The translations under genes were made by a program, and so were the position numbers. 64,000 bases of DNA from Mesotaenium endlicherianum (lineage: Eukaryota), in contig WELA01001161.1 in NCBI GenBank assembly GCA_009602735.1, positions 1-64,000 of the forward strand. Direction: 5' to 3'. The notes under the pieces are model-generated. The model was not told the DNA's origin and searched no databases. It saw only the letters and a list, made by a program, of their open reading frames with translations. Positions 1 through 64,000 of the stretch are shown here, one piece after another. Each line of letters opens with the position of its first letter. The first letter of the stretch is position 1.

Positions 1-243
1 GGGGGACTGTCTTTTCCTGACTTTCGCATTGTTCTCCTGACGTAGCAAAGAAATGTTGGACATCAGGTGGAACAAGACCATCCAGAGTTTGCACTCTCTG
101 GACGTCTATATTACTGATGGTCTCCTTTATCTGTTTGTCAGGCATGCATAGTGAATCCAGTTCAGCAGGACCCATAATACCTGCTACGAGGGCAGCTAGT
201 GACGACTCACTATCTCTAGCATCCTCACAGTCAGTAGACTGGA

Positions 244-1722
244 TTACTGACTGTTGCTGTCTTTTAAAGGCTGGTCTTTTCTCTCGACCTTAGGCAGGTG
301 CTTGACCGGACACTGTTCTCTGTAGTGGCCTTTCTGCTGACAATGGTAGCAAGTAGATTTTGCTGAGGCTGGTCTCGGCTTAGTCCTACCACCACCCCTT
401 CCATAGCCACCTCGAGAGGGACCACCTCTACCTCTAGACTGAATAGCATTGTACTCATACTCATATTCATCACCCTGATTATCCTCAGCCTGGTCTCCTT
501 CAACTGCATTGTAGGAACCGTGGGGCTTTTTGACAATCTTAGACACCAAAGCGTTACTCTGGCGCTTGTGATTGAACTGCTGCTGATCCCAGGCGTCAGC
601 ATCCTGGATCAAGTCAGCCAGTTTCTCATACTTTTTCTCAGCAAAATGACCAGAGACCTCGGATTTCAAGCCATACCTGAAGTATGCTATCCTATACCGT
701 TCTGGCAAATCAGGCTGCTTCATCATGTTCTCTTGGAACTTTTGAGCAAACTCAGCAACTGAAGTGGTCTGCTTCAGTGTCAGGGAGATCATCGCATAGA
801 TAGCTTTCTCCTGCTGGTTGATGACATCAAACTTCTCATGCAACTTCTCGACAAACTCTACCCACGTAGGGTCACCGAGTTGCCGAGCCTTACGCTCTTC
901 CTTCCAGTAAAGCCACCAGTCTGCGGCACTGCCTTTCAGTAGCGCACCGGTGTGCCTGACCTTCTCGTAATCTTGCAGTTCTGGGTAGTTCTCCAGCCAC
1001 TGCTCAACATCCGCGAGAAACTTGATCAGGTAATATTTTCTGTTTCCCTCAGGATCATAGTCCTGGGGAGGTTTCGGCTTGGGCTTACTAGGCCCTCGGC
1101 CACCACCACTAGTGGTGTGAGACCCCAGTTGGTCTCTGTCCCGGAGTAGGGACATTATGATTCTTTTGTCCTCCTGCTGGGACTGATACATGGTCGCCAT
1201 TTGCGACTGCATCTGAACGAACAATGCTCCCAAGTCTACATTTTGGGGTGGTAGATTAGCAAATGCAGCAGCAGCATTGGCATCTACTCGCTGAGTAGTG
1301 TCCTCAACAATCCCTCTTGCTCCTGCAGCAGCAATTCCTGCCGCATTCAGCCGGTCACGTATTTGACCTAGGGGTACATTGAGTTGTACGGCAGGAGGTG
1401 GGTTCAGAACATTGGCCCTTGATGCCATAAGTTCTTCAACAGTGCGCTCGTCAGCTGGCTGTCCTTCCCTCCTTTGTATATCTTCAGCGGCCTTTGCTAC
1501 TTGTTCAGCTTCTAGTCTGGCTATCTCCTCCTCAGCTTGCTGAGCTGCGACTGAGGCAATAGCAGCTGCCTCATCTGCAGCCTCCCTAGCTGCAGTATCC
1601 GCTACTGCTTCCGAATAGGTACGGTTTCCCGCTACATGGCTTTCCGCCTGGTTTTCGACATTCTCGTTATCCTGGTTCTCCATGTCTCGGGAGTTGCTAG
1701 TTTGAGACCTTGTCCTTACCAT
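244..1722 (-). CDS. gag: Gag (492 aa), family A
   Basis: Retrotransposon capsid-like core ([19 protein letters not shown]), RGG tract and CX2CX4HX4C knuckle [14 protein letters not shown]. Protein is identical to 57093-58571. Confidence 0.95.
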   Translation of the reverse strand: MVRTRSQTSNSRDMENQDNENVENQAESHVAGNRTYSEAVADTAAREAADEAAAIASVAAQQAEEEIARLEAEQVAKAAEDIQRREGQPADERTVEELMASRANVLNPPPAVQLNVPLGQIRDRLNAAGIAAAGARGIVEDTTQRVDANAAAAFANLPPQNVDLGALFVQMQSQMATMYQSQQEDKRIIMSLLRDRDQLGSHTTSGGGRGPSKPKPKPPQDYDPEGNRKYYLIKFLADVEQWLENYPELQDYEKVRHTGALLKGSAADWWLYWKEERKARQLGDPTWVEFVEKLHEKFDVINQQEKAIYAMISLTLKQTTSVAEFAQKFQENMMKQPDLPERYRIAYFRYGLKSEVSGHFAEKKYEKLADLIQDADAWDQQQFNHKRQSNALVSKIVKKPHGSYNAVEGDQAEDNQGDEYEYEYNAIQSRGRGGPSRGGYGRGGGRTKPRPASAKSTCYHCQQKGHYREQCPVKHLPKVERKDQPLKDSNSQ

Positions 1723-1743
1723 ACAAAGAAGACTGTGATAACT

Positions 1744-1755
1744 GCTCCGATACCA
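1744..1755 (-). other. Primer binding site (tRNA-iMet type)
   Basis: TGGTATCGGAGC on the minus strand, 1 nt after the LTR terminal CA. Confidence 0.9.
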
Positions 1756-1756
1756 C

Positions 1757-2476
1757 TGAAATGAATCGACTTACCAAATAGGCGATTAACAATTAATAAA
1801 GATCTTTATATCAGCAAGTAATCTTTATGGTATTTCCGTTAACTAGTTAAACGGCAAAGGACAATACACTAGCAGGGAATAATACTCGTAAGTCAAATGC
1901 GAGTAAACTAGCATCAATGATGCAAATCAGTAAACTCATACATAAGCAAGGTTAGAAGACAGTGCGTATCAATGGCTTCTCGCCTTGGATTCAGATCTCT
2001 CTCAGTAAGCTGTACAAGAGAGTTGGCCTCGTTTCCGAATGCCGAACTCGAGAGCAATGCCTAGCATATGTACATGGAATGAGTTTACTGTTCAACGGTC
2101 AGTGCGATGGCACCGCCTACCCGGGAGTTAACCACGTTAGTAGGACCTCGGTTAACCAAATCCACCGCCATCTCCCATCATCCCGAATAGCCATCCATCA
2201 TAGGGATGTCATCTGGCTATTCATCTAGCATATCGCACTTAGATGCATATCAAGGCAGTTCGCTGCTACCGAGTACGGAAGTCATCTTGCTGTCAAAGAA
2301 TGTGTCAGCAAGCTGACTTATATGGACTTCCAGCCTGCTGCTTTCGACTGAGTCAGCAAACTGATAATTATTAGAAGTCCAGCAGACTGACTATTAACTA
2401 AAGTTCAGCAGGCTGAACTTAATTAACTATTATATTTAAATGAATATTATATCCACTAATATACTGATTCATTACA
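1757..2476 (-). repeat. Family A 5' LTR (720 bp)
   Basis: Minus-strand termini TGTAATGAATC...GATTCATTTCA. Homologous copies start at 39400, 49467, 50533 and 58606. Confidence 0.95.
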
Positions 2477-3177
2477 CATATACAACTTACAAGCATAGTA
2501 GGAGAACACCCAGAACAATGTATGTCGGCACATGTGAATTCATGAATATTGAGACTCACACAAATGGTAATGACTGCATGCATAATAAAACAGGAAAAAT
2601 ATATGTATGATATAACCTTAGTGTGTGAAGCAGCATACCTTTGATGTTGAAGGAGTATTGTATAAGGTTGCACAGTGAGCTCTTGCTTGTTGCATGAGAG
2701 TTCTACCTCTGATATTAGCTAGTTGAGCTTCAATTTTAGGTGGGGGAACTCTGTGGTTATCCCATTCAGCCCTCTTTTCCACTTCTGTCCTTAAAGCTTG
2801 CTATTCATCATAAAGTCTTCCCCTTTCCCTGCTCTCCCTGTCAACTTTTTCTTAAACAGCACGATGCTGCCTCTGTGATTGCTCTCGCAACTCCCTATCC
2901 TGTCTGACCTTGTCTTTCTTAGCATTGGCAGCTTCTTCTCTAGCAATATGACCAGTTGCCATCATGACTTGTCCCACATCTACCCCTTTTTGTTAAGAAC
3001 CTATCAAGCATGTCTGCCACTCTTTCTACAATCTCATTTCAATAGGGTGATTTGCTCCCCACTTCTTTCTATCATAGCAATGGTCATGCCCCACTACAAT
3101 ACCTCCTTGTCTATTAAGAATGCAGAATGAGAGCCGAGTACTAGACATGTGTTCTTCATTGACATTCAATCTCCACT

Positions 3178-3606
3178 CTAAATACAAAGAAGGAATAACC
3201 ACTGCAAGCTCGCCCGAATTGGACAACACCTTGCAACACCCCCAACCGGATCTGTTCCTAAGAGACTGAAAGTATAAAATTCATCCATTTCCTCTAGCTT
3301 CCAACAAACTCTTCTAACACTTATTGTTATAGACGGCTCCTCTACAGTGATGTGATGTGCTACCTCCTTGCCCATACAACCAAATAATGACTGAAACACA
3401 GACTGAGGTAAGTTACTCTCTTGGATGCAAACATTTGACTGTGGAGTAGCACCAGCCCTGTTGTATATATGCCTCCTAAAGTTAGTGACCCATATGGTAG
3501 GGTCTACCTCCACACAAACAGTAAATTTCAGGTCACAAAATGGACAAACGTGTGTCTTCAGGCCCCTTAATTTGCCACAATTGCTGCAGTACTTATGAAC
3601 ACCCAT
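3178..3606 (-). CDS. Hypothetical protein with an N-terminal CxxC-x10-CxxC zinc-ribbon-like motif, possibly a transposon-associated remnant
   Basis: ATG-initiated ORF containing CSNC...CPFC, next to the piggyBac remnant. No family recognised. Confidence 0.25.
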   Translation of the reverse strand: MGVHKYCSNCGKLRGLKTHVCPFCDLKFTVCVEVDPTIWVTNFRRHIYNRAGATPQSNVCIQESNLPQSVFQSLFGCMGKEVAHHITVEEPSITISVRRVCWKLEEMDEFYTFSLLGTDPVGGVARCCPIRASLQWLFLLCI

Positions 3607-4165
3607 GATGCGCCTGGAAACGTCTAGAGAGCCTGCTAATGTGCACCTGGACCCGTAACCCTAGCGCCGCCACTAGTCAGAGAGAGCCTTTCGAAGTGCT
3701 TTTATGTGTGTGAAACAGATATAAAAACATGTGGAGTTCAAGAATTACTTAAATCTATTTTGTTATGCAGATGCACATAAACATGTTCTTGAGCAAGAAC
3801 AAGTACCTCCGCGTACAAAATGGTGAATTGCAGTCGCGAGAAATAATTATCGCAAAAGTTACACGGTCAATGTTTTCTAAACTCAACTAGCATCCAGTTT
3901 AATCTCTCAGAACAAAAAAGCATGAAGAAACGGCCCACTCTATGGGGAGAAGAGAACAGCAAAATCACCATGGCTGCGCAATATCTGAGCCCACCTGATC
4001 CTGCAAGGCCCCCTTCTAAAAACAAGAACTAATTGCATATAGTACCTTCAAATGAGATATAGATTGCTGTCGGTACTTGTAGTTGCTAGCGCTTACGAAT
4101 AAAGAAGAAGAGCGAGTAAGCTTACTTGAAATATCAAGAGGACTTAAAAGAAGACACGAAGCTGC

Positions 4166-5400
4166 TTAATTTGACATGCTAAGTCTTGTGCCGCGATTTG
4201 AATTGCTTAACCATAACAATTCGTATGTTTGACCCCGAAATTTGGTGTCTCCAATTTGACTCGTGTGAGTTTCATGTGAATGCTCACACTTGAAGTACAC
4301 CTTGGGAGCCCTTGGACTATCGGCACGATGTCCGAAAGTAGCGGCGTTGCACACCACACAATGTTTCCTCTCCTCAACCTTAGCAGGAAAGTGCCTGTGG
4401 TTCCACTAAACCTCTCCAACTTGTTGGAATGGTGCTGTCCTAGTTGCTACCTTGCTAGGCCCTGCATCATGAGCATGGTGAAAATAGCACATCTCATCCA
4501 TCACCTTCACATACATGTCAAATCCGTTGGAGTCGAGATGCGCCAACTTGTACAATATGAAAGTATTAGCAAGCAGGCCATCAAAGATGCCCCAGTAAGC
4601 CCTATGCCACCACTTCCTATTTACTAGAACTCTCTCAATACTGTAGTTCCTAGCTAAACACAGAGAATCATAGTGGTCTTCTCCATCCTTGTAAGTAATA
4701 TAATGCTCAACTAATTGAGGAGCTGGCACGGCCTTCTTCTCCTTTGCCAACACGCCTACGTTGAGTCTTACGTGCAAGCCCTTTGGCTGTGGACAAAAAA
4801 GCACGAGGCTTGCTATCATTGCAAACACAAGCAATCATAGCAGGCTGCTCATTATATGCAGCTAAAATGTGACCTGCTGGGTGGACATTTGGCTTCATGA
4901 ACACCATGCCAGTCGAAAACTTTTTCCTATTTGTGACAACAATTTTTGTAGTACCATGCCCTTTCTTAGCTAATAATGATAAAAGCTCAGGGGAAGTAAA
5001 GCCTCTGTTAATGACATAACTAAATACTCTACCTACAGGCAGCATACATAGTGCTCACTAGGTCTAGAACTACCTTAGTCCTCAACCAATCAACTTTTTT
5101 TCTATCATATATAATGAAAGCATAACAAAATTATGTAATCATCACACTAAGAGAACACTTCCAATCCATACTTGTAAGGTTTGTAGATTTTAATAGGACA
5201 TTGTCTGTTTGTGGGTGTAGTTCTCTCATCTACAGTCACGTTTTCTCCTGGACTATAATATTGTGCAAAGGTCTTGTGACACAAGTCAGTGAAAGTCTGC
5301 AGCTACCAAAGTTTGTACTCGCTAGACTCATCAGGAAAGTAGGCTCTAATTTTGTAATCCTCCACATGAAAGTTGTCATGCCCGTTCTTGTTGAGTCCTT
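4166..5400 (-). pseudogene. Degenerate piggyBac/PGBD-type DDD transposase
   Basis: Fragments in the expected order across frames: YYSPGENVTVDE, KPYKYGLEV, NRGFTSPELL...VTNRKKF, HYITYKDGEDHYD...RKWWHRAYWGIFDGLLANTFILYK, then a Cys-rich tail. Multiple frameshifts and stops; TIRs and TTAA ends not identified. Confidence 0.8.
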
Positions 5401-6424
5401 TTGGTATCTGGTAGTAGCACATACGGGTGAAGGACCAATGACAGGACTAGTGAGTAGTTGGGTTAGGGTGGTAGGTGAGGATGGTCTAGTCTGTGGGCAG
5501 TAGTGGTGAACACTGGGACCCATGATCGGCTCACAAGGATTTGCTATTGAGCAGCTATGAGGCTCCCTCCAGATCACGCGCATACTTCTTCCCTTCATGT
5601 ATGGCGGTGCCGCCCCCACAAGTGGAGGTCGACCCTCCGGTTCGCTCGCCTGAAGGGTCGGCGCGGGTACCTAGTGGGATCCCCTACTGTCCGTAGCTAG
5701 ATTATCACATACCGTAGGCAATCCCGATGGGTATGTTCCCGGGATTGCTAGGGGATAGGGAGAGTAAGGGATGAGAGGGGGTGTCATGACACTTGGGGAT
5801 AGGTCGCACTCGTTTGGTCGACCTTTGGTGTGCAGCACTTGGCAGAGGTGTTGAAGGCATAGACGTGGGGTTGACTATTGACTGGTCTCACAGTCTTTGG
5901 GTGGGCGCATTTGGGCGCATATTGTGATTCGGGTCTGCTTCACATAAGCACGACTGGGCAGTGGGCACGACTGGGCGCGACTGGGCGTGACGCAAGTGAC
6001 ACGAGTATAATTTGCAGCTAGGTAATTGTGCAGAATGGTGCAGAACTGAGCAAAATGGTGCGTAAGCCATCACAATTAAGTGATTGCTGGTCAACGTGCT
6101 CGCTATGTGAATGTGCAAATCTTGGAAGGATGCCAAAAGGTGGTGCAGTGTGGGACCACCTTACACTTGGTGCACCTTACCATGGTGATGTTTAGTCAAA
6201 GCAACACCATTAAAGATTATCTCAAAATGGCATCCCTTGCTCTCTCTGGCTCGCCCCGCCACAATGAGCGAAGTAAATTGTCGTCAAATTTACTGCTTCC
6301 TTTCGTGTGGGATTAGCTCTAGCCTCTCGTCGCTTGCCTACAAGCTCCTTTTGTCATCTTTTTGGTGATTGAGGGTGTATTCGCGAGTTACGTCTTGTAG
6401 TCTGCAGCTTGAGCCAATACAGCA

Positions 6425-8826
6425 ATGGAGGATCTCAGGGAGGAGGTCATCTGTCATATGTTTGAAGTCGACGGGTGGGATAGCGCCCTCATTGGGAGAC
6501 TAGCCTGTACTTCCCGACATTTTGCGAACGTGATGAGGAAGAGCGTATGGCGTAGTTTTTGTCTTTCCAAAGGAGGAAAGTTACTTTCACAGTTAAGTGA
6601 GGAGAGTCTTGAGCTCGATAAGGATTGGTCGGAGCTAGCAAGGTTCCTGGTTCTTTGCCCAAGCACTCAGTGTTATCCAGAGGGATTTGAGAAACCACCA
6701 CTTCATAAGCTACAATTTTCTTATGACAAGGATGGAAGCACCACATTTTTAAGAGCAAAACACAAGCAAGACACTCTCTATTTGGCTCGGACTTGTGATC
6801 ATGTTGACAATGGAGGAGAAATTCGAGTTTTTAAGGGCATCTTCAAAGATTTTGCAACAAGCACGTCAGTATACTATAACTCAAGTCCAGTCTGTCTTAC
6901 TGCAGAGCCTCTTCAGGCATGAGCAAGTTGATTAGGCAAATCCTGTTATATATAGTAGCTTACTGTAATCTGCTCATGTGCCTGTTCTTGTTTCATAAGT
7001 ATGAATTACATTTGGATGTATCAGCTTGACCACCACAGTTTAAGGCAGCAGGGTAATTATTTGCTACACGTCTGTAGATGTGCCTACAAGTCCCTATACG
7101 TGGCAAGCAGCTGTATGCGCCTACATCATTCATGTGCATGTGATTGTGCATGTATGATGTATGTCCCTACCTTCGTGTCAATGTCAGGACATTACGTTTC
7201 CCCTTTTTTACCAGCTTTGCACATTGTCATCAGAATGATAAACTTGCTACAATACTGGGTCTTCAACAAGCTTTCTGGTGCAGATGCCATGACTTTTTCT
7301 TTTTTTCTGCACGTTCACGCAAACAATTCTGCAGAGTGCGCAATCGGCTAGAGGGCCGAGAGTCGGGTTGCAAACGGGCAGTGCCCTTCAGGAAGACGGA
7401 GAGATGCCCCTTCTGCAGCTCGCAGGTGAGAGGGAGGGGGAAGGCCCTGCATTTTGCTGGTGTTCGCATGTGCTCCATCTCATCCTACATGTAATCCGCG
7501 GTTCTTTTCACCCAAAGTTCAGCCTTCTCTCTGCTGTCGCAAGGACAAGTGGTGCGTGCTATTATGTTGTGAGAGGCACCACGTGTGAAAGGAAAGTCAT
7601 GTTTGAGGCTACATAATTTGCCTGCTGAAAAGCCTGTCTGCCAAGGGCTAATCTGCTGGAAGCCTCTCAGCTGTCCTCTGCATTCTTGTGTGTGTTTGTG
7701 CATGGCACACCAGTATCACATGTCAACACTTGCTGGTTTTGAAGGACAAATGCTTATGTGGAGCTGGTCCTGTGCAAACAGGTGAGGCCAGCATCAGGAG
7801 GCAGGTTCTAGAGTTCTCCCTACCCCTAAATCTGTCAGATAATTAAGTTGGCGAACCGTTCTTTCTTTGAAATGTGGCTGTCAGGTGTGGCCTGCGTCGA
7901 GCGTGGTGGGGCAGGACGAGGTCAGCTTCTTGGGGGGTTGTGTCTTCGAGTATGAAGTCAACATTTGCACTAAGGTCAGCTCCCACTTCTTGGCCCCCTC
8001 GTGTTCTCTCCCACCTGTGACACTTGGCTCCCTCTGCTCATGCTCTAAGCGAGTCCACGATGTGACCTGCCTCTCGCATCTAGCAGCTTGAACCTGGCCG
8101 GGCCAGTTGCGTGTCACAGAGTGCCCGATTGTAAGACCTTGGGTTGTATGTAAGCTCTTGTCTGCCCTTTCACTTGCGCCAGAAGCTGTCCTCGCCACTT
8201 GGCGTCGCGGTTGGGCACTTCACCTCCTCGTGCAAATGCTGGTTAACCCTCTAGATTGTCTTGAAGGAATGCCGGGTAACTTTGTTCTTGGGGGAAGGGG
8301 TAGCAGGGTCGGGTTTGTGAGAGCAAACGTGCACAGGTGACATGCTCGCTGTAAAACGGAGCTTTTTCGGAGCCGCGGGCTCTTCTTTGTCCTCCTCTTC
8401 TTCACCCTGCAGGGCCACTTGTATGGCATGTGGGTGCCGGAGGGCGACTTCGACGATGACGAGGAGGGGTGGGACCTGGAGGATCCCTCGGACATCGAGT
8501 TTGATTCGGACGACGCGGAGTTCTTCTCGGACAACGACTTCTGCTGCGCTTTCGACGGTGATTTTGAGGTTGACTGGGGCAGCCACCTGGACTTGGCGGA
8601 AGCAGAGGCGGAGATGGCGTTGGCCTTCCCTGAAGCGGAGGAGGACTCTGCTGTCGTAGTTTCGAGCAACGCCGGGGCTTCTGTGGGAGCCGGGGAACTG
8701 AGGTGTGCCTCTGCTAAGAGTGGCGGGCCGGACGAAGAAGGCGGGGGGGGCTGGTTCGAAGAAGAGATCAAGGAGTTAGATGCCGAGATGGTTGAGGCTG
8801 ACGAGAACAATCAGGACGCTTCATGA
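6425..8826 (+). CDS. EID1/EDL-like F-box protein, copy 1 (exons 6425-6864, 7335-7425, 7885-7974, 8413-8826; 344 aa)
   Basis: GT-AG introns with consistent phases. Motifs match plant EID1-like proteins: F-box with W.SFC, DTLYLARTCDH, FKGIFKDF, CPFC, ICTK-GHLYG, and an acidic tail. Confidence 0.85.
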
Positions 8827-9892
8827 GGCGAAAAGCATGCAAGGGTCTTGCAGGCTGGTGCCCCACGGCTACAGGGAATGTTTTGTGAAGGTGAACTTGT
8901 GGATTGGTGGACCTCCACTAGAAACTCGTCGCACCACAGGAATGGCATCAGGACACAAGCAGTCCTGGTTGTGAATCTGATAAGGGTAGGGGTGGCAATT
9001 ATACTCCGCTTTCTCTGTAGGAGCATGAGTAGCTCACTGAAGTTGAAGACTTGCTGTCAGGGTTGTCCATGTCGAAGAGCACGTACACAGAGCTGCTCGT
9101 GCCCCAAGTGAAAGGAAGGGAGGAGCGCACGTATGGTGTTATTCCTTCATGAGGGGTTACGGCGCAAGCAGTGACTGCTTTCTGCTGTACATAATGTACA
9201 CTAGTAAGATCACAAAGGTGAATGCACACATACGGTCACGCGATAGACATTGCACCTGAAGTGGTAATGATTCCCGTTTGTCAATGTACAATGGTCGTGA
9301 TGATCATATCGATGTTCGTAACCAGCCAAGCTCTGCAGCCCCTTTGTACGTCTGATTATCTTGCTTCATACGGTGAAATGACAGAACCAGAGGTGGATGT
9401 GATCATGGGGCCTGTCCACGGATGCACAAACTTGTCCCTACCTTACATCTAAATTAAATTTCCACAAAAGGGCAACATTAGATTTGCACAGAAGCACTCA
9501 GTGTCTTTCTTTCTTTCGGCTCCGAGCTGCGCTAACGTGTCTATGTGAGTTATCATATTTAAGTGAGCCCATGGGACCTGCATGTCTTGGGCCTACGAGA
9601 CTCAGTGAGGCACTTGTGGCAGCGCACGGGGCCGAGGTTTTCGCGGAAATAGACTTGGGTGACCATTGACTGGTCCGACAGTCTGTGGACGGGCGCGTGT
9701 ATGATTCGGGTCTGCCAGGCTGCTGCCAGGGTCTGCTTTACATAGGCACGACGACTGGGCGCGACTACGCGCGACTGATTACGACAGGGCCCGACTGGAC
9801 TTGACGCAAGTGGACACTGGACACGAGTCCAACTCTCTAGCTAGTTGCAGATTCTGCGAAATGGTAGGTAAGCGTTCGTAAGCCAGCGTGAA

Positions 9893-9964
9893 CTATCACA
9901 AGTGCTGGTCACTATGCTATCACAAGTGCTGGTCAACATATTATCGCAAGTGCTGGTCAACATG
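9893..9964 (+). repeat. 3 x 24 bp tandem repeat upstream of F-box copy 2
   Basis: CTATCACAAGTGCTGGTCA(C/A)(T/C)AT(G/A) three times; only one diverged unit upstream of copy 1 (~6068-6100). Confidence 0.85.
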
Positions 9965-10255
9965 CTCGCTACGTGAAAGTAGAAAATCTTGGAACGATGC
10001 CAAAGATGGTGCAGTATGTGGGACCACCTTTGTGGCACTTGGTGGTGATTCATGTGTAGTACAGCAACACCATGAAATATCATCTCAAAATTAATGGCAT
10101 CCTTTGCTCTCTATGACTCGCCCCACCACGACGAGGGAAACAAGTTGACGGCAAATCTAACGCTTTCTTCTGTGTGGAAGTAGCTCTAGGCTCTCGTGAT
10201 TGAGGGTGCATTCGCGAGTGACGTCGTGTAACTCGCACTTTGATCCAATACAGCA

Positions 10256-12670
10256 ATGGAGGATTTGAGAGAGGAGGTCATCTGTCATATGTTTGAAGTC
10301 GATGGGTGGGATAGCGCCCTCATTGGAAGACTAGCCTGTACTTCCCAACATTTTGCAAACATCATGAAAAAGAGCGTATGGCGTAGTTATTGTCTTTCGA
10401 AGGGAGGGGACTTACTTTCAGAATTATGTGAGGAGAATAATGAGCTGGATAAGGATTGGTCGGAGCTAGCAAGGTTCATGGTTCTTTGCCCGAGCACATG
10501 GTGCTATTTAGGGGGATTTGAGAAACCACCACTTCATAAGCTACATTTTTCTTATGACAAGGATGGGAGCACCACATTGTTACTAGAAAAACATAAGCAA
10601 GACACTCTCTATTTGGCTCGGACTTGTGATCATGTTGAGAACGGAGGAGAAATTCGAGTTCTCAAGGGCATCTTTAAAGATTTCGCGACCAGCACGTCAG
10701 TTTTCTATCCCTCTCGCAAGTCCATTCTTCAACATGCCTTACTGCAGAGCCTCTTCAGGCATGAGCAAGTTGATTAGATGAAGACTGTCATGTATCCTTG
10801 CTTACGTTAATTTCCTCGTGTGCCTGTTCTTGTGCACTGAGTCTGTTCTTGTGCACTGAGTATAAACTATATTTCAACATATCAGCTTGACCTCCACAGT
10901 CTTAAGCAGCAGGGTAATGTTTTGCTACACGCCCATAGATGTGCCTATAAGTCCTTAAATGTGGCAAGCAGCTGTATGCTGCCTACATCATTCATGTGCA
11001 TGTTTTGTGCATGTATGTCCCTTCGTGTCAATGACATGACATTATATTTCCTCCTTCTTTATCAGCTTTGCGCATTGTCATCAGAATGATATACTTGCTA
11101 CAGTACTGGGTCTTCAACAAGCTTCCTGGTGGCTGCCGCCATGACCGTTGCTTATTTTCTGCATATTCATGCAAACAACTCTGCAGAGTGCGCAATCGAC
11201 TAGAGGGCCAAGAGTCGGGTTGCCAACGGGCAATGCCCTTCATCAAGACGGAGAGATGCCCCTTCTGCAGCTCGCAGGTGAGAGGGAAGGGGAAGGCCCT
11301 GCACTTTGCTGGTGTGTGCATGTGCTCCATTTGATCCTGCATGTGATTTTGCACTTCCTTCACCCAAAGTTCAGCCTTCTCTCTGCTGTCGCAAGGACAA
11401 GTGGTGCATGCTATTATGTTGTGAGAGGCACCACGTGTGAAAGGAGAGTGGTGTTTGAGGCTTCATAACCTGCCTGCTGAAAAGCCTGTCTGCCGAGGGC
11501 TGGTCTGCTGGAAGCCTCTCAGCTGTCCTCTGCATTCTTGTGTGTGTTTGTGCATGGCACACCAGTATCACATATCAACACTTGCCGGTTGTCGCGCACA
11601 AATGCTTATGTGGAGCGGGCCCTTTGCAAACAAGCAGAGAAGCATCAGGAGACGCGCTTTGAAATTCTCCCTCATCTTATGAGTGCCCTCACCATGTGCC
11701 CTTTGACTTCTGGTGCTGTAGTGCATGCGAATGTGAATTCAACATAAATTTCGCTTGGCCTTTGGAAGACAATGCCGTCATCGTGGAGTCAGCACTTGCT
11801 GTCGGGAGGAGCAAGCGAGCTGCACCGGGATGATTACCAAACCCCCTCTCTCCCTCCCCATCCTGCCCGCCCACGTTGTCGACAAGAGCCTCTTGTCATT
11901 GTCCAACTCCAAGTGTGTCAGATATTCAAGTCGGTGGAGCGTTGTGTCCTTCTTTGAAATGTGGGTGTCAGGTGTGGCCTGCGTCGAGCTTGGTAGGGCA
12001 GGACGAGGATAGCCTCTTGGGGGATTGTGTCTCTATGTATGAAGTCAACATCTGCACCAAGGTCAGCTCCCCACTTCTCGCCCCCCTCGTGTTCTCTACC
12101 ACCTGTAACACCTGGCTCCCTCTGCTCATGCTCTAAGCGAGTCCGCGATATGACCTGCCTCTTGCATCTAGCAGCTTGAACCTGGCCGGGCCAGTCTGTG
12201 TGTCACAGAGTGCCCGATCGTAAGTCCACGGGTTGTACGTGAGCTGGATTGTAGGTAAGCTGCTTGTCCGCCAATTTCTTGCACCAGAAGCTGTCCTCGC
12301 CACTTGGCGTCGCGGTTGGGCACTTCATCTCCCATTTCATATGCTGGTTAACCCTCTGCCTTGTCTTGAAGGATTACCAGGTAACTTTGTCTTTGGGAGA
12401 AGTGGTAGCAGGGTCGGGTTTGTAAGAGCAAATGTGCACAGGTGACATGCTCGCTGTAAAAAGGAGTTTTTTGGGAGCCGCGGGCTCTTCTTTGTCCTCG
12501 TCTTCTTCACCCTGCAGGGCCACTTGTACGGCATGTGGGTGCCGGAGGGCGACTTCGACGATGACGAGGAGGGATGCGACCTGGACGATCCCTCGGACAT
12601 CGAGTTCGACTCGGACGACGACGCAGAGTTCTCGGACAATGACTTCTGCTGCGCATACGATGGACTTTGA
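10256..12670 (+). CDS. EID1/EDL-like F-box protein, copy 2 (exons 10256-10695, 11187-11277, 11972-12061, 12518-12670), acidic tail truncated by a frameshift
   Basis: Same exon lengths and splice sites as copy 1. A small deletion near 12660 gives TGA at 12668-12670, while the sequence homologous to the copy 1 tail continues to ~12940. Confidence 0.75.
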
Positions 12671-13805
12671 GGTCGATTGGGGCAGCCATCTGGATTCTGA
12701 TTCTGCGGAAGCAGAGGCGGAGATGGCGTTGGCCTTCCCTGAAGCGGAGGAGGACTCTGCTGTCGTAGTTTTGAGCAACGTCGGGGCTTCTGCGGGAGCC
12801 GGAGAACTGAGGTGTGCCTCTGCTGAGAGTGGCGGGCCGGACGAAGAAGGGGGGGGGGGCCCTGCTGGTTCGAAGAGGGGATCAAGGAGTTAGATGCCGA
12901 GATGGTTGAGGCTGACGAGAACAATCAGGACGCTTCATGAGGCGAAAAGCATGCAAGAGTCTTGCAGGCTGGTGCCCCTCGACTACAGGGAACGTTTTGT
13001 GAGGCTGAACTCGTGGATTGGTGGACCTCCACTGGAAACTCGTTGCACGACAGGAATGGCATCAGCACACATGCAGTGGTGCCTGTGAATCTGATGACAG
13101 AAAGGCTGGCAACTACACCCTGAGTAGCTGACTGAAGTTGAAGACTTGCTGTCAGGGTTGTCCATGTCAAAGAGCACGTACACAGAGCTGCTCGTGCCCC
13201 AAGTGAAAGCGAGGGAGGAGCGCACGCATGATGTAAGTTGTGACTCAGGGGTTACAAGCCGGTAGTGACCAGAGTCTGATGTACATAGTGTGCACTAGTA
13301 AGATCACAAAGGTGTCTGCACATCGCTTACATGTCTTCAGCAGGACATCACGTCGTGTTGAGGTGCTTACAACTATTGCAAGACCTCATCTTTAGCCACA
13401 AGATTGACCGTGCAAAATTGCACATGATCCTGTCCTGGCTACAAGACCAGAGGTCATCCCATCATTTCCACAGTTTCTACAACAAGTACTTTCTTATTGA
13501 CAAGTGGCACCTTGTCCTGCCACTTTTTGCAAATGTTTTGCAAGCTTATATGAAGTGGACCGATGGCAATAGTCAAACCTCAAACAAACATGCTCAAGAT
13601 AATTTCTGGCTTTCCTACCACGTCTCCTGTGTCTACAAGAATTTCATGACCTAACGCGCGCATGATAAGATGATATTAATACTAGCTGTGCAAGTCGGCC
13701 TCCACAATGATTTAAATGTATACCTGTATTTCCCTAGAGTAGGAGGGCCGTTCTAAATTGTGTTCAACAGCGCACTGCCATCAGTCCCGCTTTTGTGGTG
13801 CGGGC

Positions 13806-16800
13806 CTAATAAAGTTGCCGATGCTCAGGCCTCCCATCCTTCCCCTATTTTTTGCCCCACAGACCTGGACATGGTCGTCTCCAGCTTGCAAAAGCTGACT
13901 AGCTATATGTAATGTCTTCAAATAAGAATGAGTGGCCCAGAATCATGCCACCAATACCAACAGATGTGGAAGAATGTACAGCTACATGTGCAGCAGCGCA
14001 AAGGAATCGAATCGATCATCTCTCGTTGGCGACAGGGAGCCCAGCATCAGTTGACGGCTTCACAGGTGGAACCTCATCAACCAATGCTCGGCCCTGGCAG
14101 CAAAGTCGGTAAAAACCACAGTTGGTCAATTCACACGGGTGTAAATACACCTACTACCAAGAATCTGCAACTACTAGCAATCCAACCACACATATTATGA
14201 CGATTGAAATCATATCTGAATAAATGACAATAGTCAAACCCCCCTCACGTTCGATCTTGGATGCTCTATCCCACAAATAGACGTACGGGTGTTCAGTTTG
14301 CACACGTTATAACAAACGAGCACTCTGACGACTAGCTGTCAATATAATAGCCTCAAGAGCATACCTTTGTCTCGACAGGAAAGAAGGCAGAAGCTGCAGC
14401 AGCTAAGATGGGAACAACTGCAAAGAGCCCCACCGCCAGTGCCTGCGCAGTCCATCCGCAAAGTGTGAGAAGACCCGAGGGACAGAAACAGAGAGTGCCA
14501 GATGGCGCAACCGCAGGGATGACAAAAAGAGTCATCCTTGACAGGCCACCTGTCAGACTGCATGATATTGAGCCTTAGCCTGACCCAATGCGCCAGCTGG
14601 AGAAGCATCCCAACCAAATCTCGAGCGCACAAACAAATTAGGACACACCCGAGCGGGCCCTTGATCCTGCGGCATCTTGCTCTTCCGCAAGAATATTCGT
14701 GAGTAAGCCAGATCAGTCTAATCTGACGTGTCGGGCCGAATTGACGTCCACATACATGCATCGACATTACTAGAATATTCTATCTTAGACGCGCTAGGCT
14801 AAACCGAAACTTCTAGGTAAATCGACCTAGTCGCGGCGCATACAGCGACTGACGATCTGACTAGCCATGATAGTGCTCCCCAGGATACATACACCATTGC
14901 ACACCGCGCTCGGTGCCTCACACCAACAAGAGTGCCTCTGATTTCCCTGCACCTGTTTGCCGGCAACGGCTTGGGCATTCTGGGCGCCGGCGGTGCTAGC
15001 CAGTACGACACCGGGAGGCCAACAGAAAACGATGGAACAGAAAAGAAGACAAAAGAAGAAGAAAGCGGAAGGATCGCGGCAACAGGCGCGACACAAGACT
15101 CACGCGGCGACAGCTGGCGACGAGGTCCACGGCGACGTAGGGGCACAGGAAGCCCCCCAGGCGGCTGAAGGCGTTGGCCACGCCCACGCCCGTCGCGCGC
15201 ACGTCCGTGGAGTAGAGCTCGGGCGCGTACGCCCACAGCACCGAGAAGGCGCCCATGATGCACGCGCGCGCGCCGAACATGAGCGCCGTCGTCAGGAGAG
15301 CCGCCTGCGGCGCCAGCAGCGGCGCCAGGAGCACGCCCGCCGCGAGCAGCAGGCTGCCCAGCGCGCCCTTGCGGCCGAAGCGGTCGACGATGAGGAGCGC
15401 GGAGACGAGGCCCGGGAGCTCCGCGCACGACGTGATGAGCACGTTGCGGTAGCTGGCCGCGGCAATGCGGGGGCGGCCCTCCGGCGTGCACTCGCTGCTA
15501 CTGGCGGTGGCGCTGGCTTCGGCGACGGCGGCGGTGGCTGCGTTGGTGGCGGCGGCGTCCTCCAGCAAAGACCTGCTGGGGATTCTCCTGGGCAGCTCTG
15601 AGCTGAGCCTTGGGCTGAGCTGCGGCTCCTCTGCTACAGCACCGGGGTCACTGTCGCTCAAGACTTGCATTCTTCCGCTACTGTGCGAGCGTGGGCCCCA
15701 GTTTGGGGTTGTGGGCGTGCGCATGGCGGAGCCCCGCACAAAGTCCCAAAGGCCATGTACTGCTCCCCCTGCTACTGCCCGCATATCATGCAGCGATCGG
15801 AGTCTACCTCTGCGTATGCTGCCGTACTTGCCCAAGCCTGTGTCAACCTGGGCCCGAGCCTGAGCCCAAGCCTGAGCTTGGGCCGCATCCCTGCCGTGGA
15901 CTCCCAGCTCATGCATTCCAGGAGTATGCCGCAGCTCCCTTGGGAAGCTACTGCCCTTCCCGTGAGTGCTGGGCGAGCTCCGCAGACTGTGAGAGGAATG
16001 CCAGGCCGTCGAAAGCCTCTCCCAGAGGTCTTCGTCCGCAGCAGAGGCCGTCAGCTTCCTGCCAGGTGTCCCTGTGGCGGTGCCGTTGCCGCTCGCGCTG
16101 CTGCAGTGGCCAGATCCGGAAGACCCCGCGACAGTGAGCTCGGTGGTGAGGAGCACCTGGCCGTAGTAGGTGAAGGCACAGGCAAAGAACACGCCCCACA
16201 GGAGCAGCGTGGAGCGTCGCAGGGAGCTGCCGAGAAGCTTCCGCAGCTTCCGCTTCACCGCGCCCCCCGCCGCCCGCGCCCTCCAGGCGGCCGTCGGTCG
16301 CGCGCCGGAGGGCCCCCGCTTGTTGGCAGCACCTGCAGATTGGGGGAGGGGAGAGAGAAATTATGAGTAGAGGACCTCACGCTCTCAAAGTAGCCAAAAA
16401 AAGGCTGCAGTTACTCGGCAGTTCGTGTTTGATTCTCTTGTCTCTGACAACCGCGCTCCTCCTCCAGCACATGTGAGTGCAATGAGAGAGGAAGCAGGAA
16501 AAGCTGCCCCCTCCGCTGCTCTGGCACGCATTGCTGCCAAGCAGGGCGGAAAAGAGGGCACAGAGTCGGCTCCTACTTTGGCATGCAAGTTGCTCCCAGT
16601 GACTCCCAGTGACATTCTGTCCCCTACCTTGAACAGGGATCCAGCCCCCTGGAACAGCACTCTCGGACTCCATGGAAATGCCGAGTGTAGAAAAGCTGCC
16701 AGCAGGAGAGGTCATGACTAGGAGACTACAAGCGTGCGAGCACTACAAGCAATCACGCTCGGACAGTCCGACAGTTCGAGAGTAGACCCGTCAGCCGCCT

Positions 16801-19800
16801 GCAAGAGGAGTCCTCTTGTGGCACTGATTGACCTCACCCACAAACAGCCACAGCTGGCGGCTCAACACAGGCCAGATCAATTGTTGGCATGAGTCTCCAG
16901 ATGCCTGCAGCCAGGTGGCGGAGCGCCGAGCCGAGGAAGCAGAACAGGGGAGCACGCAAGCACACGCCGGCGGCAGCCGGTTCGGACTCTCACAGGGGGT
17001 GCTGCTCGACTGGGAGAGGACGCCAGGTGGCAGCGCCGTGCCGTTGAGACGCGCCACTCGCTTGAGCACGCCCATGGCCCCCTCCACGTCCCCCTTCACC
17101 TGCCGCAGCGCAAGAGAGGGAGAGGGGGAGAGAAAGGCAGGACAAGAGAGAGCACGCCACAAAGCACCGGCACAGGCCTCCCTCAGATCATACGCACCCT
17201 CCCCCAGCTCGAGAGCACGCCTCGAGCGAGCCCCTGCTACTCTTGAACGTACTGCCATGATGAAAGCTTTCACCGGGCTTTCCACCGTGGGTACATACAT
17301 TCTTCCAGCTGGACTGGACAGGTGCCAGGAGGGGGGCTTCTTCTGCCGAGCAGTGGGCAGCCAGCAGCTCGCAGGTTGTTCAGGGGGCCCGACGGCAGGA
17401 GCAGGGGACAGCCACGGAAATGCATCGCAAAACTCGGTGCACAAAGCAACCTGAGCAGCAGCTGTTGGCGGGTCCAGCACTGCTCCCACATATATCGTCC
17501 GCCGCTAATAACTACCTCCGGTGCCAGGTCTCCATCACACTGCCGAGCCGAGCTACCGACGACGCGGAGCAGCAGCAGCGTCACCCCAGGCTTCAATCTG
17601 GTAGCATAGACCTTTGCGGGTAGGAAAGCATCACCGTGTTACTGCGTATTGCAACATGAACCATCCTGTCTCTGCAACGTTATTGGTCCTGCCAAAACCC
17701 CACATGCATAGTCCACGGCCAAGCAAGCCACGCCAGACTCTGAAGAAGGATCCACGCAGCAGGAGCAGCCCACAGGTGCACGGCACCGGGCCTCAGCCGC
17801 AGCAGAGCTGGCGCACACGCACCAGCAAGAAGCGGGGGGACTCCGGGAGCAGGGGGTAGCAGGCCAGGAGGACCGCGAAGGGGGCGCTGGAGAACAGGAT
17901 GAGCAGCCTGCAGGCACACACGGCAGCTGGGAGCAGAGCTCCCCGAAGCTCCATCAGTTGGCTGCCCTCTCTCGGCTCTCTGTGAGGCCCTGGGGGGGCG
18001 CCGGAGTCGCAAGCGCAAGCACGAGCCCAGCTGCTCGAGCGAGAGTGGGGCCAGGGGCAGGGATGGGGTGGCTCCTTTGAGCACGCCCGCCCTGGGTCAC
18101 TTAAGTGTGGAGTGAGCGGGAGCGGAGAGAGGAGGCAAGGCTGCCAGCTGCAGGCCAGGCAATGCACCAGATGTCGCCCGGAGTTTGTGTGGGGCCCCAG
18201 AGATAGAGACGAAGACGGAGACCGAGACCGGAGACGGAGACGGACTAGCTCGTTGTTGCTTACTACTGATGGAGGAGACACATACTCCTGCTGCAAGCAT
18301 GCACACGTGCGCTGCAAGTATGCCTCGCAGAGGATGTCTAAGTTCCACACAAGAGGGAAGGCACACTCATGCTCCTGCAAGCGCGCACCCATGCATGCAC
18401 CGTGCCGGCTGTCGGGACGTCTGCTGGCCAGCACGGCACATGCATGCTCTGCTCCCACTATAACACAGGTCCAGCCGCAGCCAGCCAGCCAGGCGTGCGT
18501 GCGTGCGTGCGTACGTCAGGGGAAGGACAGGGGGGGCCTGGATGTAACCCTGCAGCAGTCGAAGATGCATACAGCAGGATGAACGCTGAAACACGTGCAA
18601 TGAAGGTGTTCTTCAAGAAGAAGGTCGGGATGCGGAGGGGGGGGGGAGANNNNNNNNNNNNNNNNNNNNNNNNNNNNNNNNNNGGGGGGCGCTGCGCGGG
18701 GGGGGGGGACGGGGGGTCACCTCCAGCTCATGTTGGGCATGATGGCCCACGCCATCAAAGCCTCCGCGATGGACCCTACCTGCACCCCGACACCACACAT
18801 GACTGATGTAATCTGCACAAGTGCGTGGGCTCCCCCTTGCGGCCACGAGGGGGATGACAACACGAAGCGAGATTCTGCTGTACCAGCGGCGTCGACAGTC
18901 GCGAGGCAACAGCTGAAGTGCTGCAAGCAGCAGCAGCGCAGCCGCAGCAGCAGCTGCAGAGCCCAGCCGACCAGAAGTGGCACTAGCAATGGGCCCAGGC
19001 TGACCCAAAACAAGGAGGCCCAAGCATGCCTGCACTCCTTGGAGCTTCTGGTGCAGCAAATGTCCAGTTCTGGGCTCCTACAACTGGCACCCTCGATCAG
19101 AAGTGATTATAAGGGTGGCAAGCGTGTGTCCCGCGCTCTGCATGCAACACAGTGTCAACCTCACAAGCCAGCCACACAGATCTGTATGCCTGGCAATGCA
19201 CGCGTGAGCTCCCAGCCCCCTTACTACTATTGCAACACACCGCCACGTGCTTTCCTGAGGAGACAGGGCCAAAGGGCAACGAGGATGGGCTTTCCCATGT
19301 TGCCAGACACGACACAACGAGGAAGAGGGCATGCTGCTGCTGCTGTCAAAGTTGGTTGACTCACTTCCGCACACATTGTGCTTTGCTCCACCTCACTGAG
19401 GGCAGCCAAAATGGCGAACATGCAAGACACTCAACATGCAGGAAGCACTTCTCAGCACCCTTTGAGGGTCAGGGGGGGAGGAGGAGGGCNGGAACTCGGA
19501 GCACAGCGAGAAGATGACGGACGCGCCGCCCAGACCGAAGCCCACCATGGTGCGGCACAGCACCAGCATCCAGTACGTCGGCGACCACGCGCTGCGCAGC
19601 CGCCACGTGTCACACGGCCACAGCCATGGGGCCTCGGCACGCTTACATGTCAGAAGCCAACGCCGACAAGACAGCCAGTTGTAGCGTCTGTGCGGAGAGC
19701 GACAGGCGGGAGGAGGGGCCACGCGGAGCTTCCCCCCTTCCCACGCGCATGCTTGTCTCGCATTAGGTGGATACATATGCCAACAGCATGCACAACTTCT

Positions 19801-22800
19801 TGGTAGCAGGCTCACTTCAACAACATATTTCTTGTACGCATGCAATAGGTCATGGGGAAAGAACATGCAGTGCTTTTTCAGAACGGATCGCCTCAGCGGT
19901 AATAAATCTGCACCGTACCACCTGGTGCCCAATTTCCTCCCCGCTCTGCTCTTCCCCTCCACACTCAAACAGCTCAATATTTTGCGAGGGTCCGCGCTCT
20001 CTGCTCTCACGAACCGACAAGCAGGCATGCCTCGCAGATCAAACAAACACAAAACCACTGAAGAAGCCTTCCCCGCAGGCAGCTGTGGCTGGCCACCTTG
20101 CTCCCCTCCCGTCCCCTCCTTCTCAGCAGCAGACGGCCATGGCCGCCCGCTCTCACGGGCTGCCCCCCCCACGCCTTCCTCCTCACATGCAGCTATCTTG
20201 CGACAGAGAGCGCCCACGCCCACGGCCTCGTTCCGAGCAACCGCGCCACGGCACACATACTTTCCCATGGCCATCCTCCCACCGCGGCGCAATTGAGAAA
20301 GGCAAAAACCGGGCGCCCTCCACCTTTTTTCAACTCCCCACTACGGCCTCCCCCCCCCACCNNNNNNNNNNNNNNNNNNNNNNNNNNNNNNNNNNNNNNN
20401 NNNNNNNNNNNNNNNNNNNNNNNNNNNNNNNNNNNNNNNNNNNNNNNNNNNNNNNNNNNNNNNNNNNNNNNNNNNNNNNNNNNNNNNNNNNNNNNNNNNN
20501 NNNNNNNNNNNNNNNNNNNNNNNNNNNNNNNNNNNNNNNNNNNNNNNNNNNNNNNNNNNNNNNNNNNNNNNNNNNNNNNNNNNNNNNNNNNNNNNNNNNN
20601 NNNNNNNNNNNNNNNNNNNNNNNNNNNNNNNNNNNNNNNNNNNNNNNNNNNNNNNNNNNNNNNNNNNNNNNNNNNNNNNNNNNNNNNNNNNNCCCCCCCT
20701 TCTTCAGGTGGTGGGTACACCAATACACACCCCCCCTCCGAAAGTGCTCCAGAGTACCAAAGCCATACTACAGAGTAAGGTAAGGCGGACACGCGCCTCT
20801 CACAGACGCTACGTGAGGGGCGCCTCACTGAGGTGTCGGCCACCCACTCTACCCAAGTGAGACACTCCTTTCTTCCTCACATGTGCCAGAAACGAATCAA
20901 ATCACGAATCTAGCTCGTGCCATACGGAACGCGTGCAGACAGGTGTGCAGAGAGCCAGAGAAGGGTTCCGGGTGAAGCTGGCACGACACATGTTGGCCGC
21001 GTGTGCAGGCTGCGAGAGAGAGCGGGGGCGCACCTGAGCGCGCCGAAGAAGAGCGTCAGGACAGCTGTCGCGAAGAAGCCCGGCCGCCGGCCCTTGATGT
21101 CCGACAGAGTGCCCCAGCAGTAGGACCCCCTGCCTCACACGTCATCCCATGAAATTGGACGCCACCGAGCATCGCATCGTCAGCCAGTCAATCGGCCGAG
21201 AATCTACCTCCGAAGTTTGATGCAGAGTGAGATTTATCAGATGGGACTTTGACTACATAAGGTTCTTAGGGTTGAGGTTTCTTAAACCTGTAGAGTAGCT
21301 GTCGGGCAAGGTCGCCGCCTACGCGCGTATGGAGTGAGAGAGAGTGCGAGATGACTAAGCATGTCCCTGAGCCACGTCAGCGCGACAGGCCGGTACGGGT
21401 ACAGTTGACTACCATTTGACTGCAACAGCAGTCAAAGTTCCGTACATTTCCCGGGAGGTGTGTAAGGTGCCCCTCATGTTGACAATTTTTGCGCCTCTTT
21501 CAGGAGTACCTCTAAGTACCTTGAAGTGATTGTAGTACTTGAAAAGAGCGCGTTGTTTGAAAGATAGTCAACTCAAAAAATAGGCATGTGTACAGGCCAG
21601 CGCCTCTCAAAGGTGGAGTTTGCCAAACTTTCAGCCCTCTACTACCATCATCCAAACACTCTCATTGGCATGGTGATTGCTCTTTGCAGCTCTATCGTGA
21701 GCAGCCATGGAGAGGCTTTGCCTCGCCTGAAGCCGCAGAAGAGCTCAAAGGGGTTATTGGAGAGGACACTCTGTGTCGAAGCGGCGACTTGTTAAGAAAA
21801 GGAGGGCGTGGGCAGCCATGGCTGGCATCCATGGCTGCCTGTTGCTGGGAGACTATATGAGATTGTAGGGGGGTGTCGGGCAGGGAGAGAGCGTCTGTTT
21901 GAGCAAGAAGAGACGGCCAGCTATGGCCGGCAGTGGCCGCAGCACCTTTCTACGAAGGCACAAGAGGGGTTTGAGGAGGGTTTTGTCGCTGAAATGAAAC
22001 TGGAGGACACGCTTGGAAGCCCGTCGTTAGAAAGTAAAATGTGCGGATTTCCTACGCATGTATACAAGGCTACGACACCAAGGACCAGCTTCAGTTATGT
22101 AGGGTGGTTTCGACACCTTCCTGTGAGAGACGAGCATGCAATTTTCTAGAGAAGGCACGTATGTGATGCGAGAAAGTGATGAGAGCAGCAAGCAAGGCCT
22201 CCACAAAAGAAAAGAGCAAGGCGACAACTGATGAGTGTTTACAGTGAGGGAGTTTGTTGACCCTCGCGCTGACTCAGGTGTGGCCTTAGATGAGAACACA
22301 CGCTGGACGGACCCCATCGACGACAACAACTACGACAGGGCATTGGAATGAAACTGGAAGATGGCGCAACTGCAGGCGCTGGCATGGCGCGAGGGGGAAA
22401 GAGGAACGTACAAGAAGATGCCGAGGAAGACTGCGCTGGAGAGGAAGCTCTGCTGCTGAGCTGTCAGGCCCCACTCACACATGGCCTGCTCACATTCAAG
22501 AGGTGCATGTTTATCACTACGTTGCACTATCAAAAATTCCTCTCGTCTTTTATTAGGGAGTGTGTGCTGTGGCTCGCGAGGCAGAGGGTCAGTCTAAGTG
22601 GAGCATATGGGGCTGCATGAAGGGGCGTATGCCAGGGATATATTCAGCTCAGGAATATATATATATGCATCGTATAATGAAATATTTGCTGAAGCTGACA
22701 GAGGGCACCACCATCTCCACCCCATCGCAAGACCATTCTTAGCCATGGAGGGAAAAGTGCAAGCTATGCAGCAAACAGTTTAGTTGTCAGCCTGCTGTTG

Positions 22801-24472
22801 ATTCCCTGACACTCCCCTTCTGCGATGGGTGTCTCATGACTGCTGGACATCATTTTGAGATACATATATAATCCCGCAAAAGAAAAAAACAAAGGAGCTG
22901 CGCCAACGTAATGACGCCAGTCACCCGTGCTCTCGGTGCATCTGCCTACACAGCAATCTGTGGTGCACCAAACATGACAACAAACAACAAGACAACTTCC
23001 ACTCGGCCTTGTGGAGCTGGGAAGACATCGGACCAGCTCTAGCAGCAAGAAGACCAGCCCCAAGAACTCAAAGATCGTGCAATGGCACATACCATCACAC
23101 GCTCAAAGTCGATACATACAGTGCGTGCAAATTGCCGTGCTCATGAAGGAGATTCGACGACATACCGCTGGTCCGATGTAAGACAGGAGAATCATCTCCA
23201 TGGCGTCCGCCAGGAACGACATGCCCGTGTAGATCACAAGGCCCGCTTGAAATCGCCCAAAGCCTGCGGGTGCGGAGATGGGGGGGATGTGCCAAGCCTT
23301 CATTTAGACTTGAAGGTAGGACCAGCTTCACTGCCCTGACGACTCTTGGGAAACGTTGAGACAAAGAAATGAATAATCATTCAGAAATCACAGAGGCTAC
23401 GCCTATCCTGAGGCCAACTGACTGTTGTTTTCCTGTCCATGGGGACTGACCACCGGGAGTACAGCAGCCTGCTGCGGAGAAAGGAAGCGGCAGACACTAA
23501 ATTTGCAGGTCCGCCAGCTTCTACACAAGTGTAATTATCCTCCACTTCACAAGAATAGTCATTCTCCGGAAGCCAGAGACCTTCACCATACCGCGCTCAC
23601 TTGGTCCGTGAAGGTGTAACGAAAGGACAACAAGACATGCCCCTGCTATGATTGGATGCAAAGAGGGGACTCTTGCATTGTTTCCAAACTAAACACAGAG
23701 CAGTCTCTTCTTTTTTGCGAGGTAGTCATTATCAGTGCCAGCTGTTTCAGAGTGTGCTCCTGGACAACGTGTACGAGCTGACTGGTGCTGACTGGTGCTG
23801 ACTTAGCTCCTCGTCAAGAGTTGCAGTAGACCTGCACGTCAATGACAACTGTTTGCGCGTGTCCTTTCCTGTCCTTATGGTAATGTTTTTTTACTTGCAT
23901 GCACACGGGGGGTTGAGATCCCGCCTGCATTGACACTTACCAATCGCATCAATTGCTTCCTCGATTGTATAGTGCCCCTCAACAACATCGCCCCTCCACT
24001 CTGGTCCGCTACTCTGGGACTTGCCGTCATCCTGACAGATAATGACCAAAGAATCATGTGCAATATATGGCTCACAGGTCAGCGCCTCGAAACGGCCTAC
24101 CATAAAAGGTGCCAGATGTAGATGCATGCGTGAAGTGGTCTAAACAATCATGCTGCGGGTGCATAGAACTATAGGTCAGTGACAAGAAAATTGCCTACCA
24201 TATCAGGTGTTAGATGCAGATGCATGTAACAGGATGTAAAGGTGCTGCTCAACTTTATTACAGCAGGTAACAAGAGCTCGCCTATCAGCAACAGAAAGAA
24301 GTAGGCAAAGTTCAAGGGTTGCTGCCGATTGCAATACTGAGGATGAGTTAGATACATGAGACTTTCAGTAATAATTTATCAATTATACCTCCGTTGGAAG
24401 GAGATAGACCAGTGACTCCTCCTCAGGGCGAAGAAAAACTTCGCCTGTCTTTCGCGTCATCTCTATGGCCAT
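13806..24472 (-). CDS. MFS transporter, SVOP / organic cation-carnitine transporter 7-like (multi-exon)
   Basis: Exons include 23941-24031 (YTIEEAIDAI), 23166-23263 (GFGRFQ...ADAMEMILLSYIGP), 22412-22485, 21034-21129 (WGTLSDIKGRR), 19491-19591, 18721-18779, 17823-17907 (PESPRFL), 16994-17099, 15104-16332 (DRFGRK, PELYSTDVRATG) and 14365-14442 (PVETK). First (24389-24472) and last exons are tentative; N gaps hide part of the gene. Confidence 0.88.
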
Positions 24473-26487
24473 GAATCATAGGCGACTGCTATCGTCGCAT
24501 AAAAATTCCATCAAAATACCACTGTTATTGGTCTCAATGATTGTTGGATTGCTGATGCAGCACCCTCTGACCCGTCGAATTCCTAAAGTAGTAGTAAAAT
24601 AATCTCTCTCCGCTTTGTTGCAGTGCCTCGACTAAATCGCCACTTCAGGCAGCATGAGTCATTGTATTCGAATACGACAGTTGTAATGATTACTAGGGTC
24701 TACAATACGTTATACAAGTTCATCAATCAGGTGTTCGCGCTAGCAAGAGCAATCAACAAACAGCCCGGAAACAAATCACCTCCTACAAGAATCTGGAATT
24801 AGTAATTCTGTCACACTTATCGCTTAGGTGCTACGAGAAGACGCCCGGGTCACACTCAGCTGATAAGAACTAAAGAACAAACAACCTCAGCAACCACGAC
24901 GGAATAGATGGTCGAAGCAGGACCTTCATTAAGGTCCAAGGAATATGGGTCGATCGTGAGCAGTCGTGAGAGTGTTGGTGTGGGGGGGAGTTCAAAATGG
25001 CTCTCCTTCGCTTCTGTGGCGAGGTCTGGACTATGCGCACTTGGCTTGCGCCAGGCTCACAAGATCCAATGATAGTACGTCCGTACAGAGATGGTACTTT
25101 TCCTGTCAAGCTTAAACAAGCAACACGCGTCAAAACGGGCATGTTTTTTAACTTCTCAATCACCGACATAGGATCATCGAGGTCATCCGATAATTGCTTA
25201 AAAAACATTTGAGATAAATGCTGAATTTAACCTAGAGGAGTTGGACAATCACCGTGGGCCACAATGGGCACCGGCCTTATCGGCACTCTCGAAGGTACGC
25301 AGAGCTAATGAGACTGCATGCATGCCGGGACTGATCGAGATTTGAGACCAAGGATATTCGATTGGTGCGAAGTAAATTTTGGTCGATGTAGCCGCACCAG
25401 AAACACCCCTATGTGGAGAAATATCACAAAAGTCTTCTCAATATTATCATAAGCCAATTATGGCAAAATCTTTGAAGGTTCGGCAGAAGTACGAGACGCA
25501 AATTTACTCCCATGCATGATCGAGATCCTTGTACCTGCATACAGGGTGACGACCGAATGCGAAGTTGCACTTCTAGACACTTATATACCATGTCTCCGCC
25601 AAACAGTCACACGTTAAACAAAAGTGCTGCATAGTACATCGCATGATGACAGAGAATAAGTGTTTCTATATCTCAATTCATGTGCTATTTGTCCCCACTT
25701 TGAAGTTCCGTGTATGAAATGGTGCTAACATGCAGGTGAAACATGTTGCTTGGACCAAGACTTCACACGTAACGAGTTTCTCTAATCTCTACCAATTTTC
25801 ATAAGAATAAACACGAGAGTCGTATCGCAGACGCCATTGCCAATCTTAAGTGCTACAGCTAAATACCCGACGACTAGGAACTCGTAGTGACATTCATGAT
25901 CACAGGTGAGTCTTGTTTCTTGCTAGCTAATAGAGTTCTGCTTCTTCCAATGCAAGGTTTGATCCATAGTAACTCGTATACAGATTGAAAAAACTGTGAA
26001 AGAATGCCCAAAGGAAATATCAGTACGAGGTAATGGACAAGCAGCATCAGTTCAGAGCGAAGAAAGTTGCTTATATTGGGCCATAATGGCAAGTGTGAGG
26101 TACTTGGACTATCATAATAGCTGGCTACAACTAACTCAAATATATGGGCTTTCCTTTATATAATATAGAACATGCTATTATTTCTACACTGGATTACTCA
26201 TGCTGCATAATTGAGCATCATAAGCAAGAACAGCAGCTATCTCTAATGTGCTCGGCACGTCCGTAGGATGTTTGTCAGTGGGCCTAGGGCTATTCCATAT
26301 GGAATGAGGAGCCCAAAAGAATAAGACTCAAAGCGTGGCCTTGAATCATATCATACGTTACAAGCCAATCATGAACTCATAAATGCTACAATTTTCAATA
26401 TAGAAAAAGTAATGCAAGAAGACCGCGGGTCAATTGCGCACAAACCGCCTTAGTCCACAATTGGACACCGACCATACTACAGTTCTT

Positions 26488-29400
26488 TTACAGGCTGGGA
26501 AGAGCCTGTCCGAGCTTGTTGAGCCCAAACCCAAAGGGAAAGAGCGGCGTCGACTCCTCCAGCTTGTTCGCACTGATGCGGTTCGTCGCCGGATCGGGGA
26601 ACCACGTGAAGGGCAGCCGGCCGACAAAGTCAAACTGGGGCGAGAAGAGCGCGTCCGCGATGCCCTGCCCGGCCTCGGAGCCCGGCAGCCACGCCGCAAC
26701 GAACGCATCCATGCCCGCCACGAGGTGGTCGACCTCCATGACGCGCCCGGAGATGAGCACCACGACGCACGGCATGCGACCGCACACGGCAGTGACGGCC
26801 GCTTGCGAGCGCGCCGAGAGCTGCAGGTTCTGGTTGTCGCCGTAGTACTCTGTGTAGGGCAGCTCGCCCACCACCACGATGCCGTAATCCGCGCTCTCCT
26901 CGCCAGTCGGCTGCTCCACGTACTGCACGTGCGCGCGGCCCGCCGCCGCCCGCTGCACGCCCTGCAAGACCGTGGTCCCGTTGGTGATGTTGCCCACGCC
27001 CCCCTGCCACTTGATTGTCCACCCGCCGCACTGCTTCCCCACGTCGTCCGCGTGGCTACCGGCCACCAGCACGCGCGCCCCGTCGAGCGGGAGCGGGAAC
27101 ATCGAGGAGCCGGCGCCGGCGCTACCTGGCACCGCGCTCTCCGGCCGGCGCTCGTTCTTGAGGAGCACCAGGGTCTCGCGGGCCGCCTTGCGCGCGAGCT
27201 CGCGGTGGGGACCGGAGCCAATCTCGGGGATGAGGCTGCGCTGCGCGCACGCATTCTCGAAGAGGCCCAGCTGCACCTTGAGGCGGAGCACGCGGCGCAC
27301 GGCGTCGTCGATGCGGTCCATGGCCACGTTGCCCTGCAGGACCTCCGAGCGGAGCGCGCCGATGAAGGCCTGGTACGTCGTGGGCACCATGATCATGTCC
27401 AGGCCCGCGTTGATCGCCGTCCGGATCTGGTCGCGTGGCGGCAGAGGGGGGCGCAAGTAGCGGAAGATACGAGAAGCAGAAAGTGAGAGATCGAGAGTTA
27501 GCAAACTTCGCTGGGACTGGCGCCCGCGTGCACACTTTGCAAACACAGACACACACGCACACACGCGCGCGTGCATGTACTTTGGAGGGCCCAGTGCGCC
27601 CTGCACGTCGGCTGTTCAATTCCCCCCCCTCACAGGGTTTGCCAGGGTAGGGGGGAGGGTGGGGGCAAGGGGCGGGGGCGGGGGGCGGGGGAGGGGGACC
27701 GCATCTGAGGATGCCTGCTTTGCATGAGTGTTGCACCCCTGCCAAGTGTTTCCTGACATTCTTGACTGGAGAAGAACAAAAGAGCAAAGAAGAGTGCCGG
27801 TGTCCAGAGTGCGACTGGCAAGCGTAGCATGCCTGTCCTCTGACCGCCCACATCGCACGGCCCTGGCTGCTGCAAGTTGCTCGACGACAGACGTGGCTGC
27901 CCTGCTTGCCTCCTCACCACCCATGGGTTTTTTAACGAACTTGCCCCCGTCAAACCATCCCAATTCCAGTCCCACTCCCACTGGAGTTGAGGCATTGGAA
28001 GCTGCCCCTCCTTCACATCTGCACGCGCCCCCCCTCCCGACTGCGCTCTCCAGCTGCGGTTCCCCCTATGCCCCGCAGCCACGTGGAAGGAATGCTCGGC
28101 AGCACAGAAGCTGAAAACCCTCAATTGACTTTTCTTTGAGTATATGCTGAAAGAAATGCGCTGAAAGAAATGCACAAGAGCAAAAGTTTGCTGCACAGTG
28201 CACACACACGGACACACACACGCACACGCACACACACGCACACGCAACACAAAGAGAGCGAGAGGGACACACACCTGGCAGGCCCAGTTGCAGGGGATCT
28301 GCTGGATGGCGGCCCAGTCCGACACCACCACGCCCTTGAAGCCCAGCTCGCCCTTGAGCACGTCGGTGATGAGGTACCCATTGGCGTGCATCTTGAGCCC
28401 GTTCCAGCTGCTGTAGCTGATCATGGTGGTAAGCACCCCCCGCCGCACGGCGTCTCGGAACGGCGGCAGGTGCACCTCGCGCAGCTCTGCCTCCGAGACG
28501 CGCGTGTCGCCCTCGTCCTTGCCGCCGTATGTGCCGCCGTCGCCCACAAAGTGTTTCGCCGTCGCCGCCACCAGATACTCTCCGGGGACCATGGACGCCG
28601 GGTCGCCCGGGCTCGTCGCCGCCGTCTGCAAGTGCAGTTTTCAGAGACGCGGCGCGGAGGTAGAGAAAACGGACCGGAGGTACTCGTCAGCGCGCGTGTT
28701 GTAAGGGCTCGGAGCAGAGGAGCGGAGTGAAGAAGCGTGTATGCAAGGGGGTCTGGGAAGCATGGGTGCTTTTGTCTGCCGCCCACTGGGGGTCCACGGA
28801 ACGGGCCCCCGAACAGAGAAGCGGGGGGGAGGGGAGGCACTAGTAGTCGGATGCAGGCCGTTTGGGAAGCATGGGTGACTGATTTGAAAAGGTCTTCTTC
28901 TCCATCTTCTATATTTTGTGCTTATGGGCTCCATCCGTCACGAGCGGAAGGAAGGGNGAGCACCAGGGTCTCGCGGGCCGCCTTGCGCGCGAGCTCGCGG
29001 TGGGGACCGGAGCCAATCTCGGGGATGAGGCTGCGCTGCGCGCACGCATTCTCGAAGAGGCCCAGCTGCACCTTGAGGCGGAGCACGCGGCGCACGGCGT
29101 CGTCGATGCGGTCCATGGCCACGTTGCCCTGCAGGACCTCCGAGCGGAGCGCGCCGATGAAGGCCTGGTACGTCGTGGGCACCATGATCATGTCCAGGCC
29201 CGCGTTGATCGCCGTCCGGATCTGGTCGCGTGGCGGCAGAGGGGGGCGCAAGTAGCGGAAGATACGAGAAGCAGAAAGTGAGAGATCGAGAGTTAGCAAA
29301 CTTCGCTGGGACTGGCGCCCGCGTGCACACTTTGCAAACACAGACACACACGCACACACGCGCGCGTGCATGTACTTTGGAGGGCCCAGTGCGCCCTGCA

Positions 29401-32400
29401 CGTCGGCTGTTCAATTCCCCCCCCTCACAGGGTTTGCCAGGGTAGGGGGGAGGGTGGGGGCAAGGGGCGGGGGCGGGGGGCGGGGGAGGGGGACCGCATC
29501 TGAGGATGCCTGCTTTGCATGAGTGTTGCACCCCTGCCAAGTGTTTCCTGACATTCTTGACTGGAGAAGAACAAAAGAGCAAAGAAGAGTGCCGGTGTCC
29601 AGAGTGCGACTGGCAAGCGTAGCATGCCTGTCCTCTGACCGCCCACATCGCACGGCCCTGGCTGCTGCAAGTTGCTCGACGACAGACGTGGCTGCCCTGC
29701 TTGCCTCCTCACCACCCATGGGTTTTTTAACGAACTTGCCCCCGTCAAACCATCCCAATTCCAGTCCCACTCCCACTGGAGTTGAGGCATTGGAAGCTGC
29801 CCCTCCTTCACATCTGCACGCGCCCCCCCTCCCGACTGCGCTCTCCAGCTGCGGTTCCCCCTATGCCCCGCAGCCACGTGGAAGGAATGCTCGGCAGCAC
29901 AGAAGCTGAAAACCCTCAATTGACTTTTCTTTGAGTATATGCTGAAAGAAATGCGCTGAAAGAAATGCACAAGAGCAAAAGTTTGCTGCACAGTGCACAC
30001 ACACGGACACACACACGCACACGCACACACACGCACACGCAACACAAAGAGAGCGAGAGGGACACACACCTGGCAGGCCCAGTTGCAGGGGATCTGCTGG
30101 ATGGCGGCCCAGTCCGACACCACCACGCCCTTGAAGCCCAGCTCGCCCTTGAGCACGTCGGTGATGAGGTACCCATTGGCGTGCATCTTGAGCCCGTTCC
30201 AGCTGCTGTAGCTGATCATGGTGGTAAGCACCCCCCGCCGCACGGCGTCTCGGAACGGCGGCAGGTGCACCTCGCGCAGCTCTGCCTCCGAGACGCGCGT
30301 GTCGCCCTCGTCCTTGCCGCCGTATGTGCCGCCGTCGCCCACAAAGTGTTTCGCCGTCGCCGCCACCAGATACTCTCCGGGGACCATGGACGCCGGGTCG
30401 CCCGGGCTCGTCGCCGCCGTCTGCAAGTGCAGTTTTCAGAGACGCGGCGCGGAGGTAGAGAAAACGGACCGGAGGTACTCGTCAGCGCGCGTGTTGTAAG
30501 GGCTCGGAGCAGAGGAGCGGAGTGAAGAAGCGTGTATGCAAGGGGGTCTGGGAAGCATGGGTGCTTTTGTCTGCCGCCCACTGGGGGTCCACGGAACGGG
30601 CCCCCGAACAGAGAAGCGGGGGGGAGGGGAGGCACTAGTAGTCGGATGCAGGCCGTTTGGGAAGCATGGGTGACTGATTTGAAAAGGTCTTCTTCTCCAT
30701 CTTCTATATTTTGTGCTTATGGGCTCCATCCGTCACGAGCGGAAGGAAGGGNNNNNNNNNNNNNNNNNNNNNNNNNNNNNNNNNNNNNNNNNNNNNNNNN
30801 NNNNNNNNNNNNNNNNNNNNNNNNNNNNNNNNNNNNNNNNNNNNNNNNNNNNNNNNNNNNNNNNNGGGAGGGGGGGAGGGGGGGGGAGGGAGAGGAGCAC
30901 AGGCCACAGCTCCACGAGCAAAGAAGTTCCAAGCCACAAGCCAGTAGCTTTCCCCACACCCCACACCCAGCCAATCAAAGAAGCAGTGCGCTGGCAGGGC
31001 GGGCAGGAGCCAGCGGCGGCTACCTGCCAGCCGTCGATCTCGGAGGTGAGGTTGCGCACGAGGTCAGTCTCCTCGCTGAAGCTCTCGTAGCAGCGCCCCC
31101 ACCTGGGGTCGCGGCACACGGCTATGGTGGGAGCAAACGCCCACCGGATGCCCGTCGCCGCCACCTCCTGCAGCACCAGCACCAGCACCGTCGTAGCACC
31201 CACACGTCGTGTTTCTGTTAGGTGCTGCTGTTGGCTGCTGCTGGAAGCCTTCGTATTTCTGAGGAAGGCATAAGGGGGGACAGACGCTGCCGTTTTTCTG
31301 CTACGTGCACAAAGTTTAGCTGCGGGGTGGTATGCATGAGCAAGCTATCATAACGTAGATAGGTAAGGCAAGAAGACAGGAACTTCAGTCTCCACTTCTT
31401 AAGCTGGGAATGAGAATGCTGCTACTCCTGGGAGATAAGATTCACACACGCGGCAACAAGAATAAAGATAATTTGGAATTATTAATTTGCCGACTCATAT
31501 AAGAATGCTACATTCTGGTGATTGTTTTAAATGGACTACTTCCGTTCGTCTTCCCTCGACGAGCATAAAGCCTCCAAGCAGCTTTGAGTTGTGACAGTCA
31601 AGCTACTGCTATTAACTGAGTGCCACTTGAGACAGCATGCTGTTTCTCAAGTTAGCAGCACCCTTCATCTCGTTCGTGCTTGCACGCGCTACTGTAGTTG
31701 GCCAGATTGCACCTTCTGTTGCATTTTCCCTCAGACACACACGGGCAGACACACGCGCATGCACGGGTACACACTGATACGCCGCATTAAGAAATGATAT
31801 GCATTTGTGTATATACATGTATCTCCATCTATGTACATGATCAAATATCTGGAGTGCGAAAGAGGGAAGAGAGAGGGAGAGGTAGAGGGAGAGGGAGAGA
31901 GAGAGAGGGCGTGGATGCAAGCGGACCTTGGCCGCCGCTGCAGCAATCTTTTTGACCAGCCCCGGGTTGCGAGTGGCCCCCAGACCCACGTGGTGGGGGA
32001 AGATGGTGGCCCCGTCGACGTTGTTGTGGCCGTGCACCGCATCCACGCCGTACAGCATGGGGATGCGCAGCCGCGTCTTGGACGCCTTGGCGGCCATGTT
32101 GTCGACGAGGTCGGCCCACGCCTCGGCGGAGTTGCCCCAGGCCGGTGCGCCCCCCCCGCCGCTGCGCAGAAAGGGAGGAGAACGATAAAGGTGAGAGCAA
32201 TGAGAAGAGGCAAAGAAGCGAAGAAGAGTTGAGCCCGTGGGCAGCATCCACACGGCATTTCACGCAGGACAGCTTGAGTGCCGCTGTAAGGGGGACCGAC
32301 AAAAACAAGAGTGTATGAACTTTGTTTGGAGCACACGGTTGTGGTGCCGGGGGCCAAGGCCATGCCTGCTGGGAGCAGAGCGTAGCAGGAGTGAGTCGTG

Positions 32401-34252
32401 CAGAGGGACCTGTGCGGAGCGTGAGAAACCGCAACTAGCAGGGCTCCTTTGTGCTGGCTTCTCCTGCCCTGTCTTGTCATCGTCTCGTATGTCATGGCAG
32501 CTTCACAGAAGATATATGCCTTGTGGAATATAGAGTGAACTAAATAGTATATACATATTATATATGTACACTACTGTTATATAGTATACATCACACCCAC
32601 GACTCCAGTGTAGAGGCCAAAAGCACCAAGCTGTGTTTGACAGCACTCAGGACTGCCACAAGCTGCTGCTTCCCGATGTTCCCAAAAATGTGCACAACTA
32701 GTCACATACTGTGAATCCTCCTCCTCTGCGGAAACAGCCATGGAGGTCAAGAGTTTGGCGAGACATCAAAACCACGTGACTGAATAAAGATCGCACTTTG
32801 ACGGACATGCACCTACCTGAGAACGGAACCAATGAAGTAGTTGGTGATGTCTTCGCCGCTGCCGACAGCCAGCTGGTCCACCTGTCACCGCGAGGGGGGG
32901 CGCCAGGAAGGAAGAGCTGAGGATGGTGTTCAATTAGAGAGGAGACCAAACTACTTCAAGAGCCCAGCTTCTTCATTTGATGACACGAGCCCAGCTTCAA
33001 CAATGCATGACACAAGCCCCAAGCTCGACACGTCTGACAACAAGTGGGCCCATTTCATCATCAACAACAGCGATTAAACTTTTTTTTTTTTTAAAAAAAG
33101 CGGAACAATTCCGGTCTCCGGTCGCCTCTGAACTCGCTTGCCCCCCAAAAATTACGTGCCATTTGCCCACTTGAAAGTAAAAAGGCTGCTGCATTGCTCC
33201 ATGCTCATCGACTGTACAGCGTCATGAGGGGCACTGCGAGTAAAGGCCGGCTGTTCCAGCTTTGCACTGCACGGGCAGAAGACCCTTGTTCGTTTGCCAA
33301 ATCTTCGTCCTCATTGCCCAGCCCAGCACTGCATTGGCAGCTTTGGCCCCCGAGTACACTTCCTTCCAACACTCCTGCACTGCAAGAAAGCGAGCGCGAT
33401 GGCACGAATTCAGTTTGAGAGTTTCCTTGGAGAGAAACGTCTGCCCCTTACCTGAGTCATCTGGCCTAGCTTCTCGTCCAGAGTCATGTCCTCGACTCGG
33501 GGAACTGCACAACGCACACAGCACGATTCACGAGCTGTTGTCAGCAACACCACAGCGCCGCATCTGTTCCCTGCAGTCCGACGGTGATGATGCATTCACT
33601 AGCTCACACTGCACGGAAGCTGCAGCTGCCAGCTGTCTCAGTTCTGAAGATGGCTTTAGAGGCCCGGCTCCCCTCAATATGATTTGTATGTCGTGGTATT
33701 GACCACTGACTAGCTGGCGGATCAAATTGGCGCCTAGCTGGAATTTCTTAGAGTGTCGAGCAGCCACTTTTGGATAAGGCACAGACACGGGGCCTCAAAT
33801 AGAGCTTTGAGGAGACAATGTTTCTTTGAGTTCCCACTGCTAGTTGTGCAACCCATTCTACTTCGTCTTGAGAGTTACTGGTGCAAGTGAGATCAAGAGA
33901 AAATGCTTGCACATACGACTGAAAGGGGGTCAAAACATTTGAGTGACAAAGTCTTACCAGGGACTTTGGTAGGAATACACTTCTCTGGCTTGTACATCTT
34001 GGTAGCATTCCCAGGCGGTGGGGGCAGCTGTATGGAAAGTCTCAGCAAGATTCTCCTCTCCAGAGATAACAGGCCAGGCCCAAACATGCCTGCACCTGCC
34101 ATGAAAAAAACTATTGCTGAAAGGGCTATCAATAGTATCCACGGCTTCTGTCGCCTCCGCAGCTGGTCATGGCTTTCCCCACTGCTGATATCATGGCGGC
34201 CCTCCTCCGCACAGCAGAGACTGTCGGAACTGCGTAAAGGACTGTACTGCAT
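26488..34252 (-). CDS. GH3 beta-glucosidase / beta-D-glucan exohydrolase with an N-terminal hydrophobic anchor
   Basis: Exons 33452-33504 ([12 protein letters not shown]), 32817-32881 (IGSVLS), 31927-32161 ([12 protein letters not shown]), 31024-31167 ([14 protein letters not shown]), 28275-28625 duplicated at 30070-30420 (AKHFVGDGG, nucleophile motif VSDW), and 26488-27426 ([21 protein letters not shown]). The 5' exon structure is approximate. Confidence 0.92.
27163..30751. repeat. Apparently exact 1794 bp duplication (27163-28956 = 28958-30751) joined by a single N; probable assembly overlap
   Basis: Identical ORF translations at offset 1795; the junction is an N and the second copy ends at an N gap. 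Confidence 0.9.
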
Positions 34253-35460
34253 TTTCTCTTCTTCCGTCTACAGTTTCTTGGAAAGAAATCAAGGCAGTGA
34301 GCGCGTATGTTCAGAACACCTCTGGTTTTGCCGCAAGGCAAAGAAATATTGCTCTCAGCGGGAACTGAGGACTTCGAGAGACGCTCGGCAACAGACCGAG
34401 TACTTGATCAAGTGTCCAGCTTATACGCAGCAGTAGAGAAACGAACTAGAGAGTGCAAGTCAGTCCGAAATTTTTAGATAGATTGTCACCAACAAGTGTC
34501 GTGAGATCAGGCTAGTAAGAACCTCGAGACGTTCTTACTTGCTGCCACTCGAGCCCCAAGCAGTGTGCGCTGCTAGTCTAGCGTTTTGCCTTATTCCAAT
34601 ACGGACATTAAAAGCCAATAGGGACCGCCTCGTCAAGTCGCTACTCGTACCTGGGACGAGATCAAGTTGGATCTAGTCAACAGTTGCGGAATCCCTCGAG
34701 TCGACCGACATTTTAGAAAAAGCTGCGCCGCAGTTTGCCGCAATGGGCCCGAAAGGATGTGTCTGCTTGTGTTCGGTCATAATTTGAGGCAGAATACGAG
34801 GAGTTAATGCATTTTAGTCAAATGTCGTGCATTTCAGAGGCCAATGTATCTTGTTTTCATTCCAGCTTTTTGTAATATACCATTTTGAAGGGCCGACGTC
34901 CAATGCCAGCTCAGAGTTGACGCATACGTACTAAAAAACAGATAAGATAAAGAGAGATACAGTCATTGTTACTGCCAAAAGCAAGCTTAGTGCAGCAGAA
35001 AGCAGCAACATGCGTGTAGTAGTTAATGTGACTGCTTGTGACCTGTGCAGGACCACTTTCTTAAACTTTAAGTGAGACAATTTTCTGCACCCAGCTGCAA
35101 GTCGGCTATTGAACACCTGGGCTTTATTAGTATGCAATAGCATGCTATATAGTGCTATACAATAAACACTAGCGCTGCCAAAAGCTTCAATATTTTGCCT
35201 GATGTCGCTTGTGCTGATTAAGGTGTGTAGCACAAGAGGTCACATAGTTGATGTGGCATTGTGGTTTGCCACGAACAGGACATAGTTGGCATCACCAATT
35301 TGAATGGACGTCACATATTCACAGAGTCGTTTGCCGTCAAAGTCAAGACTGGTCGAGAGACCCTAGATTGCCCTGGACTGACTTAACGCCCTAGACTGCC
35401 CGAGACATGCCCGAGACCACCCGAGACAGCTCGGGACATTCTCAAGTCCCAACATGATCG

Positions 35461-36505
35461 TATCAACTGGTAGTTTGTGGGCTGCATGCGATCGCGCGCG
35501 ACGGCCTGCAACGGGCCGATTTTGCTAGAGCGCGACCGTGCGCGACGTCTGGCGAGCGAGTGCGATCCGAGCGAAAGCCCAATATCCGTGCGAGGACCGG
35601 CGACCTCTCGAGAACGATTTGTGCGAGTACTTGCGGATGGGGGAAGGCATGTACCCTCACGTCACTTGTCGTCAGTCGTGTTCGAGATGATTCGAAACGG
35701 TCGAGACTCTTCGAGTGCGGCGGGCCGGCCCATGCACTATAAATGTGCATCGGATGTCTTCGAAATCGTCATTCGACTTACATTCTTTTTGCGGTTCTGT
35801 TTGCGCAGGCAGTCGCGACTGGCGAGCCATGGCCGCTGGCGGGAGCCTGGAGGGGAGCAGGGGGCGGACGGGACCGAGGTGATTTAGATCGACGAGGTGA
35901 GTTCGTTCGACCCTCGCTCGTGTATTGAAGTTTCCGGAGTTTGTGGCGTCGATGCGTTGCTGTTTGTCATTTAGTGGTGTCGATGCGATGGTGTCGTGTG
36001 TGGTCGTTTGGTCCGGGCCAATTCGTCGCCCCCTCACAAAGTCGAAAATGACCACGCGAGTATCATGCAGCGGTTTGTGGTCTGCGTGCGATCGGTCGCG
36101 GGGCCCTGCAACGGGCCGAATTTGCCTCACCGAGAGCGACGCCTCGCGAGCGCGTGCGAGCCGGACGACAACACATTTTGCGCGCGACTGACGGCGACCT
36201 CGCGCGAACGAATTGTGCGAGCTGAGTGTCGCGCCCGCGCTTGCGCGTGGGATTTCGGGGTCGGATTCTGGGTCGTTTGACATGTTCGAGTGCCTTCGAA
36301 CACGTCAGGCTGGGTCGGGGTCGATGCACGCTCCGAGTGCGCCGGACCGGCGCACCATAAATTCTTGGTGCGGGCGTCGAAATCGTCATTTGGATTCATA
36401 TTTTGTTGTTTTGTGCTGTGCAGCAGCGACCGAGGACTCAAGGAGCCGTGGCCATGGGCACTGGGGGGAGGCGGGGGAGCGGGGGGCGCGCCGGAGCGAG
36501 GTGAG
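35461..36505 (+). repeat. Imperfect GC-rich direct duplication with ~600 bp period, preceded by short CCCGAGAC-type repeats (35380-35440)
   Basis: TATCA...TTTGTGG.CTGC.TGCGATCG...CCTGCAACGGGCCGA at 35461 and 36061, collinear to GAGGTGA at ~35882 and ~36504. Confidence 0.7.
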
Positions 36506-39399
36506 TTGTGTCGGGCCTGCCTGGAGTGTTGCTTCTTGGCCGCGACTTGTCTCGCGTGGTGATATTTCCGAGTCGTGTTGTGGGTCTGTAGCGCCGGTGC
36601 GTGGTTAGTCGTTTGCTCCTTGCCTGCGATCGTTTTGTCCGCGGTCGCTTGCTGGATGGCATGTCGTCGCCTTCCCGCAATGTTCCTTCAATTTTGGAGT
36701 TGTGATGTCGCGACTACTATCCGTTTGACGGTGCCGCACGCGCAGCGCAAGCTACGGCCACCCAGGTACGGAAAGTCAACGTTGACTCACCGACCACTTG
36801 ACTGATTTCGTCGCTGTCAACGGTTATGTCAGCATCAAGACCACTGGCGAGGGGTCAATGTCAATGTGCCCCACACCCAGGAATGGGGGAGGTTTTGACA
36901 GCATAGACAGCCGTGAGACTAGAAGCTGGGGATCAGTGATGAGCCGCCCAGCAGGTACCAAGTCTAGTACTGTGTGACTTGCAGATTAAGCCAGGTCATG
37001 GCCGCAATGCCAAGATAGATTACGGCCGCCCGAGTGGGAATCTTGAGCAAGTGGCATTTGCTTGTACACACCGTGCAGGAGTTCTTAGCCATGAGCCAAT
37101 TAGGCGTGACTGCCAGCTGAGAAGCTAAGCAGCCACGCGCGACAGTCACGAGGTGTGCATGCATGCTGAGTGACTACAAGTTTGAGTTGAGCATGGCTAG
37201 GCAGAAGCGACATGCAGCTAAACTTTGTGACTAAGCACGGCATTCTCGAAGGATGACGCTGTGTGGTGCCTGCAAAAGGCACAAACCTTGCCTGAGACAT
37301 GTCATTCACTCTCACGCACTTTTGCCAAGAAGCAGAGGAAGCAGAAGGAAGGAGAAGAAGGGCGCGAAGAAGAAGAAGAAGTTCCCAAGGCCATTGGAGG
37401 GTCGAGGCCCCACGCTTCTGCCGACGCTGAAGATTCTTCTCAGTGTATCATAGATAAGTTAGGATTGTAGGAGTTCCCAAGAGGGAATCTCACTGTTGAC
37501 AGCAGGAGGACTGCAGAGTAGAATCTGCTAGGAGACTAGCACAGATTCGGCCGAACGCTACAAGTGTGTGTGAAGCAGCCTTAAAATGGTGAGTTGTGTG
37601 TTAGTTTTCAGGTTCTCAGAAGTCGCATTCGTATCTCAAAGAGAGAGAGAGTAGTATTGACAGATAAAGCTCTCAGTGAAGAACTAAGTGAGCCTAGCCT
37701 GGTAGTGAAGAGCTGCTAAGGCGCGGTGTTAAGTGAAGAGCTTGACCCAGGCCAGCATAGACGTGTAGTTTCAGAGTTTTGTAAGCTGTGACTTGCGAAA
37801 GTTAAGCGAAAGCCTAAAGGGCGATTTTCTCTGAACCTGACGTTGTATGTCAAGCTGCTTAAAGTGTGATTTCTGCAAACTACAATTTGCTCGCCTGTGA
37901 ATCTAAGAACTTTAAGGCATAAAGCCTATGTGGAAGTAAGTGACTTCCGTCCTACTTTTGAGAACCTGGTTCTGTGGTTCAGGTGAATAGAAATTCCCAA
38001 GCAAATTGGGGATTGAGGCCTGTGAGGGCCGCCGGTGCTCAACTTGGAAGGGGACCCAGAGAAATTCAACTGTACATGCGGTTGAGGAGTGGAAGACTTT
38101 ATTATCCTGTGGAGCCTGCGGAAGGTTCTGATTCAAGCCAGAGTCCACGAGGAAGTGAGACATCTGAGCGCACGGATAACCTGTGAAGTGAGCAACCGTC
38201 GGGAGACGAGTCTCGCCATACTGCCACGAACGGTGAGAATCCGTATTACGAGCGAGTCTTTGTACCTAATTTAGGCAGAGAGCACGACGTGTCGGGTAAA
38301 GATAGTGAGTCTTGGTCACCATTCGAAATGACTGGTGATGATAAGGATGAAAATCATAAGTTCAAGCTGTCTACAAAGTGTTTTAGTGGACGAACCGGTG
38401 TAAATAGTCTCACTTTTGAAGAGTTTGATGAGATCTATTGGGCTGATTTCTTTGAGAAAATCCGAAAGGATTCTTCTTATACTCAGTCAGTCGCTTTTAT
38501 AAGCTTGGTTCAGTACTTGGACAAGGATTCCTTGTTGCTTTATCGCCAATTTCGGAAGGATGAGAACCTTACCCAGGAATGGGCGTTTGACGAGCAAAAG
38601 AAGGCGAGGGATTTAAAAATCCAGAAAGAGGCTGCGAAAGCCAGCCTGTCCGCTTTGTCATCAGGAAGAGCGATACCTGCTGCATCTGTTGAGAGCGTAG
38701 ACTTAGCTGCACTAACACAAGAATTAACAGATGCCATGAAGCAACTCACCGAGGGTCAGCAGCAAGCGGCTACTCGAGATGATGATGCTGGGTCTGTCGC
38801 AGAATTACGTAAAGTGTGTGCAAAATTATCTGAAAAAATTGCTAATGCTCAAGAACGAGTAACGCGCAGGGTTGCACCTTTTACAGGGCAGCATGGTGAT
38901 AGTGCCACCACAGAAACAAGCCATGCGCAAGCGTTGGCTAGTTGCCGTAGGGATATGGAGGCTGGGGATGACCAGTTAGACTCTCAGCACTGTCTGCGGC
39001 GTTTCTTTAAGTTGCTGGAAGCAAAATTTCCAGAGGATCGCAGTCTTAAGGTGCATCGTTATGTGCATTTTGTCCGTCAGAAGAACGAGACAGTGATGGA
39101 GGTCAAATCCAGATTGGTAGACCTTGCCAAGAAGGCAGGAATCTATGAGCCTAGGATTGTGGCTGACAAATTCTTATTGTGTCTGGGTAAAGACACAGAT
39201 CGGGAGGTCAGGCCGCACCTATCTGCAAAACGCGGAATCGACTCGAACATCGACGAGGCTGCTGAAATAGCACGCAATGTCGAGGAAGGTAAAGTCTGGT
39301 ACAAGGAGGCGTCCAGGACGCTTATGGCTCCTGAGAGAAGGGAGGAATGCTTTCAGCCTAAGGCCAATAGCTCTAATTTTCAGTTTAAAAGAAAGAGCG

Positions 39400-40118
39400 T
39401 GAAATGAATCGACTTACCAAATAGGCGATTAACAATTAATAAAGATCTTTATATCAGCAAGTAATCTTTATGGTATTTCCGTTAACTCGTTAAACGGCAA
39501 AGGACAATACACTAGCAGGGAATACTACTCGTCAGTCAAATGAGAGTAAATTAGCATCAATAATGCAAATCAGTAAACTCATACATAAGCAAGGTTAGAA
39601 GACAGTGCGTATCAATGGCTTCTCGCCTTGGATTCAGATCTCTCTCAGTAAGCTGTACAAGAGAGTTGGCCTCGTTTCCGAATGCCGAACTCGAGAGCAA
39701 TGCCTAGCATATGTACATGGAATGAGTTTACTGTTCAACGGTCAGTGCGATGGCACCGCCTACCCGGGAGTTAACCACGTTGGTAGGACCTCGGTTAACC
39801 AAATCCACCGCCATCTCCCATCATCCCGAATAGCCATCCATCATAGGGATGTCATCTGGCCATTCATCTAGCATATCACACTTAGATGCATATCGAGGCA
39901 GTTCGCTGCTACCGAGTACGGAAGTCAGCTGGCTGTCAAAGAATGTGTCAGCAAGCTGACTTAAGTTGACTTCAGCCTGCTGCTTTCCACTGAGTCAGTT
40001 AACTGATAATTATGTAAAGTCCAGCAGACTGACTATTAACTAAAGGTCAGCAGGCTGAACTTAATTAACTATTATATTTAAATGAATATTATATCTACTA
40101 ATATACTGATTCATTACA
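39400..40118 (-). mobile_element. Solo LTR of family A with 5 bp TSD GAGCG
   Basis: GAGCG at 39395-39399 and 40119-40123; TG...CA termini; interrupts the family C gag. Confidence 0.95.
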
Positions 40119-40878
40119 GAGCGGGTCTTTCAATAGGTTTGCTAAGCACGCCGACACTGCTGAGACAGCAGAGGGCTGTTGGAATTGCGGGAAATCAGGA
40201 CATCAGAAGAGAGATTGTCCGTACCCGGATGCTTAGCAATTGTCTGCTAGCAATACGCAGGTATGCGCACATTGCAGCAAAATGGAACACTCAGAAGATG
40301 AGTGTTGGTCTAAGAACCCAAATCTGAAGCCACCATGGGTGTAGTGAAACAGATAGATAAAGTACTTAGTGAAATAGAATATTTTATCTATTCAAGACAA
40401 GGATCTTTGAACACAAGTGGTAGCTTCTTGAAAGAGAGATGGCTTCTTGAAAGTTAATATATTTTTGGATTTTGGCAAGTACAAGAGTGATCCTGGAATG
40501 TCTTTCTATGTTCTAGCTCTTGTTATATACTTGTTACATACGTAATCTCTAAGAAAGTGTATGTTGATGTGTTGGCACCCAACACATCCCAAAACTTGCC
40601 ACCTCTTTCTAGAATAACGTACACATGTCCTTTTGACCTAAAAATGGCACATTTGACTTTTGCCACATGGAGTTCTTCTAGGTCTTTCCTCTAACTTCGA
40701 AAATGCCTTGGAAGGTTCAAAGGACATGAACCAAGTTACTAGAGTACCTATTCACACTTGACTCCACACAATACTACTCCAAATATATTTGAAAACATTA
40801 AAATATATGCAAACTAATATATAATAACTCAAATCACTACATCACCCCCCCGATAGAAAAAGCGACGTCTCGGCGCGT

Positions 40879-41003
40879 CAAGTCAGGTCTTACACATGTG
40901 GAGCAAACTAGTCAACAGTTTCAAGTCAGATGCCACACATGTGAAGAGGACTAGTCAAAGGCGCCAAGTCAGGTGCTACACATGTAAGGTAGACTAGGCA
41001 AGG
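40879..41003. repeat. 3 x 43 bp degenerate tandem repeat in the 3' UTR of element B
   Basis: CAAGTCAG....ACACATGT......ACTAG.CAA units starting at 40879, 40922 and 40965. Confidence 0.8.
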
Positions 41004-41624
41004 TCGTAGGTGGTGTGACCTTATTGGCTAGCCTACTCCTTAATGATGAAGAAAATTGTACAAGTTGGCCCAGAATCTGCCACGAATTCAAAAATTTATA
41101 GCGGCCACTGAACTGCTCCAAATCTGAAAATTTGAGTGCCAGACGGACCGCGTCAAAGAACTCTACCGGGTCACCAAATTTGAGAGCATTCTAATTTCTG
41201 GGGTGTCGTTGAGAGCTGAGAGAGTAGGCACTCCTCCAAATCTGTGCAGAAACTTCTGAAAATCATAAGTCCTTCTATACTTCTCCAAATTTTGCAAANA
41301 AATTTTGCAAAGTAAGTCTCAAACTGGGCGTTGTAAGATGTTCTACCAGATTCTTGAGTTTCAGAGCATTCCAAGTTCAGGGGAGGGCACAATGTAAGAA
41401 GGCATATTCAATCCTAACAACGCCAGCAGCCTGACCCCCTTCTACTTAGAGCATCATATCTCTCTCACCAGTGCTCCAAATTGAGCAAACTTGGACTCTA
41501 AATGACCGGCTACTCATGGACTACAGCCAAGTAAATCTTCAGAATTTATTATGTACAAACCTATGACCAGTAGCAGTTTTAATTTTTCTGTCCAGAAACT
41601 GCGAGAAGAGAAGAGTGTCTAATG

Positions 41625-44600
41625 TCAATTTTTCCTCTTTCTTGTTCTTGCAGGCTGCCTCCAAGGGGTCTTCTGCTGCTTCTTGATGGTGGCAGGCTGC
41701 CTCCCTGAAGTCTTCGGGCTTCTAGTAGAGAGACTTGGGGCTGGTCCAAGATGGGGGTTGGCGGCATGGAAGCGTTTCAACTTTCTCTGAACTTTGTCAA
41801 GGTAGTGCGCCGCCACCCAACTATTCTCCGAATCTGGATATCCTTTCCACTTGATCAAGTATTGCTGCTGTCTCCTGAAATTTCTCATAGCCACTATGTC
41901 TTCCACTTCGTACTCCAAATGATCATCCACTATTGTTGGGGCTGGTGGGGTTGTCACACGTCCTGGGAACTTGTTGTCGGGTTGCACATATGGCTTGAAG
42001 AGGGAAGCGTGGAATACGGGGTCGATGTGCATAGTCTGGGGAAGTTCTAGCTTGAAAGCAACGGGGTTGACTTGCTGGATAATCTTGAAGGGTCCCAAAT
42101 ACTTGGGAGAGAACTTGCTGCCGGCAGGCCTGTTGTTCAGGGAAATGTTCTTGGATGATAGTAACACGTTGTCACCCACTCTGTACGTAATTTCTCTTCT
42201 GGATCTGTTCGCCACTCTTGCTTGAGCATCTTGCGCGTGTTGTAGAGCTTTCTTCGCTGCTGTAAGGGCTGCTTCTAATGTCTCCATAAAATCTGTGGCT
42301 GCAGGTACTTCATCATGGCCAGCCGTGAAGCTCAGTGGCGTGGTCGGATGGAAGCCATAGTTGAGGAAGAATGGGGACTCTTGGGTAGAGGCCTGCGTAG
42401 TGTTGTTGTAGGCAAACTCGAGGGGGGTCAAGTACATGTCCCAGTCTTGCTCGAGGGTAGACACGTAGGCCTTTAGAGAGGTCTTTAGGGTACGATTCAT
42501 ACGCTCGGTTTGCCCATCTGATTGTGGGTGGTAGGCAGTAGACATATCCAGCGATGTACCCAAGTTCTTGAAGAGATTTTTCCAGAAATGGCTTGTGAAT
42601 CTTGGATCTCTATCTGACACAATTCTTGATGGTAGTCCATGGAGTCGGAAGATGTTGTCAAAGATGAGTCTTGCAAGTTGTGGTGCTGTAGCCTTAGTCG
42701 TCGTGGGAATAAAATGAGCCATCTTGGTAAGTCTGTCCACCACCGTGAGTATTGCATTATGGCCTCGAGGTGTCACGGGCAAGTCCACGATAAGGTCCAT
42801 TGAAATGTCCGTCCATTGTCTTTCGGGGATTGGTAGTGGTTGGAGGAGTCCTCCCGCCTTTTGCGATGATGGCTTGATTCTTTGGCATGTGTCACAGCTC
42901 CTGCAGTACTCCTTGACTTGCTTAGACATGCCTGGCCAGAAATAAGTCTTGGCTAGAACGCCCGTGGTCCTTAGGATTCCGAAGTGTCCTCCAAGAGGGT
43001 TGTCGTGTGCTTCTCGTAGAAGCAAGAGCCGGAGGTCTAAGTCATTAGGAACACATCTCTGGCCCGTATCTTGCCTCACCCAATAATTGCCTTCTTGCTT
43101 CTTGTATGGGTCCAAGGCTGCTTCTCCGTTCTTGTAGTAAGGGTCTCTTTCATAGGCGGCTGAAAATCGAGCTTCCAGATCTGTCTTCAGGGATACCATC
43201 ACTGCATTTAATTGCAGTCTTGAGAAAGGGTCAGCCGGGTTTGTCTTTCCGGGCTGGTACTGAATCGTGATGTTGTATTGTTGCAAGTATCCGCTCCATC
43301 TTGCTTGCCTCCTTGAGAGGTACGGCTGCGTCTGGAGGTGCTTTAACGCCTCGTGGTCCGTGGTGACCAGTACTTTGCGTCCTTCAACGTAGCAGCGCCC
43401 AACCTCCAAGGCATGTACAATCGCCAATGCCTCTCGCTCCGTGGTTGTATAATTTTGCTCGGCGGGATTCAGCTTCCTTGACTCGTAGGCGATGGGCTGC
43501 AGTCCCTTGCCTTGGTCTTGAAGCAGGATTGCTCCTATTGCATAGGAAGATGCATCGGTGATGACGTGGAAGGGCCAATCTGGGTTTGGACTTGGGAGTG
43601 TGAGCACCGGGGATGTGGTCAATCTTCGCTTTAACTCTTGAAATGCCTCTTCCTCTTTCTCGGTCCATGTATATAGCCTGTCCTTCTTGTGTAGATCTGT
43701 CAGGGGGGCTGCTATGTGCGAGAAGCGTTGGATGAATTTTCTGTACCAAGTGGCAAATCCCAAGAATGACTGGAGTTCTTTCTTGGTCGTGGGGGTTGGC
43801 CATTCCTCCACCACCGTGGTCTTCTTGGGGTCTATCTTGATGCCATCAGCAGTCACGTGGAGACCTAGGAACTCCACTTCTTGTTTGGCAAACTCGCATT
43901 TTGACTCCTTCGCAAATAGCTTGTTTTGCTTCAATACTTCAAGGACTTCTTTCAAGTGTCTCGCATGCTCTTCAAGGGTCTTGCTGTAGATAAGGATGAC
44001 ATCGATGAATACCACCATAAATCTGTCCAACATGGGCTGAAATATGGTGTTCATCATAGTCATGAAAGTTGCTGGCGCGTTGGTGAGTCCAAATGGCAAG
44101 ACCATGAACTCAAAATGTCCATATCTTGTCCTGAATGCCGTCTTCTCTATGTCCGGTTCTGCGATGCGAATCTGGTGGTAGCCGCTCCGTAAGTCAATCT
44201 TCGTGAAGTACTTGGCTCCAACCAGCCGGTCCATGAGCTCATCCATGCGCGGCAGCGGGTATCGATGCTTGATGGTGAACTTGTTGAGGGCGCGATAGTC
44301 CACACACATCCTCAAGGTACCATCTTTCTTCTTGACAAATAGCACCGGGGCTCCAAATGGCGACTTGCTAGGTCGAATGAAGCCATGCTCCAGTAGCTCC
44401 TTGATTTGCTTCTTGACTTCGTCTAGCTCCGTGTATGACATTTTGAACGTAGGCCGAGAGATGGGCTTGCTTCCGGGCTCCAACTCTATCTTGTGGTCTA
44501 CGAATCTTTTGGGGGGTAGGCCCTTGGGCAATTCCGGGGAGAACACTTCTTTGTAGTCCTCAAAGACTTCTTGTATCTCCTTGGGAACGGGGCTGCCTTC

Positions 44601-45233
44601 TTGACTCTCGATGTCTTTCTTGATGTCTTTTGGCGTGATCAAGGCCAAAAGAAGCTCGTGTCCCTTCCTCACAAGTCTCTTGAGTTGGAGGGCGGACAAT
44701 AGTATCTCGTGTGCCGGCTTCTGGATGTCTTGGGTCTGGATATTCTGGATTGCGCGCAAAATACAGATTCTTGAAGTGATGTCATTCTTGATCTTGATAG
44801 TACCGGTCCTCCAATCAACTTGGGGGTTGTGCTTGGTCAACCAAGGCGTCCCTAGGATGACGTCGTACTTGCCCAATTGCATGGGGGAGAACACTACTCT
44901 ATCCTTGAAGGACTTGATAGAGAGTGCCAAGGGGTACGTCTTCTTGGAAGGGGTAGTATAGGAGAATCCATCGGGCATCATAATCTCCTCGTCGTGGTCA
45001 AGAGTTCGCATAGTAATACCGTGCTTGGTGGCAAAATCTGCAGCAATGAAGTTGCCTTGAGCTCCGCTATCCACCAAGATGTGGACCTTCTCTCCTCCAA
45101 GGTAACCTCTCAAACTCATTGGGGCTGGAACGTCGTCTTCAACGGGGGTCTCCACCTCACTTGGCGTGTTGCCTTCTCGTGAAGTGGGTCTTGGGGTGGT
45201 AGGCTCCTGGCCTACCGGCGCTGTCCGTTTTTT
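41625..45233 (-). CDS. pol: Pol (PR-RT-RNaseH-INT-chromodomain), family B; RT motif mutated (FIDV)
   Basis: [22 protein letters not shown] in place of FIDD, ITDAS, HHCC, DDE core, GPF motif and chromodomain YEVEDI...YLIKWKGY...NSW. Confidence 0.95.
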
Positions 45234-46492
45234 GACAACTTTTTGGGGCATGAAAGTGCACGATGGCCCTTTTCCTTGCAATAGAAGCATAGTCCAGCCG
45301 TCATGAGAGCTTCTTTTTCAGCCGGGGAGAGTCTTGCTTTCACTCCTTGCTGGTTTCTTGCATCATAAGTGTCATTGGAGGGTCTTCCACTCTTCCGGGC
45401 AGCCGCGGGGTCCCTTTTAATAACTCCGATTTCCATGGGTGTGGGTCCAGATTCGGATGTGGAAGGGGCTGCGTACACCCGCGTCGTCGGTACCCGTGAA
45501 GATGAAGGCACGGAGTGCTTGAAATCCAAGGTATCCACCTTTTGGGCCACTTCAATGATCTTTGAGAAGTCCGTCAAGTCGCGTAACTCCACTTCCTTTG
45601 CCACCTTGGGTTTGAGGCCAAAGATGTAACGGTCAATCTTCTCCTCGAGAGACATGTTGGGGATCTCAAGAGTGAGGGCGTGAAATCTGGATGTATACTC
45701 TTGAACGGACGTCGTTTGCTTGAGATGGTGGAGCTTTCCTCGGGCAATCTTCTCCGCATTGATGGGCATGAATTGCTTCTTGAGGGCCTCACGAAAATCT
45801 GCCCATCTTGCATATGATGGTGGGGGCTCTTGGCCGAGCATGGGGTGCGCCATAGCTTGATATATAGCCGCTTGATAGTTACGCCACCATGATGTTGCTG
45901 CTCCTCTAAGTAAGGTAACGGCAAAGGGAACGTAGTCCTCCTCGGGTACTTCAAGGAACGCGAGGTACGTCTCCACTTGGTAGAGCCATAAATTCAGGTT
46001 GGCACCTTTCCCGGGGTTGAAAGTGTCGGGTTTGCCGGGCTTGATGAGTTTCCTTGCTCTCGTTGGCTCTTGTGGAGGCGCTTGAGCCGGGGCTGGATTT
46101 TGAGCATTGCTCGCAATAGGGGCAACCATGGCAGCCATAGCTTCTCTTGACGCTTGCACGGTTGCTTCATAGGTGGCCAAGCCCACTTGGTTGTGGACGG
46201 TCATTAGGAAGGCTGCCCACTCATTTGCGGGAACTCCTTGTGGTGGGGTCAACTTTGCTATAGCGGCTGCCACGGGATTTGACGGTGCTCCTCCTTGTGG
46301 TGCTTCTTGTTGTTGCAGATTTCCTTGAGTAGGCTCTCCCATCGCCGCTGGAGGAGGGTGTGCTCCTCCTTGTGATGCTTCTTGTTCTTGCAGATTTTCT
46401 TGAGTGGGCTCTCTCATCGGCGCTGGAGGAGGGTGTCTTGGAGAGGAAGGGCTTCCTTCGAAAGCTTGCTGTTGGTCTTGAGGATCGGCCAT
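45212..46492 (-). CDS. gag: Gag (426 aa), family B
   Basis: [27 protein letters not shown] and zinc knuckle [14 protein letters not shown]. Confidence 0.95.
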
Positions 46493-49466
46493 CTTCTTGT
46501 GCTACCAAAGTGCCTAGCTCCGATACCACTGTAGTGAAACAGATAGATAAAGTACTTAGTAAAACAGAATACTTTATCTATTCAAGACAAGGATCTTTGA
46601 ACACAAGTGGTAGCTTCTTGAAAGAGAGATGGCTTCTTGAAAGTTAATATATTTCTGGATTTTGGCAAGTACAAGAGTGATTCTGGAATGTCTTTCTATG
46701 TTCTAGCTCTTGTTCATATACTTGTTACATAAGTAATTTTTAGAAAAGTGTATGTTGATGTGTTGGCACCCAACACATCCCAAAACTTGCCACCTCTTTC
46801 TAGAATAATGTACACATGTCCTTTTGACCTAAAAATGGCACATTTGACTTTTGCCACGTGGAGTTCTTCTAGGTCTTTCCTCTAACTTCGAAAATGCCTT
46901 GGAAGGTTCAAAGGACATGAACCAAGTTACTAGAGTACCTATTCACACTTGACTCCACACAATACTACTCCAGATATATTTGAAAACATTAAAATATATG
47001 CAAACTAATATATAATAACTCAAATCACTACAATGGGCTAATGCTGCCACGAAAGAGGCAGATAAGGGTAAGAAAAAGGAGAAAGATAACTCTGGTAACC
47101 GGAAGAGTAACCAGAAGTATAATGCTATGAGTGCAGAGATTGCAAAGTTGAAAGCTCAATTTGCAAGACTAAATGTGCCTAATGTCTATTATGATGCAGA
47201 TGTGACCAAAAAGACCATCTGTAAAGGCGAGAAGCTAACGCCTGAGAAGGCCGTGGCTGCAACGGCGGCAGAGCGCGCAGATCATGACCGCCTGGTTCCA
47301 AGGAATGCTGGGAAGCTTCCTCAGACCTTCCGAATCACTCTCGATGAGAACGAGATTGCGCAGCTACGACAAGCCAAGCCTGGGCCACGCAAGACATTTA
47401 GTTTTTCGCTGGAAAAGCTGAAGGCTCTGGTGGAACACCGGATTCAGCACATTCCTTGTCTTTCGCTCGCTGATCTGCGTCTTACGTATCCTTTCACGGT
47501 TGAAGAAGCCGGACGGCAGCTGGACATAGCTGAGGAAGGCGCAAACAGTGCTTCGCTGCCTACTAATTTCAGCACTGTGAGAGTGCACAACAAGGATAGA
47601 GTTTTGACGTTCAACGAATGGGCCGCTCCCAATATCCTATTGGACACTGGCGCACAGCCAATTATCTTGGGAAAGCAAGCTGTGAAAGCTCTGGGATTGA
47701 CGGCAAGGGACCTGAAAGTAAGTCCTTTTCAGTTGAGGACTGCATCTGGGCAGATTTCAAAGTCTTGTGGGATTACTCGCAAGCCTGTGAACTATAGACT
47801 CATGAGGAGGCATTTCTCTAAGTGGATAGAGGTAGTGCCTCTGACTGCTAAGGAGAGTCTAGGGACCGCGGAAGCGCTCCTCAATGGTGTGATTGTGCGT
47901 CATGGAGCTCCAGCAGAATTGCTGACAGACCAAGGGTCTGAGTTCCAAGGGTCTTTTCAGAAACTCTTGAATAGATGCTTCATCGATCATTGCACTACGT
48001 CTAGAGATCATCCGCAAGCAGATGGTCTGGCAGAAAGGATGGTGCAAATCGTTAAGTCTGCTTTGCGCAAGTTTTGCCTTGAGCACGACAAGCGTGACTG
48101 GGATCTGGCCCTGCCATGGCTGGTTATGGGTTACAGATTTAGCAAGCTGGCTGCCTTGGTGAATTACTCACCATATCAGATACTGTTTGGCAGAAGTCCA
48201 GTAGTGCCCAGCGGCATCAAGCAGGAGATTGAACACGTGAAAGACCTGGACAACCCTGAGGAACTGCTAAAGGTGATGGTACGTCGTAAGGCGTTATTTG
48301 AGCGCATGATGCCGGCTGCACTGGACAATCTGAAAATTGCACAGAAAAGAGATACACAGCGTTACGCCAGAACGCGACACGTGAGTTACCTCCTACAGAT
48401 GACGCAGATTCAAGAAGAAGACTTTGTAGACCGCAAGCGCCAGACCAAGATCACCATCGACACCAGCTCAGGTGCAGTGATCTTACGCGTGAAACATGCG
48501 TTTCACAATGGTGTGTTAGAACTGGAAGGTTCTGATGGTAAAACCATGAGAGACCACGTGCAGAATTGTTCGCTATGCCATTTGCCGAATATTGATCCTA
48601 CGGTTAGGGTTGTGCCCAAGGAATTGGTGCCAGCCACGCCTTGTGCCAGCTGCGAAGTGCTGGATGATCACGAAGCAATGGTAACTTGCCATAAGTGTGG
48701 TGCCCGTTGGCACACTTTCTGCATTGGCGAGGAAGAGATTATGGCAAGACAATGGGAATGCCCTGACTGCCTTCCTAAACCCCTAGCCGCGGGGCTGTAA
48801 AATAATAGCTTTCAGCAGAAAAGGCAGGGACGCCTCAGCTGAAAGGGAGGGGTGTAAGAGGAATTAAGGCAAGGCAAGTATTTTTAAATTTTCTGCTAAG
48901 GCTTAAGATAAGCAGATGGTGAGGGCTGAGTAAAGTAGAACAAAGCCCTGAGAGTTGGTCACGGTTGCATGGTGCAAGTTCAGGAGCCCAGGGATGGGTT
49001 AACCCTGGTAAGGCTTGTCACCGACACACGTGCAAAAATTGATCGACCATGTTTGCCCGCACATGAGGAGGGCCACCGACACATCAACCAGGTCAAAGGC
49101 ACACGAGCTGAAAGGCCACGCACGTGCCGAGGGACCGACACCGTTAGGCACGACAGCTGTCGCGACTACTATCCGTTTGACGGTGCCGCACGCGCAGCGC
49201 AAGCTACGGCCACCCAGGTACGGAAAGTCAACGTTGACTCACCGACCACTTGACTGATTTCGTCGCTGTCAACGGTTATGTCAGCATCAAGACCACTGGC
49301 GAGGTGTCAATGTCAATGTGCCCCACACCCAGGAATGGGAGAGGTTTTGACAGCATAGACAACCGTGAGACTAGAAGCTGGGGATCAGAGATGAGCCGCC
49401 CAGCGGGTACCAAGTCTAGTACTGTGTGACTGGCAGATTAAGCCAGGTCATGGCCGCAATGCCAAG

Positions 49467-50532
49467 TGTAATGAATCAGTATATTAGTAGATATAATCTT
49501 CATTCAAATATAATAATTATTTAAGTTCAGCCTACTGAACTTTAGTTGATAATCAATCTGCTGGACTGTATATTTAATATCAGTCTAATGACTCAGCCGG
49601 AAGCAGCACGCTGAAGTCCACTTAAGTCAGCTTGCTGACACATTCTTTGACAGCCAACTGACTTTCGTACTCGGTAGCAGCGAACTGCCTCGATATGCAT
49701 CTAAGTATCATATGCTAGATGAATGGCCAGATGACATCCCTATGATGGATGGCGATTCGAGATGATGGGAGATGGCGGTGGATTTGGTTAACCGAGGTCC
49801 TACCAACGTGGTTAACTCCCGGGTAGGCGGTGCCATCGCACTGACCGTTGAACAGTAAACTCATTCCATGTACATATGCTAGACATTGCTTTTGAGTTTG
49901 GCATTCGGAAACGAGGCCAACTCTCTTGTACAGCTTACTAAGAGAGATCTGAATCCAAGGCGGGAAGCGATTGATACGCACTGTCTTCCAACCTTGCTTA
50001 TATATGAGTTTACTGATTGCATTATTGATGCTAGTTTACTTGCATTTGACTTACGATAATTATTCACTGCTAGTGTGTTGTCCTTCGCTGTTAAATCAAT
50101 TTACAAAAAATACCATAAAGATCATTTGCTGATATAAAGATCTTTATTAATTGATTATCGCTTATTTGGTAAGTCGATTCATTTCAATGGAATCGGAGTT
50201 GTTACCACAGTCTTCTTTGTATGGTAAGGACAAGGTCTCAAACTAGCAGCTCCCGAGACATGGAGAAGCAAGATAACGAGAATGTCAAAAACCAGGCGGA
50301 AAGCCATGTAGCAGGAACCCGTACTTATTCTGAAGCAGTGGCAGATACTGCAGCTAGAGAGGCTGCAGATGAGGCAGCTGCTATTGCCGCAGTCGCAGCT
50401 CAGCAAGCTGAGGAGGAGAGAGCCAGATTAGAAGCTGAACAATTAGCAAAGGCCGCTGAAGATACAGAAAGGAGGGAAGGACAGCCCGCTGACGAGCGCA
50501 AGGTTGAGGAACTTATGGCATCCAGGGCCAAT
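49467..50532 (+). mobile_element. Family A copy A3 (older): 5' LTR 49467-50186, PBS 50188-50198, gag 5' fragment 50221-50532; truncated
   Basis: Reverse-orientation diverged A LTR inserted in the family C 3' repeat, then TGGAATCGGAG and MVRTRSQ gag, cut by the next LTR. Confidence 0.92.
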
Positions 50533-51363
50533 TGAAATGAATCGTCTTACCAAATAGGCGATTAACAATTAATAAAGATCTTTATATCAGCAACTAATCT
50601 TATGGTATTTCCGTTAACTAGTTAAACGGCAAAGGACAATACACTAGCAGGGAATAATACTCGTAAGTCAAATGCGAGTAAACTAGCATCAATGATGCAA
50701 GTCAGTAAACTCATACATAAGCAAGGTTAGAAGACAGTGCGTATCAATGGCTTCTCGCCTTGGATTCAGATCTCTCTCAGTAAGCTGTACAAGAGAGTTG
50801 GCCTCGTTTCCGAATGCCGAACTCGAGAGCAATGCCTAGCATATGTACATGGAATGAGTTTACTGTTCAACGGTCAGTGCGATGGCACCGCCTACCCGGG
50901 AGTTAACCACGTTGGTAGGACCTCGGTTAACCAAATCCACCGCCATCTCCCATCATCCCGAATAGCCATCCATCATAGGGATGTCATCTGGCTATTCATC
51001 TAGCATATCGCACTTAGATGCATATCAAGGCAGTTCGCTGCTACCGAGTACGGAAGTCAGCTGGCTGTCAAAGAATGGGTCAGCAAGCTGACTTATATGG
51101 ACTTCAGCCTGCTGCTTCCGGCTGAGTCATTAAACTGATAATTATGTAAAGTCCAGCAGACTGACTATTAACTAAAGTTCAGCAGGCTGAACTTAATTAA
51201 CTATTATATTTAAATGAATATTATATCGACTAATATACTGATTCATTACAATCCCTCCAACTTAACTTGTTGTCGCCTCGACAACATTAATGTGCAGAAA
51301 TTTTAAATAAGGGAACTGAACCTGACCAGCCTCCCTTACTGACTGCCTCTTCAGCGTGTCACC

Positions 51364-53040
51364 TTAAGGGGTTGTTCCTGGGGCTTCAGGGTCAGGAGAC
51401 GGAGATCTGGACCTAGATCTGGACAGCCCTCTAGGTCTGTCAGCTGGCCTTCTAAAGAACCCTGTTTGCTCTAAAGTTGGCCCTCGAGGAGAACGGAGGA
51501 TGGTGGCCTGCTCTTCAACCACTTGGGTGATGATACCCACATAGACAGGCATTCCAGTAGGATGCTGAAATACATTGGCTAGAGATACATGCCCCTGAGC
51601 GGAGGGGGAGGCTGGCATACCTCTGGCCCACCCGCGTGTCCCTCTTCTGGCACCCCTGTCCTCTGGGGATTTCTGCCTGTGTCTGCTGCCCAGTACCGTC
51701 AGATCAGCTTCTTCCCCTGCTTGGGCAGGTGGGCTGGGGGAGCGAGCGCGGGGTCCAGTTGTCGCCATAACGGGGATCACATTCCAAACACCTGATCGTG
51801 GTTCATTAAGAAGCGCCCCTACCTGTCCCTGGGTATCCTGAGTACCTGCTGCTGATGCCTCTCCTCTGCCCTGTTCTTCTTCCTCAACCTCCTCATCCTC
51901 CTCCTCGGAGAGAGTAGGGGTCTCGTCCACTAAGTCGTCCTGCTCCCTAGTAGACATGGAGTAGTCTACCGACCTCCCTTTCTTAGGGCGCGCTGGAGGT
52001 TGCTTGGCCTTCAGCCTACTGATATCTATCCGGCCTGCATTCTTTGCCCATTTGACAAAGGCATGCTTTCCCTTAGAGAAGTACTCTCTTCCCCTCCTCC
52101 TATGTTCCTTGGTCTCTGCATTCATATTGCTCAGGCATCCATTCAGCCTGGGGTCCCAAGGGGCAATGTGAGGTGGTAGGATGAGATAGCCGTCTAGGCC
52201 ATAGTGGAAGTCATCCGGTTGGGCTCGGTCACACTCCTGCTTCTTATTTGTGACGGTCATCCACCTCCAGTCTGTTGGCTGCTGGTAGTACTGGGGTCCG
52301 TGCTCAGCCTTCCTCAGTTTACACGGGAACCAGTGGGGAGAGAACATCTGCTGTCCTGCTTCCCTGGCCAAGTACTCCCAGCTCCTTCTCTCAACTTCAT
52401 TGTAAGCTGGCAGGAGTGTGAGGTAGAATACCGTATCCTTAAAGCTATCGGGCCGCATGCTCACCATCCGGATGAGTCTCTGATCTCCCACTATTCCCGG
52501 TATGGGGACCGGCTTGTCCTCTGAATCATCTGCGAGATACCGGGCCTGCTCTGCTGTATAGCCCACCATCTTAGCATAATCTTCGTAAAGGACCACGCCG
52601 GTGTGTGTCTCGATGTACCTGTCCAGTGCTGTAGCTCCTTCCTTCTGTAGCAGTGTTGTCTGTTCCAGCCTGTTGATCTCCTGGGCTGCCAGCAATGCTT
52701 CCTTCAGGTTATCGAAGTTTTGGCCACCCACCACAGTATACCTGTAAGTGGCCAAGCTCTTCTGTCTGTCCGCTTCAATCTTTTTTCTTTTCTCCTCTTC
52801 TGCCGCTGCCGCTTCTTCTTGCTGTTTCTTCTGTCTCTCCTCCTCAGCCTTCCTGAGGTTTTCCGCTTCCTGATCCTTCTTCCTCTGTGCCTCTTCTGCC
52901 GCCTCTTGTTGTTTGCGGACCCTTTCTTGTTCTCTCCTGGTGAGGGACGTCGCCGCCAGCTCCTTCTGGTATTGCTCCATTGTCCTCCTGGCTTCTTCTG
53001 CCTTGCGCTTTCTGTCCTCCTTTTGTGTGGTGGGCGCCAT
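51364..53040 (-). CDS. ORF3 of family A: unknown ~558 aa protein with a charged coiled-coil N terminus, aromatic-rich core and acidic/RS-rich tail
   Basis: Uninterrupted 1.7 kb sense ORF between pol and the 3' LTR. The likely ATG at 53040 sits 1 nt after a CAG acceptor. No signal peptide or TM segment is evident. Confidence 0.8.
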   Translation of the reverse strand: MAPTTQKEDRKRKAEEARRTMEQYQKELAATSLTRREQERVRKQQEAAEEAQRKKDQEAENLRKAEEERQKKQQEEAAAAEEEKRKKIEADRQKSLATYRYTVVGGQNFDNLKEALLAAQEINRLEQTTLLQKEGATALDRYIETHTGVVLYEDYAKMVGYTAEQARYLADDSEDKPVPIPGIVGDQRLIRMVSMRPDSFKDTVFYLTLLPAYNEVERRSWEYLAREAGQQMFSPHWFPCKLRKAEHGPQYYQQPTDWRWMTVTNKKQECDRAQPDDFHYGLDGYLILPPHIAPWDPRLNGCLSNMNAETKEHRRRGREYFSKGKHAFVKWAKNAGRIDISRLKAKQPPARPKKGRSVDYSMSTREQDDLVDETPTLSEEEDEEVEEEEQGRGEASAAGTQDTQGQVGALLNEPRSGVWNVIPVMATTGPRARSPSPPAQAGEEADLTVLGSRHRQKSPEDRGARRGTRGWARGMPASPSAQGHVSLANVFQHPTGMPVYVGIITQVVEEQATILRSPRGPTLEQTGFFRRPADRPRGLSRSRSRSPSPDPEAPGTTP

Positions 53041-53307
53041 CCTGCACATGTAACCAGGGCACAAGTTAGTAGGATATGGACCTTTGTCATAGGGATTGCA
53101 GGAAGTATGTTAGTATTTAGTATAGTGGCTTCGCTGCTGTTTACCTTACAGGATGATTGCTAAAAGTTGACGTAGTTGCGATGCGCTACACATAAACGTA
53201 TGAGTGTGTTTTTATCGCTCTCGCTCACTAACTGTCATATATTTTCCCCTCCAACTTAAATGGAGACAGGACCGCCTGTCACCTTCCCGTGTCAACTGAA
53301 ATGACAG

Positions 53308-56300
53308 TTATGGAGGGACTCCAGCGGCCCGAAGGTGGAACCGTGTCAACGCCCCTTTGGCATTGGTCAAGTGGTCCTTAAACTCCCAAGTGTCCCCAGA
53401 GGCATCGTAACCCTTCCATCGAATGAGGTATTTCATGACATATTTAGACGATCGACGGACCGAGCGAGCGTCTAAAATCTCATCGACCTCATATTCCTCA
53501 GGGTCGCCGTCCCGGACAGCGGGGACCGGTCCCGGTTGGACAGGGAACCGACCTGTGAACAGTGTATCACCTTTGATGTACGGTTCCAGGAAGGAGACAT
53601 TAAAGACCGGGTGCCCCTTGTATTCAGCTGACATGTTCAGTTTGTAAGCATTCTGACCGACACGACGGACCACCGAATATGGACCGACCCAGACAGGGCC
53701 AAGCTTTTTCTTGACCACACCAGGGAGGTACAGGTGCTGAGAATGCAGTTTGACTAAATCCCCCTTGGAAAATGTCAGTTCCCGACGGTGTTGATTAGCG
53801 TATTTTTGTTGGTTTTCTTGGGCCGTGTGCAAGTTTCGTTGGACTTCTGACAGGGTGTCAGCAAACTCCTGAGTTAACTGGAGGGAGACCGGGTTGTCAA
53901 TCCCTTCAGGGTGAGTTAAAGATTCCCCTAGCACATCTAGAGGAGACTTAGGGACTCTACCCAGGCTGAGTTCAAAAGGAGTTTTGCCCGTTGACGCGTG
54001 CACCGCACTGTTGACCGCAAACTGAATTTGAGGCAACAGGTCATCCCAATTATCTTGTTTTTGGTTAATATATGCTCTCAGCACCTCCTGCAGAACTCGG
54101 TTAGTTCTTTCAGTCTGCCCATCAGTCTGAGGGTGGTTTGCTGTGCTGAGCAGCTGTTTGACTCCCATTAACCCCATTAAAGCTCTCCAGAACTTAGAGG
54201 TGAATTTTGAGTCTCTGTCTGAGATGATATTAGAAGGGAGCCCATGTTGGCATACTACATGGTTGTAAAACTGTCTCGCTGTTTCGAGTGCAGTCACTTT
54301 GACAGTTGTGGGGATAAAAATGACCATTTTTGTCAGTTTATCCACGACTACCAGTATTGAATCATGCCCGTTGGCAGTTCTTGGTAGTGAGACCACCCAG
54401 TCCATGGATATAGTTTCCCAGCGTCCCGCTGGGATGGGTAGCGGTTGCAAGAGACCTCCGGGTGGTGTGTGCCGAGACTTATTTCTCTGACACTGGTCAC
54501 AGGACTTGACATATTTCAAGACCTCCCGGGGTAACCCCTCCCAATGATAATGTTTTGCCAGTTTGCCAACAGTTTTGGCCTGCCCCAAATGTCCACCCAG
54601 GAGACTGTCATGAGCTTGACTCAGTAAGAGAGACCTTATTTCCAAATTATTAGGAATGACCAGCTTCAGCCTGCCTGAAGTGGTTTCAGTCACCCAGACC
54701 CCTCCCTTGAGCTTATACCCGAGTGCAGTAGCACGACACACACCAGTAGTGGGGCTGGGCTCAAATGTTGGGTCAGAAAGGTAGGCTTTCCTAAGTTGTT
54801 CAAGGAAGGACTTTTTCACCTTTAGTGAAGTGAGTGCACACAGGACTTTATCTACAGCATGCTGACTAAAGTTCCTTTCTTGCAAGTCAGGTCTTCTAGA
54901 GAGTGCATCAGCAGGATTCAACTTCCCTGGTTTGTAGTCGATCTGGACTTGGAACTGCTCCAGCATCTGGCTCCAGCGGTTCTCCCTCCTCGACAGCTTG
55001 GACTTCTTCTGAAAGTGGGTCAGAGCTAGATGATCTGTAATCACCTTAAAAGCTTTACCATGTAAGTATGCTCTCCACTGTTTGAGTACATGAATGATAG
55101 CTAGCAGCTCTTTATCATGCACTGAGTAATTAATCTCCGCTGGATTAAATTTCATAGACTCATACAACACAGGATGCCACTCCTGCCGTACCTTACCATC
55201 CTTTGTGGTTTTGTCAGCAGGCTGCAACAAAATAGCACCCATGGCAAAATCAGAGGCATCAGTAACCACCTGCACCGGTTTGCTGGGGTCATACACGGCT
55301 AGCACTGGGGCAGAACAAAGGGCATCTTTAAGGGTCTGGAAGGCAGCCTGCTGCTCTTCCCCCCACACATACCCGATGTCTTTCTTAGTAAGGTCAGTCA
55401 GTTTACTGGCCTTTGTGGAATAATTCTCAATAAATCTCCTATAGTAGTTAGCCAACCCGAGGAAGGATCTAACTTCAGAGACAGACTGTGGTACTGGCCA
55501 GTCCCTTATGGTCTGGACTTTCTTAGGATCCACACTGATGCCCTCTTTACTGACAACGTGGCCTAAGAATTCAATACTTTCCTTAAAGAAATCACACTTG
55601 CTCATTTTAGCATACAAGTGATTTTTCCGCAGAGTGTCCAGCACTTTCTTTAAGTGTTCAGTGTGCTGAGCTTCATCTTTAGAGAAAATTAAAATATCAT
55701 CCAGGAAAACTTGCACAAACTTATCCAAATAAGGTCTGAAAATGTCATTCATAGCACCCATAAAGGTAGCAGGAGCATTAGTCAGTCCAAATGGCATCAC
55801 GTTGAACTCATAGTGTCCATAACGTGTGCGGAAAGCAGTCTTGTGTTCATCCCCCTCAGCAATTCTGATTTGATGATAACCACTCTTGAGATCTATCTTA
55901 CTGAACACCTTAGCGCCAGACAGGGTATCAAGCAAGTCCTCGATTCTGGGTAAAGCATACTTGTTCTTTACTGTAATTCTGTTCAGGGCTCTGTAATCCA
56001 CACACATCCGCATACTGCCATCCTTTTTCTTAACAAATAGGATGGGTGCGCCGTAAGGTGATTTACTGGGAGAAATATAACCATTTTCCTCAAGCTCTGC
56101 AATCTGTGTTTTCAACTCCTCGCTCTCCACATAAGACAAGCCATACGTGCGTTGCCAAGGTGGCTGACTCCCAGGTAATAGATCAATCCTATGATCTACT
56201 TCCCTCTTAGGGGGTAGTCCTGGAGGCATATTAAATACATCAGTGTACTGAGCAACAATTTTTGCAGCAGTAGGGTGCTCCGGAGGGCTTACCTTTTTCT

Positions 56301-57117
56301 CAACCACTTCTTCAGGTTGAGGAGGTACCTCTCTTAGCAGCAGACAGAACATTCTGTCTTCCTTCTGGTTCCAGCTTTTGACGAACTCCATTGCATTCAG
56401 CAACTTGCATCCTTCTGGAAGCCTCTTCTTTTCCTTCATTTGCCATCCACACAGGACAAGAGGAAGAGCACTGGTGGGTGCCAAGTCAGTCTGCCCATCA
56501 CTGGCTCCTCTCACTTTAACTGTACCTCTGCTCCAACACACTTCAGCTTGATGTCTATTAAGCCAGGACCTGCCTAGCACGAGATCATAAAAGCCAGTGT
56601 TGAGTACCTCAAATGTAAGCGTTTCAGTTAGAACTGCAATGCCAGAACCTAACTGGACCTCAATAGGCTTGGTTATAACTCCTCCCGGGATACTTGAGGC
56701 ATCTCCAAGGAATATTTTTCTATTCCCTTGGGTGACAGTAGGCAGCCTTAGCCGCTTAACTAAGTCCTTGTGAATAAAAGTATGTGACGCCCCTCCGTCA
56801 ACAAATGCCCTCACCTTCCTACCTGCAATCATGCAATGCAGTAGGATAGGGGGGACTGTCTTTTCCTGACTTTCGCATTGTTCTCCTGACGTAGCAAAGA
56901 AATGTTGGACATCAGGTGGAACAAGAGCATCCAGAGTGTGCACTCTCTGGACGTCTATATTACTGATGGTCTCCTTTATCTGTTTGTCAGGCATGCATAG
57001 TGAATCCAGTTCAGCAGGACCCATAATACCTGCTACGAGGGCAGCTAGTGACGACTCACTATCTCTAGCATCCTCACAGTCAGTAGACTGGATTACTGAC
57101 TGTTGCTGTCTTTTAAA
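53308..57117 (-). CDS. pol: Pol (PR-RT-RNaseH-INT-chromodomain), family A, apparently intact; -1 frame relative to gag
   Basis: [35 protein letters not shown]...CDQC, SMD/SDRD/TER, GPY motif and chromodomain YEVDEILD...YLIRWKGY...DTWE. The frame stays open upstream of the annotated ATG (57024) to the slippery site. Confidence 0.97.
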
Positions 57118-58571
57118 GGCTGGTCTTTTCTCTCGACCTTAGGCAGGTGCTTGACCGGACACTGTTCTCTGTAGTGGCCTTTCTGCTGACAATGGTAGCA
57201 AGTAGATTTTGCTGAGGCTGGTCTCGGCTTAGTCCTACCACCACCCCTTCCATAGCCACCTCGAGAGGGACCACCTCTACCTCTAGACTGAATAGCATTG
57301 TACTCATACTCATATTCATCACCCTGATTATCCTCAGCCTGGTCTCCTTCAACTGCATTGTAGGAACCGTGGGGCTTTTTGACAATCTTAGACACCAAAG
57401 CGTTACTCTGGCGCTTGTGATTGAACTGCTGCTGATCCCAGGCGTCAGCATCCTGGATCAAGTCAGCCAGTTTCTCATACTTTTTCTCAGCAAAATGACC
57501 AGAGACCTCGGATTTCAAGCCATACCTGAAGTATGCTATCCTATACCGTTCTGGCAAATCAGGCTGCTTCATCATGTTCTCTTGGAACTTTTGAGCAAAC
57601 TCAGCAACTGAAGTGGTCTGCTTCAGTGTCAGGGAGATCATCGCATAGATAGCTTTCTCCTGCTGGTTGATGACATCAAACTTCTCATGCAACTTCTCGA
57701 CAAACTCTACCCACGTAGGGTCACCGAGTTGCCGAGCCTTACGCTCTTCCTTCCAGTAAAGCCACCAGTCTGCGGCACTGCCTTTCAGTAGCGCACCGGT
57801 GTGCCTGACCTTCTCGTAATCTTGCAGTTCTGGGTAGTTCTCCAGCCACTGCTCAACATCCGCGAGAAACTTGATCAGGTAATATTTTCTGTTTCCCTCA
57901 GGATCATAGTCCTGGGGAGGTTTCGGCTTGGGCTTACTAGGCCCTCGGCCACCACCACTAGTGGTGTGAGACCCCAGTTGGTCTCTGTCCCGGAGTAGGG
58001 ACATTATGATTCTTTTGTCCTCCTGCTGGGACTGATACATGGTCGCCATTTGCGACTGCATCTGAACGAACAATGCTCCCAAGTCTACATTTTGGGGTGG
58101 TAGATTAGCAAATGCAGCAGCAGCATTGGCATCTACTCGCTGAGTAGTGTCCTCAACAATCCCTCTTGCTCCTGCAGCAGCAATTCCTGCCGCATTCAGC
58201 CGGTCACGTATTTGACCTAGGGGTACATTGAGTTGTACGGCAGGAGGTGGGTTCAGAACATTGGCCCTTGATGCCATAAGTTCTTCAACAGTGCGCTCGT
58301 CAGCTGGCTGTCCTTCCCTCCTTTGTATATCTTCAGCGGCCTTTGCTACTTGTTCAGCTTCTAGTCTGGCTATCTCCTCCTCAGCTTGCTGAGCTGCGAC
58401 TGAGGCAATAGCAGCTGCCTCATCTGCAGCCTCCCTAGCTGCAGTATCCGCTACTGCTTCCGAATAGGTACGGTTTCCCGCTACATGGCTTTCCGCCTGG
58501 TTTTCGACATTCTCGTTATCCTGGTTCTCCATGTCTCGGGAGTTGCTAGTTTGAGACCTTGTCCTTACCAT
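57093..58571 (-). CDS. gag: Gag (492 aa), family A copy A2
   Basis: Identical protein to 244-1722, with a CCHC knuckle. Confidence 0.96.
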
Positions 58572-59341
58572 ACAAAGAAGACTGTGGTAACTGCTCCGAT
58601 ACCACTCGACTTACCAAATAGGCGATTAACAATTAATAAAGATCTTTATATCAGCAAGTAATCTTTATGGTATTTCCGTTAACTGGTTAAACGGCAAAGG
58701 ACAATACACTAGCAGGGAATAATACTCGTAAGTCAAATGCGAGTAAACTAGCATCAATAATGCAAATCAGTAAACTCATACATAAGCAAGGTTAGAAGAC
58801 AGTGCGTATCAATGGCTTCTCGCCTTGGATTCAGATCTCTCTCAGTAAGCTGTACAAGAGAGTTGGCCTCGTTTCCGAATGCCGAACTCGAGAGCAATGC
58901 CTAGCATATGTACATGGAATGAGTTTACGGTTCAACGGTCAGTGCGATGGCACCGCCTACCCGGGAGTTAACCACGTTGGTAGGACCTCGGTTAACCAAA
59001 TCCACCGCCATCTCCCATCATCCCGAATAGCCATCCATCACGGGGATGTCATCTGGCCATTCATCTAGCAGGTGGTACTTAGATGCATATCAAGGCAGTT
59101 CGCTGCTACCGAGCACGGAAGTCAGCTGGCTGTCAAAGAATGTGTCAGCAAGCTGACTTAAGTTGACTTCAGCCTGTTGCTTTTGGCCGAGTCATTAAAC
59201 TGATAATTATATAAAGTCCAGCAGACTGATTATTAACTAAAGTTCAGCAGACTGACTACTAACTAAAGTTCAGCAGGCTGAACTAAATTAACTATTATAT
59301 TTAAATGAATATTATGTCTACTAATATACTGATTCATTACA

Positions 59342-60753
59342 CTGGACGATGGTGCACGTCAAAGGTGTACTCCTGCAAGATGAGCGCCCACCGTGCGTAC
59401 TTGCCTGTCAAGCGCTCCGACGTCATGAGCCACTTGAGTGGCTGATGGTCGGTGACCAAGCAGAAGTGGGTGCCGTAGAGATAGTGCCTGAAATGCACAA
59501 TCGCCCATACTGCTGCCAGGCACTCCCCCTCATAGGAGCCGTAGTTGCCCTTGGCACGGTTGTTGCTGCGGCTGGCGTACGCCACCACATGCTCGAAGCC
59601 GTCATGCTCCTGCACCAGCACAGCTCCAAGCCCTGCCTGCAACCAGTCGGTGTGGAGGATGAAGAGCTTCTGATAGTCAGGCCGCCGTAGTACTGGGGCG
59701 CTCACCAACAGCTCCTTGAGCTTGTCAAACGCTGCCTGCTGCTCTGGTCCCCATACGTAGGCAACGCCCTTGCGTAGCAAGTCGTTGAGCGGCTTGGCCA
59801 GCTCGCTGAACCCAGGCACAAAGCGGCGATAGCAGTTGGCGATGCCAAGGAAGGCCCTCAACTGTGAGAGGTCGATCGGCGGCGGGATGCCTGTGATGGC
59901 CGAGATCTTGGCCAGCTGAGGAGCCAAACCACTGGAAGACAGAAGATGCCCGAGGTACTCCACCTTCCGGGTCCCAAAGGTGCACTTGCCTGGATGACTC
60001 TTGAGCCCAACGGCCTCCAAGCGGTCCAGAATTGTGGTGATATGCGCCACGTGCTCCTCAAACGTCTCACTAAAGACGAGTACGTCATTGATGTAGCACC
60101 GGGCAAAGGAGAGCCCTGCCAGCTCCTTATCCATGACTCCTTGGAAGGTGGCAGGAGCGTTCTTCAAGCCGAAGGGCATAACCCTCCACTCGTAGAGACG
60201 CTGCGATCCCCAAAAAGCCGTCTTATGCTGGTCCTCCTCCGCAATGGGTATCTGGTTGAAGCCCTGCCTCAAATCCAGCATCGAGAACCAAAGTACAAGC
60301 GCCGATGTCGTCGAAGATCTCGTCAGGGGTCGCCATAGGGTATCTGTCCTACTCAGTGACCTCGTTAAGATTACGATAGTCACCGCACATCCTCTTCTCA
60401 GACCAGTTGCCTGAGGCGTCCTTCTTAGCTGGCATGACTGTGGGCGCAGCGTAGGTGGAGGTAGACTCACGAATGAGCTGACCCTCCTCTAGCTTGCCTG
60501 TCTGCGTGCTGATCAGGTTGTCCTCAAAGCGGCTGTAACGATAGCGCTTCTGGAAGATGGGCACGTCTGTCTGGAGGGGTATCCTCATAGGGTTGCCTGT
60601 GTAGCGCCCAAGATCGTGCATGCCGCTGGCAAAGCTGGCACTGCGCCGTGCATCCAGCAACACCGTGAGCTGAGCAGCCTGTGCCCCAGTGAGAGTCCCC
60701 CCCAGCTTCCAAGTAGGGACAGCTGGTGGTGGCTCCTGCGCTACGGCTGGCAC
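59342..60753 (-). pseudogene. pol: Reverse transcriptase and RNase H of family D
   Basis: KRMCGDYRNLN, DRYPM, LDLRQGFNQIPI, MPFGLKNAPATFQ, YIND (mutated YIDD), LHTDW..GLGAVL, YEGECLAAVWAI and LVTDHQPLKWL. Confidence 0.93.
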
Positions 60754-60777
60754 CTCCTGCCCTGCTGCTGGGGTGAT

Positions 60778-62688
60778 TTATGGGGCCGCAGGCGTCACCT
60801 GTCCTGCAGCTGGCTGCACTCGGCCTGCCTCGAGTGCCCTCTCCTCGGCAGCTGCTGCCATCTGCCCTGCACCACCTGTAGGCGGCGGAGAGCGTGGAAA
60901 AAGAAACGGGGAACGAAACTCCCTGGGTCGCTGTGAGGACTCCTGTCTCCTCCTGCCCCCCCCCAACGAACCATAAAAACAAGGACCTGGACGAGGCGCA
61001 GGCGGCTGCTGGGAAGCTGGACCCTCGCGCTGGGAATGCCAGGTCGTACCAGGCGGGGCGCGGTCGTCGCCGTCGGAATCTCGATCCATGGCGTCATAGA
61101 ACTGGTCCATCTCAGGATGACGAGCCTGGGCGTAAAGGGGAGTCAGGGCCTGTGTTTGCAGGAGAAGCCACGTCAAAACGTTGGCATCGATAGCCTGGCA
61201 AAGGAGACGCACGCGGTTGACCTCGGTGATGCCGTCCACCTGTGTGAGGTGCGGAGGGAAGCCCATCGCACGCTCCATCTCCACGGCACGGGGTCGCTGG
61301 AACATGCCAGTCTTGAGGTCAATGATCATGCCGCGCTGGTCGCCCACGTAGGCCGCGCTGTCGTAGCGACTCACGAACGTAGGAAGCGCCCGCGTGACGT
61401 CGTGGATGACCTCACACTGGGCCTGAGAAGAATGCGGAAGGGCGACCACACGCTGGGCCAAGCGCGCCACGTCGAGGATGGAGTCAATGTTGCGCGTGTG
61501 GCGTGGATGTGCGGCCGCTAATGCCTCAAGCGTGCCTGGCATGGCCAGGTTGGTGAAGTAGGCGCGCACACGATGCGCGAAGGAACCAATCTGGGCAGCG
61601 TTGATGACTGCCTCACGATCGACGTAGCTGTTGCAGGGGGAAAAGTCTGCGCTGACGTTGGGCCAATAATTGTGGCGGACAGCCACGTTCTCCAACACCC
61701 AGGCGAGCGTGTGCGGAGGCTGGCGGTCCTCAACCATGTTGAGGACGCGGAGCAAGTGCCAGTACAAGGCCGTACGCAGGTCACCGAGCGCGCTGCCCTG
61801 TCCCGCAATGGAGAAGCCCTGGCACTCCCAGCCAGCAATGATGAGGTCAATGGGCCCGAGGCGCGTGATGTGCTCGGCGGTAATGTCGCGTATGTCCATG
61901 GGCCAGTTAGTCTGGGCGTGGTAGAAGGCATGCTCAGGGAAGAGGTCGGGGAAGCGCTCGTGGCATAAGGCCATCTGCCTGCGGGCGACCTGCTGCGCCT
62001 CGCCATTGGGGTCCACGTAGACGTACCGACGTACGGGGATGCCAGCCTGCAGGGTGGCCAACAACCCTATCGCAATGCCGGCGAAGAGCTCGACGAGGAC
62101 AATGCCGTCGGGACGTTTGTCGAGCTGTGCGGTGTAGATAGGCATAGGAAGGGGGCGACAGCCCAGGGCGGGGTTACCGGCCTGCGCTGGCGGTGGATAG
62201 GAGCGCAGCAGACTGTGCTGATGGGGCGCCATGCGGAGGGCCGCCACTGCGAGCTTTGCGTAGTGGCGAGTAAGTCGAGGAATGCGCTCGAGCAGCGGCT
62301 GCGGACGAGCCGTGCGAGAATGTGCCTGATAAGTGCGCCAGCGCGCACGCGCGTCCTGCGAGGCCTCCTCGGGCACTGGGCGGGCCAAAGCCTTCGCGTC
62401 GCGGACGCACTGCTGCTGCCACCGGTCCCTCGTCCTGTAGTCTGCGTGATGTGAAGCGGCGTGGGCCAGCTGCTCTGTGGCGGTGCGCTGGGGCAGCTGG
62501 GAATGCTGATCAAAGTACGAACGCTGACGCTCGCGAAGATCCGCCTGAAGGGGCACTGTGCAGACGGAGCGCTCGTCCCAATGTGCTGCCTGTTGAGGAC
62601 GGACGAGCTGACGTGGGGCAAGTTGGACTCGCGGGCACAGCGACGAAAGAGATGCGAGTCGGACGCGCTCCCGCTGGCTCCGCTGCAT
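60778..62688 (-). CDS. C5 cytosine DNA methyltransferase domain (core ~61170-62105) of the family D polyprotein
   Basis: Motif I VELFAGI, motif IV DLIIAGWECQGFS (catalytic Cys), motif VI VLENV, motif VIII HRVRAYFTN, motif IX EMERAMGFP and motif X-like RLLCQAID, all in canonical order. Confidence 0.92.
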   Translation of the reverse strand: MQRSQRERVRLASLSSLCPRVQLAPRQLVRPQQAAHWDERSVCTVPLQADLRERQRSYFDQHSQLPQRTATEQLAHAASHHADYRTRDRWQQQCVRDAKALARPVPEEASQDARARWRTYQAHSRTARPQPLLERIPRLTRHYAKLAVAALRMAPHQHSLLRSYPPPAQAGNPALGCRPLPMPIYTAQLDKRPDGIVLVELFAGIAIGLLATLQAGIPVRRYVYVDPNGEAQQVARRQMALCHERFPDLFPEHAFYHAQTNWPMDIRDITAEHITRLGPIDLIIAGWECQGFSIAGQGSALGDLRTALYWHLLRVLNMVEDRQPPHTLAWVLENVAVRHNYWPNVSADFSPCNSYVDREAVINAAQIGSFAHRVRAYFTNLAMPGTLEALAAAHPRHTRNIDSILDVARLAQRVVALPHSSQAQCEVIHDVTRALPTFVSRYDSAAYVGDQRGMIIDLKTGMFQRPRAVEMERAMGFPPHLTQVDGITEVNRVRLLCQAIDANVLTWLLLQTQALTPLYAQARHPEMDQFYDAMDRDSDGDDRAPPGTTWHSQREGPASQQPPAPRPGPCFYGSLGGGRRRQESSQRPREFRSPFLFPRSPPPTGGAGQMAAAAEERALEAGRVQPAAGQVTPAAP

Positions 62689-64000
62689 GGGCCCTGCGCG
62701 TGTTGCGTGCGAACGAGGATGACGGTCGCGGAGGCGCGCAGCGGTGCGGGCCGCCTTATGAGGAGGTGACCCAGACGGCCCGTTGCCGGCTATGTGACTG
62801 CGCGGGACGTTGGTAGGCTAGCCAGGCGGCGTCTGGTATAATGCGTGAGCTGCAGTGGTGGAGGAAGACTGTGCGTCATACTAGCGGGTGCGGAGATCGC
62901 GCGGACCGTCATACGGTGGTGTGACTGAGCGCGGGCGCGTCTCGCGCAAAGGAGTGACCTCTCTCTCCTCGCAAAGAGGAGGGGCCTCCCGTGCGTCCCT
63001 GGGAGTGTCGTGCAGAGGCGTGACCTCGCGGGCAGCCCTGGTATGCTCGCGGATCGAAGTGACCTCGCGTGCGCGCCGGTCTAGTGGCAAAGTGCGGCGT
63101 GCGAAGCGTAGACCTGGCCCGGCGTAGGGGGAAGGACCTGTACGCCGAGGACCGAGGATGCTGGTCCTGGCCACTGTCTGCTGCGCACGTTTGGCTCGCG
63201 GGTCGATGGCGGAGGCGCGACCTGGCCAGCCTGTGCTCAGGCTGTTGCCAGCGAACAAGTGCGTGACGTCACGGCACTCGTTGCTGGTCAAACAGTCGTG
63301 CTGTATCGGACGACTAGGCCCGCCGGCGCATGGATGGGCTCGACGGGGATGGGCCGTGGTCTTGTGAGAGAGAGAACTGAAGCCGGGAGGCCCTGTAGGC
63401 TGGCGTCGGACGCGAGCTATAGGCGTGAGCGGCGATGGCTCTGCTGACGGCTGGGCTGCGGGCTCCTCTGCGGCCTCCTGGGACCACTCCTGCCACTCCT
63501 CCTCCTCGCTGCTCAATGACGCGTCGTTGGACCTGCCTGGGAACGCTGCCTGCCTCATGGCCTCATCCTCAGACGTGGTAGTGCGTGGCCACGAGTCGCC
63601 TGTCCTGTGCGACGGTGCGGGTGAGGGCAATTGGGATGCCATGCGGTACTGGATGGCGACCCCTACAGGCACTTCATGCCGTACGCGGACGTGTGATCTT
63701 GAGGAGGGTCCGCTCGCCAGCCGCGCACGCGTCAGGTGCGACGGCTGCTGGCGCGGCTGCCAGGACTGGCGCAGGTGTGGTTGCTGGGGAGCTGCCAAGT
63801 GGCGCCTCCCAATCGCTCCTGGGGTTGCGGGAGCTGGTGTCCGGTCCAACATCCATGTCGGTGTTGGCTGCCTTGGACGCCGCTCGCGACGCCCTCCCCC
63901 CGATGCGTGCGTACGCCGAAGCCCCCGTAGCGCGAATTGCGTCAGCGCGAGGGTTTTGTGCGCAGCCAAGGTTTAAGCCCTGGCTTTGCGCAACCGTGAG

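Follow-up and report, generated by a model that had tools for sequence, protein, structure and literature searches.

A decayed Mesotaenium copy of a Ty3/Gypsy retrotransposon family with a DNMT3-like methyltransferase domain ahead of reverse transcriptase

The window analysed here is a stretch of 64,000 nucleotides from Mesotaenium endlicherianum (contig WELA01001161.1, positions 1 to 64,000), in which a neighbouring gene is 100% identical to a JGI Mesen1 protein, from Mesotaenium, in line with a charophyte host. A retrotransposon carrying a cytosine DNA methyltransferase (DNMT) occupies the end of the window on the minus strand; its 3' side is truncated at 59342 and its 5' end lies beyond 64000. 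Read from the 5' side of the element, the features are as follows.

63951..63995, minus strand: short hairpin segment, seen from RNA folding and higher copy number, which may be a 5' leader or the margin of a terminal repeat
62884..63972, minus strand: low-complexity frame rich in R, P, A and S, in the same frame as the DNMT (ORF list), without Gag or protease similarity
62818..62883, minus strand: two in-frame stops (62881-83 and 62818-20), which other copies lack
62104..62817, minus strand: linker ahead of the DNMT with no recognisable domain, where a codon-usage score favours the DNMT frame
61141..62103, minus strand: DNMT3-like C5 cytosine methyltransferase domain (PF00145, motifs unpermuted)
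60781..61140, minus strand: low-complexity linker between DNMT and reverse transcriptase (RT), from the ORF list and frame reading
60778..60780, minus strand: TAA stop, private to the window copy when compared with contigs of other copies
60291..60777, minus strand: N-terminal part of RT, still in frame with the DNMT; a stop at 60349-51 interrupts it and a one-base frameshift near 60290 terminates it
59343..60287, minus strand: Ty3/Gypsy RT core and RNase H (RVT_1, RT_RNaseH), with the C-terminal end cut off
58606..59341, minus strand: outside the DNMT element; 5' LTR of the chromovirus that interrupts the RNase H end

The DNMT is carried by an open reading frame of 679 amino acids (60781-62817) that matches PF00145 at 6e-11 (42.8 bits against a Pfam cut-off of 22). 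An earlier, sequence-only reading of this DNA had listed a full set of C5-DNMT motifs, and all are present: FAGI, GWEC with the catalytic Cys at 61822-24, ENV at 61684-92, an RxR in the form HRVR, and ERAMGFP. The domain is intronless, with motifs I, IV, VI (ENV), VIII (RxR), IX and X in unpermuted order. Among solved structures, DNMT3A, DNMT3C and DNMT3B rank first in a PDB sequence search (1.6e-13), with DRM and HhaI near 1e-3, and a family profile gives the same ranking (DNMT3A 1e-26, DRM 1e-13, HhaI 5e-10). A structure model of the domain (pLDDT 93, pTM 0.92) has DNMT3A as its top Foldseek match (5e-20, TM 0.81 by target length). As a ranking of scores against the PDB by sequence, profile and fold, the domain is thus closer to DNMT3 than to DRM, DNMT1, DNMT2 or bacterial methyltransferases.

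Catalytic residues are strongly conserved among relatives. In alignment columns the Cys is present in 156 of 157, the motif VI Glu in all 157, and the two motif VIII Arg residues in 155 and 154 of 157, and the motif I Gly is near-invariant among domains that are only 30-40% identical. Motif IV of the window copy has Glu where Pro is usual, which the sequence-only reading treated as a peculiarity; WEC is in fact the commonest form of this motif (86/157 by alignment-column count), and 96 of 157 relatives have another residue in place of the PC-motif Pro. In motif X the window copy has Cys (position 61200) against Gly in 147 of the 157 aligned relatives, a change that is private to this copy when compared with contigs of runs X1 and X2 and with relatives.

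Downstream of the DNMT, a Gypsy-type RT is followed by RNase H (RVT_1 7e-26 and RT_RNaseH 1e-34, both above Pfam cut-offs), so that both profiles proposed as a check on the sequence-only reading, PF00145 and RVT_1, are recovered. The element then ends abruptly, at the LTR 58606-59341. The sequence-only reading had described the locus as an LTR retrotransposon, but this LTR belongs, at the 5' side, to a chromovirus whose Gag lies at 57096-58610 and whose Pol, with a chromodomain, lies at 53311-57138; the window contains four further copies of the LTR, three on the same strand and one inverted. Insertion of the chromovirus cut the DNMT element off within RNase H at 59342 and presumably removed its integrase; two X5 contigs continue past 59342 in sequence unlike the LTR. 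Neither the ends nor the integrase of the DNMT element were found in the window, and a search of the window for a second DNMT match, as the remainder of the element beyond the chromovirus, found none. Comparing the outer flanks of the LTRs at 58606-59341 and 50533-51250 revealed no target duplication.

As the sequence-only reading had proposed, the RT N-terminus follows the TAA at 60778-60780 without a change of frame, and the low-complexity ORF upstream shares the frame of the DNMT, although its coordinates are 62884-63972 in the ORF list rather than 62881-63969. Two more stops lie at 62818-20 and 62881-83. That reading missed three defects in RT: the frame meets a further stop at 60349-60351, leaves RT by the one-base shift, so that the RT core and RNase H lie in another frame, and has YIND in place of YxDD at 60084-95.

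The family is abundant, with 2545 contigs of run X2 placed on the element. Its other copies are seen through contigs of sequencing runs, none of which spans the element. At position 60780, 28 contigs of run X2 (7108/7108 depth) differ from the window copy, as do 6318/6318 depth at 62819 and 12369/12556 at 62883. The stops at 60778-80, 62818-20 and 62881-83 are therefore missing from other copies, which supports one open linker-DNMT-RT frame in the family. The single linker-DNMT-RT-RNase H polyprotein of the sequence-only reading is thus borne out as far as RT for the family, whereas in the window copy the RT core and RNase H fall out of frame. The RT stop is likewise rare elsewhere (17409/17586 depth differs at 60351 in run X1). 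For the frameshift and YIND, only 24% and 45% of X1 depth respectively differs from the window copy, and part of the family may share both changes. In X5 and X6, none of the contigs that cover the site has the frameshift, and an intronless DNMT3-like domain thus shares one ORF with Gypsy RT-RNase H in the family. With its RT stop, frameshift, YIND motif and truncation, the window copy is dead. Among the 34 best-supported sites of private C-to-T change, 14 are in CG, 12 in CHG and 8 in CHH contexts, against an availability of 28, 23 and 49% (p 0.002); deamination of the host type, at CG and CHG sites, has acted on the copy.

Upstream of the DNMT, 605 codons contain two stops, where each of the other two minus-strand frames has 10 and shuffled sequence a mean of 12.5, with two or fewer seen in 0 of 2000 shuffles. 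The ORF 62884-63972 within this region has no Pfam or Atlas match, no match to a protease HMM, no D[TS]G and no BLAST match to 210 relatives. Extending the search for Gag or protease to any frame of 62100-64000 (Pfam, our own HMM, motif, BLAST against the 210 relatives, tblastn against 80 loci, Atlas) also gave none. No protease lies within 1.8 kb upstream here, whereas one is present in 62 of 80 relatives, mostly 387-631 nt upstream. None of five candidate slippery heptamers occurs that could support programmed +1 frameshifting out of the open frame 63677-64000. At the 5' edge, the hairpin segment folds with a z of -2.6 (1 of 200 shuffles as good) and is at higher copy than the remainder of the element; 79 contigs of run X2 are present at 63969, and 19 diverge at 63951.

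Relatives in Klebsormidium nitens, Closterium and Mesostigma share the order DNMT before RT, in agreement with the link to charophyte DNMT retrotransposons drawn from the sequence alone. The rarity assumed for such elements is not supported: 112 clusters at 50% identity score below 1e-30. The DNMT precedes RT in 76 of 80 metagenome loci, and a second layout, RT-RNase H-DNMT-integrase-PHD, is found for example in Haematococcus. The RT N-terminal part 60291-60777 matches layout-A relatives by BLAST at 1e-26 to 1e-20, and RT-RNase H is up to 61% identical to layout-A loci against 38% to the window chromovirus. The RT tree keeps the element out of the clade formed by layout B (99/100), and its grouping with layout A survives the AU test (p-AU 0.51). 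In the DNMT tree the domain sits next to layout A on a long branch, with weak support (SH-aLRT 59).

The canonical arrangement between LTRs supposed by the sequence-only reading is not what relatives show. Five that are full-length (L102, L104, L115, L128 and L137) have split A...B-A-B repeats, four of them with a 4-bp target duplication. In layout relatives the integrase lies downstream of RNase H, and in three (P0166, P0294 and P0007) it is of H2C2-rve type with no recombinase match. Insertion is thus probably by integrase rather than recombinase, and from these relatives we rejected assignment to the DIRS/Ngaro tyrosine-recombinase class. Judging from these relatives, an intact Mesotaenium element would encode an integrase-PHD downstream, carry split A...B-A-B repeats with TG...CA ends, and be flanked by 4-bp target duplications. 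One picture that would join these observations is that the Mesotaenium family is an offshoot without Gag or protease, in which a terminal repeat ending near 63951 is followed by a disordered extension of 600 codons and DNMT-RT-RNase H, and which is mobilised in the particles of other elements. Its parent would be an old Gypsy lineage spread across green plants, in whose Pol an active DNMT3 has sat either ahead of RT, as in streptophytes, or between RNase H and integrase, as in Haematococcus and other chlorophytes, and which integrates in the permuted A...B-A-B form and duplicates 4 bp of target. We regard this combination as speculative and, taken whole, rather doubtful.

Elements of this type were already described in 2018 from a related alga by de Mendoza et al., as KnitGypsy-Dnmt3, so that the Mesotaenium element is a new example and not a new kind. 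According to that paper (PMC5890265), KnitGypsy-Dnmt3 likewise belongs to a charophyte and has an intronless, unpermuted DNMT3-like domain that shares a Gypsy Pol frame with RT and RNase H, and its A...B-A-B repeats are those of the full-length layout relatives. K. nitens GAQ93235.1, taken to be KnitGypsy-Dnmt3, is homologous to the Mesotaenium element (33% identity over 329 aa) with the same domain order, and reads Gag knuckle-protease-DNMT. The Mesotaenium element differs in belonging to another algal class (Zygnematophyceae), in having EC rather than PC in motif IV, and in having at least 605 protease-free codons before the DNMT against 135 aa in GAQ93235.1; its window copy is also dead, truncated and without its own ends in the window. 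SymbioDIRS-Dnmt3 and SymbioLINE-Dnmt of Symbiodinium, from the same paper, also have a DNMT3-type domain in one ORF with RT, and also two domain orders, but use a tyrosine recombinase or are LINEs, in contrast to the rve integrase and 4-bp duplications of the relatives here (PMC5890265). EpiLTRs of Euglena gracilis and Cymbomonas tetramitiformis are of LTR class with a C5 DNMT in pol, but add a DAM domain and a chromodomain and have a DNMT sister to DNMT4; the preprint separates them from 'streptophyte Gypsy-DNMT3' (bioRxiv 10.64898/2026.05.21.726589). Neither DAM nor chromodomain was matched in the window part of our element or in the relatives scanned, and we rejected its identity as an EpiLTR, for which DAM, DNMT and chromodomain together are diagnostic. 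The catalytic domain of mammalian DNMT3A/B, the best sequence and fold match among solved structures, is only about 22% identical, and the element's domain has no PWWP or ADD and is part of a retrotransposon polyprotein.

What, then, does the DNMT do? We think it reasonably probable that this locus is what remains, after decay and truncation, of one copy of a multi-copy Ty3/Gypsy retrotransposon of the streptophyte Gypsy-DNMT3 kind, with its DNMT3-like domain ahead of RT-RNase H in Pol, and that active copies probably package the enzyme together with RT and probably use it to methylate CG sites in new cDNA before integration. A copy would then arrive pre-marked, like CG-methylated host DNA. 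Such self-methylation of cDNA is plausible, and a packaged, self-marking DNMT is the hypothesis of the 2018 paper, which reports de novo CG methylation by SymbioDIRS-Dnmt3 domains in yeast (PMC5890265). The window copy itself adds no new mechanism. In that paper, DNMT-carrying Gypsy elements were described from one alga, with an inconclusive enzyme test (PMC5890265). A multi-copy family in a cultured zygnematophyte, together with dozens of intact relatives in two layouts with conserved catalytic residues, provides a panel for the self-methylation question, and suggests that K. nitens represents a single branch tip of a lineage both old and widespread, and not a local capture.

Alternatively, the domain may be kept mainly as a DNA- or chromatin-binding module, for handling cDNA or, with the PHD finger, for target choice, methyl transfer being weak or secondary. 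KnitGypsy-Dnmt3, the nearest tested enzyme, gave no methylation in yeast, a test its authors call inconclusive (PMC5890265). The element is also not CpG-depleted (observed/expected 0.68 in RT-RNase H, 1.00 in the DNMT and 1.03 upstream, against 0.28 and 0.67 in the two DNMT-less chromoviruses of the window), and therefore shows no compositional trace of self-methylation in this comparison. The frequent loss of the PC-motif Pro and the two different positions of the domain in Pol point the same way. Relatives hardly vary, however, at the catalytic Cys and Glu, the two Arg and the motif I Gly, as selection for catalysis predicts, and we consider a mainly binding role unlikely.

An active DNMT might instead serve self-restraint, silencing new or resident copies and limiting copy number to the benefit of the host and thus of the element, a possibility raised in the 2018 paper (PMC5890265). 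The skew of C-to-T changes to CG and CHG would fit, as would the near absence of RNA reads on the element: three RNA runs with the same species label gave 4, 14 and 17, mostly partial matches at the 64000 end, although these runs were read at 6, 13 and 24% with no host-gene control, so that silence is only weakly shown. Yet in K. nitens the host ordinarily subjects transposons to CHG methylation and silencing (PMC5890265), and the C-to-T pattern, drawn from the best-supported sites and not all sites, therefore needs no enzyme of the element. The abundance of the family also speaks against self-restraint, which seems to us quite improbable.

Finally, the chance placement beside a Gypsy RT fragment of a DNMT of other origin (a gene of the host, a bacterium or a virus, or a mobile element of its own), as the stop between DNMT and RT and the missing upstream protease might suggest, is refuted to near certainty by other copies and intact relatives: the stop is private to the window copy, the domain is intronless, viral matches are distant (best 8e-14, with 4/64 parts scanned) and far weaker than the best retrotransposon relative (2e-61), and DNMT and RT are joined in the same order in single natural proteins (P0002, P0007, P0166, P0294). 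Two of these, P0166 and P0294, are intact single polyproteins of layout relatives, at odds with the independent insertion that the sequence-only reading had named as grounds for abandoning its claim.

The minus strand carries a single frame running from 63972 to about 60291, interrupted by stops at 62881-83, 62818-20, 60778-80 and 60349-51, and the features recognised along this strand are:

61141-62103, minus strand: C5 methyltransferase domain, residues 239-559 of ORF 60781-62817 (PF00145, 6e-11)
directly past the TAA at 60778-80, minus strand, same frame: reverse transcriptase (RT) N-terminus (BLAST 1e-26 to 1e-20 against relatives)
59343-60287, minus strand: RT core and RNase H (RVT_1 and RT_RNaseH matches)

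The core of the sequence-only reading, a DNMT-RT-RNase H fusion, is borne out; the RT core and RNase H do not share the DNMT frame as it had proposed, since the RT changes frame near 60290 in this copy, where the RT motif is YIND instead of YxDD. Upstream, the frame has been kept open, with two stops in 605 codons, both private to this copy, versus 10 and 10 in the other minus frames. The host, M. endlicherianum, we take to belong to the Zygnematophyceae and thus to be a charophyte alga. The element very probably is of the Gypsy-DNMT3 kind, and we regard this copy as a real member of that family in a second charophyte class, dead, truncated and ordinary in kind.

A PDB search with the single sequence placed DNMT3A/C/B at the top (1.6e-13), with DRM and HhaI at about 1e-3, and the family profile also ranked them first (1e-26 for DNMT3A, 1e-13 for DRM and 5e-10 for HhaI); by fold, DNMT3A/C/B are again the top matches of the predicted model (pLDDT 93; Foldseek 5e-20). 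DRM identity is ruled out because the DNMT motifs stand in unpermuted order. Among 157 relatives with a span of at least 270 aa (from 182 proteins scanned, near-duplicates among them), the catalytic Cys is conserved in 156, the motif VI Glu in all 157, and the two motif VIII Arg residues in 155 and 154. Ahead of the Cys stands Glu in 86/157 and Pro in 61/157, so that WEC, earlier singled out as a peculiarity, is the family norm. On these residue counts, the DNMT family looks to be selected for catalysis.

Across the 1.84 billion representatives scanned in full, 112 clusters scored better than 1e-30 and 425 better than 1e-10, and two layouts are found among 161 proteins. Layout A (protease-DNMT-RT-RH-integrase) accounts for 8 clear and 11 partial cases; layout B (RT-RH-DNMT-integrase-PHD; for example proteins P0003, P0004, P0018, P0020 and P0172) is commoner, with 70 clear and 22 partial, the remaining 50 being fragments. 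Of the organisms named in 30 clusters checked, Klebsormidium nitens, Mesostigma viride and Closterium have layout A and Haematococcus lacustris has layout B. In a 63-row tree of RT-RH, for which the two chromoviruses of the window served as outgroup, layout B forms a clade (99/100) that excludes the window RT, which falls among the A rows; the data are compatible with a clade of A plus the window (p-AU 0.51). A DNMT tree (119 rows, without fragments, quick method) splits A and B with one change, the window domain sitting weakly beside A. Both trees leave out DNMT-less Gypsy lineages and host DNMT3, and the two layouts may reflect either one DNMT capture with relocation or two captures. A literature search, subscription papers lying outside it, found no publication on layout B or on such a Mesotaenium element; comparison drew on the accessible parts of PMC5890265, bioRxiv 10.64898/2026.05.21.726589, PMC12344493 and PMC6338049.

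A scan seeded with A-type patterns yielded 80 metagenome loci, 76 of them of layout A. A protease ends shortly before the DNMT in 62 of the 80, at a distance of 387-631 nt except in two (1236 and 1244 nt), and a relaxed rescan gave weak protease matches in 7 of 10 further loci. No protease or Gag signal is present in the 1.8 kb upstream of the window DNMT. Gag-protease may lie past 64000, ahead of a long disordered linker that has been added, or may have been lost from the family. A hairpin at 63951-63995, of higher copy than the rest of the element, may mark the edge of a repeat, and loss would then be the likelier of the two.

Five long, full-length loci (L102, L104, L115, L128 and L137) consist of a repeat A, the coding region, and then B-A-B. 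Their ends are TG...CA, with a 4-bp target duplication in four of the five (the L115 end was picked from four candidates); full-length relatives start TGTCA and finish ACA, the L102 element occupying 5628-14942. The inner B/A junction resembles att ends that have been joined (ACA-nn-TGTCA or something close to it), and together with the termini and duplications this suggests that integrase inserts a permuted two-repeat intermediate. Our literature search, which took in text of PMC5890265 and not its figures, found no publication of these termini and this junction. KnitGypsy-Dnmt3, a K. nitens Gypsy element with a DNMT3-like domain, is given in the accessible parts of that paper a design ('DIRS-like repeats, Gypsy domains') that is that of the five long relatives.

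The window also holds a second element of the Gypsy-PHD lineage, to which the DNMT element likewise belongs, with a chromovirus inside it:

36706-49466, plus strand: second Gypsy-PHD element
38187-39404, plus strand: its Gag-like ORF
47019-48797, plus strand: its ORF after two nested insertions, protease in frame with a clipped integrase core and PHD
40340-47032, minus strand: second chromovirus, LTRs 97% identical
45215-46501, minus strand: intact Gag of that chromovirus
41628-45317, minus strand: intact Pol of that chromovirus

ORF 47019-48797 contains no DNMT, RT or RNase H. The repeat at 36706-37014 has a second copy at 49158-49466, ahead of which lie a purine tract and about 300 unique bases with a palindromic CA-nn-TG junction, and these ends are consistent with an A...B-A(-B) design.

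Contigs of four DNA-type runs and of run X2 indicate a multi-copy, diverse family. We mapped 2545 X2 contigs on 60540-64000, of which none spans the element and whose depth is not copy number. All four stops are private: X2 depth differs at 60780 (7108/7108), 62819 (6318/6318) and 62883 (12369/12556), and X1 depth at 60351 (17409/17586). No indel reaches 60% or more in 60540-64000 among X2 contigs. The extra base at 60290 is absent from all covering X5 and X6 contigs and from only 3599/14934 of X1 depth, and at the YIND position every covering X5, X6 and X14 contig differs, as does 14004/31056 of X1 depth; these lesions are either common to part of the family or masked by short contigs. A private change has replaced the motif X Gly. 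A>G or T>C make up 79 of the 124 majority differences (X2), pointing to C-to-T decay of the window copy, and of the 34 best-supported C-to-T sites, 26 have a CG or CHG context where 51% would be expected to (p 0.002), a pattern that host transposon methylation would leave. RNA amounts to 4, 14 and 17 mostly partial reads from three runs, partly read and without a control gene. In one X1 contig the end region of the DNMT is linked directly to the end of RNase H (window 59345 and 61204); this deletion derivative has retained the DNMT and lacks the RT.

Given where it sits in Pol, the DNMT would be produced along with RT; packaged with it, the enzyme would be first to meet new cDNA, would by kinship with DNMT3 methylate CG de novo, and the new copy would arrive marked like CG-methylated host DNA. 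Self-marking by a packaged DNMT is put forward as a hypothesis in the accessible parts of PMC5890265, which report methylation by SymbioDIRS-Dnmt3 domains expressed in yeast and saw none from the K. nitens domain in that assay. We lean towards this mechanism as a whole; counting against it, CpG is not depleted in the element compared with its DNMT-less neighbours. That the DNMT acts as a binding module is unlikely, and that its job is self-restraint slightly more so. With a family of this breadth, two layouts and intact relatives at hand, the question of self-methylation can be put to the test.

The element had been read as an LTR retrotransposon, and the adjoining LTR (58606-59341) proves to belong to another element: it is followed by a primer-binding-like site, a Gag ORF and a chromodomain Pol, recurs at 1757, 39400, 50533 and, inverted, at 49467, and truncates the DNMT element at 59342. 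At that position two X5 contigs run on in non-LTR sequence, in which the RNase H region seems, by eye, to finish as usual. The rest of the DNMT element was not found beyond the chromovirus in the window, and its ends, integrase, Gag and protease were not seen in the 64 kb. The chromovirus (53311-59341 and 1-2477, both minus strand) has intact Gag and Pol ORFs and is highly abundant among mapped contigs; its LTR pair lacks a common target duplication, which suggests recombination between copies. Between its pol and 3' LTR lies an extra ORF (51367-53109, 581 aa) without a clear Pfam match, and a solo LTR at 39400-40118 is flanked by a GAGCG duplication. Elsewhere, a GH3 exon matches jgi/Mesen1/5595, Mesen1 being taken as M. 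endlicherianum, with 100% identity across 99% of 315 aa, and a GH3 beta-glucosidase gene (26433-30435, minus strand) contains a 1795-bp exact internal duplication beside N runs, probably an assembly artefact.
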